This document shows positions 1 through 64,000 of a stretch of DNA of 64,000 nucleotides, piece by piece. Position 1 is the stretch's first letter; each line of letters opens with the position of its first letter. Both the position numbers and the translations under genes were made by a program. The DNA is from an uncultured archaeon. Its GTDB lineage: Archaea; Aenigmatarchaeota; Aenigmatarchaeia; Aenigmatarchaeales; DAIDAN01. A model generated the notes under the pieces. The model saw only the letters and a program-made list of their open reading frames with translations, ran no database searches and was not told where the DNA came from. The DNA lies in NCBI GenBank assembly GCA_964545795.1, contig CAZJGC010000003.1, forward strand, positions 738 through 64,737, in the 5' to 3' direction.

Positions 1-945
1 TCTTATTTCTTCTGTAGAATAAAATTTAACAAATCCTTTATCATCAACCAAAGCAACACCAACTTGTTCCGTATAAAATTTTACAAGAAAAAACGTTGGA
101 ATATCTAATTTAACAGGAGCTATCCATACAGGATTTCCTAATTCATCATGCGTGAATATTGTATCACCATAAGAAAAGAAGGGATATGTCAACCATAATT
201 TTATTTTGACATCTCTTATACCTCCGTTAATAATCTGATATATTATTGAGATTGGATCGCTCCGCTCTTCAGAAAACGGGATTGACTCAATAATCTTCTT
301 TCTGTCCGCAGGGTCTTCTGAATTAACAAGAATATAAGCAGGAGATGGATTTGCCGAATTAATAAGAGTTGATGGTTCATAAACAATTACCCAATAAAGA
401 GTATTGTTTATAGGATATATTCCATCCCAATCATATGACAAATGCCAGCCAGTTTCAGTAACCATTGTTTTCGGTATTTGCAAAGCATATTCCTGAGAAA
501 CAATCCTCGCGCCCTTTATATCATCTAACGTCAGAGTATTGTTTGTTGTCGTTTTATCAATCCTAACAATACTTACATTATTCATTTTATACCACTCAAC
601 TTCAAGCGGCGGCGCAAATACCGCTGATGCAATAGATGCAACAATAAGAATTCCTACGCCTGCAACCAATATTATCGGTTTGTTTTTTACTACAATGGCT
701 TCATTTCTTATTTGAAATATTCTCAAAAAACCTGTTGCAAAAATTCTTATAAAAACAGCTGCTACTATTGAACCTGTAGGGCTTGCTGAAATTAGAAATA
801 TTCCTAAAAACCATGAGAATAAAAGATTCCTTACTACCTTTTTCCTGTTTTTGAGTCCAAATATTGCCAGAGCCCCGACAATAATTGCCCATAAACTATA
901 AAACCCTGCAAAACCTAAACTCAGGAACATATCAGTCCAAAACAT
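1..945 (-). CDS. hypothetical membrane protein, partial (runs off the window start). Three N-terminal TM helices followed by a soluble domain.
   Basis: Manual translation of the minus strand from the ATG at 945-943 gives an uninterrupted 315-codon frame to position 1. It starts MFWTDMFLSLGFAGFYSLWAIIVGALAIFGL. It is missing from the ORF track because there is no stop in the window. The track's 701..892 ORF is in another frame. Confidence 0.4.
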   Translation of the reverse strand, partial: MFWTDMFLSLGFAGFYSLWAIIVGALAIFGLKNRKKVVRNLLFSWFLGIFLISASPTGSIVAAVFIRIFATGFLRIFQIRNEAIVVKNKPIILVAGVGILIVASIASAVFAPPLEVEWYKMNNVSIVRIDKTTTNNTLTLDDIKGARIVSQEYALQIPKTMVTETGWHLSYDWDGIYPINNTLYWVIVYEPSTLINSANPSPAYILVNSEDPADRKKIIESIPFSEERSDPISIIYQIINGGIRDVKIKLWLTYPFFSYGDTIFTHDELGNPVWIAPVKLDIPTFFLVKFYTEQVGVALVDDKGFVKFYSTEEIR

Positions 946-979
946 AATAAGTATTTGATTTAACTGCTTAAATAGAAAT

Positions 980-2170
980 TTATTTCTTTCTCACAACATA
1001 AACCAAATCGTTTTTTCTTGCTTTGCCTTTTGTTTTAATTCCTATAAGACTTCCTTTTGACGCATGTTTAACAGGCGCACCCTCCCTGTATATAGAATCA
1101 ATGTTTTGCCTCAAGTATGTTGTTTTGCCTTCTATTGTTATTTCATCGCCGACAGAAACAGGAGATACAATCTTTATTATTGCAACAGACTTTTTTGCAT
1201 AAAAATGCTTTACCATGCCAACATACTTTCTTGCAAATTTTGCCTGAGAATTAGAAGAGTTGTATTCAAATTCATTTCTGCCCGGGACAGAAAAATAAAA
1301 TCCTGTTGAAAAGCCCCGATTGTATACCTTCTTAAGCTCTTTTATCCATGTTAGCGTTTTCCTGTTAAAACTTCCGTCAAAAAAAGAGTCTATTGCTTCC
1401 CTGTAACACCTGCCAACAATTTCAACATATCTTGCATCCCTTAACCTTCCTTCCACCTTCAGCGAATCAACGCCAGATTTAATAATCTTTGGAATATGCT
1501 CTATCATGCACAAATCCTTAACATTCATAAGATACTTCCCTTTGCATAAAACCTGTTTCTTGTCTTCGTTTATTAAAACCCATTTCTGCCTGCATGGCTG
1601 GAAACACTCTCCGCAGTTAGCATTTTTTCCATAAAGATATGCTGAAAGAAAACATCTGCCTGAAATAGAAACACACATTGCACCATGAACAAAAACTTCA
1701 ATCTCCATGCCTGTTTCCTTCTTTATTTTTCTGATATCAGAAAGACTGCATTCTCGCGAAAGTATAACTCTTCTGGCTCCAAGTTTTTTATAAATTAATG
1801 CGGCTTTGCTGTTTGTTACATTTGCCTGCGTTGAAATATGAATAGGCAACCCCCTGTCTTTAGCAGCATCTATCACAGCCATATCCCAGCATATAATTGC
1901 ATCAACATCCGCAGTTTTTGCAACATCCATAAGTTTTTCAATCTTTTTAATATCCTTTGGATATATCACACTATTAACTGCAAGATATGCTCTTATGTTT
2001 CTATTATGGCATTCGCCAACAACTTTCTTAATTTCAGAACTCCGAAAATTTCCTCCGCGAACACGCATGTTAAATGATTTTGAACCAAAATAAACAGCAT
2101 CAGCATAAGGAAGAGATGCATTAAGATGCGTCCATGACTTTACAGGAAGCAAAAGTTCAGGTTTTCTCAT
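980..2170 (-). CDS. peptidase U32 family protein (collagenase-like)
   Basis: E-x-F-x-HGAMCVSISGRC signature typical of U32 peptidases; length about 396 aa. Confidence 0.75.
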   Translation of the reverse strand: MRKPELLLPVKSWTHLNASLPYADAVYFGSKSFNMRVRGGNFRSSEIKKVVGECHNRNIRAYLAVNSVIYPKDIKKIEKLMDVAKTADVDAIICWDMAVIDAAKDRGLPIHISTQANVTNSKAALIYKKLGARRVILSRECSLSDIRKIKKETGMEIEVFVHGAMCVSISGRCFLSAYLYGKNANCGECFQPCRQKWVLINEDKKQVLCKGKYLMNVKDLCMIEHIPKIIKSGVDSLKVEGRLRDARYVEIVGRCYREAIDSFFDGSFNRKTLTWIKELKKVYNRGFSTGFYFSVPGRNEFEYNSSNSQAKFARKYVGMVKHFYAKKSVAIIKIVSPVSVGDEITIEGKTTYLRQNIDSIYREGAPVKHASKGSLIGIKTKGKARKNDLVYVVRKK

Positions 2171-2224
2171 AAACCAACCTTATATTAAAAAAGATTTAAC
2201 TGTTTTTAAATTTATTTTTATTAA

Positions 2225-2959
2225 GTGATGCTAATGTCTACCCTGTTATGGATAATCTTAAGCACGTTTTTTGTTAGCATAATATCTTTTATTGGCATAA
2301 TCACGCTAAAAATAAAAGAAGATTTGCTATTGTTTTTTGTATCTTTGTCCGCAGGAGTCTTAATTGGAGCGGTTTTTCTGCACCTTATACCAGAAGCATT
2401 AGGAAGTTTTGCAAATAACAATATTTTTGTTTATGTTCTAACAGGCTTTGTCCTGTTCTTTTTAGTTGAAAAACTGCTTCACTGGAGGCATTGCCATAAC
2501 GGAAACTGCCATATACACACATTTGCCTACATGAATCTTATTGGAGATGCTGTGCATAATTTTATTGACGGTCTTATAATAGCCGCAGGATTTGCAAGCA
2601 ACTTCTCTCTTGGGATTGTAGCCACATTTGCTGTCGCCTTGCATGAAATACCGCAGGAAATAGGCGATTTTGGAGTTCTTATTTATGGAGGTTTTAAAAA
2701 ATCAGAAGCCCTTCTCTTTAATTTCATAACTGCGTTGACAGCGGTTTTTGGAGGCATTGCAGGCTATTATTTGTCTTCATACACCAAAGATTTTGCAATG
2801 TTCCTACTGCCTTTTGCTGCAGGCGGTTTTATTTATATAGCCGCAACTGACCTAATTCCTGAAATAAGAAAAGAAACAGACATAAAAAAATCTTTATTAA
2901 GCATACTTGTTTTCATGTTTGGCATATTAATTATGCACCTTGCAAAAATATTTATTTAA
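2225..2959 (+). CDS. zupT: ZIP-family divalent metal (zinc) transporter, ZupT-like
   Basis: Polytopic membrane protein with the HEIPQEIGDF motif and a His-rich loop (HWRHCHNGNCH). Confidence 0.75.
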   Translation: MMLMSTLLWIILSTFFVSIISFIGIITLKIKEDLLLFFVSLSAGVLIGAVFLHLIPEALGSFANNNIFVYVLTGFVLFFLVEKLLHWRHCHNGNCHIHTFAYMNLIGDAVHNFIDGLIIAAGFASNFSLGIVATFAVALHEIPQEIGDFGVLIYGGFKKSEALLFNFITALTAVFGGIAGYYLSSYTKDFAMFLLPFAAGGFIYIAATDLIPEIRKETDIKKSLLSILVFMFGILIMHLAKIFI

Positions 2960-3358
2960 TTAATCAACCTCCATTCTCTTTATATTTTTCTTTTCCAGAA
3001 CAAGCATGCTCGCGACTTTCTTGCCTGTATGCACATAATCCATAATAACATGCATTCGGTCAATAAACAAAAACCTTCCCCGCAAAATCCCTCCGTCTTT
3101 TGTATAAATTGTTGCCATTTTGCCTTTATGCATAAAATGTTCAATCTCATGCCTGCCTGATTTATCTGTATTTTGTTGCTTATTGCCTTCAAATCTCCTG
3201 TGAGAAACAAAACCAGCAAGAACAGCCGAGATAATAATAACATAAGAAAAGACAGTTATATGAAAAAATGTTATAGGTTGCAGTATTTTCATAAGAGATA
3301 TCACAATTCCAGAACCAACTGCTCCTATCGCAAAAGATATTTTTAATGTATTTTTCAT
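2960..3358 (-). CDS. hypothetical membrane protein with a small C-terminal soluble domain
   Basis: Two predicted TM helices; no recognisable motif. Confidence 0.35.
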   Translation of the reverse strand: MKNTLKISFAIGAVGSGIVISLMKILQPITFFHITVFSYVIIISAVLAGFVSHRRFEGNKQQNTDKSGRHEIEHFMHKGKMATIYTKDGGILRGRFLFIDRMHVIMDYVHTGKKVASMLVLEKKNIKRMEVD

Positions 3359-3360
3359 GC

Positions 3361-4065
3361 CTATGGAGTAGTTATTAATTTATTTATTTTTTTCAGCAGA
3401 CCACTGCCATATTGCGCTGCTTTTTTCGGTTTTTCCACAATCTCTTCAGGAATAACCATTCTTGCAACTTCCCTGAGAATATATTTTCTTATTCCATTGT
3501 TTATTTTCAGATTTAAAGGCAAAGAAAAGGCAAATTCAATTATTTCTTTATTAAGAAACGGCATAATTAACTTTTTTCTAAAATATTTTGCTATCTTAAC
3601 TTCAAAACTGTTTTTAACAAGCCTGTCATAATCTTTTTTCATCTCTTCTTCCTTATTTTCAATTCTCAAGTACTTTGCATAGCCGCCAAAAAGTTCATCT
3701 GCGCCAGCCCCCAAAACAATTGCTTCTTCCTCGCAACTCCCTGCCACAAAATATACCGGCAACAAATAAGAAAGCACAAAATTGTCATTAACCCCGACTA
3801 TGTTTGAAAGAGTATCTATGTGTTCTTTTATAGAACCCTCAACTTCTATCTCCCTAAGATTGAGCCTTAGTAATTTAGCAGAATGTTCTGCAGAAGCAAA
3901 ATCATGGCACCCCGGAACTCCTGCTGTATAAAGATTTACACTTGCTTTCTTTGATGCAAAAAATGCAACAACAGAGCTGTCAATGCCTCCTGAAAAAGCC
4001 ACAGCAACTTTATCAGGAAATTCCTGTTGTTTCAACAATTCAAGCAACCTTAGTTTATAGTCCAT
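3361..4065 (-). CDS. asparagine synthase-like PP-loop ATP pyrophosphatase (AsnB C-terminal domain family)
   Basis: PP-loop SGGIDSS motif and ELFGGY motif. Confidence 0.6.
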   Translation of the reverse strand: MDYKLRLLELLKQQEFPDKVAVAFSGGIDSSVVAFFASKKASVNLYTAGVPGCHDFASAEHSAKLLRLNLREIEVEGSIKEHIDTLSNIVGVNDNFVLSYLLPVYFVAGSCEEEAIVLGAGADELFGGYAKYLRIENKEEEMKKDYDRLVKNSFEVKIAKYFRKKLIMPFLNKEIIEFAFSLPLNLKINNGIRKYILREVARMVIPEEIVEKPKKAAQYGSGLLKKINKLITTP

Positions 4066-4113
4066 TATAACACCTTTATATTTTTATTCATATTTCACAA
4101 CATATTCACATGA

Positions 4114-4136
4114 ACCCCTTTGTTTCCTATGGAACT
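4114..4136 (-). promoter_or_regulatory. origin recognition box (ORB-A) with G-string
   Basis: Minus-strand read GTTCCATAGGAAACAAAGGGGT. It matches the archaeal ORB consensus (TTCCA-nn-GGAAAC-GAA-GGGGT) at nearly every position. Confidence 0.55.
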
Positions 4137-4174
4137 TCACGTATAAGTATTATTGATTATACGTTAATCACGTT

Positions 4175-4197
4175 ACCCCTTCATTTCCTATGGAAAA
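4175..4197 (-). promoter_or_regulatory. origin recognition box (ORB-B) with G-string, direct repeat of ORB-A
   Basis: Minus-strand read TTTTCCATAGGAAATGAAGGGGT. Overlaps the last codons of the PAP2 ORF. Confidence 0.55.
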
Positions 4198-4654
4198 TTG
4201 CACGTGAATATTTTGTGAACATTTTTATAACAACATCGCCTATAAAATAACCTAACACAGAACCTCCAACAACATCATACCATGTATGAAACCCTGTATA
4301 AACCCTGCCAAATGCCGTAATTAACCCTGCTATTAAACCAACAGCAAAAACAACCTTGTTCACGCGCATTATTCTTGTTTCACAGAATGCAAGTGAAGCA
4401 TGTGAACTTGGAAATGAAGGAGATTTTCCTAAACCATAAGGCCTTGGAATATTGAAAACCATTTTCAAAGCTTCCGAAACACCAAGAGCAACAAAAAATG
4501 CCAAAACAGATATCTTAGACTTCTGCTTGTCGCCTGTGAAATAAAAATATAACGGTATTATAAAAACCAACAGGAAGGGCAGGAAGGCGGATGCATAATA
4601 AACAGGTTCGCACAAAATCTGACCTGAGCATAAAAATTCATTCATAAAAACCAC
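4181..4654 (-). CDS. PAP2-family (type 2 phosphatidic acid phosphatase-like) membrane phosphatase
   Basis: KxxxxxxRP-like, PSSHA and YTGFHxxxDV motifs; multiple TM segments. Confidence 0.7.
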   Translation of the reverse strand: MVFMNEFLCSGQILCEPVYYASAFLPFLLVFIIPLYFYFTGDKQKSKISVLAFFVALGVSEALKMVFNIPRPYGLGKSPSFPSSHASLAFCETRIMRVNKVVFAVGLIAGLITAFGRVYTGFHTWYDVVGGSVLGYFIGDVVIKMFTKYSRAIFHRK

Positions 4655-4670
4655 ATTTTATAACACTGTT

Positions 4671-7304
4671 TTATATTTTAACAACTGTTCCAACATATCC
4701 GTCCTTCTCAAAATTCAGTTGCCCTCCGCATTCGGGGCACTTGCCAACAAGAGGAATTCTTCTGAAAGACCATTTGCATTTAATGCACGAAACAGCATCA
4801 AAACCCTCCAATATAGTCTCCTGAGCAGGTTTTGATGAAAAAACTTCAAAAAGACTCTTCTGTCTTGAACCTTCAAGAAGTTCAGCCTTATCCACGCCGC
4901 ATGCTTTAAAAATTCTCTCTATAGGAGGCAATATCTGGTTCTCTATATAATATTTTGAATCAATTTCAAGCCCCTTCTCTTTAACATATTCAGGGTCCTC
5001 TGCCCTTTTTGACAAGAGTTGGTTTCCCTTAATTATAACATAAGAAATTCTCTCTCCAACTGTTATGTTTCTTGTCGCATCTCTTGCATTTATCTTCTTT
5101 GCAAGCTCAACATGCGGTTGCACGCCGTCATAACTGTTCAGCGATTTGGTTATTCCTTTAACAATAGAAAGCTTTTCTAATGGTATTTTGCCTTCAGAAA
5201 GGCTTTTTATAACCTCTCTGACGTATTTAGACGCTTTTATTATATCTCCTTCCTTAAGAATTATATTTAATACGTTCATCATTGTTTCCCCTGTAAGTGA
5301 ACACCAATCCCTTCTAACAGTTTCTATTCCCTTCATTTCTATTTTATTTTCACCTTCTTCAAATTTCCAGCCCGCATATCGCTTCTTTGTAATAATAAGG
5401 AATGTTTTGTATGTTTTTTCAAATTTAAGGTTTAAAACTCCGGGCAATCTCTCTGAAACAAACTCAGAAATTTCTCTTCCTAACTTCTCTGCCTCCTCAA
5501 TATCAGATGTATTTGTTTCCACAAAAATAGAATCAGTATCGCCATAAACAACTCTTACAGGAAAATTCTCTTCAACCATTTTTTGCGTTTTCAGAATATT
5601 CTCCCTGCCATACGCCGTAACCGAGTTGGCAACATCCATAACATAAAGCCTTGCCCTTAAATAGCCTGTATAACCATATAAACTGTTAGCCATATCCTTT
5701 AAAGCCAACTGTTTTGCATTTAGCAATCTTTTTTCATCTCCTTCTGAAGATTTCATCCTTTTCTTAACAGCCGCGCGCGCTTCCATTAACTCCTTAAGAA
5801 CAGCTGGCAAAACCCCTTCCCTTACTTCAGGTTTCACAAATTTTACTCCCTGTGGGGTTGTGAAATGTTCAACATCATATTTATTATTAATAAGCAGAGT
5901 AGATGGGCATATATTGAATGTGCGTATTATGGACGGATATAGGCTTGTGAAATCAAGAACAACCACGCATTTATCTTTATACAACCCTGTAATGGGTTCA
6001 AGAACAATTGCGCCTTTAAGTCCTGCCTCCTCTCTTTCCTCTTTATATTTCATCAACTCGGCTGCTTCAGGTTTGCACGGCATTAGCATATTTCTCTTTC
6101 TAAATTCATGCAAAAGCCTGCACTCATGCCTCTGCGACTGTCCTCCTAAACTGTCCTGCAAAAGCAGACCTGATATTTTAGAAAGCTCAAAAAACTTGTC
6201 AATAAGGTTTTTTTCAATAACAAGAGCCAAAGCAAGCTCGGAGTCAACGCGGCAATACTCAACAAATTTGTTTAAATCCGCTGTATCCCCATTCCATAAT
6301 TTTTTCATTTCCTTTGGTCCTCCTACTTCAATTTTTTTCTTTCCAAGCATAGCCTCCGCTATTGTCCCCAAATCATATCTTTTAAATTTAACCCATGGAT
6401 CTCTTTTTATTATCTCATAAGGGTCAACAATAATGCGTCCTGATACAGAACACATATAACTGTTTTGCAGTTTTCTGCAGACAGAAGGCTTGCTTGACCT
6501 GCCAAAAGAACTGGAAACCCCAAGAACTTCCATTCTCTTTACAATATAAGGCAAATCAAAGTTGTTAATGTTATAACCTACTATAATATCAGGGTCAAAA
6601 GACTCTATTATATCGCTAAACTTTTCCAGCATCTGTTTTTCATCAGAACATATTATTGCATTGCCGTTCATACACTGCTTGCTAATAAGAACAGTTGTTT
6701 TTTTGCCGTTAAAATCAGGATAAAAAGCCATGCTTATCATGATTATCGGGTCTTTTTCAAAATCAGGCATTCTGTCATCGCTCTCAGATATGCATTCAAT
6801 ATCAAAACTAACATAACGCAGGGGCGCGTTCCCTTCTTTTTCTATTGTTCTTACTTTGTCTGCATCTATAGCCCTGCATTTTACGGTTTTCGTAAATGCT
6901 GGAGAACCTTCAATTTCAACCCATGACATTCCCCATAAATCATAATCAACCATAAACCTGTACTTAAAAAGAATGTCAGCCTCATAAACAGTTCCATAAG
7001 GTTTTAATCTCTCCTTTATTTCAGGTATTTTTCCCGGGTCTTTGCCCGTAATTTTCAAAACCTGTTTGGACTCATTATAACCAATTGGTATTATTTTTTT
7101 CTCAACATTTATAGAAACATTATAATCTTTTAACACTTCGCGTATTTTATCAGTGTCCTGAGAATCTATATAACAGTACGGAAGGAAATTCTTAAAGAAA
7201 GCGCATACTGTTTCTCCTTGTTCTGTTTTTCCAAAAAGCCTTACCAAAGGCTTTCCATTAAGCATAACATAATCACAATCAAGAATCTGCATTGCAACTC
7301 TCAT
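4671..7304 (-). CDS. polB: family-B DNA polymerase (PolB) with C-terminal zinc ribbon
   Basis: Exo motif FDIE, YGDTDS polymerase motif, K-x3-NS-x-YG motif, and C-terminal Cys4 ribbon (CIKCKW...CPECGG). At 877 aa there is no room for an intein. Confidence 0.95.
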   Translation of the reverse strand: MRVAMQILDCDYVMLNGKPLVRLFGKTEQGETVCAFFKNFLPYCYIDSQDTDKIREVLKDYNVSINVEKKIIPIGYNESKQVLKITGKDPGKIPEIKERLKPYGTVYEADILFKYRFMVDYDLWGMSWVEIEGSPAFTKTVKCRAIDADKVRTIEKEGNAPLRYVSFDIECISESDDRMPDFEKDPIIMISMAFYPDFNGKKTTVLISKQCMNGNAIICSDEKQMLEKFSDIIESFDPDIIVGYNINNFDLPYIVKRMEVLGVSSSFGRSSKPSVCRKLQNSYMCSVSGRIIVDPYEIIKRDPWVKFKRYDLGTIAEAMLGKKKIEVGGPKEMKKLWNGDTADLNKFVEYCRVDSELALALVIEKNLIDKFFELSKISGLLLQDSLGGQSQRHECRLLHEFRKRNMLMPCKPEAAELMKYKEEREEAGLKGAIVLEPITGLYKDKCVVVLDFTSLYPSIIRTFNICPSTLLINNKYDVEHFTTPQGVKFVKPEVREGVLPAVLKELMEARAAVKKRMKSSEGDEKRLLNAKQLALKDMANSLYGYTGYLRARLYVMDVANSVTAYGRENILKTQKMVEENFPVRVVYGDTDSIFVETNTSDIEEAEKLGREISEFVSERLPGVLNLKFEKTYKTFLIITKKRYAGWKFEEGENKIEMKGIETVRRDWCSLTGETMMNVLNIILKEGDIIKASKYVREVIKSLSEGKIPLEKLSIVKGITKSLNSYDGVQPHVELAKKINARDATRNITVGERISYVIIKGNQLLSKRAEDPEYVKEKGLEIDSKYYIENQILPPIERIFKACGVDKAELLEGSRQKSLFEVFSSKPAQETILEGFDAVSCIKCKWSFRRIPLVGKCPECGGQLNFEKDGYVGTVVKI

Positions 7305-7327
7305 GCTACATCCTTTGTTTTTGAAAC

Positions 7328-8203
7328 TTAAATTATTTTTTTATTTATTTCAACCCTGCCTGTATGCAACTCTATCTTTGCTGTTTGTTTCTCATTAATG
7401 CCAATAATTTTCACTCCATTATAATCTTTAATACCAACACCAGAGAAGCACAAAAAATAATCAGGAACTTCATCAAGTATGTTTTCTTCATAAATTCTTC
7501 CGGGATAGAAGCATCTTTTGCTAAGCACGGTTACAGGGTCTTTTGTATTAAAAACAAGAATCAATATATTATTAATTTTAACATAAACAGGATTTGAAGA
7601 GGCGAACAAAGAGTCTTTCTCTATTCTTGTCTCATTATCAAAAAATATTTTATAATCTCCGCAGTTTCCATTGAAACAAACAGTGCATTTCTTTCCTGAA
7701 ATTTTCGGAGTGTTTTTTATATTTGGATATTCTACAAACTCGGCATGCAGCACTTTATCTTTTACAATGCCGGAAACAAGAACAATTTCATCATTTATCA
7801 GTTTAATGCCATCTTTCAATCTTACCTTTATTTCGCCTGTTGGGTCTTCAATTTCAGCTTCATTGTTCTTAACATTTTTAACAATGCCTATAACAGATGC
7901 ATCACCAAAAACATTTGATATAGAAACAGTGTTTTTCTTTTTCACAAAATATTCGCTCATTTTCTGATAATATCTATTGTAAACTGCAACCAATTCATGA
8001 ACAGTATATTTCTTTTGCTCATGTTTCTTTTCAACCACTTCAAAAACATTTTCAAAAAAATCCTCTCCTATAACCAATGGTTTTTCTTTTTTTATTCGCT
8101 CAATAACTGCTTTAATCTCATGCTCGTTTAACCTGTTTATATGTTCGGCTGCTTTTGGTTCAACAAGAACTCCCATATCCATTATTTCTTTTATCACATT
8201 CAT
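7328..8203 (-). CDS. PolD small-subunit (DP1)/B-subunit-like protein: N-terminal DP1-type helical domain plus OB fold; phosphoesterase motifs not detectable
   Basis: N-terminus VIKEIMDMGVLVEPKAAEHI...PLVIGEDFF is like the DP1 N-terminal domain. OB-fold segment ASVIGIVKNVKNNEAEIEDPTGEIKVRLKD...IVLVSGIV matches the RPA/DP1 pattern xEDxTGxIxVxL. Synteny oriC-cdc6-DP1 as in PolD-bearing euryarchaea. No GDxHxG, GDxxDRG or GNHE motifs in the 130-aa C-terminus. Confidence 0.4.
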   Translation of the reverse strand: MNVIKEIMDMGVLVEPKAAEHINRLNEHEIKAVIERIKKEKPLVIGEDFFENVFEVVEKKHEQKKYTVHELVAVYNRYYQKMSEYFVKKKNTVSISNVFGDASVIGIVKNVKNNEAEIEDPTGEIKVRLKDGIKLINDEIVLVSGIVKDKVLHAEFVEYPNIKNTPKISGKKCTVCFNGNCGDYKIFFDNETRIEKDSLFASSNPVYVKINNILILVFNTKDPVTVLSKRCFYPGRIYEENILDEVPDYFLCFSGVGIKDYNGVKIIGINEKQTAKIELHTGRVEINKKII

Positions 8204-8213
8204 ACAAAACTCC

Positions 8214-9401
8214 TTAGTACAAAACCTCGCAAAGAACTTTCTTCATTTTCTCTTTGACAGTGTCGTCAACCATAAGATTTATTATTTTTGTGCGCCCATA
8301 TCTTCCTCTTGAAACATTTTTTGTGCTTATTATTCCAAACATATCAAGTTCAGATATAAGGTCTGAAACTCTTCTTTGAGTCAAAGGTTTTAACCCATAC
8401 TTCACGCAGTTTTTCTGATACTCTGAAAGAACATCTCCTGTAAGAACTTCTTTATTGTTTTCCAGCAAATCCAATATGGTCTGCATAACAATTTGGCTTT
8501 GTTTTGGCTGCGTCTTTACAATTTCAACAAATTTGTCAACATTTATTTTCTCTTCTGCTGAATCAACATGTTTTATTGTTACTTTCCTGCTTCCAGAACG
8601 CTCGGCAATCTCTCCTGCAACGCGGAGCAGATCCAAAGCCCGCCTTGCATCCCCATGCTCCTGTGCAGCAAGCGCAGCGCACTTCTCTATAACACCTTCT
8701 TCTATAACTCCTTCCGAAAAAGCAATTTCAGCCCTCTGCCTCAATATATCCTTTATCTGCGAAGCATTGTATGGAGGAAAAATAAGTTCTTCCTCAGAAA
8801 GAGATGATTTAATTCTTGTATCAAGAGTATTTACAAAACTAAGGTTGTTTGTTATTCCTATCAAACATATTTTTGCATTTTTCAATTCCTGATTTATTCT
8901 TGTCAGATTATAAATAATTTCATCTCCTGTCTTCTGCACAAGAGCATCTATTTCATCAATTATTAAAATCAAAATCTGTTTTTCAGAATCTATAACATCA
9001 AGAAATATTTTATATATCCTGTCAGTAGGAAGTCCTGTAAAAGGAACTTCTTTTCCAAGTTCTTTTAGTATTGTTGCCAATACCCTGTATTCTGTGTCTG
9101 CCACTTTTTTAAGTTTGCAGTTTATATAAACAGATTTTACTTTAAATTTCCTACTAGTTTCAATAAGTTTTTTTGTAACATAACATGAAATCAATGATTT
9201 CCCTGTTCCTGTTCTACCATAAATAAAAACATTGCTTGGTTTTGAACCAACAAGGGCAGGTGCCAAAATTTTGCCAAGTTCCTCTATCTGTTTTTCCCTA
9301 TGCAATATTTTACCAGGAACAAAACAAACAGAAAGAGCATCCCTGTCATTAAATAAACATTGAGATTGTATAAAATCATTAAATATTTTTTCCAAACTCA
9401 T
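8214..9401 (-). CDS. cdc6: Orc1/Cdc6 replication initiator
   Basis: AAA+ Walker A (GRTGTGKS) and Walker B (LILIIDEIDAL) with C-terminal winged helix; lies next to an AT-rich ORB-bearing region. Confidence 0.95.
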   Translation of the reverse strand: MSLEKIFNDFIQSQCLFNDRDALSVCFVPGKILHREKQIEELGKILAPALVGSKPSNVFIYGRTGTGKSLISCYVTKKLIETSRKFKVKSVYINCKLKKVADTEYRVLATILKELGKEVPFTGLPTDRIYKIFLDVIDSEKQILILIIDEIDALVQKTGDEIIYNLTRINQELKNAKICLIGITNNLSFVNTLDTRIKSSLSEEELIFPPYNASQIKDILRQRAEIAFSEGVIEEGVIEKCAALAAQEHGDARRALDLLRVAGEIAERSGSRKVTIKHVDSAEEKINVDKFVEIVKTQPKQSQIVMQTILDLLENNKEVLTGDVLSEYQKNCVKYGLKPLTQRRVSDLISELDMFGIISTKNVSRGRYGRTKIINLMVDDTVKEKMKKVLCEVLY

Positions 9402-9438
9402 TTTATTACAATGGAAATAAAGGTATTTATATTTTTAT

Positions 9439-9464
9439 AACCTTTTTTTCCTATGGAAATTCAC
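9439..9464 (-). promoter_or_regulatory. ORB element 1 of oriC (mini-ORB dyad, weak G-string)
   Basis: AACCTTTTTTTCCTATGGAAATTCAC; same dyad core as ORB-A and ORB-B. Confidence 0.5.
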
Positions 9465-9623
9465 TAAAATACAGTGACACACCCTTTCTTTTCCTTTAGA
9501 AACATTTTTAGAAATTAAATAAGTAATAAAAATTATTATATTAACTTTTCAGTAATAATTTTCATATAAATATAACATTGTTATATACTATATTTAATTT
9601 AAAAATAAATTATAAATAACAAA

Positions 9624-9649
9624 TTTCTATAAGAAATGATAGGGGGTCT
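9624..9649 (+). promoter_or_regulatory. ORB element 2 of oriC (degenerate dyad plus GGGGGT G-string), inverted relative to ORB-1
   Basis: TTTCTATAAGAAATGATAGGGGGTCT aligns 16/21 with the ORB-B reverse complement. Confidence 0.45.
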
Positions 9650-9667
9650 AAAATAATAATTATAAAT

Positions 9668-10384
9668 TTATGAGAATTTATTGTGCAAAATTTCTATAAT
9701 TTTTTCTTCAGGTGTCAATGTTATAGCTACAGGTATTCTTTCAACAAAAGCTATTCTTTTCGCGATTTCATCAACGGATTTTATATTTACAAATATTACA
9801 ATTCCTGGTTTAAGATTGGATACTTTTATGGCTATCATTGGGCTTCTTCCGCGTTTAAGATTAGTGAATATAAGAGCCCTTTCTGTTGTCAATCCATACA
9901 ATTTTACAAGGTCTGTTGGAGGCAAATTTATTATTGCTTTAAGGCTGTCTATTATTGTATATCCATAAATATTATTATTTGACAATTCTTCATGAACAAC
10001 AACATCAGCTCCAATAATTTTGCAGAAATTTTTTATTGAAACAGGTTTGTTAAATTCTTTTAAACTTATAACAGCATCAGATAAAATTGTTTCTGTTGGA
10101 AGAGAAGAGAAATATTTTATAATATTTCCGCCATTTCTTTCATCAATATTTATAAGGGCTTCAACTATGCGTTTTATAATTTTTATTCCCGGACTTTTTC
10201 TTCTGCCTGATTCATAATCACTTATAACAGACGGCATTATATGCATTTCATCTGCAAGAGTTTTTTGCGATAATTTAAAAATATTTCTCCATTTTTGTAT
10301 TGTTTTTCCATGGTCATTGCTTAATACAATTTCTCCTGCTATTCTTTTTAGTAAATTTTCTTTTGCTAATGAATTTTTATCCAT
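9668..10384 (-). CDS. XRE-type HTH transcription regulator with a conserved archaeal C-terminal domain (COG1395-like)
   Basis: HTH segment LSQKTLADEMHIMPSVISDYESGRR near the N-terminus. Confidence 0.55.
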   Translation of the reverse strand: MDKNSLAKENLLKRIAGEIVLSNDHGKTIQKWRNIFKLSQKTLADEMHIMPSVISDYESGRRKSPGIKIIKRIVEALINIDERNGGNIIKYFSSLPTETILSDAVISLKEFNKPVSIKNFCKIIGADVVVHEELSNNNIYGYTIIDSLKAIINLPPTDLVKLYGLTTERALIFTNLKRGRSPMIAIKVSNLKPGIVIFVNIKSVDEIAKRIAFVERIPVAITLTPEEKIIEILHNKFS

Positions 10385-10466
10385 ATAAGTATATTGACGA
10401 TAGTCATTTAAATAATTAACGAATGTTATATTAAAACTTTATATAATTAGCAAACAAAATAACTAT

Positions 10467-11018
10467 ATGAGCATAGCAACTGATAAAATATTGGTAAAGG
10501 ATGCAATGAGAAAAAAGGTTTTTACAACAACTGTTGATGAGAGTGTTTTAGATGTTGCCATAAAATTAAAAAATAACGGTGTAGGAAGTCTTGTTGTTAT
10601 GGATGGTGAAAAACCTATAGGAATAATAACAAGAGAAGATATTTCAGATAAGGTTGCTGCTCAGGATAAAAAGGCGTCGGAAGTTAAAGTAAAAGATGTT
10701 ATGAATCAGCCATTAATATCATGTTCTTCTAATGATGATATAAATAGCGTTTCAAAAATTATGGTAAAGTATGGTTATAGAAGAATACCTGTTATAGATA
10801 ATGGAAAACTTGTTGGTATCATATCAGCAAAGGAAATATTGAAAATTTCCCCTGTTCTTGTAGATGTTTTTAAAGAGTATCTTGAAAGAAAATATTCTCC
10901 TGATAAAGAAGAAAGCATGGAAGGCGGGACATGTGAGATGTGCGACAATTATTCTGAAAGTTTGACAAATGTTAATGATAAATGGATATGCGAAGCATGC
11001 AAGGAAGAGAGCGAGTGA
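10467..11018 (+). CDS. CBS-pair domain protein with C-terminal Cys4 zinc ribbon
   Basis: Two CBS repeats; C-terminal CEMCDN...CEACKEE. Confidence 0.7.
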   Translation: MSIATDKILVKDAMRKKVFTTTVDESVLDVAIKLKNNGVGSLVVMDGEKPIGIITREDISDKVAAQDKKASEVKVKDVMNQPLISCSSNDDINSVSKIMVKYGYRRIPVIDNGKLVGIISAKEILKISPVLVDVFKEYLERKYSPDKEESMEGGTCEMCDNYSESLTNVNDKWICEACKEESE

Positions 11019-11020
11019 TA

Positions 11021-11248
11021 ATGCTTGTAAATGCCAAAGTGAAGACAGGCGCAAAAAAATTTTCTGTGAAATTTGAAAATAATATATTATTTATATCATT
11101 AACAGAGCAGCCTGAAAATAATAAAGCAAATATAGAACTTATAAAACAACTGACAAAAGTTTTTGGACCATGTAGAATTGTGAAAGGGTTGCGCTCAAAA
11201 AACAAGGTTATTGAGTTTGAAGCAGATAAAATTAAATTTTCAGATTAG
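11021..11248 (+). CDS. YggU/DUF167-family small protein
   Basis: MLVNAKVKTGAKK... pattern of the UPF0235 family. The likely real start is the ATG at 11021 rather than the track start at 10982, which overlaps the CBS gene. Confidence 0.55.
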   Translation: MLVNAKVKTGAKKFSVKFENNILFISLTEQPENNKANIELIKQLTKVFGPCRIVKGLRSKNKVIEFEADKIKFSD

Positions 11249-11426
11249 TTTCTGTTTGCTCTGCATATGTTTAAATATTTTAAAATTCTATAACTATTAT
11301 TGAAACCGGAAAAGCTGGTAAAAATTAAATTAATCAATTAATATCATTTATAATCATTAGTAAATCAATAACAAACAGGAAATTAGACATAACAGCTCTT
11401 TCTCGGTTTAAAAAACGAAAAGGTGA

Positions 11427-12632
11427 TTGTTTATGGCTAAATTGGCTCAAACAACTTCAAAATATACTATTTACGCGAAATTTGAAGCTGACGGCACTGT
11501 TGAAAAACCTGATGTAATAGGCGCTGTTTTCGGGCAGACAGAAGGCTTGCTCGGACAGGAACTTGATTTAAGGGAACTTCAGAGAACAGGGAGAATAGGA
11601 AGAATAGATGTTGAATTGACTTCAAAGAACGGCAAAGTGTCAGGAAAAATAATTATTCCTTCTTCGCTTGATGGAAGTGAGACAGCGCTGATAGGCGCAT
11701 GCATGGAAACAATAGAACGTGTTGGGCCATGCAATGCAACTGTTGTGGTTGAAAAAATAGAAGATGTGAGGGCGGTAAAGAGAAGATATGTTATAGACAG
11801 GGCGAAAGAACTTCTTGAAAGCCTTTATGATATTGGAATGGAAGCAGAGGAAATATCGGAGCAAATAAAAGAGGCTGTGAGGTCAAGCGAAATAACAACA
11901 TATCAGGGCTTGCCTGCAGGACCTAAAATAACAAGTTCTGATAATATTATAGTTGTTGAAGGACGCGCAGATGTTGTTAATTTGTTAAGATGCGGCATTA
12001 AAAATGTCATAGCAATAGAAGGCACAAGCATACCTGAAGCCATAATAAATCTTTCAAAGGAAAAAACAATGACAGTTTTTTTGGACGGAGACAGGGGCGG
12101 AGATTTAATTTTAAAGGAAATGCTTGCTGTGTGCGAGGTTGATTTCATAGCTCGCGCAACAAGGGGCAAGGAAGTTGAAGACCTGACAAAGAAAGAAATA
12201 TATAAATGTTTGAGAGCTCAGATGCCTGTTGACCAATACAAAGAGGAATTTAATTTGGAGAAAGGAAAGAGAGGAAATTCAAAACAGGCAAATACAAGGC
12301 AGGCAGATGCAAAACAGATAAACAAAAATGCGAAGATTGGAAAGGAGAAAATGGCAAACATAAAGAAATTGCTGGAGGAATTGACGGGAACAAGAGCTGC
12401 CTGTTTCTTGGATGAAGACATGAACATTACAAAGAGAATGCCTGTTAAGGATATGTTCAATGCCATGAAAGAGGTGCACCCGTTTGCATTGGTTTTTGAC
12501 GGAGAGATAGACCAGAAACTTGTTACATTTTCATCTCAAAGAAATGTCAGATATATTGTCGGCATGAAGACAAGGGGAAGAATCGCAGTTCCAGATAATA
12601 TGCAGGTGTTCACTATTGACACCCTGCAATAA
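11427..12632 (+). CDS. dnaG: archaeal DnaG-like primase (TOPRIM; exosome-associated)
   Basis: N-terminus KYTIYAKFEADGTVEKPDVIGAVFGQTEGLLG is diagnostic of archaeal DnaG. TOPRIM IVVEGRADVVNL plus DGDRGG. Confidence 0.85.
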   Translation: MFMAKLAQTTSKYTIYAKFEADGTVEKPDVIGAVFGQTEGLLGQELDLRELQRTGRIGRIDVELTSKNGKVSGKIIIPSSLDGSETALIGACMETIERVGPCNATVVVEKIEDVRAVKRRYVIDRAKELLESLYDIGMEAEEISEQIKEAVRSSEITTYQGLPAGPKITSSDNIIVVEGRADVVNLLRCGIKNVIAIEGTSIPEAIINLSKEKTMTVFLDGDRGGDLILKEMLAVCEVDFIARATRGKEVEDLTKKEIYKCLRAQMPVDQYKEEFNLEKGKRGNSKQANTRQADAKQINKNAKIGKEKMANIKKLLEELTGTRAACFLDEDMNITKRMPVKDMFNAMKEVHPFALVFDGEIDQKLVTFSSQRNVRYIVGMKTRGRIAVPDNMQVFTIDTLQ

Positions 12633-12662
12633 TTTTTTATTTATATTTTTTAATTTTATAAC

Positions 12663-13673
12663 ATGAATGAAGTGGAAAATAGAATAAGAAATCTAAATAT
12701 ATTGAAGGGCAAGGTTGATATAGTACTTCTTGCTAACATGGATAACCCGTGCAAGGATGCAAATTTTATTTATTTTGCAGCAACCGATTCTGATTATTCT
12801 TTTTTTCTATATGATTTTTCAAGAGCCGAGATAGTTACAAACAGGCTGGAATTTCCAAAAATAAAGAAAGAGTCAAAAATAAGAGATGTTAAGGTTCCTG
12901 AAAAAATGCTTGAATATTTGAGTCATAAACTAAGCAATAAAAGAGTTGGTGTTGATTCAAACCTTTCATTCTTTCTTGCAAGGAAACTGAAAATAAAACC
13001 TGTTGACATAACAAAGGAACTTGAAGGCATAAGGTCTGTTAAGTCAGAATTAGAAGTAAAAAACATAAAAAAAGCATGCAAAATAACAAGCAATATAATG
13101 GAAGCTTTGAATGATTTTATAAAACCTGGATTGTCTGAGAACAAAATAAGAATGCATATAAGAAAAATGATAATTGAAGCAGGCGCATCAGAAGCAATGT
13201 TTGATGTAATTGTAAGTTCTGGGCATAACACATCAGTTCCGCATTCGCTTAATGCAGACAGAAAAATAAAGAGCAATGATATTGTTATGGTTGATTTTGG
13301 ATGCAGATATAAAAACTATCATTCGGACATGACAAGAATGTTTTTTCTTGGAAGCAATAAACACAGAATTCGTTATGAAATGCTGGAGTCATTGTTAGAT
13401 GAAGTAAAAGATTTTATTCATGTCGGAATGAGGGCAGGAGATGTTGATGAGTTTATAAGAAGCAGGCTTGGAGAGAGATTTATACATGCAGCAGGGCATG
13501 GTTTGGGTCTGCTGCCGCATGAAACGCCTGTTATTTCCGAGAAATCAGATGATATATTAAAAGAGAACATGGTGTTTGCAATTGAACCCGGCATTTATTT
13601 TAAGAACTATGGTTTGCGTATAGAGGACACAGTTTTATTAACAAGAAAAGGTATAAAAACTTTGACGAAATAA
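12663..13673 (+). CDS. M24-family metallopeptidase (Xaa-Pro aminopeptidase/prolidase-like)
   Basis: Pita-bread fold metal ligands: DFG...D...HGLGL...E...E(IEPG). Confidence 0.75.
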   Translation: MNEVENRIRNLNILKGKVDIVLLANMDNPCKDANFIYFAATDSDYSFFLYDFSRAEIVTNRLEFPKIKKESKIRDVKVPEKMLEYLSHKLSNKRVGVDSNLSFFLARKLKIKPVDITKELEGIRSVKSELEVKNIKKACKITSNIMEALNDFIKPGLSENKIRMHIRKMIIEAGASEAMFDVIVSSGHNTSVPHSLNADRKIKSNDIVMVDFGCRYKNYHSDMTRMFFLGSNKHRIRYEMLESLLDEVKDFIHVGMRAGDVDEFIRSRLGERFIHAAGHGLGLLPHETPVISEKSDDILKENMVFAIEPGIYFKNYGLRIEDTVLLTRKGIKTLTK

Positions 13674-13674
13674 T

Positions 13675-14724
13675 TTGATGGGTGTTGCTATGAAGAAAAT
13701 ATTAAAGGCTCTTGTTGAGGCGCAATCTGTAACAGGAAGAGAAAACAATGTAAGAAACATTATGAAAAAAGAGTTTGAGAAATCATGCGATTCGGTTGAA
13801 GTAAATAAAATGGGAAATATTATAGCAAAAAAAGGCAAAGGCAAAATAAAACTGATGTTTGTTTCTCATATGGATGAAGTTGGCCTGATGGTGAAATATG
13901 TAACAGAAAACGGGTTTCTTAGATTTGATCCTCTTGGCGGAATAGACCAGCGTTCTCTTCTTGCCCAAAAAGTTCGCGTGTATGCTGACAATGGCAAAGT
14001 GTTTGTTGGAGTTATAGGAAGCAAGCCAATTCATATTCAGGAAAGAGAAGAGCAGGAGAAGGTTATAAAAATGAAGAGGCTTTTTATTGATGTTGGCGCA
14101 GGAAGCAGAAAAGAAGTTGAGAAAATGGGAATTAAGCCCGGTGCATTTGTTGGTTTGTACAGGGAGTTTTCAGAACTTGCAGACAATAAAGTTACTGGAA
14201 ACGGATTGGATAACAGGGCAGGTTGCGCAGTGTTAATAGAATTAATGAAAAGAGTGAAGCCGAAAAACTGCACAATATATGCTGTTGGTTCTGTGCAGGA
14301 AGAAAAGGGATTGATAGGAGCAAGAGGCACAATATTTCAGATAAATCCTGATGTAGTAATTGGCGTTGATACAACTATAGCAGGAGATACTCCTGAGATT
14401 GAGGAGGCGGACGCGCCTGTTAAAATAGGAGAAGGGCCTGTTATAGTTTTAATGGACGGATATTCTGTTATACATCCTTCAGTAAAGAAATGGATTATGG
14501 AAACTGCAGAAAGAAATAAAATAAAGTATCAATTTGAATTGTCTCCAAATGCTGGAATGGATTCTTCTGTGGCGGCAATAATAAGGGAAGGCATTCCGGC
14601 AGCAGGAATAGCAGTGCCTACAAGGTATCTGCATACAGGAGTTGAAGTTTTAAGCATGAAAGATTTGGAAAGCGTTGCAGGTTTGCTGGAGCATATAGTT
14701 AAAACAGTTGACAAATATTTTTAG
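13675..14724 (+). CDS. M42-family (TET/FrvX-like) aminopeptidase
   Basis: SHMDEVG, DNRAGC and EEKGL(I)GA motifs. Confidence 0.8.
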   Translation: MMGVAMKKILKALVEAQSVTGRENNVRNIMKKEFEKSCDSVEVNKMGNIIAKKGKGKIKLMFVSHMDEVGLMVKYVTENGFLRFDPLGGIDQRSLLAQKVRVYADNGKVFVGVIGSKPIHIQEREEQEKVIKMKRLFIDVGAGSRKEVEKMGIKPGAFVGLYREFSELADNKVTGNGLDNRAGCAVLIELMKRVKPKNCTIYAVGSVQEEKGLIGARGTIFQINPDVVIGVDTTIAGDTPEIEEADAPVKIGEGPVIVLMDGYSVIHPSVKKWIMETAERNKIKYQFELSPNAGMDSSVAAIIREGIPAAGIAVPTRYLHTGVEVLSMKDLESVAGLLEHIVKTVDKYF

Positions 14725-15657
14725 TTGATTAAAATGAATCTGGAGCAGACACTCAAAAACATTTTTAATATTAAGAAAAATGAAAAGGTTGTAATTTTAA
14801 CAGATAAACTTGAAATTAAGAATGCAAAGTTGTTTTTCAATGCTGCAAAAAAACTTTCTGAGAATACGCGGATTTTGGTAAAACCTGTTGGAGACCACAG
14901 CGGTCAGGAGCCAAGTCCAGAGATAGCAAGAGAGATGAAAAATTCAGATGTTCTTATAATTGTTACTACGCATTCGCTAACGCATACAAAAGCGGTTGCA
15001 TCTGCAAGAAAAAAGGGAGTTAGAATATCTTCAATGCCGGGTTTTCAGAAAAAAATGATAAGGGCTTTGAATGCCAACCCTTTGGAAATGAAAAAAACAG
15101 GAATTAAAATCAGGAATGCTCTTGAAAAAGCGAAGATGTTGAATGTAGTTTCAGATTCGGGCACCGATATATCATTTAAAGTCAGGAAGAAAATTGAAAT
15201 AGATTATGGGTTGTTCAGAAAAAAAGGAGATATTGGAAATCTGCCTGCTGGAGAAGTTTATTTTGCCCCTATTGAAGGAAGTTCAAACGGAAAGATTGTT
15301 ATTGATTCAATGAAAAACTGCAAATGTTTTGCAAAGAAAGGAACTGTTGTTACAGTGAAAGATGGAAAGGTTGTTGACATTTCTGATAAAAAATCAACTC
15401 TTGCAAAATACCTGAGTAAAATAAAAAACGCGGACAATATTGCAGAGTTTGGCATAGGAATAAACAGAAAGGCAAAAGTAATAGGGTTTATATTGCAGGA
15501 TGAAAAAGCTTCCGGCACATGCCATATAGCATTCGGAAACAGCAAAGCCATAGGAGGTAAAGTTTATTCTGAAATACATGTTGATGCGATAATATTCAAA
15601 CCGACAATATATGCCGATGAAAAAATAATAATGAAAAAAGGGAGACTTGTTGTATAG
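14725..15657 (+). CDS. M29-like (aminopeptidase T/AmpS family) peptidase, short form
   Basis: GEVYFAPIEGS and CHIAFG motifs resemble the M29 C-terminal half. Confidence 0.45.
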   Translation: MIKMNLEQTLKNIFNIKKNEKVVILTDKLEIKNAKLFFNAAKKLSENTRILVKPVGDHSGQEPSPEIAREMKNSDVLIIVTTHSLTHTKAVASARKKGVRISSMPGFQKKMIRALNANPLEMKKTGIKIRNALEKAKMLNVVSDSGTDISFKVRKKIEIDYGLFRKKGDIGNLPAGEVYFAPIEGSSNGKIVIDSMKNCKCFAKKGTVVTVKDGKVVDISDKKSTLAKYLSKIKNADNIAEFGIGINRKAKVIGFILQDEKASGTCHIAFGNSKAIGGKVYSEIHVDAIIFKPTIYADEKIIMKKGRLVV

Positions 15658-15660
15658 TTT

Positions 15661-15975
15661 TTATTCCAGCAACTTCTCAATTTTTGCTTTCAATGCTTCT
15701 TTTCCACCGAAACCTATCATAGTGTCAACATGCTTTCCGTCTTTAAAGAACAGCACTGTTGGTATTGACATTATTCCAAATTTTGCTGTTGTTTGCGGAT
15801 TTTTGTCAACATCAAGTTTGCCAAACGAAACATTTTTTATTTCTTCTGACAACTCGTCTATTATAGGAGAAAGCATTTTGCAAGGACCGCACCAGTCTGC
15901 GTAACAGTCAAGAACCACATTGCCTTTTTTTATAAATTCCTCAAGATTAGAGTCATTCACAGTTTCAACAGCCAT
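15661..15975 (-). CDS. trxA: thioredoxin
   Basis: WCGPC active site; 104 aa. Confidence 0.9.
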   Translation of the reverse strand: MAVETVNDSNLEEFIKKGNVVLDCYADWCGPCKMLSPIIDELSEEIKNVSFGKLDVDKNPQTTAKFGIMSIPTVLFFKDGKHVDTMIGFGGKEALKAKIEKLLE

Positions 15976-15979
15976 TTAT

Positions 15980-17242
15980 TCACCCCTCTTTTTTATTATT
16001 ATCAATTGTTTTATATTTATTTATGCATTCATTCAAATCATCTATGGCAAACAACAACGGATTTTTCTGTCCCTTTATTTTTTCCCATGTATCTTTTTTC
16101 AGGCAGATTTTTAGCGGAATTTTCAGTTTTTTGCATGCCTTTTCCAGAGCAAAAAATGTTTCACTTGGCTTTAAAAAGCAAAAATATTTTTTGTATTTTT
16201 GGCTTCTCAAATAGTTTTCAACCCTTTTTGCAGTAATTTTAATATAAAGTTTTTTTATTTCTTCTGTCTCTTCCCATTCAGGCCAGTCATAATTTGCAAA
16301 CGGATATTTTCCTGAGAATTCATAAGGTATTACTCCAGGAGAACTTATTACAACAATATGAAAATTTTTAGGAACCAATTTCAGAATTTCTTTGTGCAAT
16401 CTTGATCTTGAATATGGTTTTGTGTATGTGCATGGAACAAATAAAACATAATTTTTTTCTTTCGGTCTTTCATAAAATCTGCAGAAATAATCCTGCCATA
16501 CTTCAAAGTGCGGGTGCAGCAATTCATTTTTTGTCGCTCCTCTTATCTGTTCCTGCTTGTTTTTTGGAATTCTTGGAACAAATGCAAAATTGTCAAAATC
16601 AGTTTCCACATTCTTGAAAGGTTTCACTGTTTTCTCAAACTGTTTTTTATCAAGAGGTTTCCACTTTCCTTTTATCCAGAGTTCATATATAGGGGCAAGA
16701 GAGTGCGGAAATGTGTTTATAAGAACAATTTCATCTGAATATTTTCTTGCAAAATCAACAGATTTTTTCAGGTTGTTTTTAAATGGTAAACCAACCATCA
16801 AATAAGTTCTTAACTTGCAGTTATTTCTCTTCAATACCTTTGCCGCCCTGATATAATCTTCTGTTGTAAAACCTTTGTTGTATTTTTTTAATACCTCGTT
16901 GTCCGCAGACTCCAGACCTATTGCTACAGTCAGTTTTGTTTGCGAAAAATCTTTCAGGTTTTCATCTGTTATAAATTCCGGTCTTGATTCAATTGTGAGT
17001 TCAATGCCTTTGCATTTTCCTGCAAGATATTTTCTTATTGTTCTCGGAAATTGATTGTCATCAAGAAACGAACCGGATGCAAACACCTTTAGTTTTTTAA
17101 ATTTGTTTTTTCTGAAGAAATTGTCTATTTCTTTTTTAAGTTCATGAATTGATTTCTTTCTTGCTTCCATTCTTCCCCATCCGCAGGCAAAACATTTTCC
17201 CCAAGAGCATTTTCCGCTGTTTAAAATCAAGATTTTTTCCAT
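15980..17242 (-). CDS. archaeosine-pathway protein: N-terminal radical-SAM-like domain (RaSEA-type) fused to an ArcS-type C-terminal domain with the PC-X3-KPY motif
   Basis: N-terminal Cys cluster CSWGKCFAC and a radical-SAM-like core (IGLESADNEVL). C-terminal VPCTYTKPY matches the ArcS PC-X3-KPY signature. arcTGT is 3 kb away. Confidence 0.45.
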   Translation of the reverse strand: MEKILILNSGKCSWGKCFACGWGRMEARKKSIHELKKEIDNFFRKNKFKKLKVFASGSFLDDNQFPRTIRKYLAGKCKGIELTIESRPEFITDENLKDFSQTKLTVAIGLESADNEVLKKYNKGFTTEDYIRAAKVLKRNNCKLRTYLMVGLPFKNNLKKSVDFARKYSDEIVLINTFPHSLAPIYELWIKGKWKPLDKKQFEKTVKPFKNVETDFDNFAFVPRIPKNKQEQIRGATKNELLHPHFEVWQDYFCRFYERPKEKNYVLFVPCTYTKPYSRSRLHKEILKLVPKNFHIVVISSPGVIPYEFSGKYPFANYDWPEWEETEEIKKLYIKITAKRVENYLRSQKYKKYFCFLKPSETFFALEKACKKLKIPLKICLKKDTWEKIKGQKNPLLFAIDDLNECINKYKTIDNNKKEG

Positions 17243-17942
17243 GTTGTTAATTGTATTTTATTGTTTTATAAGAGTTGCGGGCAATATTTTTAGTATGCAG
17301 ATAGGCAGAATATTAAATAAACTGAAAAGAGAGGTTCTTTCTTGCAACATTCCTGCAGTTGATTTGGTGTGCATGAAAACAGCAGACCCTTACAAAACGC
17401 TTGTAACAGCAATTCTTTCTGCGCGCACAAAAGATGAAACAACATTGTCTGCTGCCAGAAGACTGTTTTTAAAAGCCAAGAATTTATGCATGTTGGAAAA
17501 ACTAAAAGTTAGAGATATTGAAAAGTTAATTTATCCTGTTGGTTTCTATAAAAACAAAGCAAGGGCTTTGAAGCAAATGCCTAAAATCATTAATAAGAAT
17601 TTTAATGGAAAAATTCCTGATACATTTGAAAATCTGATAGAACTTCCCGGAGTTGGGAGAAAAACAGCCAATCTTGTTTTGGCAGTATCTTTTAATAAAC
17701 ATGCTATTTGTGTTGATACTCATGTTCACAGGATAATGAACAGAATAGGATATGTAAAAACAGAAACTCCGCATGAAACAGAGATTGAGTTAAGAAAAAA
17801 ATTGCCTAAAAAATACTGGAGAAGTATAAATTCAATTCTTGTCGCTTTTGGCCAGAACATATGCAGACCTGTTTCTCCGTTTTGCAGCAAATGCGTTATA
17901 AGAAAATATTGCAATAAAGTTGGGGTTAAGAGGCGCAGGTGA
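17241..17942 (+). CDS. nth: endonuclease III (HhH-GPD glycosylase with [4Fe-4S] cluster)
   Basis: LPGVGRKTANLVL HhH-GPD motif and C-x6-C-x2-C-x5-C cluster (CRPVSPFCSKCVIRKYC). The true start is probably the internal MQIGRIL at about 17298. Confidence 0.85.
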   Translation: MLLIVFYCFIRVAGNIFSMQIGRILNKLKREVLSCNIPAVDLVCMKTADPYKTLVTAILSARTKDETTLSAARRLFLKAKNLCMLEKLKVRDIEKLIYPVGFYKNKARALKQMPKIINKNFNGKIPDTFENLIELPGVGRKTANLVLAVSFNKHAICVDTHVHRIMNRIGYVKTETPHETEIELRKKLPKKYWRSINSILVAFGQNICRPVSPFCSKCVIRKYCNKVGVKRRR

Positions 17943-18555
17943 GCAAATGAACGCACTTGTTAAAAGAGTAGAAAGGCTGAAAAATAAAAATGTAAGAAAA
18001 TTAATAGATGAGAGAATAAATGAATTTAGAAAAATTGGCAGGAAAACATATAAAGAAATATTTGTTGAACTTTGTTTCTGCATTTTAACGGCGAATTTTA
18101 ATGCTGAAAAAACAATATTGATTCAGGAAAAAATAGGGGACGGTTTTTTAACGCTTTCTCAACGCCAACTTGCAAAAAAATTAAAAAATCTCGGTTACCG
18201 TTATCCCAATATCAGGGCAAGGTATATCGTTGAAGCAAGAAAACATGATTTAATGAAAATTCTAAAAACCAAAAACCCGAGAAAAACGCTTGTTGAAAAT
18301 GTGAAAGGCATTGGTTGCAAAGAGGCAAGTCATTTTTTAAGAAACATTGGGTATGAAAATTTTGCTATATTGGATTTTCATATACTTGATATTCTTGCAA
18401 GGCATGGTTTAATAAAACCTGTAAAAGTTTTGTCAAAGAAAAAATATATTAAGATAGAAGAAAAACTTAAGAAAATTGCATGTAAACTAAATCTGACTTT
18501 GGCTGAACTTGATTTGTATTTATGGTATCTTGAGACAGGCAGAGTGTTGAAATAA
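17920..18555 (+). CDS. ogg: Ogg2-type 8-oxoguanine DNA glycosylase/AP lyase
   Basis: HhH-GPD with VKGIGCKEASHFLRNIG and DFHIL (catalytic K/D). Overlaps the nth stop by 23 nt. Confidence 0.6.
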   Translation: MGLRGAGEQMNALVKRVERLKNKNVRKLIDERINEFRKIGRKTYKEIFVELCFCILTANFNAEKTILIQEKIGDGFLTLSQRQLAKKLKNLGYRYPNIRARYIVEARKHDLMKILKTKNPRKTLVENVKGIGCKEASHFLRNIGYENFAILDFHILDILARHGLIKPVKVLSKKKYIKIEEKLKKIACKLNLTLAELDLYLWYLETGRVLK

Positions 18556-18613
18556 AGTTAATTTTATAAATGGCTAAAAGAAGTATAATATATAATTTTT
18601 ATGGGGTGTAAGC

Positions 18614-19987
18614 ATGAAAAAAATACTTATTGCGTCTATTTTGGTTTTATTTATTCTTCCTGTTCTAGTTCATGCTCAAGTTGAACCAAAAATTAAAACC
18701 CTTGTTTTTGTTGGAAAAGGAATTGCAGTTTCTCCTAATGATCCATTAGACTTTAGAATGGTTAAGGCAGGCGTTGGCAGCGTAAAGGTTTCATTGGCGG
18801 GAGAAACAACTGAATTAAAAGTCGGAGTACTTATTCTTGACGGAGAGAAATATAAATTAAAAAACATTGTAGATGATTCAGATGGCGGAGTTTCCGGTGA
18901 TGTTTACAGAAACAATTCGCGGGTTGGCTCGTTTTCTGTTTCATCAGTTTTAAAAGATGATATAACTGTATGGGCTGGCAAATTAGAAGTAAATGGAGAG
19001 ACATTCAATCTCTATATATTAGAGGCATCAAGAAAAGCAAGACCTGATGAAATAAGAGAGAAAATATCTGATTATTGCAAAGCCAATAAAAATGACCCTA
19101 ATTGCAGGCAGAGAATGGCTGAATATTGCAAAAACAATTTAGATGATTCCAGATGCAAAGAGATTTTTAGAAGATATTGCAAAAACAATTTAGATGATTC
19201 CAGATGCAGAGAGTATATTAGGAGTTACTGTGATAAAAATCCTGAAATAGAAGATTGCAGGGTTTTTGTTGTAAAGAGGACGGCTAAATTCTGCAAGGAG
19301 CATCCAAATTCAGAACATTGTATAGAGATAGAAAAAAGATTGGTTGAATGGTGCTTGAAAAACCCTCAAACACAGAGATGCAAGAAGTTCTGTTCAGAAC
19401 ATCCAAAGAAATGTTTGAAGGTTGTTAAAAGTCTTGCAGACTTTTGTATGGAAAATCCGGAAAATAAACATTGTGTGAGATATTGCAAAGAACATCCTGT
19501 AGCATGCAAGAAGTTAGCAAAGAATTTGGTTGAATTGTGTGCAAAGAATCCTGATAGCACAAAATGTATTGACTATTGCAAGGAGCATCCTGTAGCATGC
19601 AAAAAAGTGACGGCTGAGTTAGCAAACTTTTGTATTGGAAGGGAAAACAATCCAAGATGCGTGAGTTTTTGCAAAGAACATGAAAACGCTTGTAAGAAAG
19701 TTTCCATAGAGTTGGAAGGTTATTGCGCTAAACACGCAGACACATTGGCATGCAAGCGATTTTGTGAAAAATTCCCGGAAAAATGCAAAGTTGCAAAGCC
19801 AGTTGAAGTTGAGATAGAAGGAAAGGATACAAGCGTATTGGCAGGCGAAACAAAACAGGTTGAGCAAAACACAGGTGAAACAGACGTAATAACCACGGCA
19901 ACAGGTAACAGCACAACGGTTGAGTCTGCAGGCGAAGCAGAAAAGACAACAGCAGAACATACAATAGAAACAAACGGTGGGGAGTAA
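18614..19987 (+). CDS. secreted cysteine-rich repeat protein: signal peptide, beta-rich domain, about 17 C-x8/10-C repeats, Thr/Glu-rich tail
   Basis: Signal peptide MKKILIASILVLFILPVLVHA. Repeats are YCKNNLDDSRCKEIFRR-like, with about 34 Cys. C-terminal TTATGNSTTVESAGEAEKTTAE tail. Confidence 0.6.
   Translation: MKKILIASILVLFILPVLVHAQVEPKIKTLVFVGKGIAVSPNDPLDFRMVKAGVGSVKVSLAGETTELKVGVLILDGEKYKLKNIVDDSDGGVSGDVYRNNSRVGSFSVSSVLKDDITVWAGKLEVNGETFNLYILEASRKARPDEIREKISDYCKANKNDPNCRQRMAEYCKNNLDDSRCKEIFRRYCKNNLDDSRCREYIRSYCDKNPEIEDCRVFVVKRTAKFCKEHPNSEHCIEIEKRLVEWCLKNPQTQRCKKFCSEHPKKCLKVVKSLADFCMENPENKHCVRYCKEHPVACKKLAKNLVELCAKNPDSTKCIDYCKEHPVACKKVTAELANFCIGRENNPRCVSFCKEHENACKKVSIELEGYCAKHADTLACKRFCEKFPEKCKVAKPVEVEIEGKDTSVLAGETKQVEQNTGETDVITTATGNSTTVESAGEAEKTTAEHTIETNGGE
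19124..19225 (+). repeat. 51-bp tandem duplication (2 units) inside the Cys-rich protein gene
   Basis: 19124-19174 and 19175-19225 are identical over the first 34 nt and then diverge. They encode the duplicated YCKNNLDDSRC(K/R)E unit. Confidence 0.8.
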
Positions 19988-20197
19988 ATGATGAAGAAAA
20001 TTTTTATTATTTTTTTAATTATGTCAGTAATTGCTGTAAGCGGTTGCATTCAAAATAATACGGCAAGCCAATCTCCTAATCAACAGGTGTCATCATCTGT
20101 AGAAGACCAGGCAGTCAGTAAGATAGAAAATGAGATGAATCAGGCAATAGAAAATATTACAATGAATGATATTGAAAATGCTCTGACAAGGCAATAG
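19988..20197 (+). CDS. small secreted/lipoprotein-like protein
   Basis: Signal peptide ending VSGC (lipobox-like), followed by a Gln/Ser-rich low-complexity segment. Confidence 0.35.
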   Translation: MMKKIFIIFLIMSVIAVSGCIQNNTASQSPNQQVSSSVEDQAVSKIENEMNQAIENITMNDIENALTRQ

Positions 20198-20240
20198 GCA
20201 AATTCTTTTTTATTTAAATAAATAAAGATAATAAATCTTT

Positions 20241-21944
20241 ATGTTATTTGAAGTTGTTGACAGGGATGCTGCAGGCAGGATTGGGAAATTAAAGATAGGA
20301 AAATATAAAATTAAAACCCCTAATATAGCGGTTGTAATAAATCCCAATAAGATGGTTGTGCCTATAAAAGAATTGAAAAAAATGGGAGTTGAAATAATAA
20401 TTACAAATTCTTATATAATAAACAATAATCCTGAAATCAGAGAGAAAGTGTTGGAAACAGGTTTGCACAAATTTTTTGGTTGGGACGGCCCAATTTACAC
20501 AGATTCTGGAACATATCAGATGTATTCGCGGAACATAAAAGACATTTCGCAAACGCAGATTCTGGAATTTCAAAGAACAATTGGTTCTGATATTATAACT
20601 CCTGTTGATGTTTTCACAACGCCGTTTGATTCAAAACCTGAAGCAAGAAAGAAATTAGAGGAGACAATAAAAAGAGTAAAAACAGCGAGAAAGACAGTGA
20701 AAACTGACCTTGTTGGGCCCATACAGGGAGGAAGTTTTATTGATTTAAGAAAAAAGGCTTGCAGAGAAATAGAAAAGGCGGGTGTTGATGTTTTTGCAGT
20801 AGGCGGCATTGTGCCATATATGGAATCTTATAAATTCACTGAATTATGCGAAACAATAATAACATGCAAGCAGTCGCTTCCTTCAAACAAGCCTGTTCAC
20901 GCTTTTGGAGCAGGGCATCCTATGGTTTTTTCGTTGCTTGTTGCATGCGGGTGCGACTTGTTTGATTCAGCTATGTATTCTTTGGCAGCAGGCAGAAATT
21001 CATATTTGACTGCAAGCGGCACAATGCATCTGGAAGATTTAGCGGAATTTCCATGTTCATGTCCTGCATGCATTAAAACAACACCATCTGAAGTAAAGAG
21101 AATGCAAAAGGAGGATAGACAGCAATTTCTTGCAAAACATAACCTATTTTCAACAATGCAAGAGTTAAAAACAGTTAGAAACGCGATTTCAAATAATAAT
21201 TTATGGGAACTTGTGCAGAGGCGTTCTTCTTCAAATCCAAGACTTTTTGAGGCATTTTTAACAATTTTAAAGAAGTATAAAGATTATTTTTTAGAGAAAG
21301 ACGTTTTCGGTAAGAAATCAGCTTTTGTATATAATAGTGAGGCATCAAAGTATAGGCCAGAGGTTTTTAAAGCAAAAGAAAGAATAAAAAATGTTAAATC
21401 AAAGAAATATTTCAAAAAAGAACCTTTTGGTAAAATACCTTACGAATTATACTTTGTCTATCCTTTTTATCAAAGCATTATACCTTTTTATAACGAGAAA
21501 AAACATGTGAAAATAGATGTTAAAGATATGATTAGAGCGGTTCTAGATTATCAATTTGGAAAAGGAACAAATGATAGAATAAAAGAATTTGAGGTAGAAA
21601 AATCAAGAAAAACAGGCATTATAAGGAGAATTTATCATAAAAACAAACTTATAGGCACTTTGAGGTCTTGGGATAATTTTCTTTTGCCAAGTATTTATGG
21701 CGCTGAATTATTAAAGATAAAAAAAGTTGTTGTAAAAGATAGGGATGCTGCCGAGTTTGTAAGCAAGGGCAGTGATTTGTTGGCAAAATTTGTTTATAAG
21801 GCAGATAAAATAATGCCTGGGGAGGAAGTTGCCGTGAAATATAAAAAGAAGATAATAGCTGTTGGCAGGGCATTGCTGAACTATAAGGAAATGAAGGAAT
21901 TTAATTATGGTGTTGCTGTAAAAGTGAGAAACCATATAAAATAA
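20241..21944 (+). CDS. tgtA: archaeosine tRNA-guanine transglycosylase (ArcTGT) with C-terminal PUA domain
   Basis: N-terminus MLFEVVDRDAAGRIGKLKIG is typical of ArcTGT; 567 aa matches TGT plus C1/C2/PUA. Confidence 0.85.
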   Translation: MLFEVVDRDAAGRIGKLKIGKYKIKTPNIAVVINPNKMVVPIKELKKMGVEIIITNSYIINNNPEIREKVLETGLHKFFGWDGPIYTDSGTYQMYSRNIKDISQTQILEFQRTIGSDIITPVDVFTTPFDSKPEARKKLEETIKRVKTARKTVKTDLVGPIQGGSFIDLRKKACREIEKAGVDVFAVGGIVPYMESYKFTELCETIITCKQSLPSNKPVHAFGAGHPMVFSLLVACGCDLFDSAMYSLAAGRNSYLTASGTMHLEDLAEFPCSCPACIKTTPSEVKRMQKEDRQQFLAKHNLFSTMQELKTVRNAISNNNLWELVQRRSSSNPRLFEAFLTILKKYKDYFLEKDVFGKKSAFVYNSEASKYRPEVFKAKERIKNVKSKKYFKKEPFGKIPYELYFVYPFYQSIIPFYNEKKHVKIDVKDMIRAVLDYQFGKGTNDRIKEFEVEKSRKTGIIRRIYHKNKLIGTLRSWDNFLLPSIYGAELLKIKKVVVKDRDAAEFVSKGSDLLAKFVYKADKIMPGEEVAVKYKKKIIAVGRALLNYKEMKEFNYGVAVKVRNHIK

Positions 21945-22068
21945 CACTGTTATATTTATTGTGAGACATAAAAATAATAGAAAAAACAAAAACATTAAAA
22001 TTTCTAAGTATTTTGGCGATTAGAGCCAAAATTTAATTTTTATAAAACTCTATTCCTAATATAGTAAT

Positions 22069-22365
22069 ATGCGCAGGAAAAAGAGAAAACATGACAGAAA
22101 AGTAGCTAAAGGCATAGATTATGAGAAATTGGCTAAGATATGGTATGTTATTGGGGATTGGATACATGTTGCGGAAATATCCAGGAGAACGAAGATAAAT
22201 GAATCAACAGTAAGATGGTATCTTGACAAATATTTGAACAATGCCATAGAACAGGAGAGAATTTCGCCAACAATAAAACTGCGTCTTGTCAGGTTAAAAC
22301 CGAATATGGACCTAAAATCTTATATAAAGGCATTGGAATTGATAAGGAAAGTCAAGACCGGTTAA
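22069..22365 (+). CDS. small basic hypothetical protein, possible wHTH
   Basis: 98 aa, basic N-terminus, helical. Confidence 0.3.
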   Translation: MRRKKRKHDRKVAKGIDYEKLAKIWYVIGDWIHVAEISRRTKINESTVRWYLDKYLNNAIEQERISPTIKLRLVRLKPNMDLKSYIKALELIRKVKTG

Positions 22366-22702
22366 TAGAATCAGCTATTATTTCAAGCCTGTTTTTATAG
22401 ATATTTACTTTTCCTTTTACTTTAATATAATCTCCTTTTTTAATGTTAAAATGATTTTTAAAGGCAACAACAAGTATTTCTGATGCATTGTCTGCTATAT
22501 TAATAAACATATTTCCTGATTTTTCATAGACAGAATTAACATAACCATACGTGATGATTTTGTCTCCTGACATGGATTTTTTTATGTCTGATATTTTTAC
22601 TGCTTTCACTTCCATTGTTTGTGTTATAAAAACTATTAATAATATTCCAATAACAGAGGCGAATATAGAGAGTTTAAGCAGTGTTTCATCTCTCATGTTC
22701 AC
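22352..22702 (-). CDS. membrane-anchored OB-fold (tRNA_anti-like) protein
   Basis: N-terminal TM, then OB-fold pattern (YVNSVYEKSGNMFINIADNASEILVVAF...GDYIKVKGKV). Confidence 0.5.
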   Translation of the reverse strand: MNMRDETLLKLSIFASVIGILLIVFITQTMEVKAVKISDIKKSMSGDKIITYGYVNSVYEKSGNMFINIADNASEILVVAFKNHFNIKKGDYIKVKGKVNIYKNRLEIIADSINRS

Positions 22703-22709
22703 ACCATGT

Positions 22710-23243
22710 TCACGTTAATTTCACGCTGTAAATTTTCTCATATACAGAACCATCTTTGGTAAGCGTTGATTTAAATAGTGAAATTTCTGACACAATTAAT
22801 ATTCCAAAATCCGTATTTTTGAATTTCTCCAGAATTTCTTTTATGTTGTGGTTTGCTGATTTAACTCTTGCTAGTGTTATGTGGGGTGCATGATTTTTCT
22901 CCTTTTCAAAACCTAATTCTTTAAGTTTGTTGTCAATTGCAACTGCTATATCATAAAATGTTTTGCTTTCAGCGCCTGCCCATACAACGCGTATGTAATT
23001 GTTGTTTGGAAAACAACCAATTCCTTTTATATTCATTTGAAATTTTTTGAATTTAGAGCATGTGTTTTTGATTATGTTTTTTATTTGTGTAATTTTGTTT
23101 TCATTGACATTGCCAAGGAATTTCAGTGTAATATGGAGGTTCTCCTGCGGCACAATCTTTATATCTCCTTCTAATTTGCGTTGTATATCTCTTAGTTTCA
23201 GTTTCAATGATTTATCCAAATCAATAGCAATAAAGCATCTCAT
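22710..23243 (-). CDS. thpR: RNA 2',3'-cyclic phosphodiesterase (2H family, ThpR/LigT)
   Basis: Two H-x-T-x motifs (HITLKF and HITLAR). Confidence 0.85.
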   Translation of the reverse strand: MRCFIAIDLDKSLKLKLRDIQRKLEGDIKIVPQENLHITLKFLGNVNENKITQIKNIIKNTCSKFKKFQMNIKGIGCFPNNNYIRVVWAGAESKTFYDIAVAIDNKLKELGFEKEKNHAPHITLARVKSANHNIKEILEKFKNTDFGILIVSEISLFKSTLTKDGSVYEKIYSVKLT

Positions 23244-23372
23244 TTTAAGAATATGTGTTTAACATATATTTAATATTATATAATTGCTTAAATATTATTA
23301 TTGTTATTGTTATAAATAAACATATTAAAATTTATTTTCAGACATTTTAAAAAACTTGCGAGTAGTGATTTT

Positions 23373-25691
23373 ATGAAAGCTGTAGTTAACGGTATTAATA
23401 AAAAAATAATAGAGGATTTTTCTATATCTGATAAAAGAAGCATAAATTTCTGGATATCAAGGTTGGAGAAATATTCAAAAAGCAAAGTTGTTTCTGCCTG
23501 TTTAAAGGTTGGTGTTGACAGGGAAATTGCTGAAGAAATAGCAGACAATGTTGACAGGTACTGCGATGAAAGTATGAAAATGTCTGAAGTAAGGCCTTTA
23601 ATATTTGCGTTTCTGAGCAAAAAAGATGCTGCTGCGGCAAGGAGATTCAGGGCAGGAGAAATATATGTAAGGACATCATCAGAAAACTATGAAAAATTTG
23701 ACAGAAGAAAAATTGTGAAATCTTTGTTAAGAGAAACAGCTATAAGCGAAAAAGACGCTGAATATATATCAGTTGAGACAGAAAAATTTATACGTGCGGC
23801 AAATCTGGATTACATATCTTCGTCTCTTCTAAGGGAGATAGTTAATATAAAACTTCTTGAGTATGGTTTTGAGGACATACATTCTGATTATACAAGAATA
23901 GGAAAGCCTGTTTATGATATAACACAATTAATAAACATAGGAGACAATGAAAATGCAAATTTGCAGTATAATCCAGAAACAATACATAAGCTTATAGCCG
24001 ATAATGTTTTGCGCGAATATGCGCTTACAAAAGCAGTGCCAAGGCATGCTGCAGATGCCCATCTGCGCGGCATAATACATATTCATGACATGGATTACTT
24101 TGTTCTTCGTCCCTTCTGTTTTTCGCATGATTTGCGTTTCTTTCTAAAAAATGGCTATAAGGCAGATGGTCAAGGAATACATACAGCAGCAGCAGGTCCT
24201 GCAAAACATGCTTCTGTTGCTATACTTCATGCAGCCAAAATATTGGCAAGCGCTCAGACAAACTGCGGAGGAGGTCAGGGATTCAACTGGTTTAATGTGC
24301 TGCTTGCTCCATATTTGAAAGGAATGAATTACAAACAAATGAAACAAATGGCTCAAATGTTTCTTTTTGAGATGTCGCAAATGTATGTGGCAAGAGGCGG
24401 ACAGACAGTTTTCTCTTCAATAAACATAGAGCCGGGAGTTCCTAAGGTTCTTGAAGATGTGCCTGCTGTTCTTCCCGGAGGCGTTACAGGGAAAGACACT
24501 TATGCAGATTATTATGATGAAATAAACCAGTTTTTCAGGGCTTTTATAGATGTTTACACTGAAGGAGACGCTTATGGAAAGTTGTTTAATTTTCCAAAAT
24601 GCGAGGTTAAAGTTTCAAAGAAGGACTTTTCCAAACATAGAGAAGAAATGGAGATGGTGTCAAAACTTGCTGCAAAGTTCGGAACTCCGTATTATTTCAT
24701 ACAACAGGATTATATGCCGGAATACAGTTGTTATCAGTGTTGCGCATATCTTATGCCCTTGAGCGAGCAGAATACTGATAATGATCTGTATAATGGAACA
24801 ACGCGCGGCGGAGCTTTGCAGGTAGTTACAATAAACCTGCCAAGAATAGGTTATGATGCAAAAGGGGATGATGATAAGTTATATGAATTGTTAAGAGAAA
24901 GAATGAATATAGCAAAGGATGTTTTGCTTGCAAAGAGGGAAATAATAAAAAAGAGAATGAAACAGGGATTGTTGCCGTTCTTGTCTCAAAGCATAGATGA
25001 TAAAGGAACCCCATATCTTGTTGTAGACAAACAGAGTTTGGAGATAGGCATGGTTGGTTTGAATGAAATGCTTCAGGCGCATACAGGTCATGAACTGCAT
25101 GAGGGTGTTTTGGAATTTGGTCTTAAATTTATTAAGAAAATGACTGATATAGCAAGGGAATTCTCTGAAGAAACAGGCCTTAAATTTGTTGTTTCAAGAA
25201 CTCCTGCAGAGTCAGCGGCTTATAGATTGGCTTCTCTTGACATGAAAGAGTATAATGGAAAGGCTATTGTTCAAGGTGACAAAGAAAAGAAGTCTGTATA
25301 TTATACAAATGGCAACCATGTTCGCCCGTCTGCTGACGTGCCTCTTATAGAGAGAGTTAAAATAGAAGCATCTTTCTCGCCTTTGCTTATGGGAGGGACA
25401 ATGTCCCATATATGGCTTGGCGAAGCAAACCCCAGCGCAGAGGCTCTTACAAAGTTTACTGAGAATATAACAAAGAAGACGCTTATGGGATACTTTGCAT
25501 ATACAAAGGATATGACTGTATGCAAAAACTGCATGTTTGTGGCTCCCAACATGCTTAAAACTTGTCCTAAGTGCAATAGCAGCAATGTAGACTGGTATTC
25601 AAGAATAACAGGGTATTATCAGAAAGTATCAGGCTGGAATGCAGGAAAATTGCAGGAACTCTATGACAGGCGCAGATATACTGTTTCATAA
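23373..25691 (+). CDS. nrdD: anaerobic ribonucleoside-triphosphate reductase (class III RNR)
   Basis: C-terminal glycyl-radical region SRITGYYQKV, preceded by a Cys4 zinc ribbon (CKNCMF...CPKCNS); 772 aa. Confidence 0.85.
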   Translation: MKAVVNGINKKIIEDFSISDKRSINFWISRLEKYSKSKVVSACLKVGVDREIAEEIADNVDRYCDESMKMSEVRPLIFAFLSKKDAAAARRFRAGEIYVRTSSENYEKFDRRKIVKSLLRETAISEKDAEYISVETEKFIRAANLDYISSSLLREIVNIKLLEYGFEDIHSDYTRIGKPVYDITQLINIGDNENANLQYNPETIHKLIADNVLREYALTKAVPRHAADAHLRGIIHIHDMDYFVLRPFCFSHDLRFFLKNGYKADGQGIHTAAAGPAKHASVAILHAAKILASAQTNCGGGQGFNWFNVLLAPYLKGMNYKQMKQMAQMFLFEMSQMYVARGGQTVFSSINIEPGVPKVLEDVPAVLPGGVTGKDTYADYYDEINQFFRAFIDVYTEGDAYGKLFNFPKCEVKVSKKDFSKHREEMEMVSKLAAKFGTPYYFIQQDYMPEYSCYQCCAYLMPLSEQNTDNDLYNGTTRGGALQVVTINLPRIGYDAKGDDDKLYELLRERMNIAKDVLLAKREIIKKRMKQGLLPFLSQSIDDKGTPYLVVDKQSLEIGMVGLNEMLQAHTGHELHEGVLEFGLKFIKKMTDIAREFSEETGLKFVVSRTPAESAAYRLASLDMKEYNGKAIVQGDKEKKSVYYTNGNHVRPSADVPLIERVKIEASFSPLLMGGTMSHIWLGEANPSAEALTKFTENITKKTLMGYFAYTKDMTVCKNCMFVAPNMLKTCPKCNSSNVDWYSRITGYYQKVSGWNAGKLQELYDRRRYTVS

Positions 25692-25697
25692 GGGCAT

Positions 25698-25745
25698 GTG
25701 AACATGTGAACAACACGTGAACATAACGTGAAATTTGACGTGAAG
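25698..25745 (+). repeat. iteron-like array: 5 direct GTGAA(C) repeats at 8-12-bp spacing
   Basis: catGTGAACatGTGAACaacacGTGAACataacGTGAAAtttgacGTGAAG, immediately after the nrdD stop codon. Confidence 0.85.
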
Positions 25746-25791
25746 TAAAACTTTAAAAGTTTGTATTTTCATAATTTAGAAAGGTGATAGA

Positions 25792-26061
25792 ATGGGTAAG
25801 ATAACAATATTTACTTCAAAGACATGCACAAAATGCCCCCAAGCCAAAGCAATTGTTGAGGATGTTGCTAAAGAGATCGGGTGCGAAGTTGAATATGTTG
25901 ATATTGAAAAAGAGCTTTTTAGGGCTCTTGAAAATCAGATAGCCACTGTACCTTCTGTTATGGTTAATGGAATTATTGTATCAAGAGGGGAAATACCTAA
26001 AAAAGAGGATATATTATCAGTTCTTAATGGAAGTGAATGTTCACGTGAACAAAAAGAATAA
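25792..26061 (+). CDS. glutaredoxin-like/NrdH-like redoxin
   Basis: Thioredoxin fold with a CTKC active-site motif. The C-terminal codons (SREQKE) are encoded by the first GTGAA repeats of the next array. Confidence 0.55.
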   Translation: MGKITIFTSKTCTKCPQAKAIVEDVAKEIGCEVEYVDIEKELFRALENQIATVPSVMVNGIIVSRGEIPKKEDILSVLNGSECSREQKE

Positions 26062-26144
26062 TTGTGAACAAAATGTGAACAACACGTGAACTTAATATAA
26101 ACTTCACGTGAACTTGTGAATATTCACGTGAAGGTGTCGTGAAA
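26033..26144 (+). repeat. iteron-like array: 9-10 direct GTGAA(C/T/G/A) repeats phased at 11 (or 22) bp, including the 12-bp palindrome GTTCACGTGAAC
   Basis: Repeat starts at 26033, 26045, 26064, 26075, 26086, 26108, 26117, 26128 and 26139. The array sits between the NrdH-like gene and nrdG. Confidence 0.85.
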
Positions 26145-26863
26145 TGGAACATAAAAAATTAAAGATTGGCGGAATACTAGATATTTCTACAATAGATTAT
26201 CCAGGCAAACTCACATCTGTTATTTTTCTTCATGGTTGTAATTTCAGATGTCCATTTTGTTTTAACCCTGAACTTGTGCTAGGAAAACCTTCACGTGAAC
26301 TTCACGTGAAAGAAATAATTGAGAAAATAAGTAATTTCAGGGATTTTATAGATGCGGTAGTTATTACTGGCGGAGAGCCTACGTTGCAACCTCTTGAATT
26401 TTTATGTAAAGAACTTAGAAAAATTGGATTATTTGTAAAGATAGATACGAATGGTTCAAATCCTGATGTTATAGAAAATTTAATAAGAAAGGGGTTGATA
26501 GATTTTGTCGCTCTTGATATAAAAGCGCCTTTTAGCAAATATTCACGCGTGATTGGCAATGTGCGTGAACAAGACGTGAACAATATTAAAAAAACATTTG
26601 AGATGCTTTTGAATTTTGATATAGATTATGAATGTAGAACTCCTGTTGTTCCAAACGTGAATATGCAGCACATGCAGGAACTTGCAGAAGATGTGAAGCC
26701 ATCAAAAGTTTTTGTTCTTGAACAATTTAAATGTGAAAAAGGCACTTTGTCAGGAATAAAAGGCAGCATATCTCGTGAAGAACTTGTGAAAATAGCAAAA
26801 ATGTTCTCAAACAAAACAGTAAAGATAAGAACAGCAGAATCAGGCGAGGAAGTGGTAGCGTGA
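26144..26863 (+). CDS. nrdG: anaerobic RNR activating protein (radical SAM)
   Basis: CNFRCPFC radical-SAM cluster near the N-terminus. It contains three in-frame 11-bp-phased GTGAA pairs (26295/26306, 26565/26576, 26775/26786). Confidence 0.75.
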   Translation: MEHKKLKIGGILDISTIDYPGKLTSVIFLHGCNFRCPFCFNPELVLGKPSRELHVKEIIEKISNFRDFIDAVVITGGEPTLQPLEFLCKELRKIGLFVKIDTNGSNPDVIENLIRKGLIDFVALDIKAPFSKYSRVIGNVREQDVNNIKKTFEMLLNFDIDYECRTPVVPNVNMQHMQELAEDVKPSKVFVLEQFKCEKGTLSGIKGSISREELVKIAKMFSNKTVKIRTAESGEEVVA

Positions 26864-26931
26864 ATATTCACGTGAACTTCATGTTTTGTTCATATAGAAA
26901 TATTTAAATATTATCATGTTCACGTGAACAT
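26860..26931 (+). repeat. GTGAA repeats plus the perfect 16-bp palindrome ATGTTCACGTGAACAT (26916-26931) in the promoter/start region of the ExeA-like ATPase gene
   Basis: GTGAAT at 26860, GTGAAC at 26872, and the palindrome at 26916-26931. The track's GTG start at 26924 lies inside the palindrome. Confidence 0.8.
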
Positions 26932-26932
26932 T

Positions 26933-28036
26933 ATGATAGAAGACAAATTTGATGACTATGAAGAAAGCGTGAAACAATGGTTTCTAAAATTAAACTGGAA
27001 TGAGAACCCATTTACATTTAAAATATCTCCTGATATGTTTACTGGTTATGAAGTTCAGATAAAAGCTATTTTAAAGCATATATCAGAACAGCATAAAATA
27101 GCCATTCTTACAGGACCTACTGGCGCAGGAAAGACAACTATGCTAAAATGGACAGAAGCAAAACTGAAAGATGATAAAATAAAAATGATGTATTTGTCAA
27201 AACCCCCTTCTGACCCAAGCGAATTTGTGCGGATATTCACTAACTTTTTTGGAAGAAGCATTATTGAGAGAATTTTTATGAAAGAGGTAACAATTTTTAA
27301 TTTAAGCGATTATATAAACAGAAAACTTGGCAGCAGACATCTTGTTCTTTTGGTTGATGAAGCGCATGAAACAAACAAAAATGTTCTTGAATGGTTGCGA
27401 ATTCTTGTTGACCAAATAGAGAATGTTTCAATGGTTCTTGCAGGGTTGCCTTTGCTTGAGGATAAAATAAAAAACAAACTTGAGACACTTGACCAGAGAA
27501 TTACCACAAGAATAAAACTCACATCTCTTAATATGGCAGAAACAAGAGAACTTATTAGGAGAAGAATAGAATCTGTTGGCGGCGAAGATATAAAACCGTT
27601 TACTGAAGAGTCTGTTTCGCAGATTTTCAGAAAGACAGGAGGGTTTCCAAGAGAGGTAATAAAGTTATGCGACAAACTTGTGAATGATGCAATAGAGAAG
27701 AATGTTTATGAAATAACTGCTGATAACATTTCTGAATATAAGGAAATAAGCGAAGAACCTGTTTCCAAGTCGGTTCAACCAAAATTCTCTTTGAAGGAAC
27801 TTCCATACAAACAGAGGAAAGTATTGGAAATATTGTCTGATAGCGATTGGCTTACTCCGTCAGAGGTTGCAGAAAGACTTGGCGGTTCTTATAAGTCTGA
27901 GTATCATGCAATCCGTTCCATGAACAATATTCTTAAGAGGCTTATGAAGTGCGGATTTGTAGAAAGAGAAACAAAAGGCAAAACATTTATCTATAAACTT
28001 ACACCAAAAATTAAAACACTTTTGGTGGAGGCGTGA
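26933..28036 (+). CDS. ExeA/GspA-like AAA+ ATPase (AAA_22-type) with C-terminal winged-helix domain
   Basis: NPFTFKISPDMF N-terminal ExeA-type motif, Walker A GPTGAGKTT, Walker B LLVDEAHE, and a C-terminal wH (LTPSEVAERLGG...GFVERETKGKTFIYKLT). The likely start is the ATG at 26933 rather than the track GTG at 26924. Confidence 0.55.
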   Translation: MIEDKFDDYEESVKQWFLKLNWNENPFTFKISPDMFTGYEVQIKAILKHISEQHKIAILTGPTGAGKTTMLKWTEAKLKDDKIKMMYLSKPPSDPSEFVRIFTNFFGRSIIERIFMKEVTIFNLSDYINRKLGSRHLVLLVDEAHETNKNVLEWLRILVDQIENVSMVLAGLPLLEDKIKNKLETLDQRITTRIKLTSLNMAETRELIRRRIESVGGEDIKPFTEESVSQIFRKTGGFPREVIKLCDKLVNDAIEKNVYEITADNISEYKEISEEPVSKSVQPKFSLKELPYKQRKVLEILSDSDWLTPSEVAERLGGSYKSEYHAIRSMNNILKRLMKCGFVERETKGKTFIYKLTPKIKTLLVEA

Positions 28037-28042
28037 TAAATT

Positions 28043-28600
28043 TTGTTGGTTATTTCTATTGTTGGAATGCCGGGTTCAGGAAAAACTACAGTGGCAAAAA
28101 TAATCAAACAAGAGTTTAATGCATATATGTACAGCAGCGGAGATGTTATAAGGGATGAAATAAAAAGGCGTGGATTAAGATATACAAAAGAAAATGACAA
28201 GAAAGTTTCGGAATGGTTTCATAACGGCAGAGAGAATCTTATTGTCAAAAGGGTTGTGAGTAAAATAAAGAAATCTAAAAAAGATATTGTTGTTGTAGAA
28301 GGTTTGATAACAGAATCAGAGGAAAAATATCTTGAAAAATTGTTTGATGTCGTGCTTATATCTGTTAAAGCCCCAGCGAGAATTAGGCATAAAAGAATAA
28401 TGGAAAGAAAAAGGTTTGGTTCTCAGACAAGCCGCGAATATATACTGAAAAGAGACAGGCGTGAAAAGAGTATGGGTATTGAAAAACTGATAAAACATGC
28501 AAAATATACAATTAACAACAACTCTTCTGAAAAAGAACTTAGAAAGAAGGTAGTTGAAGTTGTGAATAAAATATTAGAACAGAGAGCAAAGAAAGTTTAA
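28043..28600 (+). CDS. P-loop nucleotide kinase, UPF0200/dephospho-CoA-kinase-like
   Basis: IVGMPGSGKTT Walker A at the extreme N-terminus; 185 aa. Confidence 0.5.
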   Translation: MLVISIVGMPGSGKTTVAKIIKQEFNAYMYSSGDVIRDEIKRRGLRYTKENDKKVSEWFHNGRENLIVKRVVSKIKKSKKDIVVVEGLITESEEKYLEKLFDVVLISVKAPARIRHKRIMERKRFGSQTSREYILKRDRREKSMGIEKLIKHAKYTINNNSSEKELRKKVVEVVNKILEQRAKKV

Positions 28601-28644
28601 ATATTTAAATACTTATTAGAATAAATAAATTAAGAGGTGGTTTA

Positions 28645-28905
28645 ATGGAGCAGAGAGTTCGTGGAAGAGATTTAATAGGAAAAGTTGTTGTATCCGAGGA
28701 AACAGGCAGAAAGTTTGGAAATGTTGGTGATGTTAATTTTATAACAGAAAGCGGAGAACTCATGAATATAATAATTACAAATCAGACAAAGCACGCTGCT
28801 GATTTGCAATTAACAGAAGATGAGAAAGGAAGATTAATGATACCTTTTTCTGCAGTTCGTTCTGTTGGAGATTTTGTAATAATTGCTGAAAAAGACATTG
28901 TTTAA
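28645..28905 (+). CDS. PRC-barrel domain protein
   Basis: RDLIGKVVVSEETGRKFGNVGDV pattern. Confidence 0.55.
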   Translation: MEQRVRGRDLIGKVVVSEETGRKFGNVGDVNFITESGELMNIIITNQTKHAADLQLTEDEKGRLMIPFSAVRSVGDFVIIAEKDIV

Positions 28906-29066
28906 GTTCTTGATGTGAATTTTAATATTATTTATTATTATATTCCACCGCAAGGCAAATCTACGTTTGTGTTTGCCAAGAATATGGTTGAACTTGCAAT
29001 TATAATTTTGCTTTCTGCGCCTACTGCAGCAGTTTTTATTTTGTCAAAAAATAAATTCTGAAATTT

Positions 29067-30038
29067 CTAAGGGTCTCTTATTCCTTCCGGTTCAACTGCA
29101 AACACAGCTTCGCCTTCAGGCAGATAAGGCGAGTCTATAAGCCTTGCTATTCTTGTGCTTCCTTTGCTTTTTCTGAGGTAAACCCTGAATGTTGCCTGAT
29201 GCCCTACAATATGCCCCCCTATAGGAACTGTCGGGTCTCCGAAGAGCATGTCAGGTTTTGACATTACCTGGTTTGTAACATAAACTGCTATGTTGTAAAC
29301 ATCAGCAAGCCTTTGCAGTGTATGCAAATGCCTGTTTAGTTTTTGCTGTCTTGTTGCAAGTTCGCCTCTGCCTGAAAAATCAGACCTGAAATGAGACATC
29401 AAACTATCCACAACAATAATTTTTATGTTTTTTTCTTTTATTAAGTCGGAAGCTTTTTCTGCAAGCACAACTTGATGGTCGGAGTTGTAAGCCCTTGCAA
29501 CATAAATATTTTCCAGAACAGTGTCAGGGTCAAGATTTAAGCCTTCTGCTATTTGCCTTATTCTCTCAGGTCTGAATGTGTTTTCAGTGTCTATTATTAA
29601 TGCAGAACCTTCAAGCCCTCCCTGTTCTTTAGGGAGTTGCGCAGTTACAAGCAATTGAAAACCAACCTGCGACTTTCCTGAGCCGAATGCTCCATAGAAT
29701 TCTGTTATTGCCTGAGTTTCTATTCCTCCTCCAAGAAGTTCATCAAGATTTTTGCTGCCTGTTGTAATTTTTGTAATCTGTTTTCTTTTTTCAAAAACCT
29801 TTGCAGCGCTCTCATATCCCATATCAAGGGCGCTTCTTGATGCTTCAATAATCTTTTTTGCAGTAGCTTCTCCTATGTCTGCTGCATCTGCAAGTTCTGA
29901 TGGTGATGCTGCTGCTATTGCCATAAAGTCAATATAACCTGCTTCTTTAAGTTTCTCAGCTGTTTTTTCGCCGACTCCCGGCAGGTCAGATATTGTTTCC
30001 ATGCTTCTTCTTTTTTCAATTTCTTCATCAACGCTCAT
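29067..30038 (-). CDS. radA: RadA recombinase
   Basis: N-terminal HhH ([12 protein letters not shown]), Walker [10 protein letters not shown], Walker B KIIVVDS. Confidence 0.95.
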
Positions 30039-30041
30039 TAC

Positions 30042-30983
30042 TTACACCCCTTTTAGTTGTTCAATAATCTTTTTTGATTCATATACAGGATCTGCTTTTT
30101 TGAAGTCATTTATTATAATTTCGTTTCTTTCAAACATCTGATTTCTTCTTACGTTGCCTGTGAATATAAATTCTGTTCCTAATATGTCTGTTAATGAAGG
30201 CTTGGATGAAGTCAATTCTTCTGCTTTAAAGCCTATAAATTTTTCTGCAATGTCTCTAAAGAATACAGCCCGCATATTTCCATATCCGTCGTCTATGACA
30301 GAAGAAGCAACCACTGTTTTTTTAGGTTCAACTTCTCCATGTTCAGTGCATTTCTTTTCTTTTATTGATTTGTTGCATTGTGGGCATACATCATAAAAAA
30401 CAGGTTCAAACATCTGAAGCACTGCCGCGCGTATTGTGCATGAACTTCCGTGCTTTAATTCTGATATATTTGTTTCAATAATTTTTTCTTCAAATTTCAC
30501 AGGCTCTTCATCAACCTGTTTTATTTTTCCATCTTTGCCAAGCCTTATTTCCACTCCACTCATTTTGTCTTCTCTTGTATATGCTCCGCTTATTTCAATA
30601 ACACTATTTTCTTTTATGTCTTTTGCAAGTTCAATCTGCTCGTCCCATAAAGACATTCTTATTTCTCCTGTTTTGTCAGCAAGAAAGAGGTTTAATACTT
30701 TTCCTTCTTTTCCATCTCTTTCAAAAGTTCTTAATGGCGAAATTTTTGAGACAGTAGCAGTTAGCGTAAGCGCTCTTATTCCAGGTATTATGTTTTTTAT
30801 TTCTATTTTATGATCTGTTTTTTCTATTAGATTCAAACCCAGTTCTTTTGCAACAATATATGCTGCGCCTTCTTTTGATACAAGATTTGAAAGTTCTGTT
30901 TGTTTGTCAAGAATTTTTTTTGCAATTTCATCTTCGTTGTATCCAGCTTCAACAATTTTTTTCAAAACAGATTCATAGGACAT
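30042..30983 (-). CDS. rpa: replication protein A-like single-stranded DNA-binding protein (OB folds plus zinc ribbon)
   Basis: GKVLNLFLADKTGEIRMSLWDEQ is a canonical RPA OB motif. Zinc ribbon CPQCN...CTEHG. The start was moved to MSYESVL because the track extends 18 codons upstream. Confidence 0.75.
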   Translation of the reverse strand: MSYESVLKKIVEAGYNEDEIAKKILDKQTELSNLVSKEGAAYIVAKELGLNLIEKTDHKIEIKNIIPGIRALTLTATVSKISPLRTFERDGKEGKVLNLFLADKTGEIRMSLWDEQIELAKDIKENSVIEISGAYTREDKMSGVEIRLGKDGKIKQVDEEPVKFEEKIIETNISELKHGSSCTIRAAVLQMFEPVFYDVCPQCNKSIKEKKCTEHGEVEPKKTVVASSVIDDGYGNMRAVFFRDIAEKFIGFKAEELTSSKPSLTDILGTEFIFTGNVRRNQMFERNEIIINDFKKADPVYESKKIIEQLKGV

Positions 30984-31063
30984 TAAAACACCGATGCAGT
31001 TTATCTGCAAACACTTCCTCTTTAGTCTAATAATCAATGTTCAGTTATTTATAGTTTTGTATA

Positions 31064-31267
31064 TTACAATATTTTTTTCTTTGCTTCTTTGACGTCTGAC
31101 AGCAACACAGTTTTTCTGTTGTTCTTTTTTGCTATTGCTGCAGATTCTGCTGCAATGTCTGCTATTACTTCTTCAAGGAATTGCGTAAATTCTATTGCAG
31201 CCGAATTGCTTACTCTAAGCCCATGCTTCATCAGAAATTTTTTTATCGGCGCCAATGGTAAGTCCAT
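31064..31267 (-). CDS. archaeal histone (HMf family)
   Basis: 67 aa with the histone-fold pattern PLAPIKKFLMKHGLRVSNSAAIEFTQFLEEV...RKTVLLSDVKEA. Confidence 0.85.
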   Translation of the reverse strand: MDLPLAPIKKFLMKHGLRVSNSAAIEFTQFLEEVIADIAAESAAIAKKNNRKTVLLSDVKEAKKKIL

Positions 31268-31333
31268 GCATGAATATTAAATGGCTGATTTAAATGTTTT
31301 TGCATGCTCAAACAACAATAGTGCAACAGCAAT

Positions 31334-31935
31334 GTGAGAGTTAGCGCTTGAATGCTAACTTTCTTATATTCTCACAAAATGTATTTTTTAACTTTTGATA
31401 AAAACATTTAGACTAACGTAAAATTCAATACTTGCAAAATTATCTGTTCAATTAAACTCTAACAATGCATTAATCCTAACATTTCTTACAATATGTTGTT
31501 TCAGTGGATGTAAAGGCAAACTCTCACATTTCAATTTACTTTTTATGTTTCCGGATAATTTTTATGAAGGAATCACTCACAATAAGTATGTCTAACACTT
31601 AATAACATAGGTTAATCATTTGGGTGAAGTCTCACTTTTCTCTTGCAGCAGAATTATAACAATGTAATATAACATTGTTATTATATGTTGATAATGATTA
31701 ACTCTCACTTTGTTAATTCTATGGAAAAATAATCTGAAATATGTCAAATAACAATATCAATTATCTTTAATCTCACTTTATGCAGTGCAGATTTTAGTTT
31801 AAGGCCTTTCTTTGGTTATGTTAACCCTCTCTTAATGGAAAAATAACGAAATTATTTGCAGAAATCTTCAAAACTCTTGAAAAATGCGCGAATCCTGTTT
31901 TCTTTGCAAAATGCATTAACTCTCACTTTTAATTT
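31334..31935 (+). repeat. dispersed 14-nt motif TTAACTCTCACTTT, about 7 copies and 1 inverted, within an 860-bp gene-free region
   Basis: Exact copies at 31698 and 31916. Variants at 31368, 31518, 31627, 31768 and 31821. Inverted copy at 31334. Hairpins at 31340-31361 and 31655-31680. Confidence 0.7.
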
Positions 31936-32128
31936 TGCGTGGGTTGTTTTATAAAATATATATTATTATTTATATTTTAAGAAATATTTGTAATATAATA
32001 TTTATAATAAAATATATCTTGCAGGATATTTAATAAAAAACATATGACATAAAAAATATATTTTAAAACATAAATAAGAAAACACTAATTTTAAATAGGG
32101 GTAAAGATAATTATGAATAGGTGTTAGT

Positions 32129-32491
32129 GTGAAGAAAGATAATGAAAAGAAAAATATAATTGAAAAAATATTCTTGCATAGCAAACCTGTGCAGATGTTG
32201 ATAAGTCTTAAGAACGAAAGGTCAAAATATACAACGCAGGTTTCAAAAGAAGTTGACTGCACGTATTCTCACACAGTAAAAATTTTGAATATGTTTAAGA
32301 AATTAGGTCTTGTTTCTTTCAGCAAAAAAGGCAGAATAAAGAATGTAAAACTTACAGAGGAAGGGGAAGAGATAGCGCATGAGTTTGAAGGCATTTCAAA
32401 GAAGCTTGCCAGAATTGCTTCGCAACTAAAGGATGATGTTCTTCCCAAGAAGGAAAGCAAAGAAAAATCTAAAGGGTCAAATAAAAAGTAA
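32129..32491 (+). CDS. winged-helix DNA-binding protein (MarR/TrmB-like) with a basic C-terminal tail
   Basis: wH segment QVSKEVDCTYSHTVKILNMFKKLGLVSF. Confidence 0.45.
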   Translation: MKKDNEKKNIIEKIFLHSKPVQMLISLKNERSKYTTQVSKEVDCTYSHTVKILNMFKKLGLVSFSKKGRIKNVKLTEEGEEIAHEFEGISKKLARIASQLKDDVLPKKESKEKSKGSNKK

Positions 32492-32626
32492 CTACTGCTT
32501 TCTTGATATTCTTTTATCAAATCACCAAGGTTATTTGCTCAGAGTGGGTTTTATAAACACCACTTTTATATATGAGTTTTGCCTAAATAAATTTGTTGGG
32601 CTGTTTTAAAAGTAACTATATTTTAG

Positions 32627-32989
32627 GTGAAAAATATGGAAACATTAATGAAATACCTCTATGGCAACCATCCAAAAAGCAAAAAAATAAAGGAACTTGG
32701 CAGAAAAACCCTGGGTATTCTTGTTAAAAACGGGCAAATAGAGCATCTGGAACTGGCTAAGCAGATTGGCGTTAAATTTGAGAAATGGAAAGGTTATGAG
32801 AAGCCTGTCAAAACTTTTTATTCTGTTGTTAATCCGTTAAAAGAGATGCAATTAATAGAATCTATTAAGAGAAAAGAGGGAAAAAAGTTCAAAACAATAT
32901 ATGTTTATACGCCTGACAAATTTGCTGCGAACATGAAAAATTTTGTGAAAATGACAATTGAATTTCTAGAGACAATGAAAGCCAAATAA
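32627..32989 (+). CDS. hypothetical protein, possible wH regulator
   Basis: 120 aa; no strong motif. Confidence 0.35.
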   Translation: MKNMETLMKYLYGNHPKSKKIKELGRKTLGILVKNGQIEHLELAKQIGVKFEKWKGYEKPVKTFYSVVNPLKEMQLIESIKRKEGKKFKTIYVYTPDKFAANMKNFVKMTIEFLETMKAK

Positions 32990-33258
32990 ATTAAGGTTGT
33001 TTTTAACTAAATATAGATTCTATTAGATAAATTTTATAATATATTTCCTTTTATATATTATGTATTATATTTATTAATAAATATAATTTATAATATATCT
33101 AATATAATAGGTATATTAAATAATATATTTTATAAAATATAATAAAAATGGAAAAAGTCACACAAAAAAAGTGAGAGTTCATGGGATTTGTATAGGAAAA
33201 GATAGAAAAATTGGCGAAATACTCGCAAAAATGGCAAAATCTGACAAAATTGCTAAAA

Positions 33259-33411
33259 TTAGAAGAATATTTTTTTCTCTTTTCTTTTTGCTGATTTAAG
33301 AGAAGTGTGGCATTTCTTGCATTTAAGTATTCTTTCTTTTCCAATTTTTATGTAACCTATGTTTTTGTTGGTTAATTTTGCGTTGCAGATATCGCATCTA
33401 AGATTAACCAT
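33259..33411 (-). CDS. small Cys4 zinc-ribbon protein with a basic tail (50 aa); not in the ORF track
   Basis: Manual translation gives MVNLRCDICNAKLTNKNIGYIKIGKERILKCKKCHTSLKSAKRKEKKIFF. The Cys spacing is C-x2-C-x21-C-x2-C. Confidence 0.3.
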   Translation of the reverse strand: MVNLRCDICNAKLTNKNIGYIKIGKERILKCKKCHTSLKSAKRKEKKIFF

Positions 33412-33487
33412 AACACCACTAAACTTAATTGTATTTTCTATATTTAAGTATAACTATTTTATATGTTTTTCTTAATTAAATAAATGT

Positions 33488-34081
33488 ATGCATGATTTTA
33501 ATGGTATGGAAAAGATAAAAAATATTCTTGAAATTAAAAATCTAAATTTGCCAATGCCTGAAACAGTTTTTGTTTTTGATTTAAGGAAACAGGAAAAGGA
33601 AATAGAAGAGTTTATTAATGGCAAAGAATTTGTAATGATAAGGTCTGATAAGAAGGGAAACAGAAATAACTGTCCGCATAATTTAAAATGTCATGCAAAC
33701 AATGCAAAAAGTTTTATTGAAAAACTAAACAAAGAAGGGTTTGTGGCAATACTTCAGGAACATGTTCCCTTCAATGCATTTTTTTCTGGGAATGTTCTTT
33801 TGTTGAAAAATAAAATAATAATTGAAGTTATGGAGGGTAGTCCCCTGACACTTATGAACAGGTATGGCAAGGTAGATGAACATTTGCAGATAGAACGGTT
33901 CACAAGAAAGGAAATTAAGCATTACGGAAAAAGGGTTTTAACAAGAAATATATTTGAAAAAATCCTTAATCTTGTTGAGTATTTGCCTATTGAGAACAAA
34001 ATTCTTGAGTTTGCTGTTGGACCGGACTGGTTTTATTTCTGGGAGATAAGAGATGACAAAACAGGAAAGATGTTGAAATGA
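33488..34081 (+). CDS. hypothetical protein
   Basis: 197 aa with a non-repetitive composition; no motif recognised. Confidence 0.35.
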   Translation: MHDFNGMEKIKNILEIKNLNLPMPETVFVFDLRKQEKEIEEFINGKEFVMIRSDKKGNRNNCPHNLKCHANNAKSFIEKLNKEGFVAILQEHVPFNAFFSGNVLLLKNKIIIEVMEGSPLTLMNRYGKVDEHLQIERFTRKEIKHYGKRVLTRNIFEKILNLVEYLPIENKILEFAVGPDWFYFWEIRDDKTGKMLK

Positions 34082-34293
34082 TTTCTATTGCGATATATAA
34101 CTTTTAACATTCTTTAACAACTGATAAGCAGAATCAAGCGCATAATAGCCAGCTACAAATGCTCCGATATACAAACTAATTTTGGTTGCTGATTCTGCGG
34201 ATATAATATCTTGAGAATAAAGTCCAAGGTCTGCAAGCAACGACCCTGTTGCAATGTCCCATACAAATTTTCCTTATTCAAGGAAAACCCCTT

Positions 34294-34704
34294 TTATTCT
34301 TTATTTAATGATGCATATGGCATCGGAATAGGTGATGGCAGTTGCAGTTCTTCTGTTAACAATAATGACTTTATGAAGCACTTTCTCAGAATTGCATTAA
34401 GCACATTAATATTCACTTCGTCCGGAAGCCTGTTTTCTTTCTTCCATAACTCCAATAACTTTTCATAATCATTATCAATAACATAGACATTGCCTGATAT
34501 TGATATTTCTGCAATTTTTTTGTTCTCATTTTTGTATTCTGTGCTGAAATCAAAATCTATGTTCAGTCCCTTCCTTCCTAACGCAGAAATATCCTGTTCT
34601 TTCACTGAATTTATTTTTGTATTATTGTTTACTTTAAGGTTTTTTATTTCATCTTCGTATTTTTTTGCTACAATATTTTTTATGAACATGCCGACTATTT
34701 GCAT
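34294..34704 (-). CDS. hypothetical protein
   Basis: 136 aa; preferred over the overlapping 34211..34468 (+) ORF because of its length and composition. Confidence 0.35.
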   Translation of the reverse strand: MQIVGMFIKNIVAKKYEDEIKNLKVNNNTKINSVKEQDISALGRKGLNIDFDFSTEYKNENKKIAEISISGNVYVIDNDYEKLLELWKKENRLPDEVNINVLNAILRKCFIKSLLLTEELQLPSPIPMPYASLNKE

Positions 34705-34789
34705 TATATCACCAACATTAATTTTATATTAAAGTATTAATATATGTTATAAGCATTATAAATATAAAAACAGATTTATATGTGATTGT

Positions 34790-35323
34790 ATGACAAAAGT
34801 AATTGTTCTTATTTATGAAGGTTTTGAAGAAATAGAGGCAATGTCTGTAATTGATATTCTAAGAAGAGCCGGTCTTGATGTCACAACAGTTGGTGTTGGC
34901 GGAATTCTTATTACAAGCGGTCATGGTGTAAGAATAAACACTGACACAAGGCTTATAGATTTGAGTGCTGAAAATTATAATGTTCTTGTTATTCCGGGAG
35001 GACCGGGATACAGAAACATTTTAAATAATAATTCTGTTTTAGAACTTGTTGAAGAATTTGGGAAAAAAGGAAAACTTATTGGCGCTATTTGCGCTGCACC
35101 TTTAGTTCTTGCAAAGGCAGGTTTATTAAGAGAGAAGAGAGCAACAGTTTATCCGGGCTTTGAAAAAGAACTTGACATGCCAAGAGGAGACAGAGTTGTG
35201 GTTGATGGAAATATAATAACCTCTCAGGGCCCGGGAACTGCAATAGAATTTGCCTTAAAACTTGTTGAGCAGATATGCGGGCAACAGAAAGCAATGTCCA
35301 TAAGAAGGGAAATTGTTGCTTAA
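34790..35323 (+). CDS. DJ-1/PfpI-family protein
   Basis: GFEEIE N-terminus and nucleophile elbow AICAAP. Confidence 0.85.
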   Translation: MTKVIVLIYEGFEEIEAMSVIDILRRAGLDVTTVGVGGILITSGHGVRINTDTRLIDLSAENYNVLVIPGGPGYRNILNNNSVLELVEEFGKKGKLIGAICAAPLVLAKAGLLREKRATVYPGFEKELDMPRGDRVVVDGNIITSQGPGTAIEFALKLVEQICGQQKAMSIRREIVA

Positions 35324-35545
35324 TTGGGTGATAGAATGCTTACAGAAGCTGAGCAGAAATTGTTGTCTTTAATAGCCGAAAAACAACTTGTCAGAAAGAG
35401 CGATATTTTAAATGGAAATTCTTCAAATATCGCTATATTGCGAAATCTTATTGACAAAGGTTTGGTGCAGTCTATCACGCCTATGGGAGAGAATTGCTTT
35501 GCTTTAACAAAAAAGGGTTCGCGGTTATTAAATGATATTCTGTAG
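35324..35545 (+). CDS. small winged-helix DNA-binding protein
   Basis: 73 aa; helix-turn-helix pattern followed by a beta-hairpin. Confidence 0.4.
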   Translation: MGDRMLTEAEQKLLSLIAEKQLVRKSDILNGNSSNIAILRNLIDKGLVQSITPMGENCFALTKKGSRLLNDIL

Positions 35546-35585
35546 CAGAATGTTTTTATATTTTAAATCCAATTTCTTTTACTAT

Positions 35586-35688
35586 AGCCCCGTAGTCTAG
35601 TGGCCAAGGATTACTGGCTCTGGATATTTAAGAGTTACCAGTAGACCCAGGTTCGAATAATCTTTATAAATTCCTGGCGGGGCTACCA
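35586..35688 (+). tRNA. tRNA-Gln (anticodon CUG) with two introns: 13 nt at 37/38 and a 14-nt insertion in the T-loop (near 59/60). CCA is encoded.
   Basis: Manual cloverleaf: acceptor AGCCCCG/CGGGGCU, anticodon stem ACUGG/CCAGU, anticodon CUG at 35620-35622, T-stem CCAGG/CCUGG with T-loop UUCGAAU. Introns at 35624-35636 and 35659-35672. Confidence 0.65.
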
Positions 35689-36056
35689 TTTATTGGTTTT
35701 ATAATCGGTTCAATATATTTTTCATATTTTTTATAGTCAATAACTGGATTTTCAGAATATTGGTTTAAACTCACGCTAAGGTTAGTTTGTTTTATTTCAG
35801 AAAACAGGAAAGAATTTTTTACAGTTATAATTTTTTGTTTGTCCAATTCCCAATAGACGGGTCTTATAAGTTTTTTTCTTTTGTTTTCTTCAACAGTGTA
35901 ACCATAGTCTTTAATGGTTTTACAGGCGTGATATTCTAAATTTCCAAGGAAGTCGTCTAAATACATTGGATTATTTTCAAGAATTTTTATGGCTTTGTTT
36001 TCTATTTTTTTGAAAAAACTTTCATACTCAAAACCATTATTCAAACGAACCCTCAA
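35664..36056 (-). CDS. hypothetical protein; its 3' end overlaps tRNA-Gln antisense
   Basis: 130 aa with protein-like composition. The last 8 codons overlap the tRNA. Confidence 0.3.
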   Translation of the reverse strand: MRVRLNNGFEYESFFKKIENKAIKILENNPMYLDDFLGNLEYHACKTIKDYGYTVEENKRKKLIRPVYWELDKQKIITVKNSFLFSEIKQTNLSVSLNQYSENPVIDYKKYEKYIEPIIKPINGSPARNL

Positions 36057-36080
36057 TTATTTATTATTGAAGATTTAAAT

Positions 36081-36419
36081 ATGTTTATGAGAATTGACAG
36101 CACTTGTTTTGGTTCTATAATTGTTAGAGGCAGGAAATATGAGAGTGATGTTATAATATTCTGGGACGGAGAAATTATAGAGAGGGAGAAGTCTCATAAC
36201 TTTAGCAAAGGGGAACTTCAGGATATTTTGCTTAAGGAACCTGAAATTGTAGTTGTTGGCACGGGGCAGTCGGGGCTTATGAAAGTAGATGAATCTGCTG
36301 AAATTCTTGCAGGGCTTGAAGGCGTAAAGATTGTAGCAAAACCAACTCCGCAGGCAATTGAAGAATTCAATAAACTAAGCGGCAAAAAAGTGGCGGGAAT
36401 TTTTCATGTAACCTGTTAG
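36081..36419 (+). CDS. Mth938-like domain protein
   Basis: GTGQSG...FN.L...VAGIFHVTC pattern. Confidence 0.55.
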   Translation: MFMRIDSTCFGSIIVRGRKYESDVIIFWDGEIIEREKSHNFSKGELQDILLKEPEIVVVGTGQSGLMKVDESAEILAGLEGVKIVAKPTPQAIEEFNKLSGKKVAGIFHVTC

Positions 36420-36457
36420 AAGTATGCAAAACTATTTTTATATCAAGATACTAACTC

Positions 36458-37285
36458 ATGTTTATGTTTGTAATCAAAGCGTCAGGTAGGAGAGAAGAGT
36501 TTGACAAGGAAAAGATAAGAAGCACATGCAGAAGAGCAGGGGCTCCGGAATGGTTGGCTGATAAAATAGCGGACAGAATTGAAAAGAAGGTAAGGGACGG
36601 CATGAGAACAAAGGAAATATTAAAAATGACATTGCTTATGCTTGATAAGGAAATGCCGCATATTGCAGCAATGTATGACCTTAAAGGAGCTATAATGAGG
36701 CTTGGACCCGCAGGTTATGAATTTGAAAAGTTTGTATCGGAACTTCTGAAAAGATATGGATATAAAACAGTCACTAATGTTATTGTAAAAGGGAAGTGTG
36801 TATCTCATGAGGTTGATGTAATCAGTGAAAAAGGCAGTGAAAAAACCCTGATAGAGTGCAAATACCACAATTCTCTTGGAACATATACAGGCGTTCATGA
36901 AGTTCTTTACACAAAGGCAAGGTTTGATGATGTTATAAATAGTAAGGATAATAAAGATTTTACGAACTGCCAGATTGTATCAAATACAAGATTTTCTTCT
37001 GATGCAATAAAGTATGCCAAATGCATGAAAATAAAATTGTTAAGCTGGGATTATCCAAAAGAAAATATAAGAACCATGCTGGAAGACAAGAGGTTGTATC
37101 CCATAACAATTATAAAAAATTTAAGCAAATATGTGCAGGATAAACTTATTAGCAATGGCATAGTGTTTTGCATTGAATTGTTTGAAAACGATATATCAGA
37201 TTTGTCTTCTTACACGGGAATAAGCAAGAAGCGGCTTATTGAACTTAGGGAAGAAGCTGAAAAGATAATTTCAAAAAGTGATTGA
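36458..37285 (+). CDS. ATP-cone domain fused to an Mrr-type (PD-(D/E)XK) restriction-endonuclease-like domain
   Basis: N-terminal ATP-cone (VIKASGRREEFDKEKIRSTCRRAG). Central EFEKFVSELLKRYGY...HEVDVIS...ECKYH nuclease core. Confidence 0.55.
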   Translation: MFMFVIKASGRREEFDKEKIRSTCRRAGAPEWLADKIADRIEKKVRDGMRTKEILKMTLLMLDKEMPHIAAMYDLKGAIMRLGPAGYEFEKFVSELLKRYGYKTVTNVIVKGKCVSHEVDVISEKGSEKTLIECKYHNSLGTYTGVHEVLYTKARFDDVINSKDNKDFTNCQIVSNTRFSSDAIKYAKCMKIKLLSWDYPKENIRTMLEDKRLYPITIIKNLSKYVQDKLISNGIVFCIELFENDISDLSSYTGISKKRLIELREEAEKIISKSD

Positions 37286-38450
37286 ATGGATTATAAAACA
37301 AAAAGCCTGAACATGCATAAAGATAGAAAGGGAAAAATAGAAATAATTTCCAAGTTTCCTCTTGAAACAAAAGATGATTTGTCAGTTGCATATACTCCAG
37401 GTGTTTCAGAACCATGTAAGCTAATATCAGAGAATAATGCTGCTGTTTATGACTATACAATAAAAGGCAATTCTGTGGCTATTGTTACAGATGGTTCTGC
37501 TGTTCTTGGCCTTGGGAACATAGGCCCTGAAGCGGCGTTGCCTGTTATGGAAGGAAAAGCAGTGCTTTTCAAGAAGTTTGGAAATATAGATGCATATCCA
37601 ATATGCATTGCTACGCAGGAAACTGACAAAATAATAGAAGCAGTAAAACTTATATCTCCCGGCTTTGGAGGAATAAATCTTGAGGACATATCTGCTCCAA
37701 GATGTTTTGAAATTGAAAGACGATTAAAAAAAAGAACTGAACATACCTGTATTTCATGACGACCAGCATGGAACTGCGGTAGTTGTTCTTGCAGGCATGA
37801 TAAATGCATTGAAATTGTGCAATAAAGAAATAGAAGATGTAAAAGTTGTTGTTAATGGTGCTGGAGCGGCAGGTATTGCAATATCAAAAATTTTGGTATC
37901 AAAAGGCGTAAAAGATATAGTAGTATGCGATACAACAGGAGCCATATATGAAGGCAGAGAAAGTAACATGAACGAAGAAAAAATTAGAATTTCAAAAATT
38001 ACAAACAGGAATATGGTTCAGGGAAAACTGGAAGATTCTATAAAAGGAGCAGATGTTTTTATTGGTGTTTCTGCTCCAGGGGTTCTTACGCAGGAAATGA
38101 TTAGGTCAATGTCTGAGAAGCCAATTATTTTTGCAATGGCAAACCCTATACCAGAGATAATGCCTGATGAGGCAAAAAGCGCAGGAGCATTTATTGTTGC
38201 AACAGGCAGAAGCGATTTTCCAAACCAAATAAATAATGTTCTTGCTTTTCCGGGCATTTTTCGCGGTGCTCTTGATGCAAGAGCAAAGGATATAAATGAA
38301 GAAATGAAAATGGCTGCAGCAGAAGCGCTTGCAGGTTTTATAGAACCCACGCAGGAAAAAATAATACCCAATCCTTTTGACGGCGCTGAAAAGGCTGTTG
38401 CTGCCGCAGTTTCAAAAGCCGCGAGAGAAACAGGAGTATCTAATATATAA
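37286..38450 (+). pseudogene. NAD(P)-dependent malic enzyme split by a +1 frameshift at an A8 homopolymer (37726-37733)
   Basis: The 37286..37759 ORF encodes the N-terminal domain (YTPGV, GLGNIG, PVMEGKAVLFK). The 37797..38450 ORF encodes the NAD-binding domain. Removing one A restores ERRLKKELNIPVFHDDQHGTAVV, the canonical malic enzyme junction. Confidence 0.75.
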
Positions 38451-38470
38451 GTTAATTCAAATAAATAATA

Positions 38471-39388
38471 TTGATTTTTATGGCAGAGAAAGTGTATGAT
38501 TGTGTTGTTATTGGCGCAGGCCCTGCAGGTTTAAATGCAGGTTTGTATTTGAAAAGATATGGCGTTGATTGTATTATTTTAAGAGACCCTGAACAGGTTT
38601 CGCAGGTGTTGATTACAAATAGAGTTGATAATTATCTTGGAATTCAGGATGTTACAGGGCCTGAATTGATGGATATGTTTGAAAAACACCTTAAAAATTA
38701 TAATGTTGAAATAGTAAATGAGAAAACAGTTGATATAAGCAAAGAAGACGAGTTGATATCAGTAAAAACTAACAAGAACGTTTATACTGCAAAAGCTATT
38801 ATTATAGCAACAGGAGCAAGGCATAGAAAAGGCGGTATAAAGGGAGAGTCAGAATTTCTTGGAAAAGGAGTTTCATATTGCGCTACCTGCGATGGCTATT
38901 TTTTTAAGGGCAAAAAAGTTGCTGTCTTGGGTGGCGGAGATTCTGCATTGACATCTGCAATTTTTCTTAAAGACATAGGCTGCGATGTTACTTTAATTCA
39001 TAGAAGGAAGGAATTCAGGGGGGCTGACATTTATGTGAAGACAGCCAGCGAGAAAGGGGTTAAGTTTGTGCTTGAACATACAGTAAAGGAAATAAAAGGA
39101 AGTACAATGGTTGAAAAGATAATTCTTGATAATGGCGAGGAGATTGAGTGTTCAGGGGTTTTTATTGCTTTTGGCGAGGTTCCTGTTGTTGATATAGCAA
39201 GAAAAGCAGGAGTTAGAATAGATGAATCAGATTTTATTGTTGTTGACAAAGAGCAATCTACAAATGTAGAAGGAATATATGCTGCAGGGGATGTCTGCAA
39301 CAACCCGTTAAAGCAGATAGTAACAGCTGTTGCAGATGGAGCTGTTGCAGCCTTTTCCGTGAAAAAATATATAACCACAAAAAAATAA
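38471..39388 (+). CDS. trxB: thioredoxin-disulfide reductase
   Basis: GAGPAG FAD motif, redox CATCDG, and second dinucleotide motif GGGDSA. Confidence 0.9.
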   Translation: MIFMAEKVYDCVVIGAGPAGLNAGLYLKRYGVDCIILRDPEQVSQVLITNRVDNYLGIQDVTGPELMDMFEKHLKNYNVEIVNEKTVDISKEDELISVKTNKNVYTAKAIIIATGARHRKGGIKGESEFLGKGVSYCATCDGYFFKGKKVAVLGGGDSALTSAIFLKDIGCDVTLIHRRKEFRGADIYVKTASEKGVKFVLEHTVKEIKGSTMVEKIILDNGEEIECSGVFIAFGEVPVVDIARKAGVRIDESDFIVVDKEQSTNVEGIYAAGDVCNNPLKQIVTAVADGAVAAFSVKKYITTKK

Positions 39389-39389
39389 A

Positions 39390-39863
39390 GTGATTGCAAT
39401 GAGAAAGGATACAAAAAATAAAATATTTACCTTGTTTGTGCTTGCAATGTTTTTGGGAAGCACAGTTGCCTTTGCGTTAATGTTTGTGCTGCCTACTAAT
39501 AATGAACAGGAAGTTAAATTTGTTTATGATGCTCCCTTGCCTGAAGATAAAGAAGCGGTTTTTTTAAACAGCAATATTGTTATAATTGAGGAGTTCTTTT
39601 CTCCGACATGCCCGCATTGCAGGGCAATGAAACCTATTCTGGATGAAATAGTATCTGAATTTAATGGAAATGTTGTTCTTGAGAAAGTAGATGTAAATAA
39701 GTATCAGATAGAAACAAGGCGTTATAACGTAGATGGTGTGCCTACATTTATTTTAAAAGGCAAAACCATGGACAGGGTTGTTGGGGAGGTTCCAAAAGAA
39801 ACTCTTGTCAAAAGAATTTGCGCTTTGTTCACAACACCAATAGATAAGTGCAGTGCTTACTGA
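39390..39863 (+). CDS. membrane-anchored thioredoxin-fold protein (CPHC)
   Basis: N-terminal TM anchor; SPTCPHC active site. Confidence 0.65.
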   Translation: MIAMRKDTKNKIFTLFVLAMFLGSTVAFALMFVLPTNNEQEVKFVYDAPLPEDKEAVFLNSNIVIIEEFFSPTCPHCRAMKPILDEIVSEFNGNVVLEKVDVNKYQIETRRYNVDGVPTFILKGKTMDRVVGEVPKETLVKRICALFTTPIDKCSAY

Positions 39864-42625
39864 ATTTCTTTCAAAATATCTTTTTTTGCCTTTTCAATAG
39901 TTTCTTTTAGTTTGTCTTTGTTTGTTCCAAAACCCTGAGCAATTGACTGCGAACCTCCGCCTTTTCCTTCAAGCATTCTGCAGCATTCGGAAACAATTTT
40001 TCCAATATCTATTCCAGTATTTTTTCCAGCAGAGCCAAATATTTCTATTTTTTCATTTGCGGAAAAAAGCAAAATAACAGTGTCTTCAGAAGAAAGTATT
40101 CGCGATATTTTCTGCATTTGTTTCATATTTCCCTCAAGTTCAGAGACAAGAATTTTCCTGTTTTTTGCATTTTCAAACTTAAGATTTTCAATAATTTTTT
40201 CTGCGCTTTCCTTTGCCAGAAGCTCCTGTTTTTTTCTTTCACTCTTTATTTTCTCTGAAATTTTGCTTTCAATACCCGCGAACATATTTTCCAAATCAGC
40301 ATACTGTTCGTTTTCAATAAAATTAGCAATGTTTCTCTTAATTTCTTGCATATTAATTTTATATTTTTCAATTTTTGGTTTCAGTTCATTGAGTTTTGAT
40401 TCAGAAAATCTTTTGTAATATTCCTTTATTTTTTTGCCTGCTGCAATTTCAATTCTTATTATTCCATCCTGTATCTTCTCGGTTTTTAGAATTTTTATTT
40501 TCTCTATTTCTCCTGTATTGTCTGCATGCAAACCTCCGCATGCTTCGCTGTCTTCTGCAATAGACACAATGCGCAGAACTTTGCCAGGAACAGCACCTCC
40601 CTGATAAAGCCTGAAACCATACTTCTTTTCAGCTTCATTTCTCTCCAATATTTCCTTTTTGACAGTCAGTTTCTTGCTTATAATATCATTGCACATCCTT
40701 TCTATTTCTTTCATCTCTTCAGTTGTCAAGTTTTTATAGTGTGTTATATCCAGCCTTGCTTTCTTATCGTCTTTGTATGAACCTGCCTGCCATATATGGT
40801 TTCCAAGAATTCTTCTGCAAGACAGATTGAGAATGTGCACTGCTGTGTGATGGTTTCTTATTGCTTCTCTTCTTTCCTTGTTTATTTTTCCGTTTACAGT
40901 TTCCCCTTCCTTAAATTTGCCTTCTACGAAATGAATAATTATGTTTCCCGCTTTCTCAACATTATAAACCCGATGCCCGTTTATTGTTCCAAGGTCTGGT
41001 TCTGCTCCTCCGCCTCTTGGATAGAAGGCTGTTCTGTCAAGAATAATCTTCTCTCCTTCTGCTTTTAAAACTTTTGCTGAAAATTCATATAACTTCTCAT
41101 TTTCATAGTAAATTTTTTCTGTTTCAGGAACATTGTATTCTGGCATTTCTTCTTTCTCTTTTTTTGTCTTGATATTTTCATGCCTTTCAGAAACCTTTTT
41201 GTAGAAATCTTCAGGTATTTTTATTTTTAGTTTGTCTGCTATTATGTCAGGGCTAATGCCGTGCGAATCATAAAGTTCAATTAGTTTGCTTTCCGAAATA
41301 TCTGCAGAAAGCGTTGAGATAATTTTTCTTGTTTTTTTCTTGGTTTCATTGTATTTCTTTTCTTCAAATTCCAGTATTCTTGATATTTCATCAAGGTTTT
41401 CCATAAGTTCAGGGTATTGTTTTTTAAGGTATAATGCATGTTCTTTGCACAAGTCTGGCAGGGAAATATCCCAGTTATATTTGCTTATAAAGTCAAGAGA
41501 GCGTCTTAAAATAACGCGCAGGTTATATCCTCCGCCTACATTTGATGGCAGGCAGCCATCATTTATTGCAACCAGAAGCGAGCGCGCATGGTCTCCTATG
41601 GCATAAAGCGCTGATATTGGAATTATTTTTTCTTTCAATTCTTTCACGTCAATGCTAATTTCTTTTGCAATATTCTGCCATACCTTTTCAATGCTGTCAA
41701 CTTCGTCAAGGTTCAGCATTCCTGAATATGGAAGAAACTTGCTCCATACAAACCTGTCTGGTTTTATTCCTGTAATTGAGAAAAGTTTTTTTGCAACAGA
41801 AGGAAAGACAACGTCATAACTTGTATTCGTGCCATGAGAAAGCCATGCATATCTTTCCTGACCCATTCCCATATCAAGCGTTTTAATATTCAGTTCTTTT
41901 ATTCCGTTTCTTATGTCATATTGCATGTATACCTGATTTCCAAGTTCAAGTCCTCTTGAGAAAAATTCTATACTGGGTCCCATTTTGCCCGAGCCAGCCC
42001 ATGCATCTTCATGGAACTGAAGTTCAGAGCAAGGGATTTTTATTTCATCTATAAGCCATTCAAGAATATGCGTTAAATACTGTTCCGGCGAATAATCCTT
42101 TCCTGATGCAAAAGCATGCTGCCCAATCATTACAAATCCTGTATTGTGTCTGCCTGTTATGCCTACATTGTCAATGTCATTGAATCTTATACAGAATTGG
42201 GGAACCGTTAAGGGGTTGAACGGAGGTTCTGATTCTCCTGACAAAACATGAGGTATGAAATCATCTATAGAAGCTTCTACAAAGTAAATATCTTCTCTCC
42301 ATCTTGCAACAATAGGATATCTTCTTATTGGCGTATAATCATGTTTTTTGAAGAGTTTGGAGAACCTTTGCCATACTTCAAGATATTCTAAAGGCTTTAT
42401 AGGAGAATTGTTTATAAATTGATATTTGCCTGAACAGTTCGGGTCTCCGCATATTTCTCTATCAGCAAATGACCAGTAAAAACTTCCGCATTTTTTGCAT
42501 TTGTATCTTTTAAATCCTTTGTCTTTCAAAACCTTAACAGGATAATATTTTTCAGGATTTTTCTGCGCTTTTTCCTTGAAACCGTTTTTTATTCTTTTTT
42601 CTTTTAAAGTTGCCATGGTAATCAC
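39857..42625 (-). CDS. alaS: alanine--tRNA ligase
   Basis: 922 aa; editing-domain H-x3-H (HTAVHIL) and CGGLH motifs; archaeal-type N-terminus. Confidence 0.9.
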   Translation of the reverse strand: MITMATLKEKRIKNGFKEKAQKNPEKYYPVKVLKDKGFKRYKCKKCGSFYWSFADREICGDPNCSGKYQFINNSPIKPLEYLEVWQRFSKLFKKHDYTPIRRYPIVARWREDIYFVEASIDDFIPHVLSGESEPPFNPLTVPQFCIRFNDIDNVGITGRHNTGFVMIGQHAFASGKDYSPEQYLTHILEWLIDEIKIPCSELQFHEDAWAGSGKMGPSIEFFSRGLELGNQVYMQYDIRNGIKELNIKTLDMGMGQERYAWLSHGTNTSYDVVFPSVAKKLFSITGIKPDRFVWSKFLPYSGMLNLDEVDSIEKVWQNIAKEISIDVKELKEKIIPISALYAIGDHARSLLVAINDGCLPSNVGGGYNLRVILRRSLDFISKYNWDISLPDLCKEHALYLKKQYPELMENLDEISRILEFEEKKYNETKKKTRKIISTLSADISESKLIELYDSHGISPDIIADKLKIKIPEDFYKKVSERHENIKTKKEKEEMPEYNVPETEKIYYENEKLYEFSAKVLKAEGEKIILDRTAFYPRGGGAEPDLGTINGHRVYNVEKAGNIIIHFVEGKFKEGETVNGKINKERREAIRNHHTAVHILNLSCRRILGNHIWQAGSYKDDKKARLDITHYKNLTTEEMKEIERMCNDIISKKLTVKKEILERNEAEKKYGFRLYQGGAVPGKVLRIVSIAEDSEACGGLHADNTGEIEKIKILKTEKIQDGIIRIEIAAGKKIKEYYKRFSESKLNELKPKIEKYKINMQEIKRNIANFIENEQYADLENMFAGIESKISEKIKSERKKQELLAKESAEKIIENLKFENAKNRKILVSELEGNMKQMQKISRILSSEDTVILLFSANEKIEIFGSAGKNTGIDIGKIVSECCRMLEGKGGGSQSIAQGFGTNKDKLKETIEKAKKDILKEIQ

Positions 42626-42666
42626 ATAACTTAATTAAATCTATATTGATTTAAGTTTTAACAAGT

Positions 42667-43842
42667 TTATTTTCTTCTTAGAGAATTGTTTATGTTCAGA
42701 TTTGCAAGCAGGTTAGAAAACAGGATGGGAATTATAAATGTAAACACTATTGTTGAAGCCAATATAACTGAATATAAGCCAGAATGTATAATGCTGTTTT
42801 CAAACAATATTTTTATAATAATTATGCTTGTGCTAAATCTTACTGAAATTCCTATTCCAAGCATTATAGATTTTTTTGTTCCAAGTTCATTTCTGCCAAT
42901 AAGCCAGCTTCCAAGAATTTTTGCAATGCCTGATACAAGAATGACAAGCACAATAAACAGAGGGTAGGATGCAAGGTATTTTATGTTTATTGAACTTCCT
43001 GCCCAAAGAAAGAATATTGGAGCGAAAAACCCGTAGCACATTGTTCTTACTTCGCTTTCTATCAATTGCAGCCTTTTTTCAGGAAGAAATGTTTTAAGAG
43101 CAAGCCCTGAAAGCAGTGCTGCAACAGCAGTGCTGTATGCATATTCTCCTATGCCAAGAAACAGGAAGAATATGAAGATTATGAACAGAAACAAGTCTTC
43201 AATATCTATTGAACTGAACTTCCTTCCTTCTTCTCTGAATTTTGTCAAGCCAAAAGCCAATGCAAATAATACAAACAAAGAAATTAATATCAATGCAGTA
43301 TTTATATGAACTTCGGCTGCACTTGAACTTATTAAGAGTATTGCTGTAATCAGAGTTAAAACTTCTATTATGTCGTCCAAAGTTCCAATGCCTATTATTG
43401 CCTGCCCTAATTTTGAATTTACTATTTTAAACTCATCTAAAATAGGAATTAAAATAGCTTCGCCAACTGTGGCAAAAGAAAGTGCCACAACAAAGGAGAT
43501 AAACCATGCATAACCGAAAACAAAATGGACTAATAAGGTTCCAAACAAGGATTCAAATAAAATTATAAAGAAAGTTGCTTTAAAAATGAATTTGCCCTGT
43601 TTTTTTAGTTTATTTAAGTCTATTTCAAGTCCTATAATGAATAGCAGAAAATACATGCCTAAATATGCCAAAAAATTAAATTCACTGGAGTTTGTGATAT
43701 AGGCAAAGGGATTGTATATTGCAAGCAGAAACCCTAAAATAAGGGCGGCAAATATCCATGGAACATTTATTTTTTCTATAATTCTGCCGATTGCAAAGGT
43801 AAGCAGAAATGCTATGCTCAGGAACAGAAATAAATTTAGCAT
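42667..43842 (-). CDS. cation:proton antiporter (CPA/Na+-H+ exchanger family)
   Basis: About 12 TM helices, 391 aa. Confidence 0.55.
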   Translation of the reverse strand: MLNLFLFLSIAFLLTFAIGRIIEKINVPWIFAALILGFLLAIYNPFAYITNSSEFNFLAYLGMYFLLFIIGLEIDLNKLKKQGKFIFKATFFIILFESLFGTLLVHFVFGYAWFISFVVALSFATVGEAILIPILDEFKIVNSKLGQAIIGIGTLDDIIEVLTLITAILLISSSAAEVHINTALILISLFVLFALAFGLTKFREEGRKFSSIDIEDLFLFIIFIFFLFLGIGEYAYSTAVAALLSGLALKTFLPEKRLQLIESEVRTMCYGFFAPIFFLWAGSSINIKYLASYPLFIVLVILVSGIAKILGSWLIGRNELGTKKSIMLGIGISVRFSTSIIIIKILFENSIIHSGLYSVILASTIVFTFIIPILFSNLLANLNINNSLRRK

Positions 43843-43921
43843 ATTTTAAATATTGTATTTATGTGTTATTTATATTTATTTTAACGAACCATATATAAAG
43901 TGGTGAATATGAGAGGATGTT

Positions 43922-45364
43922 ATGATTGAGAAGATAGAATCTTTGGCAAAGAGACGCGGCATATTTTTTCCAAGCAGCGAAATTTATGGAGGCATTGCAG
44001 GCTTTTATGACTATGGAAGTGTAGGGACTTTAATAAAGAGAAAACTTGAAAATTTATGGAGAAAATATTTTCTTGGTCTTGACAGCAATTTTTTTGAAAT
44101 TGAACCTGCATGCATAATGCCTGAAAAGGTTTTTCTCGCAAGCGGGCATAAGGAAAATTTTGTTGACCCAACAGTAAAATGCAAAAAATGCGGAACTGTT
44201 CACAGGGCTGACCATATAATAGAAGAATATCTGAAGGAAAATTTTGAAGGTTTTAGCACGGATGAACTGACAAAGATTATAAAAAAACATAATATTGTTT
44301 GCATGAAATGCAGGGGAGAACTTGATAGAGTGTCTGTTCTTAATATGATGTTTCCTGTGCATATAGGAGCAGAATCAGAAATAACTGGTTATTTAAGGCC
44401 TGAGACAGCTCAGGGTGCTTATGTAAACTTTTCGCAGCAGTTTGAAGTTCAGAGAAAAAAACTGCCTCTTGGTTTGGCTGTTATTGGCAAATCTTTCAGA
44501 AACGAAATATCGCCAAGGCAGTTAACAACAAGAATGCGCGAGTTTTCTCAGGCAGAATTGCAGATTTTCTTTGACATGAACGAGATGGAAAACCATAAAA
44601 ACTGGGACGAGGTAAGAGATTATAAGATTATTCTATTTTCAAACAGGAAAACAAATGAAATGGCATGCGAAGAAGTTGCGAAGAAACTTCCAAAATTTTA
44701 CGTTTATTACATGGCAAAAATTCAGCAGTTCTTTTTGGAGGAGCTTAATATAGAAAGAGAAAAGTTCCGTTTCAGGGAATTGTCCGAAGAGGAGAGAGCC
44801 TTTTACAATAAAATACATTGGGATATTGAGCTTAATCTTAGTTCAATCGGCTGGAAAGAAGTTGGAGGCATACACTACAGAACTGACCATGATTTGAAGG
44901 GTCATGAGAAAGTGTCCGGGCAGAAACAGGAAATTTTTTTCAATGGAAGAAAATTCATTCCTCATGTTCTTGAGTTAAGTTTCGGAGTGGACAGAATAAT
45001 TTTCGCGTTGCTTGATTTATGCTATTTTGAAGGAAAAAGAACAATTTTGAAACTGCCGAAGAAAGTGGCGCCTTTCTCAGTTGCCGTCTTTCCCCTTGTT
45101 AATAAAGGCGGACTGGACAAAAAGGCTGAAGAGGTTTATAAATCTCTGAAGCAAGACTTTGGTGTTTTTTATGATGATTCCGGTTCTATAGGAAGGAGAT
45201 ATGCAAGAGCAGATGAAATAGGAATCCCTTTCTGCATAACAATTGATTTCCAGACATTGGAAGACGGAACTGTCACAATAAGAGACAGGGATACAACAAA
45301 TCAGGAGAGGGTTAAGATTGAGGAACTTAATGCAAAAATACAGGAAGATATAAGAACGGTTTGA
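43922..45364 (+). CDS. glyS: glycine--tRNA ligase (archaeal/eukaryotic type)
   Basis: N-terminus LAKRRGIFFPSSEIYGGIAGFYDYGSVG is diagnostic; class II motifs present. Confidence 0.85.
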   Translation: MIEKIESLAKRRGIFFPSSEIYGGIAGFYDYGSVGTLIKRKLENLWRKYFLGLDSNFFEIEPACIMPEKVFLASGHKENFVDPTVKCKKCGTVHRADHIIEEYLKENFEGFSTDELTKIIKKHNIVCMKCRGELDRVSVLNMMFPVHIGAESEITGYLRPETAQGAYVNFSQQFEVQRKKLPLGLAVIGKSFRNEISPRQLTTRMREFSQAELQIFFDMNEMENHKNWDEVRDYKIILFSNRKTNEMACEEVAKKLPKFYVYYMAKIQQFFLEELNIEREKFRFRELSEEERAFYNKIHWDIELNLSSIGWKEVGGIHYRTDHDLKGHEKVSGQKQEIFFNGRKFIPHVLELSFGVDRIIFALLDLCYFEGKRTILKLPKKVAPFSVAVFPLVNKGGLDKKAEEVYKSLKQDFGVFYDDSGSIGRRYARADEIGIPFCITIDFQTLEDGTVTIRDRDTTNQERVKIEELNAKIQEDIRTV

Positions 45365-45399
45365 TAAAACTTTTATTTTTTGAAAAATAATTTTCTGTT

Positions 45400-46581
45400 A
45401 TGATTTTTTCACATTCAAGGTTGAGCTGTTTTGAACAATGTCCGTTAAAGTTCAAATTCAAATATATTGACAGGCTGGAAACAGAGGCAGAAGAATCAAT
45501 AGAGGCATTTCTTGGAAAGCGCGTGCACGAAACGCTGGAAAAACTTTACAGGGATTTGAAATTCCAAAAACAGAACACTTTGGAGGAACTTTTGGAATTT
45601 TTTAATTCTCAGTGGGACAAGAATTGGAATGACAATATAATAATAGTAAGAAGCGACTACTCTCCGGAAAACCACAGAAAAATGGGAATAAAATTTATAA
45701 CTGACTATTATAACAGATACAAGCCTTTTAATGATTCAATAGTTCTGGACTTGGAAAAACATATTGTTATAGATTTGAATGGAGATGGAAAATATAAATT
45801 GCAGGGATATATAGACAGGCTGTCAATGAAAGACGATATAATAGAAATACATGACTATAAGACAAATGCGCATTTGCCAATAAAGGATTATATTGAGCAG
45901 GACAGGCAACTGGCTCTTTATAATCTGGCTGTCAAAAACATGTATCCCTTTGCAAAGGAGGTTCATTTAATATGGCATTTTCTTGCTTTTGATAAAGAGA
46001 TTAGAATAGTTAAGACAGATAAAGAGCTTGAACATCTTAAGAAAGAAACAATAAAACTTATAGATAAAATTAAAAACGAAAAGGAATTTGCTGCGAGAGA
46101 ATCATCTCTTTGTTCATGGTGCGAGTTTGCGCAGTATTGTCCGAAAAAGAAGCATATGTTAAAAGTTAACAGCCTAAGTTCAAATGAGTTTCTGAATGAA
46201 GATGGAGTTAAACTTGTAAATATGTATGCTGAAACAAAAGAAAAGATAGATAAATTGGAAAAACAGCTTGAAGCTCTTAAAGAGGCTATAATAGAGTATG
46301 GAAAGAAAAACAATGTAGATAATATAACAGGCTCTGAAGTAATAGCAAGAATAGCAGTTTATAAAAACATAAAATTTCCCGGGAAAAACGATTCTAATAG
46401 AGGGGTTCTGGACAAAATAATAAAAGAGAACAATTTATGGGACAGGTTTTCAACTCTTGACGTGTTTTCCCTTTCAAGGGCAATTCAGAACGGAGAGGTT
46501 GGCGAGAATTTTATAAAACAAATAAAGGATTTAGTAAGCGCGGAAGAAAGAAGAGTGATTTATTTGAAAAGGAAAGATTGA
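45400..46581 (+). CDS. PD-(D/E)XK nuclease, RecB-domain/Cas4-like, with C-terminal Fe-S cysteines
   Basis: N-terminus HSRLSCFEQCP, motif IEIHDYKTN (the D-Y-K of RecB/Cas4 nucleases), and C-terminal CSWCEFAQYCP. Confidence 0.6.
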   Translation: MIFSHSRLSCFEQCPLKFKFKYIDRLETEAEESIEAFLGKRVHETLEKLYRDLKFQKQNTLEELLEFFNSQWDKNWNDNIIIVRSDYSPENHRKMGIKFITDYYNRYKPFNDSIVLDLEKHIVIDLNGDGKYKLQGYIDRLSMKDDIIEIHDYKTNAHLPIKDYIEQDRQLALYNLAVKNMYPFAKEVHLIWHFLAFDKEIRIVKTDKELEHLKKETIKLIDKIKNEKEFAARESSLCSWCEFAQYCPKKKHMLKVNSLSSNEFLNEDGVKLVNMYAETKEKIDKLEKQLEALKEAIIEYGKKNNVDNITGSEVIARIAVYKNIKFPGKNDSNRGVLDKIIKENNLWDRFSTLDVFSLSRAIQNGEVGENFIKQIKDLVSAEERRVIYLKRKD

Positions 46582-46587
46582 AGTATC

Positions 46588-47211
46588 TTGAAGCGCCAAG
46601 TAATTATTATGAAGCATTATTCATTTTATCTTATTGGAATTTGCATAGCAGTTTTTATTCTTCAAAACATATTTCCATGGGTTACTAACAACTTTGCGCT
46701 TATTCAATCCCGCGCTTTAACCGAGCCATGGATGTTTTTGACAAATATTTTTCTGCATGGCAGCGTTCTTCACTTAATGTATAATATGTTTGCTCTTGGT
46801 TTGTTTGGCTTTATTCTTGAAAGAATAGTTGGCAGTAAATTATTTTTAGCAATATTTTTTATAACAGGATTGGTTGCCTCAATAGGAAGTTTTATGTTTT
46901 ATAATGCTTCTCTTGGAGCAAGCGGGGCAATTTTTGGCATTCTCGGAGTTCTTGCTGTTTTAAGACCAAGAATGATGATATGGGTTTATGTTCCAATGCC
47001 AATGATTCTGGCTATTTTTGTCTGGGCTGTTGCAGATTTTATAGGATTGTTCTATCCTTCTGGAGTAGCAAATGTTGCGCATCTTGCAGGCATGGCTTCG
47101 GGAATAATTTTCGGGCTGATTATAAGAGAAAAATTTGCTGAGAAGAAGGAAGTAAGGTATGATATTGATGAAACAAAATTCAGGCAGTGGGAAGACAAAT
47201 GGATGAATTAA
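46588..47211 (+). CDS. rhomboid-family intramembrane serine protease
   Basis: GASGAIFG (GxSG) and AHLAG catalytic dyad; 6 TM helices. Confidence 0.8.
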   Translation: MKRQVIIMKHYSFYLIGICIAVFILQNIFPWVTNNFALIQSRALTEPWMFLTNIFLHGSVLHLMYNMFALGLFGFILERIVGSKLFLAIFFITGLVASIGSFMFYNASLGASGAIFGILGVLAVLRPRMMIWVYVPMPMILAIFVWAVADFIGLFYPSGVANVAHLAGMASGIIFGLIIREKFAEKKEVRYDIDETKFRQWEDKWMN

Positions 47212-47963
47212 TAATTATAGCTTAACACGAGTTTGCTATTCTCGTCTCTAATAAACAGAATATCTTCATCATTATTCCATGCAGGTTTTTTCCTGCACAT
47301 GTAGACTTTTTCTTTTGTATTGTTTCCGCAACCTGTATATACTGTTAGCGTTGAATTTGCAACAAAATTTGAAAATGTATATATAATTCTGTTTCTGTCT
47401 TTTATTGTCCATGAATTTATGTTAATTGGTTTGCATTTGTTTTTAAGAGTAAAGTATTCGCCATTAAGGTTTTTGTTATCATCCCCATATGCATCCCAGA
47501 CAAACTCAGAAACATAAAAGCATTTTGAGTAGTTTCCCTTTTTCCATATTCCAATATTGTTCTGTTTTGCTGTTTGTTCTGCAACCAACAGTTCGTGTTT
47601 TATTCCTTTATGCGTGTATATATGCGCATAACCTCTTTTTACAAGTTCAAGATTTACAAAAATATTCTTAAAATAAATATATCTTAGAAGTCTTCCATAC
47701 CTGTCAGTTTCTTTGCCTTCTATGGTTATGTTCTTTCTTTCTATCATCTGCTTCAGAAAATCTTTTGCTTCCTGATAATATGCTTCTCCTATTTCAGGCG
47801 CATTTATTCCAAGTAATCTTATTGTTCCTATATTGGTTTTTATTGTGTCGCCGTCTATAACTTTTTCTACATATGCTGTTTTGTTCTGGTGAGACATATA
47901 GGAATCAATGAAATAAAAGAATAAAGTAATAAGGATTGCAATCGCAAATGCTGTTTTTCTCAT
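47208..47963 (-). CDS. secreted thermonuclease (SNase-like) fused to a lamin-tail domain
   Basis: Signal/anchor; SNase motifs DGDT, LLGINAPE and DRYGRLL; C-terminal LTD pattern (GEYFTLKN...WTIKD...YTF). Confidence 0.7.
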   Translation of the reverse strand: MRKTAFAIAILITLFFYFIDSYMSHQNKTAYVEKVIDGDTIKTNIGTIRLLGINAPEIGEAYYQEAKDFLKQMIERKNITIEGKETDRYGRLLRYIYFKNIFVNLELVKRGYAHIYTHKGIKHELLVAEQTAKQNNIGIWKKGNYSKCFYVSEFVWDAYGDDNKNLNGEYFTLKNKCKPININSWTIKDRNRIIYTFSNFVANSTLTVYTGCGNNTKEKVYMCRKKPAWNNDEDILFIRDENSKLVLSYNY

Positions 47964-49087
47964 TTTCCAATCCTCAGCAGTCTTCTGATTTTGTCTCTCT
48001 TTCTTTCCTTTTTCCTTAAAAGAAATCTTTCAATATTGTTAAGAGCATTGCCTACAGCAACGCTCAAAATCCATGAAGTAGATTTTGATACAAACATGCC
48101 TTCATCAGTCATTAATCTGCATCTTATAGAGTATTTTATTCTTCCTGTTTTTCTATATTTCTTGATATGAATATACATGTATTGGATTTCATGGAATTGT
48201 GATACTTTTCTGACAAATTCTGATATCTGCTTGTCAATATCAGGGTCGCTTTTATCAAGACCTGTTATTTGCACATATAATCCTTCTTCTTTTTTATGCA
48301 GGGACAAATAAAGTTCTAAAATATCTCTGGTTGTTATTATGCCTATGGGGCTGTTTTCTTCAGTTATAACAACTCCCGGGTTTTTTGCTTCAATCATTTT
48401 GTCTATTATTGATTTTATAGATTCTGTCTTTTCTCCAGAAAGCACATTTTTGTTCATTATTGTTGAAACAGGTATGTTTGTTGTTGTTAATTTTTCTGCA
48501 GCTATTGAATACCAAGGTATTCTTTCTCTTGGTTTTATTGCTTTAAGCAGGTCAAGAACTGAGACAATCCCCACAAGTTCGCCGTAATCATTAACTACAG
48601 GAAGTTTTGATATGTTTTTCTCCCTCATTATAAACCTTGCCTTTCCTATATCGTCAGATTCTTTTATTACTTCGGCTGTGCTCATTATTTCCTCTGCCAA
48701 TGTTCGCCTTATCTGCTCGTTATTTATGGCTTTTAGCAAATCAAAAACAGAGAATATTCCTATAACCTTGTTCTTTTCAACTACGGGCAAAGCCCTGAAA
48801 CCTACTTTAAACAAAAATTCGGAAGCGTCTTCAATTTTCATGTTTTTTGAAAAAGTTGGTGTTTTGATTATGAATTTTTTTATTTTTGTTTTTGTAGGGT
48901 CGGATGCAACGCCTTTTGAGAACAGTTCTTTATAATTTATTATGCCAACATATCTCCCGTTTTCTATTACCGGAGCTTCACGTATATTATACTTTTCCAT
49001 AATGCTTATGAATTTTGTTATGCTGTCATTGGAATTTATGGAAATTACATCTTTGCTCATAAAATCTTTCACAAACATAAATACCAC
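47960..49087 (-). CDS. four-CBS-domain protein with an uncharacterised C-terminal domain
   Basis: Four CBS repeats followed by a roughly 110-aa basic C-terminal domain. Confidence 0.65.
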   Translation of the reverse strand: MVFMFVKDFMSKDVISINSNDSITKFISIMEKYNIREAPVIENGRYVGIINYKELFSKGVASDPTKTKIKKFIIKTPTFSKNMKIEDASEFLFKVGFRALPVVEKNKVIGIFSVFDLLKAINNEQIRRTLAEEIMSTAEVIKESDDIGKARFIMREKNISKLPVVNDYGELVGIVSVLDLLKAIKPRERIPWYSIAAEKLTTTNIPVSTIMNKNVLSGEKTESIKSIIDKMIEAKNPGVVITEENSPIGIITTRDILELYLSLHKKEEGLYVQITGLDKSDPDIDKQISEFVRKVSQFHEIQYMYIHIKKYRKTGRIKYSIRCRLMTDEGMFVSKSTSWILSVAVGNALNNIERFLLRKKERKRDKIRRLLRIGK

Positions 49088-49120
49088 GCAATAAATTATT
49101 AGTATTATGTTTTTATAAAC

Positions 49121-49666
49121 TTAGGGTGTAATTCTGACTATTTCAAAGTATACGACTTTATCATCTTTATCTACCAAAGCCCAGAGCATATGCGCTCTTA
49201 TGTTATGCGCAAGCCTGACTGCTCTGGAAAGTTCCTGAAAACCGCAGGAATAATTTTTTGGAACAGCAAAAACAATCCATTTTGTATGTTCTGCCGCGCT
49301 TTTTGGACCTCTTTTCAAAGGTTTTACTCCTTTATTATAGACGCGGAAGTCGCAGCCAAACTTGAATCCTGTTCTTGTTGGATATGATTTGTTTCTAAGG
49401 TCAGTGTAAACAATAAATCTTTCCCTGAATCTGTTGTCTATAGAGCAGCAATAATCAAAAAATTCATTAAATCCCATTTTTTTATTGTTGTTGTAAATTG
49501 TTATTTTCTTTTTTTTATATAGAAATGCTGCTTCCACAAGAGATAATTCAAGCCTGTCTTCTCTAAGCCTTCCATAATAATCATTTTCAAATATGTTTTT
49601 TGCTGCATTTCTGTCCCATATAAAAACCTTGTCCTGAGCAATCTGCGCTTTTATCATAATCATCAC
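49121..49666 (-). CDS. endA: tRNA-splicing endonuclease subunit (EndA family; retains the Tyr and His of the catalytic triad)
   Basis: YTDLRNKSYPTRTGFKFGCDFRVY...AEHTKWIVFAV...RLAHNIRAHMLWALVD matches the EndA catalytic-domain pattern. Confidence 0.8.
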   Translation of the reverse strand: MMIMIKAQIAQDKVFIWDRNAAKNIFENDYYGRLREDRLELSLVEAAFLYKKKKITIYNNNKKMGFNEFFDYCCSIDNRFRERFIVYTDLRNKSYPTRTGFKFGCDFRVYNKGVKPLKRGPKSAAEHTKWIVFAVPKNYSCGFQELSRAVRLAHNIRAHMLWALVDKDDKVVYFEIVRITP

Positions 49667-49669
49667 ATT

Positions 49670-50188
49670 TTATATCTTCAGTTCATTTACAGCATAATAA
49701 GTTATGTCTGTGTCGTTGTCTACAACTGCCCATAGCGCAGTTGTTTTAATGTTTTGTGAGAGTTTTGTTGCTCTCTCAAGCATGCTAAAATCCGAAGGAT
49801 AATCTTCAGATGCAACAAAAACTATCCATTTTACTTTTTCTGCTTTATTTGGTTTTGCACCCCTGTCATAAACCCGAAGGTCCATGCCTTTAAATCCGAC
49901 TCTGACGGGGAGCCCCCTTTCTCTCATGTCTTTATAAACATAATAAAGATTAGTGAAATTATTGATTTTTGAGCAGCAGTAGTGATAAAAGTCAGAGAAT
50001 GATAATTTCTTGTTTTTAATAAATACTTCAAGCCTTCCTCTTTCCTGCAAAAGAAGAGCTTCCACAAGAGATAATTCAAGATTTCCTGATTTTATGTTTC
50101 CATACCATCCGTTGTCAAAGTATTCTTTGCCTTCTTTATCTTCTACTATTACTTTTATGTCTTCAATTCTTCCTTGCATAGAATTCAC
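49670..50188 (-). CDS. tRNA-splicing endonuclease paralogous subunit (EndA family; the His position is substituted, so it is likely the structural partner)
   Basis: YKDMRERGLPVRVGFKGMDLRVY...KVKWIVFVAS...ALWAVVD. It is a paralogue of the adjacent gene, with a KAEKVKW segment in place of AEHTKW. Confidence 0.7.
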   Translation of the reverse strand: MNSMQGRIEDIKVIVEDKEGKEYFDNGWYGNIKSGNLELSLVEALLLQERGRLEVFIKNKKLSFSDFYHYCCSKINNFTNLYYVYKDMRERGLPVRVGFKGMDLRVYDRGAKPNKAEKVKWIVFVASEDYPSDFSMLERATKLSQNIKTTALWAVVDNDTDITYYAVNELKI

Positions 50189-50213
50189 CGGAATTTAATT
50201 AATTATTTCAGAT

Positions 50214-50768
50214 TTATAAATCAATATTTATTCCCTTCATAGCCATATTTATTTTGCAGTTTCTGCAGAACTCTCTTCTCTTGATGTCTATATCCTTTGC
50301 GCTTGGTGACGGCGACATTATGCAGAAAATGTGCTTGCAGTGGTTTAGTCCTATATGATGCCCGATTTCATGCATTGCTTCTTTCACAATCCTGTCTATA
50401 AGAATCATATTATTTGGCTTCTGGTCATAAAATTCGGGTTTTAGTCTGGCTATGGATATAACAGAGCATGCATTTTCAGGTTCTTCTATGCTGAAAACAA
50501 AGTTTAAACCTTTATAATATATATCTTCTTCTGTTATTCCGATTGTGGGAATTGATTTGTCTATAAACTTTCCTTCGTTTGTGCTTGCAATAATGTCTAT
50601 TATCTTTGATGCGTCATATTGCCTTCTTAATGCATTGAATGCGGAATCAATGTATTTTATTTGCGGCAGTATCTTGCATCTTACATTTATGCTTGCTTCC
50701 AGTTCTTTGCAAAATTTTTGCAAGAGGTTTAGTGATATGTATTTTATTGGCAGAATGCGTATTAACAT
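50214..50768 (-). CDS. amzA: archaemetzincin (peptidase M54)
   Basis: HEIGHHIGLNHC...C and a following CRNC: the HEXXHXXGX3C...CXXC zinc motifs of archaemetzincins. Confidence 0.85.
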   Translation of the reverse strand: MLIRILPIKYISLNLLQKFCKELEASINVRCKILPQIKYIDSAFNALRRQYDASKIIDIIASTNEGKFIDKSIPTIGITEEDIYYKGLNFVFSIEEPENACSVISIARLKPEFYDQKPNNMILIDRIVKEAMHEIGHHIGLNHCKHIFCIMSPSPSAKDIDIKRREFCRNCKINMAMKGINIDL

Positions 50769-50799
50769 AATAATAATTGTTTGCTAAGTTAAAAAAGGT

Positions 50800-51894
50800 T
50801 TATTTTACGTAATATCCCACGGCTTCTGATATGTTTCTAAACCCGTCATGTTCTAAAAACTGAGATAATTCATAATTTATTTTATTGCAGACAAAAGGGC
50901 CTTCATATGGTATTGCCGTAAATATTTTTTCTAAATTAGAGCCGAGCAAAATCTTTTCATAAGCGTCTTTGCCTGAAAATATCCCGCCAACGCCTATTAT
51001 GCTTTGGTCTTCTTCCTTTATTTTATAAACCTGCTCAATCAGTTTGTTTGACTTCAATTTAAGAGGCTTTCCGCTTAATCCTCCCCTTAATTTCTTTGTG
51101 TTTTTTTCATTTGTTTTCAAGCATTCTCTTGATTCTGTTGTGTTGCATATCACAAATCCGTTAATGTCATAATCTTTGCAGATTTCAATGTCTCTTTCAA
51201 GAACATTATTTTTGATGTCAGGCGAGATTTTCAGAAATACAGGCTTCCAGTCGTATGAGCAGCGTTCATCATCTATTTTTGAGAGGAGATTTTCTAAATT
51301 ATCTGGTTCTTCAAATTTTCTGCTTTCAGATGTATTTGGACAGGATATATTAAGTATTGTGCCGCATCCAAACTGGTGTAATTTTCTGAAAGAAGAAAGA
51401 ATGTCGTCAAATCCGGAATAGTCAGATGCGCATGCGTTATGAGTTTTTGCTATGCTTACAAAGTAAGGTATTTTTGGTTTTGATTTTTTTATTAATATGG
51501 ATATTTTAGTTGCGCCATAATTTTCCAACCCAATTCTGTTTATAATGGCTTCATCTTCAGGAAGCCTGAATATTCTGGGTTTATTGTTGCCTTTGCTTTC
51601 TTTTGCTGTAACAGAACCAACTACGTGAAAGCCAAATCCGGCATAGTGCGCAATATTCAATAGTTTTCCATTCTTGTCAAACCCTGCCGCCATGCCAAGA
51701 GGGTTTTCAAATTTTATTCCAAATAACTCTGTTTCAAGGTTTTTATTCTTGTATATTAGTTTTTTCCCCAATTCGTCAAAAACAGGATTGTTTATTTTTC
51801 CAATAAGATAGCCTGCTGAAATTGCTGCATTATGCGCTGTTTCAGGGTATAAATGAAACAGCGCAGGCCTTATAATTTTTTTGTAAATGTTCAT
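50800..51894 (-). CDS. pyrD: dihydroorotate dehydrogenase, class 2 (quinone-dependent)
   Basis: FGIKFENPLGMAAGFDKNG, GFGFHVVGSVT and PRIFRLPEDEAIINRIG motifs. The start was reset to MNIYKK because the track's upstream extension overlaps tRNA-Phe. Confidence 0.8.
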   Translation of the reverse strand: MNIYKKIIRPALFHLYPETAHNAAISAGYLIGKINNPVFDELGKKLIYKNKNLETELFGIKFENPLGMAAGFDKNGKLLNIAHYAGFGFHVVGSVTAKESKGNNKPRIFRLPEDEAIINRIGLENYGATKISILIKKSKPKIPYFVSIAKTHNACASDYSGFDDILSSFRKLHQFGCGTILNISCPNTSESRKFEEPDNLENLLSKIDDERCSYDWKPVFLKISPDIKNNVLERDIEICKDYDINGFVICNTTESRECLKTNEKNTKKLRGGLSGKPLKLKSNKLIEQVYKIKEEDQSIIGVGGIFSGKDAYEKILLGSNLEKIFTAIPYEGPFVCNKINYELSQFLEHDGFRNISEAVGYYVK

Positions 51895-51925
51895 GGTATA
51901 TAGAATGAAATTAAAACTTTTTAAG

Positions 51926-52053
51926 TGGTGAGGCGGGCGTGATTTGAATTCGCGGAGCCTTTTTCGGCAGATGCTCACACGCGACAACACGGTGTCCAGT
52001 TACTTCAGCCGTGCGCTCTCCCGAGCTGAGCTTACGGTAAAAAATACCGCCTC
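51926..52053 (-). tRNA. tRNA-Phe (anticodon GAA) apparently carrying three introns; CCA is encoded
   Basis: Minus-strand cloverleaf: acceptor GAGGCGG/CCGCCUC, U8A9, D-arm GCUC-AGCUCGGGA-GAGC, anticodon stem CACGG/CCGUG with loop CUGAAG..A, T-stem GCGUG/CACGC with T-loop UUCAAAU, discriminator A. Insertions of 13 nt (52032-52044), 9 nt (51994-52002) and 29 nt (51949-51977) bring 128 nt down to 77 nt. Confidence 0.55.
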
Positions 52054-52068
52054 GCGCACACGCCTCAC

Positions 52069-52335
52069 TTAGTTAAAGTCTTGAATGTCAATGCTTATTA
52101 TTTTTTTGTTTTTTATTGATATTGAGTTTAGTTCTCTTATCAATTTTCTTAATGAATTTGAGTGGTCTTCGCATAAATAAATTTTTGCTATTTCCTTTTC
52201 TGACAGTTTTGTCAGGTGTTTTTCCTTAAATAAAATCACTTTTGATATTTCTTCATTGCAGCCGATTGCGTTGCAGGCGGAATCAAACTTTTTGATGTCA
52301 AATTTCTTTATAAGCAAGTTTGATATCTCTTCCAT
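52069..52335 (-). CDS. hypothetical small protein
   Basis: The track ORF was trimmed to the internal Met (MEEISNLL) because the upstream extension overlaps tRNA-Asn. Confidence 0.3.
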   Translation of the reverse strand: MEEISNLLIKKFDIKKFDSACNAIGCNEEISKVILFKEKHLTKLSEKEIAKIYLCEDHSNSLRKLIRELNSISIKNKKIISIDIQDFN

Positions 52336-52352
52336 TAAATCACGCCGTTGAA

Positions 52353-52440
52353 TGGCGCCTGGGACAGGACTCGAACCTGCGACCACCTGGTTTCTGTATA
52401 AATTAACAGCCAGGTGCTCTACCTGCTGAGCTACCCAGGC
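52353..52440 (-). tRNA. tRNA-Asn (anticodon GUU) with a 12-nt canonical intron at 37/38; CCA is encoded
   Basis: Acceptor GCCUGGG/CCCAGGC, D-arm GCUC-AGCAGGUA-GAGC, anticodon stem CCUGG/CCAGG, anticodon GUU at 52405-52407, intron at 52392-52403, T-loop UUCGAGU. Confidence 0.85.
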
Positions 52441-52479
52441 TCTGTAAGAATAAAATATAATTAGAAAACTTATAAAGGT

Positions 52480-53262
52480 TTAGTTACCTGTTGATGTGTA
52501 ATTTTTTAGTCCCAATTTCCAGATGCTGTATGCAATTGCGAATGCTATAAGTGTTACAATAGGTGTCAGGAAAGCCGCCCATACGGCAATGCCCTTTCCA
52601 AGGAAAGCCTGGGCAGGGTAATATATTGTAAACGCGAATGGAAATATGAATGAAACAAGGAAAATTATTGGAAAACTGTATATTTCTAATGGGTATGTTG
52701 TAAAGTTTCTGAAGTGCAGAATGATGTTTGAAAGAGTCTGCGATCTGGTTGTCCAAAATGCAACAGATGTTGGTATAAGCATGATTGAAAACAATAATAA
52801 CACAGAACTGAATAAAAACAGCAGAAATAGAAGTATGTTTGCAATACTCCATGCTATCCCTATTTTTAATGAACTTATATATAGCAAAACAGCACCAATA
52901 AAAATATCTCCAAAATGTTCGGTGTCAATCTTTGATGTTATTAGCTGAAAAAGCGGATTTATTGGTTTTGTTAAAAATTTGTCAAATTCACCTTCTGATA
53001 TCAATCTGTCCATGTCCCATAATGGGAACAATGATGAAAACAATCCTGCTGTCAAAGTTGAGAATCCTGATAAGAACAACATTTCATAAAGAGACCATCC
53101 GTTTATGCTTGTTATATGCGAAAAAATTATCCATATAAATGAAACAGAAACAATGCCCCAAAGCGCCTGTGTTGTAAAACCAATAAGAAAATCGGTTTTG
53201 TATTCCAATAATGAATGTATATGTAATTTTATAAATCTTAAATATAAATTTAGGTAATTCAT
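52480..53262 (-). CDS. ABC-2 family transporter permease
   Basis: 6 TM helices; downstream of the ABC ATPase. Confidence 0.55.
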   Translation of the reverse strand: MNYLNLYLRFIKLHIHSLLEYKTDFLIGFTTQALWGIVSVSFIWIIFSHITSINGWSLYEMLFLSGFSTLTAGLFSSLFPLWDMDRLISEGEFDKFLTKPINPLFQLITSKIDTEHFGDIFIGAVLLYISSLKIGIAWSIANILLFLLFLFSSVLLLFSIMLIPTSVAFWTTRSQTLSNIILHFRNFTTYPLEIYSFPIIFLVSFIFPFAFTIYYPAQAFLGKGIAVWAAFLTPIVTLIAFAIAYSIWKLGLKNYTSTGN

Positions 53263-54057
53263 TCAACCACCATGCGCGCTATATTTTTTTCTTGCTTTCT
53301 TAAAAAGAAACTTGCCTATGTAAAAAAATACAACAATCCAGAATATCTGTTGTGTTATGGCATAGATGATATCAATTCCATGTATTTTTCCTATGTAAAT
53401 TGACAATGGTATGTGAGATATTGATTTAAACGGTAGCAGCAAGGCAATGTTTTTCAACCAGTCTGGAAACAAATACAGCGGCAAAAAACTTCCTGCAAAA
53501 AAATCTATTATTATTTCTTTAAATCTTCTTATTCCTCTTGTTTGTTCAGTCCAAAATGCAGTCAGCCAAACAAGAAACGCTAATGAAAATGAGGTTAATA
53601 TGCTCAATATTGTGCTTATGAAAAACAATAACAGTGTTTGTAGTGGAGGCACAAAGATATTGAAAATCAAAACAGCGAAAATTAGTGTTGGTAATATACT
53701 AAAAATGACAGAAAGGAAATTGTCTGCTATATCCCTTGAAAAAATATAATTTTGAATATCCAAAGGTTTTGTTAATATATTAGTTATAGCATTTTTGTTT
53801 ATATCCCAATACGCTTTTCTGTCTGTATTTGAATAACCAGCAAACATAATAATTACGCTCATAGCCATATATGTTATCATTTCCTTTAGACTAAGACCCC
53901 CTATGGTTTGTAAATTATTATATGTGTATATGGATGTCCATAGAAAATAAAAAACCGAAATAAAAATTATGCCAGATATGCTGAAAATTAAGAAATCAAA
54001 CTTATATACCATCTCCTTTTTTATGGCTGTTTTTAACACTTCAATATATTTTTTCAT
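53263..54057 (-). CDS. ABC-2 family transporter permease
   Basis: 6 TM helices; paralogue of the adjacent permease. Confidence 0.55.
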   Translation of the reverse strand: MKKYIEVLKTAIKKEMVYKFDFLIFSISGIIFISVFYFLWTSIYTYNNLQTIGGLSLKEMITYMAMSVIIMFAGYSNTDRKAYWDINKNAITNILTKPLDIQNYIFSRDIADNFLSVIFSILPTLIFAVLIFNIFVPPLQTLLLFFISTILSILTSFSLAFLVWLTAFWTEQTRGIRRFKEIIIDFFAGSFLPLYLFPDWLKNIALLLPFKSISHIPLSIYIGKIHGIDIIYAITQQIFWIVVFFYIGKFLFKKARKKYSAHGG

Positions 54058-55046
54058 CTGCCACGCCTGTAAACTTCTTTTATTATATTCTCTATTTTCG
54101 GTTCTTCTATTGTAATGTCGTGGATTGAAAACTTTGACATAATCTGGTTTACAATTGAAGATAATTCTGCATGCTTGTCTATTCTTAACCAGAACCTTCT
54201 GCCTGCTGTTTTGAGTATTGTCATATTTTTGATTTTAATTTCTGACTTTCTTACATTCTCATGAAAATCCACTATAATTATTTTGCCATTTGAAAACCTT
54301 TTTCTTACATCTGCCAGCATGCCATCGTAAATGATTTTTCCCTTGTCTATAATTATTGCCCTTTTGCATAGTTTCTCTATGTCTGACATATCGTGAGTCG
54401 TGAGTAGAATTGTTGTTTTTTCTTTCTTGTTGACTTCTTTTATGAAGTTTCTGATGCTGTGTTTTGCTATAATGTCAAGCCCTATTGTAGGCTCGTCAAG
54501 GAACACGACTTTTGGATTATGAATCAAAGAAGCTGCCAAGTCGCATCTCATTCTTTGCCCAAGAGAAAGTTTTCTTACAGGAATGTCCAATAGTTGGTTT
54601 AAGCCCAATATTTTTGAAAATTTTTTCATGTTTCTCTTAAATTTGGCTTCTGATATGTCGTATATATGTTTTAGTAAATTGAAAGATTCTTTCACAGGCA
54701 AATCCCACCAAAGTTGCGTGCGCTGCCCAAAAACAACTCCTATATGTTTTGCATATTCTTCTCTTTGCTCAAATGGCTTGAACCCAGTCACGTTTATGGT
54801 TCCGGATGTTGGATAAAGCACGCCTGTAAGCATTTTGATTGTTGTTGATTTTCCCGCGCCGTTAGTGCCTATGAAACCAACAATTTCACCCTTTTTTATT
54901 CTAAAACTTATTCCGTTTACGGGCCTGATAATTTTGTATTCCCTTTTTATTATTGTTTTTAGAGAATTCCACAACCCTTCATTTTTCTTATATAGTTTAA
55001 ATTCTTTTACAAGGTTTTCAACTTCAATAATATCCATTTTATGCAC
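54054..55046 (-). CDS. ABC transporter ATP-binding protein
   Basis: Walker A GTNGAGKST, signature LSLGQRMR, Walker B VVFLDEPT. Confidence 0.9.
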   Translation of the reverse strand: MHKMDIIEVENLVKEFKLYKKNEGLWNSLKTIIKREYKIIRPVNGISFRIKKGEIVGFIGTNGAGKSTTIKMLTGVLYPTSGTINVTGFKPFEQREEYAKHIGVVFGQRTQLWWDLPVKESFNLLKHIYDISEAKFKRNMKKFSKILGLNQLLDIPVRKLSLGQRMRCDLAASLIHNPKVVFLDEPTIGLDIIAKHSIRNFIKEVNKKEKTTILLTTHDMSDIEKLCKRAIIIDKGKIIYDGMLADVRKRFSNGKIIIVDFHENVRKSEIKIKNMTILKTAGRRFWLRIDKHAELSSIVNQIMSKFSIHDITIEEPKIENIIKEVYRRGR

Positions 55047-55081
55047 CTATTTTTTATTTAAAAAAGAACATAAAAATAATA

Positions 55082-55210
55082 ATGGTAAGATGCAAATTCT
55101 GTTCCAGCGACAACACGCAGTCAGTAGATGTTTCTTTGTTTGTGTGCAATAATTGCGGAAGAGAATTTGCGTCAGATATTAGGGAGCATAACAGATTTTT
55201 AAGAATCTAA
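55082..55210 (+). CDS. small Cys4 zinc-ribbon protein (42 aa); not in the ORF track
   Basis: Manual translation gives MVRCKFCSSDNTQSVDVSLFVCNNCGREFASDIREHNRFLRI. Cys spacing is C-x2-C-x14-C-x2-C, an RpoP/Spt4-like size class. Confidence 0.3.
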   Translation: MVRCKFCSSDNTQSVDVSLFVCNNCGREFASDIREHNRFLRI

Positions 55211-55264
55211 TTTCTCATTGCTTAACACCATAGAAATATTGCAAATTTTGGTATAAAAAGATTT

Positions 55265-56383
55265 TCATTCAATCCAATCTTTATTCTTGATTTTTTCAGG
55301 AAGATATACGTCAGAAATAAATGTGATTCCGCGGCTTGAGAGTGCCTGAATTTCCACTTTTCCGTCTATTTCTTTCATCATTTTAAACTGCCTTTGCCAT
55401 TCTTTGTTGTTTTTGAACCATTCATATTTTGATAGTTCTGAAAGCCTTTTTTTGTCCTGTTCTGTTGCTTTTATTATATGTTTTTTTAAATTATATTTTT
55501 CAATATCATCTCCTGTTATTCCAAGGAATTTTGCCCCTGGTAGCGCAAACCTCTCTGATTGATGTGCCAGGTTTATTGAGCCATGTTTTATTACAGAATA
55601 AATATACAGACCCCAACTGTCAAAGTCCGTAAGAACGAAGACAGGAAGTTTATGTTCTATATGCAGGCGCTGCAATAATCTTCTTATTCCTCTTGTTGTC
55701 TGGCCTTGCGATGACAAAATTATGCAGTCCAATTTATCCCATACTTTATCTTCGTGAAGTCTTTCCCATATTGCTGCCTTTTCCATGTAAATTATGAATT
55801 TTGCATCAACTTTCTTGAATTTTATATTTTCAACATTGCTTGGTATAGACCAGCCGCCGCTTCCAAGTTTTGCCCAGTTTATTTCATCACCTTTATCTTC
55901 TATTATAACTTTCCCGGCTACTGAACCGTTTTTGTTTGCGTTTATATGGAGTTGTTCCCTTAACGAGTTTGTAACAAGTTCAAGGTCTTCTACGCATTTG
56001 TCAGTTTCCGTCTGTTCATCTACAATATTTATTTTTGTTCCTGGTATTGTGCGTTTAAGTTGATAGTATACATCTCGCAAACTTGCGGTTTTGTCCATTT
56101 CAATTAATTCCTTGGATACAGCAGCCACTTCTACGGTTTGTACAAATTTTCTTACATGCGCTACGTTAAAGAAATATCTTTTTGAGGAGTGAGTGCCTAA
56201 TGTGAGATAGTTTTTGTTTTTGTCAAAAATTACATTTGAAAGAGCTCTGATAGGAATATCAATGTTTGGGTTTTCACCTTCCTCTATTTCCTTAACAAGT
56301 TTTTTCCCAAGTTCTTCAAGTTTTCTTTTGGTATCATTGCTTTCTTTCTTTTGCATATTCATCCTCTCTATCATTTTCTTCAA
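55265..56383 (-). CDS. top6A: DNA topoisomerase VI subunit A (Spo11-like)
   Basis: Winged-helix segment with the catalytic Tyr region (LRDVYY); Toprim VLTDFDSWGLYIY. Confidence 0.9.
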   Translation of the reverse strand: MKKMIERMNMQKKESNDTKRKLEELGKKLVKEIEEGENPNIDIPIRALSNVIFDKNKNYLTLGTHSSKRYFFNVAHVRKFVQTVEVAAVSKELIEMDKTASLRDVYYQLKRTIPGTKINIVDEQTETDKCVEDLELVTNSLREQLHINANKNGSVAGKVIIEDKGDEINWAKLGSGGWSIPSNVENIKFKKVDAKFIIYMEKAAIWERLHEDKVWDKLDCIILSSQGQTTRGIRRLLQRLHIEHKLPVFVLTDFDSWGLYIYSVIKHGSINLAHQSERFALPGAKFLGITGDDIEKYNLKKHIIKATEQDKKRLSELSKYEWFKNNKEWQRQFKMMKEIDGKVEIQALSSRGITFISDVYLPEKIKNKDWIE

Positions 56384-57956
56384 TATTTGTTTTTTCTTTC
56401 TTTAACATTTTTTCAAGCCCTGTCATTATTTTCTCTTTTTCAATACCTGATAATTTTGCTAATGATTCGGAAACTTCTGGTATGTATTTTTCAAATAAAC
56501 TCTGCCTCTGTTTCAATTCCATTGCTCTTCTTCTGCCTGAAAGATATCTTGCTAATTTTCTTGCGCATTCCTGGACAGCGAGTTTGATTTCCTTCATGAT
56601 TACAGGGTAGCTTGCTATTGCTTCTTTGCCTTCTGATGTGTATGGAACCCATACAGAGCATATATGCACAAGTATTACTATAGGTCCAAAAGGAAGAGAA
56701 CCTTGTTGTTCTATTTTGTAATTTTTCCATGCAATTTTTTGAAGCGCTTTTGTTATTGCGCATGATGATGCCTGATACATTAACGGAACGCGGTTTGCGA
56801 ATCTCAGTATTTTTGCTTGTTGCTGCGTGTTTAAGTTTCCTCCATACCCTATGCATGCTTCTATCTGGAAAGGATTTCCTCTGTATACTGTAGCAGGTCT
56901 TGTAATGCTGGCGACAAAATCAAGATTATACTCTTTTTTAATGCTTTCTTCAAGCAATGATGCTGATATAGGTGATAAACAATCTAGAGGCGGTTTCATT
57001 AGTTTTGCTTCCTGTATTGCCCTGTAGAGTTTTTCTATTTCTTCATGACCAAGTTCGGCGGGTTTCGTGTTTTTGTCTATTCCTGCATTGTTGCAAATTT
57101 CAACAGCGGATGTTGCACCTATTTTGCAGAATTCTTTTGTAAGAAATCCTGCAATGTTTTTTGCTTTTGTGAATTTAAGCATTCTTTCCAGAACTCCAAC
57201 TTCAACTCCATGAGCATGAGGCTTGATTGCTTTTGGTGGTTTTGGCATCTCTTTTGTTGTTCTTTCATATTTTACTTTAACGCCGTCAGGACCCGTGTAA
57301 ATTATTGTTGCAAAAGGATTTACAATTGCTGTTTGTTTTATGTATTCTTCCACAGACTGCTGTCTTTTTATGTATTTTCCTTCAATTTCCATTTGTATTA
57401 GTATGCCATGCTCTTTTATCTTGTCGTTGACTGTTTCATCTTTTATTATTTGCGGCTCGTTTTTTATTGTGTCTATTCTCAATTCAAACATGTGAACAGG
57501 TTTCTCAGGAGATGTTCGCGAGTATATTTTTGTAGGTTTTCCGCTTGTCAACTGAGCGTAAAGAACAGCAGAACTTATGCCAATGCCCTGTTGCCCCCTG
57601 CTTTGTTTTCCTGCTCCAAACTTGCTTCCGTAAAGAAGTTTTCCAAATATTCTCGGTATTTGCTCCTTTACTATGCCCGGGCCATTGTCCTTTACTGATA
57701 CAGAGAACCTGTCTTCTTTTAACTGCTTAATAACAACTTCTATTTCAGGAAGTATTCTTGCTTCTTCGCATGCATCAAGAGAATTGTCAACAGCTTCGCG
57801 AACAACAGTTAGCAGGGCTTTGGCAGGATTGTCAAAACCAAGCAGATGCCTGTTCTTTTCAAAAAATTCTGCAACGCTGATTTCACGATGCGTTGTTGCA
57901 AGCTCTTCGGCAGTTTTTCTTTCCAGCACAAATACCACTATTGTTGATGTTTTCAA
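56334..57956 (-). CDS. top6B: DNA topoisomerase VI subunit B (GHKL ATPase)
   Basis: Bergerat-fold motifs VREAVDNSLDA and GQQGIGISSAVLY. Confidence 0.9.
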   Translation of the reverse strand: MKTSTIVVFVLERKTAEELATTHREISVAEFFEKNRHLLGFDNPAKALLTVVREAVDNSLDACEEARILPEIEVVIKQLKEDRFSVSVKDNGPGIVKEQIPRIFGKLLYGSKFGAGKQSRGQQGIGISSAVLYAQLTSGKPTKIYSRTSPEKPVHMFELRIDTIKNEPQIIKDETVNDKIKEHGILIQMEIEGKYIKRQQSVEEYIKQTAIVNPFATIIYTGPDGVKVKYERTTKEMPKPPKAIKPHAHGVEVGVLERMLKFTKAKNIAGFLTKEFCKIGATSAVEICNNAGIDKNTKPAELGHEEIEKLYRAIQEAKLMKPPLDCLSPISASLLEESIKKEYNLDFVASITRPATVYRGNPFQIEACIGYGGNLNTQQQAKILRFANRVPLMYQASSCAITKALQKIAWKNYKIEQQGSLPFGPIVILVHICSVWVPYTSEGKEAIASYPVIMKEIKLAVQECARKLARYLSGRRRAMELKQRQSLFEKYIPEVSESLAKLSGIEKEKIMTGLEKMLKKEKTNIEENDREDEYAKERKQ

Positions 57957-58038
57957 ACTCTTTTTAAAGAGAAATATATATTAAATTTTTGCAACTATAA
58001 GAGAATAGTGATTTATGTTTATAAATGTTTTTGAGTGT

Positions 58039-58899
58039 TTAAAACCTGAAAATCTGCATCAGGTCTTCTAAGCGGGTAAGATCAGGGTTATTTTTTATAT
58101 TCTTTATATTCATTTGATATCTTGTTTTCTCTGTAGCAGGCTCTGCTGCTATGCTCAATTCCTCCAGCCCCTGCTCTATAGATACTTTAACTCTTTGAAG
58201 ATTTTCATCAATACCTGTAATAAGAGGGTTGGTTAAGGGAATCTCTTCGCATGACTCTGGTTTGAATTTTGAGTTAAGATTTGTTTTAATGCTTCCAAAT
58301 CCAGTATCTAATATGTCTGTGTATGCTCCATAGTTAATTTCAACTTTTATGAGTCCGGGCTTTAAATCATATTCAAATGGATTGGATCCAAGAAAAGCAG
58401 AGAGTTCCATTTGTTTTTTGCTGTAAATTTCAAAGTCAGGGAATAGTTTGTCGATTACTTTATTATGAGTCTTGTTTTTGCACAATAGAGAATTCAACTT
58501 TTTCTTTTCGGTTTCTTTATTGTATTTTCTTAAATATTCTTCTCTTAGTTCAGAACACTCGTTTTTTATGTGCATGAATTCCTGCAGTAAATTTATCTCA
58601 TTAAGATGTTCATGTATGCCCAATTTATCATCCTGCTTATTCAGGGGATAATGCCATTCAAATGTTTTGGAATATGCTTTTATATTTGCTTCAAATCCTG
58701 CGTTCTTTGTATTTTCCAATATAATTTTTAGTGTTGGACATGGAAGATAAGTTGAACCTTCAATAATAAGGTAAAAGTCTGTCTTTCCTGTTTTTCTATT
58801 GTATACTTGGAGAGATTGAGATGTGGAAGTTACATATTCTAATTCAAATTTTTCCTTGAATGTCTTGAATGCATCCTGTATGCCGCCATACGAATTCAT
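58039..58899 (-). CDS. hypothetical protein
   Basis: 286 aa; no recognisable motif. Confidence 0.35.
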   Translation of the reverse strand: MNSYGGIQDAFKTFKEKFELEYVTSTSQSLQVYNRKTGKTDFYLIIEGSTYLPCPTLKIILENTKNAGFEANIKAYSKTFEWHYPLNKQDDKLGIHEHLNEINLLQEFMHIKNECSELREEYLRKYNKETEKKKLNSLLCKNKTHNKVIDKLFPDFEIYSKKQMELSAFLGSNPFEYDLKPGLIKVEINYGAYTDILDTGFGSIKTNLNSKFKPESCEEIPLTNPLITGIDENLQRVKVSIEQGLEELSIAAEPATEKTRYQMNIKNIKNNPDLTRLEDLMQIFRF

Positions 58900-59027
58900 A
58901 CAATAATTTGTTTAGGATATTTTAAATAAATGCTGCCAATACTCTTGAAAATAGTTGCAATGCAAAGCTTTATAAATATAAGTGTTAATTATTGTTTGTA
59001 GAAATCTAAATTCTAAAGGTTTTTAGT

Positions 59028-59639
59028 ATGGAACTTTTAAAAACAGGAACAACAACTCTTGGATTGATATATAAAGATGGCGTTATTTTGGTAGCAGACA
59101 AAAAAGCAACTCTTGGATATCTTGTGGAGAGCAAAAACTCCCAGAAAATATATAAACTTGATGAACACATTGCTCTTACCATAGCAGGGGGTGCTGGGGA
59201 TGCCCAGTCTCTTGTAAGGTTGTTAAGAGCCCAGTTTAACCTTTACAAACTTGACAGAGGACCTATAACTGTCAAGGCTGCTGCAACTCTTTTGTCAAAC
59301 ATATTGCAGGGAAGCAAATACTTTCCTTACATGGTTCAGTTGCTTATGGCAGGATATGACTCAAAACCAGGATTATATTCAATAGATGCTGTAGGTGCTT
59401 ATGATTCAAAAGATAACTTCTACTCAACAGGTTCAGGCTCTCCAATGGCATACGGTGTTCTTGAAGCTGAATACAAAAAAGGTATGGTATTGGATGATGC
59501 ATTGAAACTGGCATTGAAAGCCGCAAAAGCTGCCGTGCAAAGAGATATTGCATCAGGAGGGAACGGGTTTGCAGTTTTTGTAATAACAAAAGATGGTTGC
59601 AAAGAGTTGAGCGAACAGGAAATAAAAAAGTTTGTTTAA
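59028..59639 (+). CDS. psmB: proteasome subunit beta
   Basis: Propeptide followed by TTTLGL (Thr1 nucleophile); 203 aa. Confidence 0.9.
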   Translation: MELLKTGTTTLGLIYKDGVILVADKKATLGYLVESKNSQKIYKLDEHIALTIAGGAGDAQSLVRLLRAQFNLYKLDRGPITVKAAATLLSNILQGSKYFPYMVQLLMAGYDSKPGLYSIDAVGAYDSKDNFYSTGSGSPMAYGVLEAEYKKGMVLDDALKLALKAAKAAVQRDIASGGNGFAVFVITKDGCKELSEQEIKKFV

Positions 59640-59684
59640 AGATTTTTTGCTGGTTATTCTAATTAATGAAGTAAAATTCTAAAG

Positions 59685-61571
59685 GTGAATATTTTGGAAG
59701 AGAAAACAAGCGACTTTTTTAACAGAATAAAGTCTATGGTGCCTTCAGACATAGAAATATCAGACATAAGGTTTGAGGGCTGTGAAATTGTTTTGTATAC
59801 AAAAAACAAAAAGGCGTTTTCAGAGAACGGAGAATTTATAAGGGAAATTGTATCAAAAATTAAGAAAAGAGTAATATTAAGAGCAGATCCTTCGCTGTGC
59901 ATGAATCCTGAAAATGCAAAGGAAATTATAAAAGAACTGACGCCGAAGGATGCAGGGCTTAAGGAAATAAATTTTGAACCTGCTTTCGGAACTGTTATTC
60001 TTGAAGCCGAGAAGCCTGGACTTGTTATAGGAAAGAATGGCGAAACTCTTAAAGAAATAAAAAAACAGACGCTTTGGGACCCTATAGTTAAGAGAGTTCC
60101 CGTAATATCAAGCGATGTTGTAAAAACGCTGAGGGAAATCTTATATAAAGAAAGCGTGTTTAGAAAGGATTTTCTTGACAAGATTGGAAGAAAGATACAT
60201 AGCGGATGGAAAGGAACAGACTGGATAAGGCTTACTGCTTTGGGAGGTTTTCGGGAAGTGGGACGTTCTGCGCTGTTATTGCAGACTCCGGAAAGCAAGG
60301 TGCTCCTTGATTGCGGAATAAAACCAGGAAATAATGAATTTCCGTATTTAACTGTTCCTGAATTTGATATACAAACTCTTAATGCGGTAGTAATATCTCA
60401 TGCCCATCTTGATCATGTAGGAATGATACCTTATTTATATGAATATGGATATGAAGGCCCTCTTTACTGTACTGCTCCTACAAGAGACTTAATGGTTTTG
60501 CTTTGCATGGATTTTATTAATATTTCTCAAAGAGAATTAGGGCAATCTATCTATACAACAAAAGGAATTAAAGAGGCTGTCAAACGTTCCATATGCCTTG
60601 AATACGGAGAGGTTTCTGATATAACTCCTGATATGAGGCTTACTCTTGCAAATGCAGGCCATGTTCTTGGCAGTTCAATAACGCATATACATATAGGCAA
60701 TGGAATGCATAATGTAATTTATACAGGAGATTTCAAATATGACAGAACAGCTTTATTTGAGCCTGCATCTACCGCTTTCACTCGGGCGGAAACAATAATA
60801 ATTGAGAGCACATACGGCGGTGAAAAGGACATACAGCCCACGCGCGCTACATCCGAAGCCAATTTATTGAATACTGTAAAGAAAGTTATGGACAGAAGAG
60901 GGAAGGTTATAATACCTGCTTTTGCTGTTGAACGTGCGCAGGATGTTATGGCTATATTGGCTGAGAACGAGTTTGAATATCCTGTTTATCTTGATGGCAT
61001 GCTATGGGATGCAACGGCAATTTACACTGCCTATCCTGAATATATGAGCAGGGAGATTCAGAACCTAATATTCCATAAGGGTTTCAATCCTTTCACTGCT
61101 GAAATTTTCAAGAGGGTTGGTTCTGCCGATGAAAGAAAATCTGTTATAGAAGACAAGGAACCATGCGTGATTATTTCTACATCTGGAATGCTTACAGGAG
61201 GACCTGTTATGGAGTATTTGAAGAGGCTTTGCGAAGATGAGAAAAACATGCTCATGTTTGTGGGTTATCAGGGAGAGGGAACTTTTGGAAGAAGAATACA
61301 AAGGGGTTGGAAGGAAATGCCAATACATGAAAATGGAAAAAATATAACTCTTCCTATAAGGTGTGAAATTTCAACTGTTGAGGGTCTTTCAGGTCATAGT
61401 GATAACAAGCAACTTATAAATTATGTTTCAAGATTGCGCGCAAAACCCGAGAGAATAATATGCAATCATGGCGACAATCTGAAATGCGGAGAGCTTGCAA
61501 GAACAATGCACAGAATTTTCAGATGCGAGACAATGGCGCCGAAACTGCTTGAAACAGTTAGATTGAAATAA
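59685..61571 (+). CDS. aCPSF1/FttA beta-CASP ribonuclease (transcription termination factor) with N-terminal KH domains
   Basis: Two KH domains, metallo-beta-lactamase HAHLDHVG, and beta-CASP motifs; 628 aa. Confidence 0.9.
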   Translation: MNILEEKTSDFFNRIKSMVPSDIEISDIRFEGCEIVLYTKNKKAFSENGEFIREIVSKIKKRVILRADPSLCMNPENAKEIIKELTPKDAGLKEINFEPAFGTVILEAEKPGLVIGKNGETLKEIKKQTLWDPIVKRVPVISSDVVKTLREILYKESVFRKDFLDKIGRKIHSGWKGTDWIRLTALGGFREVGRSALLLQTPESKVLLDCGIKPGNNEFPYLTVPEFDIQTLNAVVISHAHLDHVGMIPYLYEYGYEGPLYCTAPTRDLMVLLCMDFINISQRELGQSIYTTKGIKEAVKRSICLEYGEVSDITPDMRLTLANAGHVLGSSITHIHIGNGMHNVIYTGDFKYDRTALFEPASTAFTRAETIIIESTYGGEKDIQPTRATSEANLLNTVKKVMDRRGKVIIPAFAVERAQDVMAILAENEFEYPVYLDGMLWDATAIYTAYPEYMSREIQNLIFHKGFNPFTAEIFKRVGSADERKSVIEDKEPCVIISTSGMLTGGPVMEYLKRLCEDEKNMLMFVGYQGEGTFGRRIQRGWKEMPIHENGKNITLPIRCEISTVEGLSGHSDNKQLINYVSRLRAKPERIICNHGDNLKCGELARTMHRIFRCETMAPKLLETVRLK

Positions 61572-61599
61572 GTGATTTTCAACCGACAAGCATAAAAGT

Positions 61600-63015
61600 A
61601 TGTTCTTCATAAGAACTATTATGTCAGTAATGATTGGGCTGGAAACCCATGTGCAGTTGAGCACTAATACAAAACTTTTCTGCGGCTGTTCTCTTAAGAG
61701 AATTAGCGAGGCTAAACCCAATACCAGATGTTGTCCGACATGTTTGGGCATGCCAGGTTCAAAGCCAAGATTAAATAAATCTGCAATAGAGGCAGCAGTA
61801 AAAATAGCGCTTGCTTTAGAATGCAAAATTAACAGGAATTTTTTCTTTTCAAGAAAAAGTTATTTTTATCCTGATATGAGCAAAAATTTCCAGATAACGC
61901 AGTATGAAGTGCCTATAGCAGAGTCTGGCGTAATGAAAATGGAGAAAAAAGAAATAAGGATAAGAAGAATAAATATAGAAGAAGACCCTGCAAAGCTTGT
62001 TCATGTTGGCGGTTCAATAACAACAGCCAAAAATGTTCTTGTTGACTACAATCGCTCAGGCATTCCTTTGTGCGAAATTGTGACAGAACCGGATTTTGCA
62101 TCGCCTAAAGAAGCAAGAATTTTTCTGCAAAAACTTGCTATGGTTCTGAAATATCTTAAGGTTTTTGAGGCTGATGAATTTTCATTAAAAACAGATGCGA
62201 ACATATCAATAGAGGGCGGGGAGCGCGTGGAAGTCAAAAATATAACAGGCTTCAGGGAAATAGAAAAAGCGCTGAATTATGAAATAGTCAGACAGAGAAA
62301 CATTATCAGAACAGGCAGGAAAATAAGCAGAGAGACGCGTGCATGGGATGCAGTTTCAAATGTTACAAAACCTCTGCGAACAAAGGAAGGAGAAGATGAT
62401 TATGGATATATTTTTGAGCCTGATTTAACTGAAATAGAACTGACGGAAAATCAGATAGTTGGTATAAAAGAAAAGCTGCCTGAACTGGCTCATCAGAAAT
62501 TTGAGAGATACCAGAAAGAATTTTCTATAAGCAAGGAACTTAGCTACTCAATAGCTTCTGATATAGAAATGGCGCAGTTTTTTGAGGATATTGCAAAGAA
62601 CATTGAACCAAAGTTTGCTGCATCATGGATTCTTGTGCTTAAGAAAATATTGAATTATAATGACATTATGGTTAGTGAAATGAAAATGGGAAAAAATGAT
62701 TTTGAAAAACTGCTGAATGTTATAAAATCCGGAAAACTTTCAGACAGGGCAGGAGAACTTGTTTTAAGGGAAATTGTTAATAGTCCGGAAAAATTAGATG
62801 AAACAATAGAAAGGTATATAAAGACAAATTCCGAAGAACTTGAAAAAGTTGTTGATAATGTGCTTGAAAAAAACATGAAGGCTGTTAATGATTACAAGTC
62901 AGGAAACAAGGCTTCTATAGAGTTTCTTATTGGTCAGTCAATGCGCGAAACAGGAGGCAAGGCAGATGCAAGGGAAATAAGAAAAATAATTGAAAAGAAA
63001 TTAAATAACATTTAA
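61600..63015 (+). CDS. gatB: Asp/Glu-tRNA(Asn/Gln) amidotransferase subunit B
   Basis: IGLETHVQLSTNTKLFCGCS N-terminal signature; 471 aa with a YqeY-like C-terminal domain. Confidence 0.85.
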   Translation: MFFIRTIMSVMIGLETHVQLSTNTKLFCGCSLKRISEAKPNTRCCPTCLGMPGSKPRLNKSAIEAAVKIALALECKINRNFFFSRKSYFYPDMSKNFQITQYEVPIAESGVMKMEKKEIRIRRINIEEDPAKLVHVGGSITTAKNVLVDYNRSGIPLCEIVTEPDFASPKEARIFLQKLAMVLKYLKVFEADEFSLKTDANISIEGGERVEVKNITGFREIEKALNYEIVRQRNIIRTGRKISRETRAWDAVSNVTKPLRTKEGEDDYGYIFEPDLTEIELTENQIVGIKEKLPELAHQKFERYQKEFSISKELSYSIASDIEMAQFFEDIAKNIEPKFAASWILVLKKILNYNDIMVSEMKMGKNDFEKLLNVIKSGKLSDRAGELVLREIVNSPEKLDETIERYIKTNSEELEKVVDNVLEKNMKAVNDYKSGNKASIEFLIGQSMRETGGKADAREIRKIIEKKLNNI

Positions 63016-63030
63016 ATACTCTTTTCACAA

Positions 63031-64000
63031 ATGATGTTTATGTTTGATGTTATGCTTGCTCAGCTTTTTGGACAAGGCGACTGGTTGGGCACTATTATAT
63101 CATTCGCTTTTATTTTCCTTCTGGTAATTTTCGGTCCAAGACTTATGATAACTCAGACAGTCATGAAGCTTGAAAAAGATGTTCTGGAACTTGAAAATAT
63201 GGCTTCAAAGGCAAGAAAATTTACAGTAAAAAGATTTATTGAGAATCCGTCCAGAGAAGCAAATGAAAAGGTAAAGAGTTTTATGGATTTTTTTGTTGCT
63301 GTTCCTGTAAGCACAGACCCATTTGGCATTATAAAGAAAATTGATGCTGTGATGCGGCATGGAAACAAAAAACACAAACTTTTCGTAGAGTCGCTTGCAC
63401 CAGGCATAAGCAAGACAGAAAAAATGAATTTTAGCGCTGCGCTTGCGCATAGTTCAGGAATTCAACAAATAGCCAAAATAATGAGGCATTATCTTGAAAC
63501 TATAAAAAAATACAAAATTTTCCAACTTGCAATGATTTTGCAGATGCAGTTTCCGTTAATAAAGAGAATGGCAGTGGCGCTTTATGATTCTGTTGATGCC
63601 TTTACAAAAGGGTTGCCTATCGGAGACGGAATTGGCCCAATGGTTGTTGCAAATATGATACCTTCTGAAAGGAATGTTAAAAAAATAGAGTCTGAGGAAT
63701 TTGTTTATTATAAAACCAAAATAAATGGAAGGGATGTCATACTTTCAAAGGCTGACGGTCCCGGCGCATCCATAGGGCATCCTGGCAAGTTTGTTGAGTA
63801 TATTGCAAAGAAGGAAAAAATAACAAGAATAATATCAGTAGATGCCGCCATGGGATTGGAGGGAGAAAAGCCGGGAAGCATAGCAGAAGGTGTTGGCTTT
63901 GGAATGCGCGGTTCAAACCCTGTTGATTCTTTTGAAATAGAGGAAATTGCAACAAAAAAAGGAATATTGCTTGATTCAATAGCAATTAAACAAATAGGAG
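63031..64000 (+). CDS. DUF1512-like archaeal membrane protein, partial (runs off the window end)
   Basis: Manual translation from the ATG at 63031 gives MMFMFDVMLAQLFGQGDWLGTIISFAFIFLLVIFGPRLMITQ... with no stop through 64000. It is not in the ORF track. The opposite-strand track ORFs 63153..63413, 63205..63450 and 63737..63985 are antisense artefacts. Confidence 0.4.
   Translation, partial: MMFMFDVMLAQLFGQGDWLGTIISFAFIFLLVIFGPRLMITQTVMKLEKDVLELENMASKARKFTVKRFIENPSREANEKVKSFMDFFVAVPVSTDPFGIIKKIDAVMRHGNKKHKLFVESLAPGISKTEKMNFSAALAHSSGIQQIAKIMRHYLETIKKYKIFQLAMILQMQFPLIKRMAVALYDSVDAFTKGLPIGDGIGPMVVANMIPSERNVKKIESEEFVYYKTKINGRDVILSKADGPGASIGHPGKFVEYIAKKEKITRIISVDAAMGLEGEKPGSIAEGVGFGMRGSNPVDSFEIEEIATKKGILLDSIAIKQIG

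Follow-up and report, generated by a model that had tools for sequence, protein, structure and literature searches.

A helically phased GTGAA repeat array accompanies the gene of an Orc1/Cdc6-shaped ATPase, and not the ribonucleotide reductase operon, in Aenigmatarchaeota

A 64,000-nucleotide stretch of DNA from an uncultured member of the Aenigmatarchaeota (the window) contains short GTGAA repeats that crowd the region 25690-26935 around the genes of a class III ribonucleotide reductase (RNR), which raises the question of which gene these repeats belong to and which protein they serve. A first-pass annotation had described them as a dense series with a spacing of approximately 11 bp, and all of its counts, coordinates and repeat blocks could be reproduced. 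The region holds 26 of the 76 forward GTGAA copies in the window, while 0.99 would be expected from the rate outside the region (Poisson p = 8e-28). It also contains 13 of the 17 window copies of GTGAAC, all nine copies of CGTGAAC, all seven copies of TTCACGTGAA and nine of the ten CACGTG copies. Gaps of 10-12 bp separate adjacent GTGAA copies in 12 of 25 cases, whereas 20,000 random placements gave 1.3 such gaps on average and never more than 7. Seven of the eight copies on the reverse strand represent the opposite half of a TTCACGTGAA palindrome.

The forward-strand repeats are distributed over several blocks. Array A (25698..25744) consists of five head-to-tail (C)GTGAA(C) half-sites just past the nrdD stop codon (25698, 25706, 25717, 25728 and 25740, with spacings of 8, 11, 11 and 12 bp). 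Array B (26033..26143) has nine copies of forward GTGAA at 26033-26139, of which three extend to TTCACGTGAA; it begins inside the glutaredoxin-like gene, whose 3' end includes the first two copies, and runs up to the nrdG start codon. Within nrdG, two overlapping TTCACGTGAA palindromes 11 bp apart are found at 26290..26310 (GTGAA at 26295 and 26306); they encode PSRELHVK in a variable segment that has KEMTVE-type residues in motif-free relatives. One TTCAC and a CGTGAAC pair 11 bp apart (26565 and 26576) follow at 26542..26580, encoding VREQDVN, and a relative with 71% identity (L002) has four motif copies at the matching nrdG position. Five more GTGAA copies are located in the 3' half of nrdG at 26657..26790 (26657, 26693, 26733, 26775 and 26786), the last two again 11 bp apart, and a GTGAA together with a TTCACGTGAA palindrome spans the nrdG stop codon at 26860..26876 (copies at 26860 and 26872). 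The nrdG pairs had been thought to lie in frame. Instead, the two members of each 11-bp pair occupy codon phases 1 and 0, so that amino acid repeats are even less able to explain them.

The repeats were followed across 80 species-level Aenigmatarchaeota genomes or loci (GTDB species), with some counts made on 75 species. In the 500 bp upstream of the gene that follows nrdG in the window, which encodes an ATPase, CGTGAA/TTCACG is enriched approximately 35-fold across the 80 species, whether nrd genes are nearby or not, the density there being 9-11 per kb per strand and that of the flanks about 0.25 per kb. When the 6-mers of these upstream regions were scanned without bias, only fragments of TTCACGTGAA emerged (CACGTG enriched 60-fold, ACGTGA 43-fold and CGTGAA 38-fold). 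In 73 of 75 species, the 1.5 kb preceding the ATPase gene contain at least eight copies (median 20). Throughout the phylum Aenigmatarchaeota, the array is found in the roughly 0.5-1 kb ahead of this gene. Deep orthologs with 33-43% identity retain synteny, putative recognition helix and motif, while Nanobdellota homologs have an altered helix and other synteny, and no array was found upstream of them. The motif is scarce in the rest of the 64 kb window instead of being equally common there, and the repeats are conserved in relatives, which speaks against a recent insertion; the finding thus stands on both counts. No description of this combination of ATPase and repeat array as a protein-DNA system was found in the literature searched.

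The ribonucleotide reductase genes do not share this constancy. In the window, the spacers within the nrdD-grx-nrdG operon are full of copies, but the nrdD promoter (23244-23372) contains none. In eight species nrdDG is located 3-5 kb away on the other strand, and the nrd genes there carry 0-2 copies compared with at least 20 upstream of the ATPase gene. Locus L007 has a class II RNR and NrdR at least 2.4 kb away, past LigT and an OB-fold gene, and its array occupies the spacer immediately upstream of the ATPase gene. The first-pass framing of an array across the class III RNR operon has to be revised accordingly. The repeats belong to the downstream gene for the Orc1/Cdc6-shaped ATPase, and the nrd operon, placed between LigT and the ATPase gene in this clade, is a passenger through which the array runs.

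The phylum-wide data also verified the helical phasing of the repeats. Spacings between sites on the same strand peak at 11 bp (333 pairs), 22 bp (147 pairs) and about 32, 42 and 53 bp, and those of inverted pairs at 4, 15, 25, 36, 46 and 56 bp. The sites are phased with a period of approximately 10.6 bp, and peaks at multiples of the helical turn place them on one face of the DNA.

Selection on the DNA element itself, which the first-pass annotation had proposed, is borne out by the copies in coding sequence, as these are confined to loci with a short spacer ahead of the ATPase gene. With a gap of 70-140 bp between nrdG and the ATPase gene, nrdG contains 6-12 copies, while a gap of at least 360 bp leaves 0-3 copies, mostly 0-1. 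LigT carries 5.2 copies in the 17 species in which it abuts the ATPase gene and 0.94 in the 50 others (Mann-Whitney p = 8e-9, with species not corrected for phylogeny and the 17 probably representing few clades only). A compressed spacer lets the motif enter whichever gene occupies the position, nrdG here and LigT in those 17 species, and this shift into whatever gene adjoins the upstream side of the ATPase gene indicates selection on the DNA. Such selection depends on position and not on the identity of the gene that carries the motif. The nrdG motif pairs are located in variable segments and are accompanied by amino acid changes; the array is held at its position even at the cost of writing into coding DNA.

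The ATPase gene (26933..28036, forward strand) encodes a 367 amino acid ATPase of the AAA+ initiator clade (Pfam AAA_22), in which a lid domain and, at the C-terminus, a winged helix are also present. In its 120 closest database relatives the protein is conserved with 52-71% identity, and the Walker A and Walker B motifs, conserved arginines and the putative recognition helix of the winged helix (HAIRSxNNIL) are invariant. An AlphaFold2 model (mean pLDDT 88.8) gave full-length archaeal Orc1/Cdc6 structures (1w5t, 2qby, 2v1u and 1fnn) as best PDB matches in Foldseek, and the predicted structure resembles Orc1/Cdc6, MuB, TnsC and DnaA. Membership in the Orc1/Cdc6 sequence family was ruled out by a TIGR02928 score of 23.8 bits (cut-off 181), by the lack of Cdc6_C and Cdc6_lid matches in the protein and by a probability of 7% in hhalign against the Orc1 of the window. 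Matches to the ExeA-like family TIGR03015 (E = 1.6e-29) and to a MuB profile (E = 5e-5) were obtained, and by sequence the protein is classified as AAA_22/ExeA-like and not as Orc1, with the MuB, TnsC and ExeA (AAA_22) ATPases as closest relatives. DNA binding by MuB and TnsC is not known to be sequence-specific and serves transposition, ExeA acts in secretion, and we know of none among them that carries such a winged helix at its C-terminus or has a repeat array as its cognate site.

The promoter of the ATPase gene provides a possible point of action. A TATA-box-like AAATATTTAAATATT (26897..26912, forward strand) is centred about 26-27 bp before the ATG at 26933, which would fit a leaderless transcript. 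A perfect 16-bp palindrome, ATGTTCACGTGAACAT, lies between TATA box and start codon at exactly the place first assigned to it (26916..26931, with a GTGAA copy at 26924) and is a putative autoregulatory operator, and the GTGAA/TTCACGTGAA site at 26860..26876 is located on the upstream side of the TATA box. A motif copy within approximately 90 bp upstream of the ATPase start is present in 70 of 75 species, and even lineages with very short spacers have kept promoter-proximal copies. The order of site, TATA box and site is visible in many species, relatives included; a simple pattern scan for a TATA box followed by a motif copy, for which start codons were approximated, was positive in only 29 of 75 species.

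We propose, with a probability of about one half, that the GTGAA/TTCAC repeats are cognate sites on which the downstream ATPase oligomerises and thereby represses its own TATA-flanked promoter. Among three candidate roles suggested at first, sites for the adjacent ExeA-like winged-helix ATPase fit best, as the array tracks this gene in 80 species; the link between protein and motif is drawn from this genomic association and from one contrast in helix and motif, between Aenigmatarchaeota and Nanobdellota. The winged helix of each monomer would dock on an AYGTGAA half-site, one per helical turn, and the AAA+ domains of docked monomers would polymerise into a one-sided, ATP-dependent filament nucleated at TTCACGTGAA palindromes, somewhat like DnaA on 11-bp-phased boxes. 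The titles of PDB entries 8xvb and 7m99 describe helical filaments that MuB and TnsC build on DNA in an ATP-dependent manner. Since sites flank the TATA box and the 26916-26931 site fills the TATA-to-start interval, assembly would occlude the promoter and the ATPase would repress its own synthesis. In the lineage of the window, internal start regions might be covered by the filament as well, namely those of the glutaredoxin-like gene, nrdG and the OB-fold gene. As 20-40 sites are far above the usual need of a repressor, the large arrays probably do something besides autoregulation, and the ATPase may be a regulator or architectural factor of a replication and repair island (RNR, LigT, OB-fold, ATPase, kinase, PRC, RadA and RPA). 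A precedent for an Orc-shaped protein working as a transcription factor is the AAA+/ISM/winged-helix protein Orc1-2 of Sulfolobales, a non-initiator Orc1/Cdc6 paralog that binds ANTTTC in promoters at about -23 to -55 and regulates replication and repair genes upon DNA damage (PMC6061795). Orc1-2 is a true Orc1/Cdc6 member that uses single promoter motifs across a regulon, whereas the ATPase described here falls outside that family and has a phased array of 20-40 copies at its own gene.

An unlikely alternative is that the array represents a second chromosomal replication origin and the AAA+/winged-helix ATPase its dedicated initiator. Phased sites would build a helical oligomer, a neighbouring AT-rich stretch would melt and MCM would be recruited, with the promoter-proximal sites serving the usual initiator autoregulation seen beside orc1 or dnaA. 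An initiator-shaped protein beside an iteron-like array corresponds to the classical origin-plus-initiator layout, and the structural neighbours of the ATPase (Orc1/Cdc6, DnaA, MuB and TnsC), the site number (median 20) and phasing more like DnaA-box or mini-ORB arrays than operators, and a neighbourhood rich in replication and repair genes are all consistent with it. Long-spacer species have motif-free gaps of 50-160 bp between array blocks, AT-rich in two loci read by eye (L007 and L067). However, the window has a canonical origin at 8214-9667, 17 kb from the array, that comprises orc1, inverted ORBs and an AT-rich DUE (genuine ORBs beside the real orc1 at 9447, 9490 and 9625), and such an origin is only 5-6 kb from the array locus in L046, L078 and L082. 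Gene orientation and cumulative GC skew switch at the canonical origin instead of at 26.9 kb. Compressed lineages, this window included, have the array inside transcribed coding DNA, and their longest non-coding AT-rich stretches measure just 39-47 bp. The placement of the ATPase outside Orc1/Cdc6 by sequence also argues against an initiator, as does the size of the two complete chromosomes recovered (0.83 and 0.87 Mb), a single origin being usually assumed for small archaeal genomes. Archaeal ORB/mini-ORB and orc1/cdc6 systems are similar in their clustered short dyad-type repeats (TTC...GAA style) upstream of an AAA+/lid/winged-helix gene, in sites that overlap the promoter of the adjacent ATPase-type gene and in that archaeal Orc1/Cdc6 proteins are the best structural matches of the ATPase. 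Yet the ORB motif is TTCCAnnGGAAA plus a G-string in place of AYGTGAA/TTCACGTGAA, and the array has many more sites, strict phasing, tolerance within genes and no clear DUE. Bacterial DnaA-box clusters at dnaA (oriC and the autoregulated dnaA promoter) belong to another domain of life and use another motif bound by domain IV, while the ATPase would use its winged helix and any origin role of the array is putative beside a separate canonical origin.

A centromere-like or chromosome-organising locus is doubtful. The ATPase or a partner would bind the array as a centromere-binding protein, the resulting nucleoprotein complex would label the chromosome to be segregated or condensed, and the array would double as the autoregulatory site of the operon, as the 11-bp R1 parC iterons do for ParR. 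R1 parC iterons and pSM19035 omega heptads are very short direct and inverted repeats on one face around the promoter of the binder's operon, acting as operator and higher-order nucleoprotein scaffold together, and the phased direct and inverted repeats around the promoter of the presumed binder's gene follow this design. ParR and omega are small plasmid-borne ribbon-helix-helix dimers with ParM or ParA motors, whereas the presumed binder here is a chromosomal AAA+ ATPase. Neither the locus nor the scanned ORFs of the window revealed a ParA, ParM, ParB, SegAB or SMC gene, and we know of no AAA+ initiator-clade protein that serves as a partition motor. The resemblance to bacterial parS (TGTTNCACGTGAAACA) noted earlier reduces to the identical central 10-mer TTCACGTGAA, which could be coincidence; each arm of the palindrome is one base shorter, and most copies are isolated direct-repeat half-sites. 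To our knowledge, parS sites are not organised as direct-repeat arrays. The locus lies 5-17 kb from oriC in at least five genomes, but most other loci have no orc1 in flanks of up to 8 kb, so that the linkage is loose.

Next to the array, many species encode another conserved candidate for DNA binding, a weak 98 amino acid winged-helix protein (22069..22365 of the window, forward strand) that could read the motif in place of the ATPase or work together with it. That this protein of about 100 amino acids reads the motif and the ATPase is merely its regulated target seems quite improbable. Small winged-helix proteins commonly bind short palindromes, and the gene is a conserved neighbour in approximately 68 genomes, directly flanking the array opposite the ATPase side in roughly half of these loci. 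However, about 16 species have it between PRC and RadA, while in the window it is found 4.5 kb upstream; in both situations the array remains upstream of the ATPase gene, and no motif cluster accompanied the small gene. The ATPase also has a winged helix of its own, and the putative recognition helix in it is invariant. The leading idea of the first-pass annotation, namely that a regulator of the class III RNR operon uses the array as its operator, is contradicted by the comparative data and can practically be dismissed, as the copies in the operon spacers of this window are outweighed by the empty nrdD promoter, by the motif-poor nrd genes of the eight species with a relocated, reversed operon and by the distance of RNR and NrdR from the array in L007.

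The repeats also reach past 25690-26935. A triple TTCAC with 11-bp spacing on the reverse strand (22698..22724) overlaps the junction at which LigT stops and the OB-fold gene begins; it is kept in L002, and clusters of about 5-8 copies are found at or near the same junction in L005 and L009. At 4094..4225, sites of the TTCAC/GTGAA type form a minor cluster, and two canonical ORB elements with the sequence TTCCATAGGAAA (4123 and 4184) are interspersed among them.

The distribution of the phased GTGAA/TTCAC half-sites was determined over the entire window. Between positions 25690 and 26935, 26 of the 76 forward GTGAA copies are located, where the rate elsewhere in the window predicts approximately one (Poisson p = 8e-28), and the special clustering at this locus that was claimed in the first-pass annotation is thereby confirmed. 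All repeat blocks of that annotation were recovered in place, including the perfect palindrome ATGTTCACGTGAACAT at positions 26916-26931. The same interval contains 13 of 17 GTGAAC, all nine CGTGAAC, all seven TTCACGTGAA and nine of ten CACGTG copies of the window. Gaps of 10-12 bp separate adjacent copies in 12 of 25 cases (random placement in 20,000 trials yielded a mean of 1.3 and a maximum of 7), and seven of the eight reverse-strand copies represent the opposite half of TTCACGTGAA palindromes. The array accompanies nrdD (23373-25691; NRDD domain and ATP-cone), a glutaredoxin/thioredoxin-like gene (89 amino acids, 25792-26061), the radical SAM gene nrdG (26144-26863) and the gene for a 367-amino-acid ATPase (from the ATG at 26933 to 28036; Pfam AAA_22 and, at the C-terminus, a winged helix that gave Penicillinase_R/TrmB-like matches). 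Genes for LigT and a 116-amino-acid OB-fold protein are found 5' of nrdD, and the ATPase gene is followed by genes for an adenylate/CMP-kinase-like protein, a PRC-barrel protein, RadA and an RPA-like protein. An outlying triple with 11-bp phasing at the start of the OB-fold gene (22698-22724) is conserved in a relative with 71% identity (L002). Within each 11-bp pair inside nrdG, the two copies are in different codon phases, so that a repeated peptide cannot account for them and an amino-acid repeat artefact was ruled out. A search of positions 22000-29000 against Rfam yielded no match at E <= 1 and both orientations of the motif are found across the phylum; a role as an RNA element was therefore dropped. 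A sigma-70 promoter and terminator scan, which is uninformative for an archaeon, returned two "terminators" that are the palindromic repeats themselves.

To compare the locus across the phylum, 80 species-representative loci encoding relatives of the ATPase were used together with several metagenomic loci (200 relatives in total). The 80 loci are mostly labelled Aenigmatarchaeota, and the remainder carry the labels uncultured archaeon, Nanoarchaeota and, in one case, a bacterial bin. The source names of the ATPase homologs assign the organism of the window to Aenigmatarchaeota, a DPANN phylum. Over the 500 bp 5' of the ATPase gene, each strand carried 9-11 copies of CGTGAA/TTCACG per kb, versus approximately 0.25 elsewhere in the flanks (up to 8 kb). 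An unbiased hexamer-enrichment scan of the ATPase upstream regions returned only pieces of TTCACGTGAA, with CACGTG enriched 60-fold, ACGTGA 43-fold and CGTGAA 38-fold. At least eight copies within 1.5 kb 5' of the ATPase gene were detected in 73 of 75 species (median 20, maximum 40). This constant position rules out a MITE or a recent, lineage-specific selfish insertion; the repeats are kept in relatives. Same-strand spacings peak at 11, 22, ~32, ~42 and ~53 bp and inverted pairs at 4, 15, 25, 36, 46 and 56 bp, a period of ~10.6 bp that places all sites on one side of the helix. The locus is chromosomal and its gene order, (small winged helix)-OB-fold/LigT-array-ATPase-(kinase)-PRC-RadA-RPA, is kept at least across Aenigmatarchaeota. 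On one complete Aenigmatarchaeota chromosome (CP070662.1, locus L067, 7180-7480), a second repeat, CTCACATTT, was observed just 5' of the TTCAC array in about five irregularly spaced copies; possibly, this repeat is a degenerate form of the TTCAC site.

The ATPase itself was modelled with AlphaFold2 from 44 homologs (mean pLDDT 88.8). Full-length archaeal Orc1/Cdc6 structures (1w5t, 2qby, 2v1u and 1fnn) were the top matches of this model in a Foldseek search of the PDB, and the three-domain architecture of Orc1/Cdc6, consisting of an AAA+ base, a lid and a C-terminal winged helix, is present. Judged by its sequence, the protein is not an Orc1: the Pfam domains Cdc6_lid and Cdc6_C did not match, the score against TIGR02928 was 23.8 bits (cut-off 181.3) and hhalign with the Orc1 of the window gave a probability of 7%. 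The best NCBIfam match is the ExeA-like family TIGR03015 and the best PDB profile match is MuB (5e-5), which was reached by profile only, as a single-sequence PDB search returned nothing significant. Walker A, Walker B, several arginines and a putative recognition helix (HAIRSxNNIL) are invariant in the 44 homologs. In deep orthologs (33-43% identity), gene order, helix and motif are all retained; Nanobdellota homologs, including that of the cultured Nanobdella aerobiophila, have an altered helix, different neighbours and no array. At two of these Nanobdellota loci (L088 and L090) no obvious array of any kind was detected, and the contrast is one of presence and absence rather than of a motif switch. 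This co-occurrence of helix and motif supports, but does not prove, a role of the ATPase as the candidate reader of the array. A mobile-element origin of the ATPase was ruled out, as viral contigs contained no relatives. In N. aerobiophila (AP019769.1, 420845-437861), the homolog was found beside a tRNA gene and RtcB instead of LigT and RadA. It is called a thymidine kinase in both NCBI and UniRef, a label that appears to stem from a weak Pfam TK match and is probably a misannotation. Annotation gains from these results, as the current labels of the homologs, "ExeA", "general secretion pathway protein A" and, in Nanobdella, "thymidine kinase", are probably misleading for a DNA-array-associated, Orc-shaped protein.

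The promoter of the ATPase gene contains a TATA-like box at 26897-26912, whose center is located ~26-27 bp 5' of the ATG at 26933, a distance that fits a leaderless transcript. A TTCACGTGAA palindrome (26867-26876) is found on the 5' side of this box and the 16-bp palindrome occupies the interval between the box and the start codon. This site-TATA-site arrangement is visible in many relatives, and a motif copy lies within ~90 bp of the ATPase start codon in 70 of 75 species. In lineages whose spacer is very short, only the promoter-proximal copies are left. Autoregulation of the ATPase through occlusion of its promoter is the function that can be inferred most securely. In the preferred model, the ATPase would dock on AYGTGAA half-sites with one protomer per helical turn, nucleate at the palindromes and then polymerize via its AAA+ interfaces into a one-sided filament. 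This filament would close the ATPase's own promoter and, in the lineage of the window, would also cover the regions in which the glutaredoxin-like gene, nrdG and the OB-fold gene begin. Orc1-2 of Sulfolobales, an Orc-shaped regulator that binds promoters, provides a precedent for an ATPase of this shape acting as a regulator (PMC6061795). If the ATPase is a regulator, the theme of Orc-shaped transcription factors would reach beyond true Orc1 paralogs. As the array contains more sites than a repressor needs, a role beyond autoregulation is likely.

Phased short sites beside the gene of an AAA+ DNA-binding protein are a familiar design, which the array shares with ORB/Orc1, DnaA boxes/dnaA and iterons. 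A second replication origin is one candidate for the larger role, and both the initiator-like fold of the ATPase and the iteron-like array favor it. It is nevertheless regarded as doubtful, given that a canonical origin is located 5-17 kb away, that compressed lineages appear to lack a DUE, that sites lie within transcribed genes and that the ATPase fails Orc1 sequence membership. In the ORB consensus, a G-string comes after a TTCCAnnGGAAA-type dyad, whereas the array units are AYGTGAA or TTCACGTGAA; ORB elements adjoin orc1/cdc6 genes that pass the family models, whereas the gene beside the array matches AAA_22. In ORB origins, inverted sites surround an AT-rich DUE; the non-coding AT-rich stretches of the window's array measure only 39-47 bp, and motif-free gaps of 50-160 bp were seen in the array region of some relatives.

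The canonical archaeal origin of the window is the region 8214-9667. The orc1/cdc6 gene on the minus strand (8214-9401), whose product has the Cdc6_lid and Cdc6_C domains, is preceded there by a 266-bp spacer (9402-9667). Within this spacer, an AT-rich stretch of ~120 bp is surrounded by TTCCATAGGAAA-type ORBs, two on the minus strand (9447 and 9490) and one on the plus strand (9625). Exact TTCCATAGGAAA copies were found in the window only at 4123, 4184 and 9447, and those at 9490 and 9625 are degenerate. The cumulative GC skew minimum and the switch in gene orientation are located at ~9.5 kb and not at 26.9 kb, although GC skew in the window mostly tracks the gene strand and is thus only weak evidence on origins. 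With orc1, the ORBs, the AT-rich stretch and this turning point all at one place, the GTGAA array is not the canonical origin. The same orc1-ORB-DUE layout was detected at three related loci (L046, L078 and L082), and the absence of GTGAA from their oriCs rules out canonical Orc1 as the reader of the array. The lone TTCAC beside the ORB at 9447 is probably due to chance. A further site (4066-4230), flanked by an Asn-synthase-like gene and a PAP2 gene, contains the exact ORB cores at 4123 and 4184 in direct orientation ~60 bp apart, with a minus-strand G-string after each core. TTCAC/GTGAA-type sites at 4094, 4105, 4136, 4199 and 4214 are interleaved with these cores, and the region may represent an origin, either vestigial or accessory, or a meeting place of the ORB and GTGAA systems. 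Positions 4671-8203 encode a family B DNA polymerase of 877 amino acids followed by a 291-amino-acid ORF with only a weak match to DP1, the small subunit of PolD. Both genes agree with the reported polymerase set of Aenigmatarchaeota, in which DP2 is missing and DP1 is kept and paired with a PolB bearing a DP2-derived C-terminal domain (PMC12680538).

A centromere-like locus would be suggested by the parC-like design and the 10-mer in common with parS, and it is considered improbable because neither a partition motor nor a ParB gene was found: ParB, ParA and SMC domains were absent from the 56 window ORFs scanned and from the conserved neighbourhood. The parS site is a 16-bp palindrome, TGTTNCACGTGAAACA, and the window palindrome ATGTTCACGTGAACAT is one base shorter per arm; the likeness to parS noted in the first-pass annotation is thus reduced to the 10-mer TTCACGTGAA when parS is taken as quoted in the ParB literature. 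Iteron and centromere arrays of the parC type place phased short repeats around the promoter of the binder's operon, which the array resembles in design only. They are located on extrachromosomal or mobile elements with a Rep or Par motor gene, whereas the array is chromosomal and no Rep or Par gene was found at its locus among the window ORFs scanned. A wider reading combines the MuB/ExeA-related, Orc1-shaped ATPase and its polymerization on a phased GTGAA array of 20-40 copies into either a second, Orc1-independent chromosomal initiator/origin pair of Aenigmatarchaeota or the first example of a chromosomal centromere in archaea that is based on an AAA+ protein. It is put forward tentatively, with the odds against it; the constraint on the array would then be strong enough for it to be written into neighbouring genes once intergenic space was lost. 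If the ATPase were an initiator or segregation factor, it would accomplish a core task of the cell cycle in a new way.

The array could also be read by the small winged-helix protein (22069-22365), a conserved neighbour of the locus with ~100 amino acids, which is improbable as the array does not accompany the small gene where this is located elsewhere. This weak winged-helix protein without a Pfam family is conserved throughout the phylum (~68 related loci), often directly beyond the array. An operator for a regulator of the class III RNR, as proposed in the first-pass annotation, has hardly any probability left, because the array keeps its place at the ATPase gene and both the displaced nrd genes and the nrdD promoter of the window are free of the motif. 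The nrd operon is located between LigT and the ATPase gene in some clades only. In other clades nrd is found several kb away on the opposite strand or is replaced by a class II RNR with NrdR, and the array is still beside the ATPase gene. A NrdR gene was seen only in L007, beside the class II RNR and 2.4 kb from the array, and a NrdR box was ruled out together with the nrd operator.

The first-pass annotation had further proposed selection on the DNA element itself, and this part was borne out, although its cause is closeness to the ATPase gene and not the nrd genes. Where nrdG and the ATPase gene are separated by a non-coding gap of at least 360 bp, this gap contains ~20-27 copies and nrdG contains 0-3 (mostly 0-1). 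With a gap of 70-140 bp, as in the window, L002 and the related locus L008, nrdG contains 6-12 copies and the remaining operon spacers are filled too. LigT carries a mean of 5.2 copies when it abuts the ATPase gene (17 species) versus 0.94 otherwise (50 species; Mann-Whitney p = 8e-9, with kinship ignored), a pattern that is repeated in a deep ortholog (L092). The motif pairs of NrdG are located in variable segments and accompanied by amino-acid substitutions, such as PSRELHVK in the window compared with KEMTVE-like sequences in motif-free relatives. Together, these contrasts indicate that the array is needed at its position, approximately the first kb 5' of the ATPase gene, and that coding sequence has been bent to suit it. 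The array threaded through nrdG in one clade and LigT in others provides an unusually clean case of DNA-level selection overriding coding. In the NrdG alignment, the proteins of two loci (L033 and L017) contain an insertion of several hundred residues directly after the CxxxCxxC radical-SAM motif, which looks like a putative intein.

DPANN archaea are nearly all uncultured and little is known about the control of their chromosomes. The array and the ATPase offer a concrete, testable protein-DNA system that is present phylum-wide (at least 80 species-level genomes, 200 relatives) and comprises a 5-7 bp motif, strict one-turn phasing, a candidate reader whose putative recognition helix is invariant, and a promoter layout that is conserved. 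Literature searches on the motif, Aenigmarchaeota origins and DPANN Orc1 returned no description of the element or the protein family; as far as could be found, no earlier work describes the motif, the protein family, their conservation throughout the phylum or the way in which the array invades coding DNA. Several other features of the window were recorded. An ORF at 36458-37285 combines an N-terminal ATP-cone with a Mrr-type restriction-endonuclease domain and an AF1548-like C-terminal domain and could encode a nucleotide-sensing nuclease. Malic enzyme is apparently encoded by two neighbouring ORFs, one for the N-terminal domain (37286-37759) and one for the NAD-binding domain (37797-38450), which could reflect a true split of the gene, a frameshift or an error of assembly. 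In the part of the window with the lowest GC content (~28% GC), two 120-amino-acid ORFs without family matches are flanked by TA-rich tandem repeats (31949-32072 and 33010-33141; period ~14 bp, nine copies each).

Follow-up and report, generated by a model that had tools for sequence, protein, structure and literature searches.

GTGAA repeats within an archaeal nrdG gene as probable copies of an array associated with an Orc1/Cdc6-like ATPase

Genes and repeats around kb 26

Four co-oriented genes lie around kb 26 of the window (the whole stretch of DNA that was analysed, 64,000 nucleotides): nrdD, trx, nrdG, and a gene for an Orc-like AAA_22/winged-helix ATPase. According to domain and profile matches, nrdD (23373-25691, plus strand) encodes a class III RNR with an ATP-cone, and is nearly free of the GTGAA motif that fills the DNA downstream of it. 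The trx gene (25792-26061, plus strand) encodes a thioredoxin-fold protein of the MJ0307/Thioredoxin_3 type with a CTKC motif, and nrdG (26144-26863, plus strand) encodes the class III RNR activase, a radical SAM protein of the NrdG2 type. The last gene (26933-28036, plus strand) encodes an Orc1/Cdc6-like AAA+ ATPase with a C-terminal winged helix, as indicated by Pfam AAA_22 and winged-helix matches. The identity of NrdG is supported by a TIGR02495 (NrdG2) score of 195.5 bits (cutoff 131.15), with residues 8-196 aligned to positions 1-193 of the 193 in the profile, by a further match to Pfam Radical_SAM, by the proximity of nrdD, and by cysteines C32, C36, and C39 of the CxxxCxxC radical-SAM motif, which are invariant in the alignment. 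Its AF2 model has a pLDDT of 93.

The repeat unit is an 11-bp iteron with the core (A)CGTGAA(C), frequently paired as the palindrome TTCACGTGAA. Kb 26 contains 30 GTGAA/TTCAC half-sites, against approximately 1-2 per kb in the rest of the window. Over the whole window there are 13 phased pairs and seven TTCACGTGAA palindromes, and second-order Markov simulations yielded none. Five syntenic relatives (L081, L083, L084, L001, and L002) share the motif in the neighbourhood of trx, nrdG, and the gene for the AAA+ protein. In the clade of the window (the window clade), the array comprises approximately 34 half-sites across about 1.25 kb, 12-13 of which are hosted by nrdG.

Outside nrdG, the array falls into three blocks. 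Block I (25698-25744, plus strand), between the stop codon of nrdD and the promoter of trx, consists of five direct GTGAA half-sites with spacings of 8, 11, 11, and 12 bp. Block II (26033-26143) has 12 half-sites, with three TTCACGTGAA palindromes among them. It shares DNA with the C-terminal tail of Trx and reaches the ATG of nrdG. The last residues of Trx, CSREQKE, are encoded by TGTTCACGTGAAC, an array palindrome, which confirms an earlier observation, made from this sequence, that this ORF ends in a repeat-encoded SREQKE. Block III (26860-26932) contains palindromes at 26867-26876 and 26919-26928, and its half-site at 26860 provides the TGA stop codon of nrdG. The palindrome at 26919-26928 follows a TATA-like box (about 26900-26912) and precedes the start codon of the Orc-like gene; the promoter region of nrdG likewise has a palindrome after a TATA-like box.

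Within nrdG, GTGAA-N6-GTGAA pairs occur at 26295/26306, 26565/26576, and 26775/26786. Site 1 (26290-26311, plus strand) is a perfect double palindrome, TTCACGTGAACTTCACGTGAA at 26290-26310, covering codons S50-K56 (26291-26311) and read as SRELHVK; site 2 (26561-26581, plus strand), CGTGAACAAGACGTGAAC, covers codons V140-N146, read as VREQDVN; and site 3 (26771-26791, plus strand), TCTCGTGAAGAACTTGTGAAA, covers codons S210-K216, read as SREELVK. The original prediction had recognised these pairs and the three heptapeptides that they encode, with coordinates that were one base too high. Additional single half-sites of nrdG are spread over 26542-26737 (TTCACG at 26542; GTGAA at 26657, 26693, and 26733). 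The density in nrdG reaches approximately 17 half-sites per kb; other window genes have at most 3.9, except the PAP2 gene (4181-4654), with 14.8.

Two outlying groups of sites were found. A triple TTCAC with 11-bp spacing (22698-22724, minus strand) marks the junction between the stop codon of LigT and the start of the OB-fold gene and is kept in L081, and GTGAA pairs at 4094 (minus strand) and 4204 (plus strand), spanning 4094-4219, flank two ORB-like elements. The plus-strand half-sites show no more than a hint of long-range 10.6-bp phasing across the 1.27 kb of the array, with a power of 8.4 that stays below the 99.9th percentile of simulations (10.5). An Rfam scan of positions 25000-27500 returned nothing relevant, which makes a known structured RNA unlikely. 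A scan for promoters and terminators of the bacterial type, which carries no information for an archaeon, merely picked up the palindromes again as hairpins.

The array and the Orc-like gene across Aenigmatarchaeota

A conserved array of approximately 20-35 half-sites is located directly upstream of the Orc-like gene, and in most Aenigmatarchaeota it forms a non-coding region of 0.25-1.1 kb. In the window clade, trx and nrdG lie inside array territory and the intergenic spacers are just 69-100 bp; thinner arrays, of 13-15 half-sites, are present in L001, L002, and L084. In three more distant loci (L085-L087), 250-590 bp of non-coding DNA with 20-25 half-sites precede the Orc-like homologue, and the nrd genes are different or elsewhere. 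In L085 and L087, too, the start codon of the Orc-like gene is preceded by a TATA-like box and then a palindrome. In three other loci (L096, L114, and L115), nrdG adjoins the array, but a spacer of approximately 450 bp holds the array in its entirety and nrdG has 0-2 half-sites. The array tracks the Orc-like gene and not the nrd genes, as it is present where these are absent or different.

A metagenome scan for the double palindrome recovered 57 loci. The Orc-like gene was present in 32 of these, with the double palindrome a few hundred bp upstream of it, and the flanking genes LigT/OB were present in several more; about 15 of the 57, seemingly unrelated (ORF-poor satellite-like arrays or loci with a RING-finger gene), were left uncounted. 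Co-localisation of the array with the Orc-like gene extends over 37 loci whose upstream regions were mapped. Consecutive same-strand half-sites are spaced by 11 bp in 255 cases and by any other given distance in at most 29. Phased pairs outside the arrays are limited to three in 204 kb of related loci. The locus is chromosomal and vertically conserved, with a synteny that includes genes for LigT, OB, the Orc-like protein, a kinase, PRC, RadA, RPA, and histone, and the Orc-like protein and the array are kept together across genomes of 27-54% GC. We found no description of the motif, of the protein pair, or of Aenigmatarchaeota origins in the literature.

The Orc-like protein is 52-71% identical across Aenigmatarchaeota, its gene always adjoins the array in the loci examined, and its Walker A (GPTGAGKTT) and Walker B (DEAH) motifs are invariant. 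The AF2 model (pLDDT 88) consists of an AAA+ domain, a lid, and a C-terminal winged helix, and its best Foldseek matches are the archaeal Orc1/Cdc6 structures 1w5t, 2qby, 1fnn, and 2v1u, over 380-400 columns; RuvB scores nearly equally, so that the fold alone is not diagnostic for Orc1/Cdc6. At the sequence level, the protein fails the Orc1/Cdc6 models (23.8 bits for TIGR02928 against a cutoff of 181.3, with no match to Cdc6_C or Cdc6_lid). A comparison of its profile with the canonical Orc1 of the window by hhalign gave an E value of 0.0045 over the AAA+ core only and was too weak beyond it, and a sequence search against the PDB returned P-loop noise only.

The canonical orc1/cdc6 gene of the window (8214-9401, minus strand) is matched by both Cdc6_C and Cdc6_lid, and is adjoined by a canonical origin (9402-9667), where inverted ORB-like elements flank an AT-rich stretch. 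The location of this orc1/ORB origin, approximately 16 kb from the array, argues against the array as the main origin. Within the window, the ORB consensus TTCCNNNGGAAA is present just at 4.1 kb and 9.45 kb, and is absent from the array; 34 related arrays show no enrichment of a looser ORB core, TTCCNNNGGAA, and co-binding by the canonical Orc1 thus receives no support. GC and cumulative skew display a coding-strand pattern only, with no origin signal at 26 kb.

Taken together, the array most likely represents a platform of iterons and operators on which the Orc-like protein acts. Its layout is that of iterons, where one half-site is repeated directly in helical phase and also occurs in inverted pairs at the promoter of the Orc-like gene, and we infer the Orc-like protein as the candidate binder from adjacency, fold, and co-conservation. 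This protein would occupy the direct repeats in a cooperative manner, with one copy on each turn of the helix, and would also bind the palindromes beside the TATA boxes of nrdG and of the gene that encodes it. By this binding it would repress its own expression; in the window clade, the promoters of trx and nrdG would be repressed as well, and expression of these two genes would be coupled to occupancy of the array. As for the function of such a platform, in a rough apportioning we give the largest share to a purely regulatory role, a nearly comparable one to an origin-like role, a small one to a segregation-like role, and the rest to others. A broader proposal, which we advance only tentatively, is that the array and its Orc-like partner are a phylum-wide chromosomal element for replication or segregation (an iteron-type origin or a centromere), distinct from the ORB/Orc1 origin and located partly inside nrdG in one clade.

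Instead, an ordinary transcription factor other than the Orc-like protein may use the sites as operators to regulate the Orc-like gene together with trx, nrdG, and a small number of other DNA-metabolism genes; the copies within nrdG would then be auxiliary operators or roadblocks. Such a scheme fits the position of palindromes right beside the TATA-like boxes of the Orc-like gene and nrdG, the extra phased sites upstream of the OB-fold gene (22698-22724, kept in L081) and beside the ORB-like elements at 4.1 kb, and the abundance of replication and repair genes in the neighbourhood. However, 20-35 half-sites over 0.25-1.1 kb far exceed the needs of an operator, and the scarcity of phased pairs outside the arrays does not indicate a broad regulon. 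Moreover, the array follows the Orc-like gene and not the nrd genes, and no other DNA-binding gene is consistently adjacent. We therefore regard this alternative as unlikely.

Codon choice and the origin of the nrdG sites

The reading frame of a coding sequence that hosts these repeats is strongly constrained. Since GTGAA contains TGA, a G at codon position 3 closes the frame, and a G at codon position 1 places the partner 11 bases downstream on position 3, so that the frame is again closed. The sole open frame through a pair is nGT-GAA ... GTG-AAn, which, with the preferred 5' C, is translated as R-E-x-x-V-K/N. The three heptapeptides are alike because this single open frame dictates x-R-E-x-x-V-K/N; their likeness follows from the DNA motif and does not speak for a common inserted module.

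Codon choice at the sites is unusual. CGT accounts for only 26 of 815 arginine codons (3.2%) in 51 window genes, and is used at R51, R141, and R211 of NrdG as well as at R85 of Trx; the remaining arginines of NrdG are encoded by AGA/AGG (six) and CGC (one). In 20,000 synonymous versions of nrdG, generated with the protein fixed and local codon usage, half-sites averaged 1.8 (12 in the actual gene), pairs 0.013 (4 in the gene), and palindromes 0.017 (2 in the gene), which corresponds to P <= 5e-5. Nucleotide identity to L081 is 20/21 at site 1 and 18/21 at site 2, in comparison with a gene-wide third-position identity of 0.42, and 81 nrdG orthologues from outside the clade contain no pairs and no palindromes. 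One of the two options of the original prediction, under which the coding frame preserves binding sites, draws support from the rare codons, the recoding results, the conservation of sites 1 and 2 at the DNA level, and the absence of the sites from the 81 orthologues. Judging from these sequence comparisons, selection on the DNA at the nrdG sites is well supported.

Site 3 differs among the syntenic relatives: L084, L001, and L002 carry TTCACGTGAAC at this position, whereas the motif is missing from L081 (where SRE is encoded by TCA AGA GAA) and from L083 (TRE, encoded by ACA CGA GAA). At the DNA level the site has thus not been conserved in L081 and L083, the nearest two relatives, which indicates that individual intragenic sites turn over. 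Such turnover is what would be expected if the intragenic copies were tolerated, non-functional by-products of templated or quasi-palindrome mutagenesis, or of short-tract conversion from the array, for which the dense array nearby would offer many templates; the location of the sites on residues that are variable, or that already half-match the motif, points in the same direction. Nevertheless, sites 1 and 2 have been kept despite near-saturated synonymous positions, the rare CGT and GTG codons have been retained, and the total of approximately 34 half-sites is like that of the non-coding arrays in other lineages. We accordingly consider a by-product origin improbable.

The original prediction had also proposed that the heptapeptides are in-frame insertions, possibly in surface loops. 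Alignments with orthologues are without indels at all three sites: no gap is present at residues 50-56, 140-146, or 210-216, either among 28-30 homologues or in a codon alignment with the five syntenic relatives, and the 239 aa of NrdG fall within the 238-250 aa of its relatives. Even the PFL-AE of E. coli can be aligned ungapped through site 1 (SRELHVKEI versus GKEVTVEDL). In the AF2 model, site 1 takes in strand 51-54 together with the beginning of helix 55-63, site 2 the N-terminus of helix 142-157, and site 3 the N-terminus of helix 211-218, so that the sites open helices in a confident model instead of being placed in loops. Relatives without the motif have [FY][KR]EM[ST]xE in the site-1 columns. 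Among the NrdG columns concerned, E52 never varies, E142 is a conserved position, and S210-R211-E212 is kept throughout the family; the other motif columns are among the most variable. At site 3, L081 and L083 encode S-R-E and T-R-E with motif-free codons, an outcome that the original prediction had itself named as evidence against it.

The idea of repeat-encoded peptides thus fails at the internal nrdG sites and holds for C-terminal tails. ORFs that read into palindromes are represented by Trx here and in L083, and by NrdG in L081 (KCSREGNVK), and these tails are short ORF extensions, that of Trx being specific to its lineage. That a short repeat was inserted three times in frame, to give lineage-specific heptapeptides in surface loops, could draw on these tails and on the similarity of repeat-encoded peptides, but the lack of internal indels, the unchanged length, the end-to-end match to the NrdG2 profile, the ungapped alignment with PFL-AE, the location in confident regular secondary structure, and the single open frame that forces the peptides to be similar count against it, and the alignments refute it. 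Finally, the simulations refute an origin of the motif by chance, through the codon bias of nrdG or the amino-acid make-up of its product: glutamate (GAA) and valine/lysine are indeed frequent, and the family keeps SRE at site 3, but the recoding P value, the absence of pairs from Markov simulations, the low density in other genes (at most 3.9 half-sites per kb, save in the PAP2 gene), and the lack of pairs and palindromes in 81 orthologues all speak against it.

On balance, we favour, with some reserve, an interpretation where the nrdG peptides are ordinary positions of the protein, and their codons are substitution-made copies of an Orc-linked iteron array, the putative platform of the Orc-like protein. 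The codons of nrdG would have been altered by point substitutions until the DNA also spelled iteron copies, the motif using E52, E142, and S210-R211-E212 as anchors and falling elsewhere on variable columns. The intragenic sites would thereby preserve the site number and the continuity of the array.

Significance and comparison with known systems

Insertions in a radical-SAM activase would have been a curiosity of protein evolution, which the alignments do not bear out. Under the present interpretation, nrdG would be a clean natural example of dual coding, where a putative protein-binding array is upheld by rare codons and by replacements at tolerant helix starts. It also draws attention to an unstudied DPANN pairing, of a highly conserved Orc1/Cdc6-like protein with an 11-bp iteron array. 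To our knowledge, neither replication nor transcription control has been characterised experimentally in Aenigmatarchaeota. If the array were an origin or centromere-like, it would provide a new archaeal initiator/site pair, and if it were an element distinct from the ORB origin, the same 21-bp stretches would be at once initiator-binding sites and codons. Sites within ORFs and links between initiators and RNR are already known. The conserved array and its Orc-like partner are the more interesting object.

Sites inside coding DNA are exemplified by DnaA-box clusters and by parS inside spo0J of B. subtilis, and a link between an initiator and RNR by the control of nrdAB by DnaA in E. coli. The present case is similar in that putative chromosome-maintenance sites are tolerated in ORFs and constrain their codons, and in that an initiator-type protein is linked to RNR genes. 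It differs in belonging to an archaeon, hence without DnaA, and in its 12 half-sites in 720 bp with direct 11-bp phasing. The core TTCACGTGAA of the array is common to parS (TGTTNCACGTGAAACA), but the full parS matches no array site even at <=3 mismatches, and a scan for the GERR motif, a weak test, yielded no ParB signature or ORF. With NrdR boxes, the array shares phased repeated sites near nrd genes. In a search for NrdR boxes, however, the nrd genes had no match in their vicinity, and the single hit in the window, at 14270, is at chance level; moreover, the array tracks the Orc-like gene, and relatives that encode NrdR still have a GTGAA array upstream of that gene.

Further parallels come from the Orc1/Cdc6 family itself. 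Paralogues of the Sulfolobus Orc1-2 type act as transcription regulators, and the present locus would likewise involve an Orc-like AAA+/winged-helix protein on promoters of DNA-metabolism genes; the motif and the protein family differ, however, and the sites form one massive array instead of being dispersed over promoters. As in archaeal oriC, with ORB/mini-ORB elements adjacent to orc1/cdc6, the repeats are directly upstream of an AAA+/winged-helix gene, and the best PDB matches of the Orc-like protein are archaeal Orc1/Cdc6 bound to origin DNA. In contrast to oriC, the array is without the ORB consensus, the Orc-like protein fails the Orc1/Cdc6 HMMs, and a canonical orc1/cdc6 gene with its origin is present separately.

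The remaining comparison is with iteron origins that have an autoregulated initiator, such as those of pPS10 (RepA), F (RepE), and P1 (RepA). Unlike these, the putative platform described here is chromosomal and vertically conserved, is located partly in a housekeeping gene, and is associated with a protein that is AAA+ and Orc-like and not Rep-like. The organisation is nevertheless the same: a single half-site recurs in helical phase as direct repeats and, in inverted pairs, overlaps the promoter of the adjacent gene, which encodes a winged-helix, initiator-like protein.

Half-sites and array neighbours outside the main array

A triple of TTCAC half-sites with exact 11-bp spacing is present at the junction between the LigT stop and the start of the OB-fold gene (22698-22724), about 3 kb from the main GTGAA array, and is kept in the closely related syntenic locus L081 (L081 1556-1582). 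Within coding DNA, the PAP2-family gene (4181-4654, minus strand; 474 bp) carries seven GTGAA/TTCAC half-sites, or 14.8 per kb, and is the sole other gene of the window whose half-site density is near that of nrdG, making it a possible second example of half-sites within a coding sequence.

In the metagenome loci, about 15 of those bearing the double palindrome consist of ORF-poor satellite-like arrays or carry a RING-finger gene (including L089, L099, L113, L119, L120, L127, L131, L132 and L142). These look eukaryotic or otherwise unrelated, and the 21-mer by itself is therefore not diagnostic of the archaeal element. In several loci, a gene flanking the GTGAA array (L107 5848-6198; L111 574-924; L109 13352-13645) encodes a winged-helix-like protein of small size, about 100-117 aa, that carries the motif ...PEG/PDG-LWLRKIAKK... 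and may be a further candidate array binder or a neighbour.

The nrdD region, NrdR and an ATP-cone fusion

The spacer upstream of nrdD is free of GTGAA sites and holds an AT-rich inverted repeat, ATATGTGTTTAACATAT (23250-23300), that may represent a separate nrdD operator. In the nrdD of the window only an ATP-cone is seen, with no NrdR ribbon. In related Aenigmatarchaeota, NrdR is encoded beside the block of LigT, OB-fold gene, array and Orc-like gene (L085 2179-2613; L087 1-2254), either on its own or joined to NrdD in the form of a Zn-ribbon. An ATP-cone is also found at the N-terminus of the ORF at 36458-37285 (plus strand), followed by a catalytic domain of the Mrr restriction-endonuclease type and, at the C-terminus, an AF1548-like domain, an unusual fusion that joins a nucleotide-sensing domain to a nuclease.

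ORB-like elements and the canonical orc1/cdc6 gene

Two ORB-like elements in direct orientation (~4111-4134 and ~4177-4196; reverse complements TTCCATAGGAAACAAAGGGG and TTCCATAGGAAATGAAGGGG, respectively) occupy the 115-bp spacer separating the Asn-synthase-like gene from PAP2/PolB, adjoining the PAP2-family gene, and are flanked by GTGAA pairs of opposite orientations at 4094 (minus) and 4204 (plus). The region 4066-4220 might be a composite site, or else a second locus for Orc binding. Across 34 arrays, the association of an ORB-like palindrome with a GTGAA array was not a general pattern; in one relative, L086, TTTCCATAGGAAAT (~4945-4965) lies between the final GTGAA palindrome and the Orc-like gene's TATA box.

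The canonical orc1/cdc6 gene, with Cdc6_lid and Cdc6_C domains, is located at 8214-9401 on the minus strand. The region immediately upstream (9402-9667) contains a TTCCATAGGAAA element (9447-9459), a G-string-bearing ORB-like element (~9484-9502), some 120 bp of AT-rich sequence, and an inverted ORB-like element, TTTCTATAAGAAATGATAGGGGG (~9624-9646), and looks like an archaeal oriC of the textbook type.

Follow-up and report, generated by a model that had tools for sequence, protein, structure and literature searches.

The gene-free spacer at positions 31268-32128 of the window, the 64,000-nucleotide stretch of DNA analyzed here, which comes from a DPANN (Aenigmarchaeota-type) archaeon, appears to be a cluster of candidate docking sites for the winged-helix protein encoded next to it, which is predicted to fold like AF1382, AspA and Sso10a; from the sequence comparison we give this reading a probability of about 0.55. 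The spacer holds about ten copies of a short motif, and the consensus (C)AA(C/T)TCTCAC(T/A)TT was found to be conserved as a locus-specific part of a cassette of two winged-helix genes (wHTH1 and wHTH2) in about 80 loci across the phylum, while consistent signals of RNA structure, coding capacity or a replication origin were not detected. Since the motif occurs almost only around this one gene pair in ~80 genomes, its copies are most likely docking sites for the encoded proteins.

Extent and content of the spacer

The spacer lies between an archaeal histone gene on the minus strand (31064..31267; CBFD_NFYB_HMF, E = 2.2e-10), whose putative promoter with the TATA-like box ATTTAAAT (31288-31295) was read from the sequence, and the first winged-helix gene, wHTH1, on the plus strand. 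Measured between open reading frames (ORFs) of at least 60 aa, at 861 bp it is the biggest gap of the window, ahead of one of 266 bp and against a median of 43 bp, in agreement with the preliminary description, which had called it the largest non-coding stretch and gene-free. ORFs starting inside it indeed reach at most 43 aa, and each frame contains 19-27 stop codons. The GC content is 25.4% in the spacer versus 34.2% in the window.

Motif copies in the spacer

With up to three mismatches allowed, TTAACTCTCACTTT was located on the plus strand at 31517, 31625, 31698 (exact), 31766, 31821 and 31916 (exact), and on the minus strand of the spacer at 31331; weaker copies at 31365, 31453, 31470 and 31570 were read from the sequence. 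Seven CTCAC cores on the plus strand and the inverted copy at 31331 confirmed the previously described array of a 14-nt motif in one orientation plus one inverted copy. Over the whole window the number of TTAACTCTCACTTT-like matches was not above chance (18 vs 14.8 expected). The 861-bp spacer had seven plus-strand CTCAC cores, as many as the remaining 63 kb (Poisson P about 2e-9), and the motif is therefore not scattered at a similar density within the window, an outcome that had been named as fatal to the initial proposal. On the plus strand of the whole window, AACTCTCAC was found at 31519, 31700 and 31918 only, all inside the spacer. Neighboring copies are irregularly spaced (86, 66, 53, 55, 73, 68, 55 and 95 bp apart), and the sequence common to them spans only 12-15 nt (repeat family D11). 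A CRISPR array, already dismissed beforehand, was rejected here as well, as identical 24-40 nt repeats at a constant period are absent, the shared core being at most 15 nt and the period irregular.

Starting from the histone side, the inverted copy CTAACTCTCACATT (31331..31344, minus strand; two mismatches; profile core match 31346-31331) is positioned 64-77 nt upstream of the point where the histone coding sequence begins. It is followed on the plus strand by the weak copy TATATTCTCACAAA with an exact CTCAC core (31365..31378; CTCAC at -758 relative to the wHTH1 gene start), by the adjoining decayed copies TAAACTCTAACAAT and TTAATCCTAACATT with four mismatches each (31453..31483; families D6 and D9; matching the 31910-31930 copy at 81%), and by CAAACTCTCACATT (31517..31530), the weak copy GAATCACTCACAAT, exact in the CTCAC core only (31570..31583), TGAAGTCTCACTTT (31625..31638), the exact copy (31698..31711; family D11) and TTTAATCTCACTTT (31766..31779). 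Further toward wHTH1 stand the decayed copy TTAACCCTCTCTTA, directly followed by the second copy of ATGGAAAAATAA (together 31821..31846, plus strand; ATGGAAAAATAA at 31835-31846), and, at about -210, a plus-strand site (31916..31943) composed of an exact motif copy (31916-31929) and the degenerate inverted arm GTGGG (31939-31943). In the upstream-region alignment this last site coincided with the relatives' CTCAC-N9..20-GTGAGACT at -230/-206. Judged from this alignment, the 31916 copy is the conserved proximal site and the other copies are a lineage-specific array.

Other sequence elements of the spacer

Both inverted repeats reported in the preliminary description exist, each shifted by 1 nt from the position originally given. 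The 7-bp repeat AGTTAGC-N8-GCTAACT is located at 31339..31360 (given as 31340-31361), overlaps the inverted motif copy and is present in the MFE and centroid folds; the perfect 10-bp repeat ATAACAATGT-AATATA-ACATTGTTAT is located at 31656..31681 (given as 31655-31680). The unit ATAACATTGTTAT of the latter was also found at 9572 and 21941 (seven strand-matches vs 0.28 expected), and relatives show an enrichment of related palindromes, of the form AACAT(A/T)TGTT, in their AT-rich tracts.

The two copies of ATGGAAAAATAA, previously placed at 31719 and 31831, actually start at 31721 and 31835. The first (31721..31732, plus strand) forms with 31698-31711 a duplicated unit of ~40 nt (family D14), found at 31698-31740 and 31821-31852 with one ATGGAAAAATAA in each. 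The further copy claimed at 9412 is absent; that position reads ATGGAAATAAAG, and no match within one mismatch was present there. The label "mini-ORB-like" attached to these elements is likewise unsupported, because the heptamer ATGGAAA is common (49 occurrences in the window) and shows no enrichment at the locus in relatives.

An AT-rich tract with repeated AAATATAT boxes (31945..32128, plus strand; 86% A+T) ends in the putative wHTH1 promoter, which comprises the TATA box TTTAAATA (32090-32097) and, before the gene, the ribosome-binding site AGGTG (32119-32123), both on the plus strand. The terminal near-pure A/T run noted earlier was verified, A+T amounting to 97% in 31950-32015. Positions 31870..32005 (plus strand) make up a composite element of motif and ATATAT-rich tract. 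In inverted orientation, it matched positions 14-162 of a profile made from the downstream elements of other genomes (nhmmer E = 4.1e-6), from which the window's own sequence had been excluded.

Conservation of the motif in related loci

By using a wHTH1 profile, 80 related loci were recovered; a scan of GTDB genomes with the RPA protein yielded only two distant Thermoplasmatota matches, none usable as relatives. Of 56 loci, 50 had exact AACTCTCAC on the minus strand at +1000..+1250; the sequence also occurred at -750..0, 19 times on the plus strand and 12 times on the minus strand, and was otherwise nearly absent from ±5 kb. The distal occurrences (-750..-250) were strictly oriented, with 19 on the plus strand and none on the minus strand, and CTCAC was enriched 5.2-fold at -1300..-150. 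The motif is enriched beside orthologous winged-helix genes and depleted elsewhere. The preliminary idea of an array of sites for the adjacent winged-helix regulator fits this comparison, in which the motif tracks the gene pair in about 80 loci and hardly occurs in the flanks.

Upstream of the first gene of the cassette, relatives carry inverted CTCAC...GTGAG pairs near -285 and -206, and pairs of the form CTCAC-N3..25-GTGAG were found in the related loci only adjoining the cassette. The cassette is flanked by ATATAT-rich tracts (314 ATATAT matches at -250..0 in 75 loci, vs about 0.15 per locus elsewhere). Downstream, an invariant motif copy follows the second gene at about 100-200 bp in 47 of 50 loci, and the conserved element to which it belongs was recovered by profile search in 54 loci; in the window it spans 33088..33231 on the minus strand (E = 2.8e-9), with the core TGAACTCTCACTTT at 33168-33181 on the same strand. 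In many loci, this element contains GTGAGAGTTC-GTGAGAAAAC-GTGAAGATTT at 10-bp phasing, that is, on one helix face (22/50 and 15/50 loci), and where a gene is inserted between wHTH1 and wHTH2 (L051 and L029), it stays with wHTH2. In the window, the upstream and downstream composites can be read as strict terminal inverted repeats, but of 78 other loci only 7 allow this at E <= 1e-3, so that such a reading is not claimed as general.

The upstream control region measures about 290 bp in most relatives. Same-strand motif arrays were also detected in deeply diverged relatives, with six copies in L009, four in L012, six in L025/L026 and five in L052. A gene of 243-257 aa stands between the histone gene and wHTH1 in L005, L006 and L008, and L009 has an 83-aa ORF only, followed by a 1-kb gap.

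The winged-helix gene pair and its products

The wHTH1 gene (32129..32491, plus strand) encodes a 120-aa protein with a winged helix, a long C-terminal helix and a Lys-rich tail, the candidate motif binder; wHTH2 (32627..32989, plus strand), its conserved partner gene, encodes an extended winged-helix protein, also of 120 aa. In 42 wHTH1 sequences (54-79% identical overall), 33 columns including VDCTYSHTVK are invariant, and the predicted recognition helix, VDCTYSHTVKVL, is invariant, as is the motif core. The structure model of wHTH1 (pLDDT 81), a winged helix plus a long C-terminal helix, matched MarR-family repressors, AF1382, the pNOB8 centromere-binding protein AspA and Sso10a-2; MepR, ZitR, AdcR, ST1710 and BldR were included among the matches. 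Foldseek gave hits to the AspA structures 4rs8_A (E = 3.8e-5) and 5k5q (E about 2-4e-4), with MarR-family proteins and AF1382 scoring equally well. The target-normalised TM-scores against the two AspA structures were 0.71-0.77, and the sequence-profile match to AspA was weak (E = 0.16-0.42). wHTH1 fell below the threshold of the TrmB Pfam model, and among the best 50 fold matches of wHTH1 and of wHTH2 there were no Cdt1/WhiP or Orc winged-helix domains. The literature search on this protein family, AF1382 and DPANN origins returned nothing pertinent. Chosen over wHTH2 or an unlinked factor by adjacency and co-conservation alone, wHTH1 is most likely the protein that would read the motif.

Alternative explanations

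It is possible, if rather unlikely, that only the proximal site at 31916 and the downstream element are functional and that all other copies are neutral, decaying duplications in a spacer left by gene loss. The copies degrade with distance from the gene, being exact at 31916 and 31698 and carrying 3-6 mismatches at 31365-31583; pairs of copies have longer decayed units in common (families D2, D5, D6 and D14), the 31821 copy is without the CTCAC core, a gene occupies this position in the three relatives mentioned above, and ~290 bp of upstream DNA suffices in most others. However, neutral decay alone would not keep the arrays, because exact-core, same-strand arrays recur in deeply diverged lineages whose spacers are unalignable (L009, L012, L025/L026 and L052). 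In addition, the intergenic DNA of this genome is otherwise minimal, and 860 bp of junk would be unusual where the median gap is 43 bp. That the spacer is itself a frameshifted, degraded remnant of the relatives' 243-257-aa gene is scarcely credible: although three loci contain that gene, and L009 shows the short ORF with its 1-kb gap, tblastn of the relatives' proteins against the spacer (word size 2, low-complexity masking off) gave E = 2.5 at best, stop codons interrupt each frame 19-27 times, and the GC content is 9 points under the window mean. No such degraded gene, whose discovery by alignment to relatives would have contradicted the earlier proposal, was thus detectable in the spacer (E >= 2.5), and tblastn of the relatives' spacer genes against the whole window gave nothing convincing.

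Transcription of the spacer into one or more non-coding RNAs, in which the motif would act as an RNA-level binding module or pair over a long range with the complementary downstream copy, is improbable in our estimate. It would accommodate the strict orientation of the distal copies, the complementarity of the upstream plus-strand copies to the plus strand of the downstream element, the proximal CTCAC/GTGGG pair of the window, which would keep pairing only as G-U on the plus strand, and the minus-strand fold of 31300-31950 (z = -2.69, 20 shuffles). The plus-strand fold, on the other hand, was unremarkable (z = -0.65), and the array would lie outside the operon mRNA, given that the conserved wHTH1 promoter is some 40 nt ahead of the start codon. 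The Rfam covariance-model scan recommended in the preliminary description gave no match at gathering score in the spacer; at gathering and permissive thresholds the best scores there were 14.7-18.6 bits, versus thresholds of 44-75, and the best models by E-value were snoRNA models, far under their thresholds. Over the window, only the tRNA at 52356-52440 reached gathering score. A C/D-box sRNA at 31683-31744 was considered and rejected for its degenerate boxes (18.6 bits vs a threshold of 50). RNAalifold predicted zero pairs for 47 or 34 aligned conserved elements on either strand. With regard to covariation of the inverted arms, pairing in the named helices (75% and 64% of cells) was the same as the mean of the shuffles, and one and zero pairs, respectively, were changed on both sides. 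The arms thus behave as independent motif copies and not as a base-paired stem, which counts for DNA sites, and the earlier suggestion of an untranslated RNA with repeated modules found no support in Rfam, consensus structure or compensatory change.

A second replication origin, in which the motif would represent iteron- or mini-ORB-like initiator-binding repeats, the AT-rich tract an unwinding element and one of the winged-helix proteins a dedicated initiator comparable to WhiP at Sulfolobus oriC3, is very unlikely. The asymmetric motif does form oriented arrays beside a 97% A+T tract, is confined to one locus encoding a highly conserved DNA-binding protein, and has upstream and downstream copies that face each other, and rpa and radA are close by. 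Nonetheless, a negative left and positive right flank in GC skew was seen in only 32% of 31 loci (skew being a weak test on 10-kb flanks), and the cumulative-skew minimum of the window falls at the AT-rich spacer 9402-9667 linked to the Cdc6 gene (8214-9401), only 22 kb from the array; in the known multi-origin archaea, origins are hundreds of kb apart. No Orc1/Cdc6 or Rep gene adjoins the array, its neighbors being the histone gene and the two small winged-helix genes; the fold matches listed above lack initiator-type domains; the copy spacing is irregular; and the ORB likeness reduces to the common heptamer ATGGAAA. The iteron-type second origin put forward initially is accordingly not sustained. 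Three related candidates were set aside. The 370-aa AAA_22 plus winged-helix protein (26924-28036) could not be recognized as a paralogue of Orc1, its BLASTP match covering just 56 residues (E = 0.006) and no PDB sequence being hit. On a direct comparison with the ORB consensus, ORB or mini-ORB repeats were judged absent, the array motif being AACTCTCACTTT and ATGGAAAAATAA being missing from the Cdc6 spacer. An iteron-type replicon origin was discarded on the 12-15 nt shared, the 53-95 bp spacing, and the lack of a Rep domain and of plasmid or phage similarity at the locus; a viral-contig scan for the 16-mer gave four matches, at chance level, none with the winged-helix gene.

Proposed function of the motif cluster

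Under the favored interpretation as protein-docking sites, the spacer would be an enlarged upstream control region of the cassette wHTH1 + wHTH2, which is conserved across Aenigmarchaeota-type DPANN archaea, and the 12-14-nt motif would serve as a protein recognition sequence. Its putative reader would be wHTH1, a small winged-helix dimer with a structure of the AF1382/AspA/Sso10a/MarR type, perhaps in concert with wHTH2. In all relatives, the motif stands on both sides of the cassette, which is laid out as inverted pairs (-285 and -206), a 200-bp ATATAT-rich tract with the promoter, the two genes, a second AT-rich tract and the invariant motif copy with phased GTGAGA repeats. We infer that the protein, once bound, would control how its operon is expressed and, in this genome, perhaps also the divergent histone gene, and it may build a larger nucleoprotein complex bridging both cassette flanks. 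The other nine or so copies would be local duplications of the 31916 unit, placed where some relatives hold the 243-257-aa gene, and are probably extra, partly decayed, low-affinity sites.

Several features count against this interpretation. An asymmetric motif in direct repeats 53-95 bp apart, without helical phasing, is unusual for a dimeric winged-helix protein, and the arms of the relatives' inverted pairs are separated by anything from 3 to about 20 bp. The distal copies are progressively decayed, one duplicated unit keeping the flanking ATGGAAAAATAA better than the core, and may be dispensable, since most relatives have a ~290-bp control region. Their orientation bias and the minus-strand fold described above weigh in the same direction.

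We also consider, as a doubtful extension, that the two genes with their flanks (CTCAC motif, AACATATGTT-type palindromes and ATATAT tracts) would form a self-contained chromosomal module universal in Aenigmarchaeota, whose main job would be to provide one unique nucleoprotein landmark per chromosome, for example a centromere-like segregation site of the AspA or SegB kind or an accessory site of replication or chromosome organization, and not ordinary gene regulation; the array would then be an expanded nucleation or spreading platform. In DPANN archaea, whose genomes are tiny and encode few regulators, almost nothing of the cis-regulatory DNA has, to our knowledge, been tested by experiment. 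The present analysis defines a concrete candidate protein-DNA pair, namely a winged-helix protein 54-79% identical across the group and an invariant ~12-nt motif confined to its own locus in about 80 genomes, and removes a false lead, there being no good evidence for a second origin at this locus. If the sites are ordinary operators, the cassette would cleanly illustrate autoregulation conserved over deep divergence; should the module be a unique landmark, it would bear on chromosome segregation and organization in uncultured archaea.

Comparison with known systems

Like plasmid iterons, the array consists of one short motif in direct repeats on one strand, and it has AT-rich DNA and the gene of a DNA-binding protein next to it. 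An iteron usually measures 17-22 bp, and the spacing is regular at about 22 bp, whereas here 12-14 nt are shared at 53-95 bp, with no Rep-family protein and no plasmid or phage link. An archaeal oriC, with ORB/mini-ORB elements around an unwinding element, likewise has asymmetric oriented repeats facing each other next to very AT-rich DNA; the present motif, however, is unrelated to the ORB core, is not beside orc1/cdc6, flanks genes and not a single unwinding element, and shows no consistent skew signal.

The Thermococcales glycolytic motif TATCAC-N5-GTGATA, bound by TrmB-family regulators, belongs to a dispersed regulon of many promoters. It shares with the present case the inverted-repeat form ...TCAC-N-GTGA... 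and, putatively, an archaeal winged-helix regulator as reader, but the present motif is confined to one locus and wHTH1 lies below the TrmB Pfam model. Autoregulated MarR/PadR-type repressors are comparable in that wHTH1 is a small, predicted dimeric winged-helix protein and that many relatives have inverted sites CTCAC-N3..6-GTGAG at about -285, near the protein's own promoter. In contrast to these repressors, the sites here are located 200-800 bp upstream of the promoter and downstream of the operon, with the TATA box and transcription start overlapped in only a few loci, the array is made of irregularly spaced direct half-sites, no gene for a ligand-binding or efflux partner is present, and the motif is invariant across a phylum-level group.

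As for AspA of the Sulfolobus plasmid pNOB8, which has its centromere upstream of aspA-parB-parA and reportedly nucleates on a palindrome, from where it spreads along DNA, the wHTH locus differs in being chromosomal and syntenic with no plasmid match, in lacking a ParA/CbiA-type or ParB domain among the genes called within ±6 kb (L004, L005, L008 and L009), and in having many dispersed half-sites on both flanks. The resemblance to AspA lies in the winged helix and C-terminal helix of the wHTH1 model, which MarR-family proteins and AF1382 match equally well, and in a locus-specific candidate recognition site upstream of the protein's own gene.

Genomic context of the spacer

The window DNA is archaeal and of low GC content (34%). 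The genes for RadA (29067-30038), an RPA-like OB-fold protein (30042-31037) and an archaeal histone (31064-31267), all on the minus strand, were found to be followed by a gap at 31268-32128 and then, on the plus strand, by the cassette of wHTH1 (32129-32491), encoding a 120-aa winged-helix protein, and wHTH2 (32627-32989), encoding a second 120-aa protein. As the preliminary description had held, this gap was indeed gene-free and the largest non-coding stretch of the window: ORFs starting within it reach at most 43 aa, each frame contains 19-27 stop codons, its GC content is 25.4%, and its 861 bp compare with 266 bp for the next gap and a median of 43 bp (counting ORFs of 60 aa or more). A single base distinguished the surrounding 12 kb from JGI metagenome contig Ga0256751_1000006, and 30515-32713 was reproduced exactly in the Logan assembly of SRR9849955; the spacer is thus not an assembly artefact of one pipeline.

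Named homologues of wHTH1 came from Aenigmarchaeota/Aenigmatarchaeota MAGs, and no close relative was found among the GTDB species representatives. In four syntenic loci obtained via wHTH1 homologues, the order radA-rpa-histone-X-wHTH1-wHTH2 was retained with differing X, namely, a 243-257-aa protein without a Pfam match in L005 (5018-5749), L006 (3418-4149) and L008 (4572-5345), and, in L009, an 83-aa ORF with a 1-kb gap after it; in the window, X is the 861-bp gap. A 370-aa protein (26924-28036, plus strand) having an AAA_22/ATPase_2 domain and a C-terminal Penicillinase_R-like winged helix is also conserved at the syntenic position, some 4 kb upstream, in L004, L005 and L008. In architecture it is reminiscent of Orc1/Cdc6, but it shows negligible sequence similarity to the window's Cdc6 and has no sequence match in the PDB.

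Motif copies within the spacer

The spacer had been described as carrying seven copies of a 14-nt motif in one orientation plus an inverted one. With up to three mismatches, six plus-strand copies (31517, 31625, 31698, 31766, 31821 and 31916) and one minus-strand copy (31331) were recovered, together with weaker copies at 31365, 31453, 31470 and 31570. Over the whole window the 14-mer occurs at chance level (18 observed, 14.8 expected); the core CTCAC on the plus strand, however, was found seven times in the spacer versus seven times in the other 63 kb (P ~2e-9), and plus-strand AACTCTCAC is confined to the spacer. Both inverted repeats noted earlier were present, each displaced by 1 nt, and the near-pure A/T run was located at 31950-32015 (97% A+T). 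The two spacer copies of ATGGAAAAATAA lie at 31721 and 31835 as part of one duplicated unit of about 40 nt, but the copy claimed at 9412 was absent, the sequence there being ATGGAAATAAAG; the heptamer ATGGAAA is common, occurring 49 times in the window.

A near-palindrome, ATAACATTGTTAT, occurs twice in 31656-31681, once in the Cdc6-adjacent spacer (9572-9584) and once where the tRNA-guanine transglycosylase gene ends (21941-21953), with 0.28 matches expected by chance. In relatives, the AT-rich tracts on either side of the cassette were enriched in related AACAT(A/T)TGTT palindromes, and a second DNA-binding protein may recognise ATAACATTGTTAT.

Conserved architecture of the related loci

A 42-sequence wHTH1 profile yielded 80 metagenomic loci out of 300 confirmed. 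In 50 of 56 loci, exact AACTCTCAC was located on the minus strand, +1000 to +1250 relative to the start of wHTH1. It also lay at -750 to 0 in 31 cases, and was nearly missing from the remainder of the ±5 kb, while plus-strand CTCAC was enriched 5.2-fold at -1300 to -150. Alignment of the loci revealed a common order of elements: inverted pairs, CTCAC-N3..6-GTGAG at about -285 and CTCAC-N9..20-GTGAGACT at about -230/-206; a 200-bp ATATAT-dense tract (314 hits in 75 loci; elsewhere, about 0.15 per locus); some 40 nt ahead of the start codon, the conserved TATA box TTTAAATA and the ribosome-binding site AGGTGA; wHTH1 and wHTH2; a second ATATAT-rich tract; and invariant CGAACTCTCACATTTG with further arms. 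The 31916 copy, together with its degenerate partner GTGGG (31939), aligns to the relatives' conserved -210 site. Distal same-strand arrays were also detected in L009 (six copies), L012 (four), L025/L026 (six) and L052 (five), the number being highest in the window.

Immediately 3' of wHTH2, about 145 nt of non-coding DNA (33088-33231, minus strand) form a conserved element, whose core (33168-33181, minus strand) is of the CGAACTCTCACATTTG type and invariant in 47 of 50 related loci; minus-strand GAACTCTCAC(T/A)TT was present shortly 3' of wHTH2 in all four genomes. On the plus strand the element often reads GTGAGAGTTC-GTGAGAAAAC-GTGAAGATTT with 10-bp phasing, and 10-bp phased GTGAGA repeats occur in it at many related loci. 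When a gene is inserted between wHTH1 and wHTH2, the element stays with wHTH2. A profile of other genomes' downstream elements matched 31870-32005 in inverted orientation (E = 4e-6); of 78 other loci, only 7 showed such upstream/downstream similarity, and this match is therefore not generalised.

Several further features adjoin these elements. The L009 gap carries at its distal end a run of GTGAA repeats (TTCACGCGTGAAGATGTGAACAAAACGTGAAGGAAACGTGAAC; L009 5001-5060) similar to the GTGAAG repeats of the downstream element. In L024, L030, L051 and L063, an extra gene of about 115-140 aa without a Pfam match directly follows wHTH1, lying between the cassette genes or replacing wHTH2; its insertion point is the short spacer in which other loci bear a motif copy. 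The 3' end of a 50-aa ORF (33259-33411, minus strand), which has two zinc-ribbon-like CxxC pairs and is annotated as a gene on the JGI contig, adjoins the downstream element.

Candidate DNA-binding proteins

The 42 aligned wHTH1 sequences were 54-79% identical with 33 invariant columns, including VDCTYSHTVK in the predicted recognition helix. The AlphaFold model of wHTH1 (pLDDT 81) displayed a winged helix, a long helix and a disordered Lys-rich tail, and matched MarR-family repressors, AF1382, the pNOB8 centromere-binding protein AspA and the chromatin protein Sso10a-2. The confident model of wHTH2 (pLDDT 88.7) was an extended winged helix without a Pfam family, its best PDB matches, all weak, being the TFE-alpha/TFIIE-alpha winged-helix domain and PadR proteins. 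As judged from sequence, an invariant reading helix accompanied by an invariant locus-specific motif is what would be expected of a cognate pair.

Interpretation of the array

We estimate at about 55% the probability that the array is a binding-site cluster for the linked DNA-binding protein, a prediction from sequence in which the motif copies would be recognised by the cassette's own winged-helix protein(s). Occupancy of the proximal inverted sites and the downstream cluster would control the operon, and the bound protein may bridge both cassette flanks. The window's extra copies are probably the product of local duplication, because decayed units are shared and decay rises with distance from the gene; they would add further weak sites and might also affect the divergent histone promoter (the inverted copy lies 64-77 nt upstream of the histone start codon). 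The main rival, to which we give a limited chance, takes the distal copies to be neutral remnants in a spacer that arose when a gene was lost. Their decay is visible and most relatives are without such arrays, in keeping with that explanation; exact-core arrays nevertheless recur in diverged lineages, and intergenic DNA is otherwise minimal. Searching with the relatives' 243-257-aa proteins (tblastn) revealed no trace of a degraded gene in the gap and no homologue elsewhere in the window.

An untranslated RNA, as suggested earlier, found no support from Rfam, which gave no match for the spacer, or from RNAalifold, which gave no pairs on either strand of the conserved downstream element, where RNA covariation was likewise absent. 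In the two named helices, 75% and 64% of cells pair, equal to the shuffled expectation, and compensatory changes are essentially absent; of the two arms, one drifts and its partner is invariant, a behaviour expected of independent motif copies and not of a stem. The plus-strand fold of the spacer was no more stable than shuffles (z = -0.65). The minus-strand fold of 31300-31950 was somewhat more stable (z = -2.69, only 20 shuffles), which counts weakly for transcription and may come from G-U pairing of the motif's G-rich complement. A second replication origin is unlikely, because the cumulative GC-skew minimum of the window falls at the 266-bp AT-rich Cdc6-adjacent spacer (9.4-9.7 kb), 22 kb from the array, no consistent skew switch was seen at the cassette flanks of 31 loci (10-kb-flank skew being a weak test), no Orc1 or Rep gene lies beside the array, and its repeats have irregular spacing and no relation to ORB sequences. 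The spacer at 9402-9667, beside the Orc1/Cdc6 gene (8214-9401), combines the skew minimum with two ATGGAAA repeats and is likely the replication origin. By the defining features tested, the array does not qualify as an ORB-type or iteron origin, a pseudogene, an Rfam RNA or a CRISPR array.

Comparison with known systems

No description of the wHTH1 family or of the motif was found in the searchable literature. The predicted system also resembles the AspA centromere, where a small winged-helix protein nucleates on DNA upstream of the gene encoding it; unlike the AspA system, the cassette locus is chromosomal and has no linked ParA or ParB genes (four syntenic loci). We give a small minority chance to the module being a unique landmark of the chromosome, for instance a centromere-like site, which, if true, would be considerably more interesting. 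In its mode of working, the predicted system comes closest to an autoregulated operator cluster of the MarR/PadR type.

Follow-up and report, generated by a model that had tools for sequence, protein, structure and literature searches.

The stretch of DNA analysed in this study (64 kb, hereafter the window) carries, at positions 35586–35688 of the plus strand, a tRNA-Gln(CUG) gene of 103 nt that is interrupted by two inserts. Its parts follow one another in the order exon 1 AGCCCCGTAGTCTAGTGGCCAAGGATTACTGGCTCTGG, intron 1 ATATTTAAGAGTT, exon 2 ACCAGTAGACCCAGGTTCGAA, insert 2 TAATCTTTATAAAT and exon 3 TCCTGGCGGGGCTACCA, and the features of the locus are as follows:

35555–35562, plus strand: TATA-box-like TTTATATT, putative archaeal promoter, centred ≈27 nt upstream of the mature 5' end (read from the sequence).
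35586–35623, plus strand: exon 1, positions 1–37, with acceptor strand AGCCCCG, D-arm, 5' strand of the anticodon stem and C32 U33 C34 U35 G36 G37 (ARAGORN on the edited sequence; covariation).
35624–35636, plus strand: intron 1, 13 nt ATATTTAAGAGTT, site 37/38 (ARAGORN intron call; fold; BHB scan).
35637–35657, plus strand: exon 2, positions 38–59, with A38, 3' strand of the anticodon stem, variable region AGAC, T-stem strand CCAGG and T-loop U54 U55 C56 G57 A58 A59 (ARAGORN; covariation).
35658–35671, plus strand: insert 2, 14 nt TAATCTTTATAAAT, site 59/60, putative eroded relaxed BHB (homologous introns; fold; BHB scan).
35672–35688, plus strand: exon 3, with U60, T-stem strand CCTGG, acceptor strand CGGGGCT, discriminator A73 and encoded CCA (sequence; ARAGORN; covariation).

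As the region is A/T-rich, the TATA-box-like sequence is weak evidence of a promoter. Neighbours of the tRNA-Gln gene are a DUF498 gene and, on the opposite flank, a small winged-helix-like ORF; the host is A/T-rich (34% G+C), and the named best matches of the window proteins are from Aenigmatarchaeota MAGs. An ORF of 130 aa having no Pfam match (35664–36056, minus strand) overlaps the last 25 nt of the tRNA-Gln gene; its identification as PyrI, whose gene occupies that place in the related locus L163, was rejected, the two proteins being unrelated. The window also encodes an archaeosine-type tRNA-guanine transglycosylase with a PUA domain, a LigT-like 2',5'-RNA ligase/phosphoesterase and a GatB-type amidotransferase subunit, the coordinates listed for these RNA-related genes being 20241–21944 (plus strand), 22710–23243 (minus strand) and 61600–63015 (plus strand). 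A scan of the window for hidden interrupted tRNAs retrieved only chance matches in coding sequence, e.g., at 62574–62713.

When the raw sequence 35586–35688 was submitted to ARAGORN (default and -i) and to Rfam (gathering threshold and E ≤ 10), no tRNA was called. Removal of the 14-nt T-loop insert was enough for ARAGORN to call a tRNA-Gln(CUG) in which position 37 is followed by a 13-nt intron, and once both inserts were deleted the call was a clean cloverleaf of 76 nt, having G37 and an encoded CCA, in agreement with what an earlier note on this DNA, made from the sequence, had proposed. The doubly spliced product is identical at 71 of 73 positions to the intronless tRNA-Gln(CUG) gene of a DPANN MAG (L056). 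It shows the features of an archaeal elongator tRNA-Gln, namely stems of 7/4/5/5 bp, the anticodon CUG and the A1-U72 pair, with all 21 stem pairs intact (21/21) and the universal nucleotides U8, A14, G18 G19, U33, G53 U54 U55 C56 A58 C61 in place. When 13 tRNA-Gln genes were aligned, pairing in the cloverleaf reached 99.3% and both partners had changed in 10 of the pairs, a result that none of 500 shuffles of the same alignment (0/500) matched in any of the observed measures. The exons have a G+C content of 59%, against 34% for the genome. The tRNA-Gln(CUG) gene is thus real, far beyond chance. No second copy of a tRNA-Gln(CUG) gene was found within the 64 kb window, where CAG is the majority Gln codon (203 CAG vs 129 CAA in 40 ORFs), and the exact 5' half of the gene, used as query against metagenomes, gave no match.

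Intron 1 is a standard BHB/BHL intron. The 13-nt canonical intron at 37/38 indicated by the earlier note was recovered both as an ARAGORN intron call and as a stem, 3-nt bulge and 4-bp helix that together form the minimum-energy fold of the arm (−7.7 kcal/mol), and it was the best match of a generic BHB scan over the 103 nt. In particular, the anticodon stem is extended by a 4-bp helix CUCU/AGAG, in which C32 U33 C34 U35 pair with the intron sequence AGAG, and the 3' splice site lies within the 3-nt bulge UU↓A38 (here and below the arrow marks the splice site). The 5' splice site falls 2 nt past the helix, in a 9-nt loop, and is therefore BHL-like, owing to the absence of the inner helix h'. 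A second interrupted tRNA gene of the window shows the same architecture (CUGU/ACAG), likewise without inner helix h':

52357–52440, minus strand: tRNA-Asn(GUU), with a 12-nt intron at 37/38 and encoded CCA (Rfam, 62.9 bits).

ARAGORN -i miscalls this tRNA-Asn gene as Ser(aga). In both anticodon-loop introns (35624–35636 and 52390–52405) G and C occur only where they pair with the G or C of positions 32–35, the remainder being A/T, whereas the T-loop insert (35658–35671) contains one C and no G at all. This difference suggests that selection for a BHB on the insert is weak or gone.

The second insert required closer definition. As to the 14-nt T-loop insertion claimed in the earlier note, its length and its loop were confirmed and its placement was corrected. 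A T is repeated, so that the 14 nt fit equally well at 59/60 (TAATCTTTATAAAT, 35658–35671) or at 60/61 (AATCTTTATAAATT), these being the only two registers that restore the loop UUCGAAU; the 59/60 register is favoured on account of the BHB geometry and of 42 homologous introns, all of which share it. In this placement the insert separates 59 from 60, the T-stem forms the outer helix, and the 3' end of the insert (...ATAA AU↓U60) might provide a 3-nt 3' bulge (A U↓U60). The 4-bp (or at least 3-bp) central helix that U54–G57 would form with intron positions −3 to −6 is absent: only two of the four pairs are possible, U54-A35669 and U55-A35668, while C56 is opposite U (T35667) and G57 opposite A. 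The predicted probabilities of the central-helix pairs are ≈0.01 or less. A forced BHB-like fold has an energy of −1.1 kcal/mol vs −5.6 kcal/mol for the minimum, and in the predicted minimum fold A59 and the first three intron bases are taken up in a 4-bp A-U hairpin, so that the 5' splice site is buried in a stem. Accordingly, the BHB that the earlier note had suggested looking for at the T-loop junction was not found by folding and by a generic BHB/BHL scan, given that no more than two A-U pairs are possible and that the fold containing them lies 4.5 kcal/mol above the minimum. In the computation, the single substitution of T35667 by G brings the motif back as the minimum-energy fold.

Other ways of excising the insert were tried and rejected. 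The registers 56/57, 57/58, 58/59 and 60/61, together with the generic BHB/BHL scan of the 103 nt, gave either a product that is not a tRNA or no more than two central pairs in the T-arm, and a good score was obtained for the 37/38 motif alone. Pairing between the two introns was also considered; A/T-rich complementarity is present, yet the resulting bulges miss the boundaries of the T-loop insert.

Site 59/60 turned out to be occupied in 42 other distinct tRNA-Gln inserts, 10–38 nt in length, from archaeal genomes and metagenomes (loci L009, L037, L044, L055, L065, L120–L162 and L165). These were collected by two scans based on exon context alone, with no intron feature demanded, plus the syntenic locus L165, and in all of them the exon context is identical to that of the window, CCAGGTTCGAA preceding and TCCTGGCGGGGCTA following the insert. 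Where a genome record is labelled, it belongs to a MAG of Woesearchaeota, Nanoarchaeia, Aenigmatarchaeota or Methanosarcinales, the others being unlabelled metagenome contigs. The homologous inserts follow a common scheme in which the T-stem serves as outer helix, U54 U55 C56 G57 find their partners at intron positions −3 to −6, a 3-nt bulge xx↓U60 contains the 3' site, and an inner helix is usual. Intron positions −3 and −4 are purines able to pair with U54/U55 in 42/42 inserts, position −5 is G, pairing with C56, again in 42/42, and position −6 is C or T in 31/42. The partner of U54–G57 is mostly CGAA, with the variants TGAA, CGAG, CGGG, AGAA, GGAA, AGGA and AGGG. The recurrence of inserts obeying the logic of a BHB at this place makes 59/60 a bona fide intron site.

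With T35667 at the position of the conserved G, the window insert stands alone among the 43 in lacking the C56-G pair. A low predicted pair probability in isolation is found also for approximately a quarter of the 42 homologous introns, so that pair probability alone fails to single out the window insert, the distinguishing fact being the missing C56-G pair. Besides having T instead of G at −5, the window insert differs from the 42 in being short (14 nt) and without inner helix; a 10-nt insert at 59/60 without inner helix is found in L160. The closest forms are those of the Aenigmatarchaeota-like relatives, which are themselves relaxed, with G57 unpaired (..AGAAAU↓U, ..GGAAAU↓U), the L160 insert being one of them. 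This subset resembles the window gene in sequence around the 3' site (..AGAAAT↓T vs ..ATAAAT↓T) and in having the CCA encoded, and a single base (T35667 to G) separates the window insert from the relaxed form of the relatives. We conclude that, as judged from the modelled folds, the insert is a putative remnant of a relaxed "hBH" motif, eroded by one substitution.

Many of the tRNA-Gln genes bearing an insert at 59/60 also have introns in the D-loop and in the anticodon loop. The genes in L165, L146, L157 and L162, which bear the intron, have an intronless twin in L067. A second tRNA, with acceptor strand GCCCCCG, carries a 36-nt intron at 59/60 in L165 (11744–11853, minus strand) and in L166 (10168–10277, minus strand); in L165 this intron starts with ATAAG and ends with GAAAT, like the Gln intron of the same genome. 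From these sequences, a spread of the intron between tRNA genes is hinted at in the L165 and L166 genomes.

In the nearest relatives, located via the DUF498 gene, the same slot is taken by a tRNA-Gln(CUG). The syntenic ortholog of L163 (2688–2763) has no insert and shows an encoded CCA and a compensated T-stem (GTCAG/CTGAC). The ortholog in L165 (5890–5998) has a 33-nt intron at 59/60; in both L165 and L166 the tRNA-Gln gene directly precedes DUF498 and contains the 33-nt insert at 59/60 without an anticodon-loop intron.

As regards the enzyme expected to act on such genes, the earlier note had placed a splicing endonuclease ≈14 kb away, and indeed two adjacent EndA paralogs were identified at 49121–50188, 13.4–14.5 kb downstream of the tRNA-Gln gene:

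49121–49666, minus strand: EndA alpha-like, 181 aa (Pfam PF02778 and PF01974; alignment to 3iey_A and 1a79; family alignment).
49670–50188, minus strand: EndA beta-like, 172 aa, 41% identical to the alpha-like protein (PF02778 and PF01974).

Two distinct subunits of EndA fold are thus encoded by separate genes. The best PDB match of the 181-aa protein is the EndA alpha subunit of N. equitans (3iey_A, E 2.6e-29). Its Tyr110 and His127 align with Y115 and H125 of the M. jannaschii enzyme, and Ala158 stands where M. jannaschii has the catalytic K156. The position of K156 is Ala or Ser in the alpha-like protein and in all of its 120 best homologs, the motif being AH[NT]IR[AS] vs HSVRK; the triad Lys is hence replaced by Ala/Ser across this DPANN clade, with Tyr and His kept, and the properties of the alpha subunit are not simply readable from the enzymes studied so far. 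The alpha-like protein also has a basic loop of the Nanoarchaeum type (V114 K115 P L K118 R119 G P K122), its sequence GVKPLKRGPKS aligning with G89 V90 I91 P92 K93 K94 G95 K96 R97 S98 of NEQ-EndA. In the latter enzyme this loop has been defined and tied to broad specificity (PMC3488258; named L3 in PMC5829648). By alignment, the alpha-like EndA carries the inserted NEQ-type specific loop (L3), a putative determinant of broad range.

The beta-like EndA appears from its sequence to be a non-catalytic subunit. Twelve homologs were aligned with the 172-aa protein. It and 11 of them have Glu or another residue in place of the His and show a deletion of the basic loop; the remaining homolog, P0178, retains loop and His and is of the alpha type. 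The beta-like family is conserved, and in many MAGs its members and those of the alpha family occur on shared contigs. An M54 peptidase gene followed by the beta and alpha genes in tandem is found in the window and in L170 (2470–3642), whose alpha-like EndA is 66% identical to that of the window, while L171 (3001–3549) and L172 encode just one EndA there, with 61% identity for the single-EndA relative. These comparisons suggest a lineage-specific tandem duplication, which may have led to an (alpha-beta)-type enzyme within Aenigmatarchaeota. [quoted passage not shown] That a heteromeric enzyme is needed for cleavage in the T-loop, as maintained in the earlier note, was a deduction that found no support, broad specificity being tied in the literature to inserted loops more than to the type of subunit (PMC5829648).

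Taken together, we think it rather probable that the insert is still spliced by a broad-specificity EndA and that the gene is functional, although twice interrupted. The 37/38 intron would offer the endonuclease its stem, 3-nt bulge and 4-bp helix. The 14-nt insert would be a shortened, A/T-saturated descendant of a BHB intron found widely at 59/60 in DPANN tRNA-Gln genes, having kept the T-stem as outer helix, the possible 3' bulge and two A-U pairs but not the G partner of C56. The tandem-encoded alpha/beta EndA, with its Nanoarchaeum-type loop, might still cut such a minimal hBH-like site, after which an RNA ligase would join the exons into a normal 76-nt tRNA reading CAG. We infer removal from the perfect preservation of exons so rich in G+C in an A/T-rich genome, from CAG being the commoner codon and from the introns of the clade being already relaxed. 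On the contrary, judging from the predicted folds, nothing in the insert looks selected for pairing, which argues against splicing.

Alternatively, the gene may have been inactivated recently, a G-to-T change at 35667 or a deletion that shortened the intron having destroyed the motif, CAG being left to a different tRNA-Gln (either a further CUG copy or a UUG tRNA acting by wobble). The unique loss of the C56-G pair would be the expected trace of such an event, as would the instability of the BHB-like fold and its rescue by one substitution, and the syntenic L163 ortholog indicates that the lineage can have an intronless copy. However, decay has not reached the exons, whose 21 pairs, universal positions and CCA persist despite a strong A/T bias; in addition, the codon to be read is the commoner one, the gene sits in a conserved syntenic slot and the window holds no second copy. 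Inactivation is therefore considered unlikely.

It is also conceivable, but improbable, that the insert is no BHB substrate at all and that the gene is nonetheless functional, either with a T-loop of 21 nt being retained or with the alpha/beta EndA, having the basic loop and no triad Lys, removing an insert flanked by a bulge and two A-U pairs. In the second case, recognition would extend well below the known minimal BHB/BHL requirements. Retention as such would give a mature tRNA with an enlarged T-loop, in which a small A-U hairpin follows A59 and U54–A58 are left free for the T-loop core. The T-loop core U54 U55 C56 G57 A58 is in fact intact upstream of the insert, the minimum-energy fold assigns to the insert a 4-bp hairpin of its own, and BHB selection is not visible on it, in contrast to the perfect conservation of the exons. 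With an extra hairpin at the tRNA elbow, however, the packing of the D-loop against the T-loop and the factors that bind the elbow would probably be disturbed, and no precedent for a tRNA retaining such a T-loop hairpin was found in the literature consulted. Furthermore, the site of the relatives contains either 0 nt or unrelated sequences of 10–38 nt that form BHBs, so the insert is not conserved as a structural element; a T-arm fold keeping the 14 nt and supported in relatives, which according to the earlier note would have spoken against an intron, was accordingly not encountered, there being no conserved alternative fold of the arm that retains the insert. Retention thus appears very improbable. 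Finally, that T35667 or the whole short insert is an assembly or consensus error in the MAG is hardly credible even if the anomaly hangs on a single base, since an independent assembly, that of Logan for run SRR9849955, matches the window without a difference along 181 nt that include the tRNA-Gln gene, which excludes an assembler artefact and, as that assembly may share reads with the one of the window, leaves only an error at the read level.

With splicing by EndA as the preferred reading, the locus adds an Aenigmatarchaeota-like example, with an unusually degenerate splice motif, to the known multiply interrupted tRNA genes. It belongs to a class of genes missed by standard finders, ARAGORN and Rfam having both failed on it. 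It also represents a natural test case, in which site 59/60 is, among orthologs, empty, occupied by a well-formed relaxed BHB or, as in the window, occupied by a remnant one base off. In combination with the tandem alpha/beta EndA of the clade, this offers a simple system for the minimum structure that an archaeal splicing endonuclease needs. Should the insert prove unspliced, it would show an intron killing an essential tRNA, or being tolerated in it. The weight of the case is modest unless RNA showed retention or BHB-independent removal.

Multiply interrupted archaeal tRNA genes, introns at 59/60, relaxed motifs and broad-specificity EndAs are already established (PMC4090602, PMC3239211, PMC3488258, PMC5829648, PMC6379350), and no specific description of tRNA introns in Aenigmatarchaeota-like archaea was found in the literature. 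The T-loop intron had been regarded in the earlier note as non-canonical; the term is correct, 59/60 being a listed non-canonical position of archaeal tRNA introns (PMC4090602), but the position is not unusual in itself, as it is a known site of which an ARMAN-2 example is cleaved in vitro (PMC3239211, PMC3488258). Multiple BHB introns, at 37/38 and at non-canonical sites, have been catalogued in Thermoproteales, Nanoarchaeota and ARMAN (PMC4090602, PMC4033280, PMC3239211). The window gene is similar to these in its short introns of the protein-spliced type at 37/38 and 59/60, in its normal cloverleaf and in the presence of an EndA of the type linked to disrupted tRNA genes; it differs from them in the 59/60 insert, which has two A-U pairs in place of a 4-bp central helix, and in the Aenigmatarchaeota-like host.

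A closer parallel, and a precedent for the preferred reading, is the relaxed 59/60 intron of ARMAN-2 tRNA-Cys, cleaved in vitro; in the pre-tRNA-Cys(GCA) this hBH intron is cut by the epsilon2 EndA of ARMAN-2 (PMC3239211, PMC3488258). Likened by description, the two have in common the T-loop position, a relaxed motif well formed on the 3' bulge side only, and a DPANN host, whereas the enzymes differ, being of the epsilon2 type with an ASL loop in ARMAN-2 and a tandem alpha/beta pair with an NEQ-type loop in the window. With the (alpha-beta)2 EndA of Nanoarchaeum equitans (PDB 3IEY; PMC3488258, PMC5829648) the window pair shares the basic loop around the catalytic His and a second, non-catalytic paralog; it is distinguished from it by the adjacency of the two genes and by the Ala/Ser that the alpha-like protein and its 120 best homologs have at the place of the catalytic Lys.
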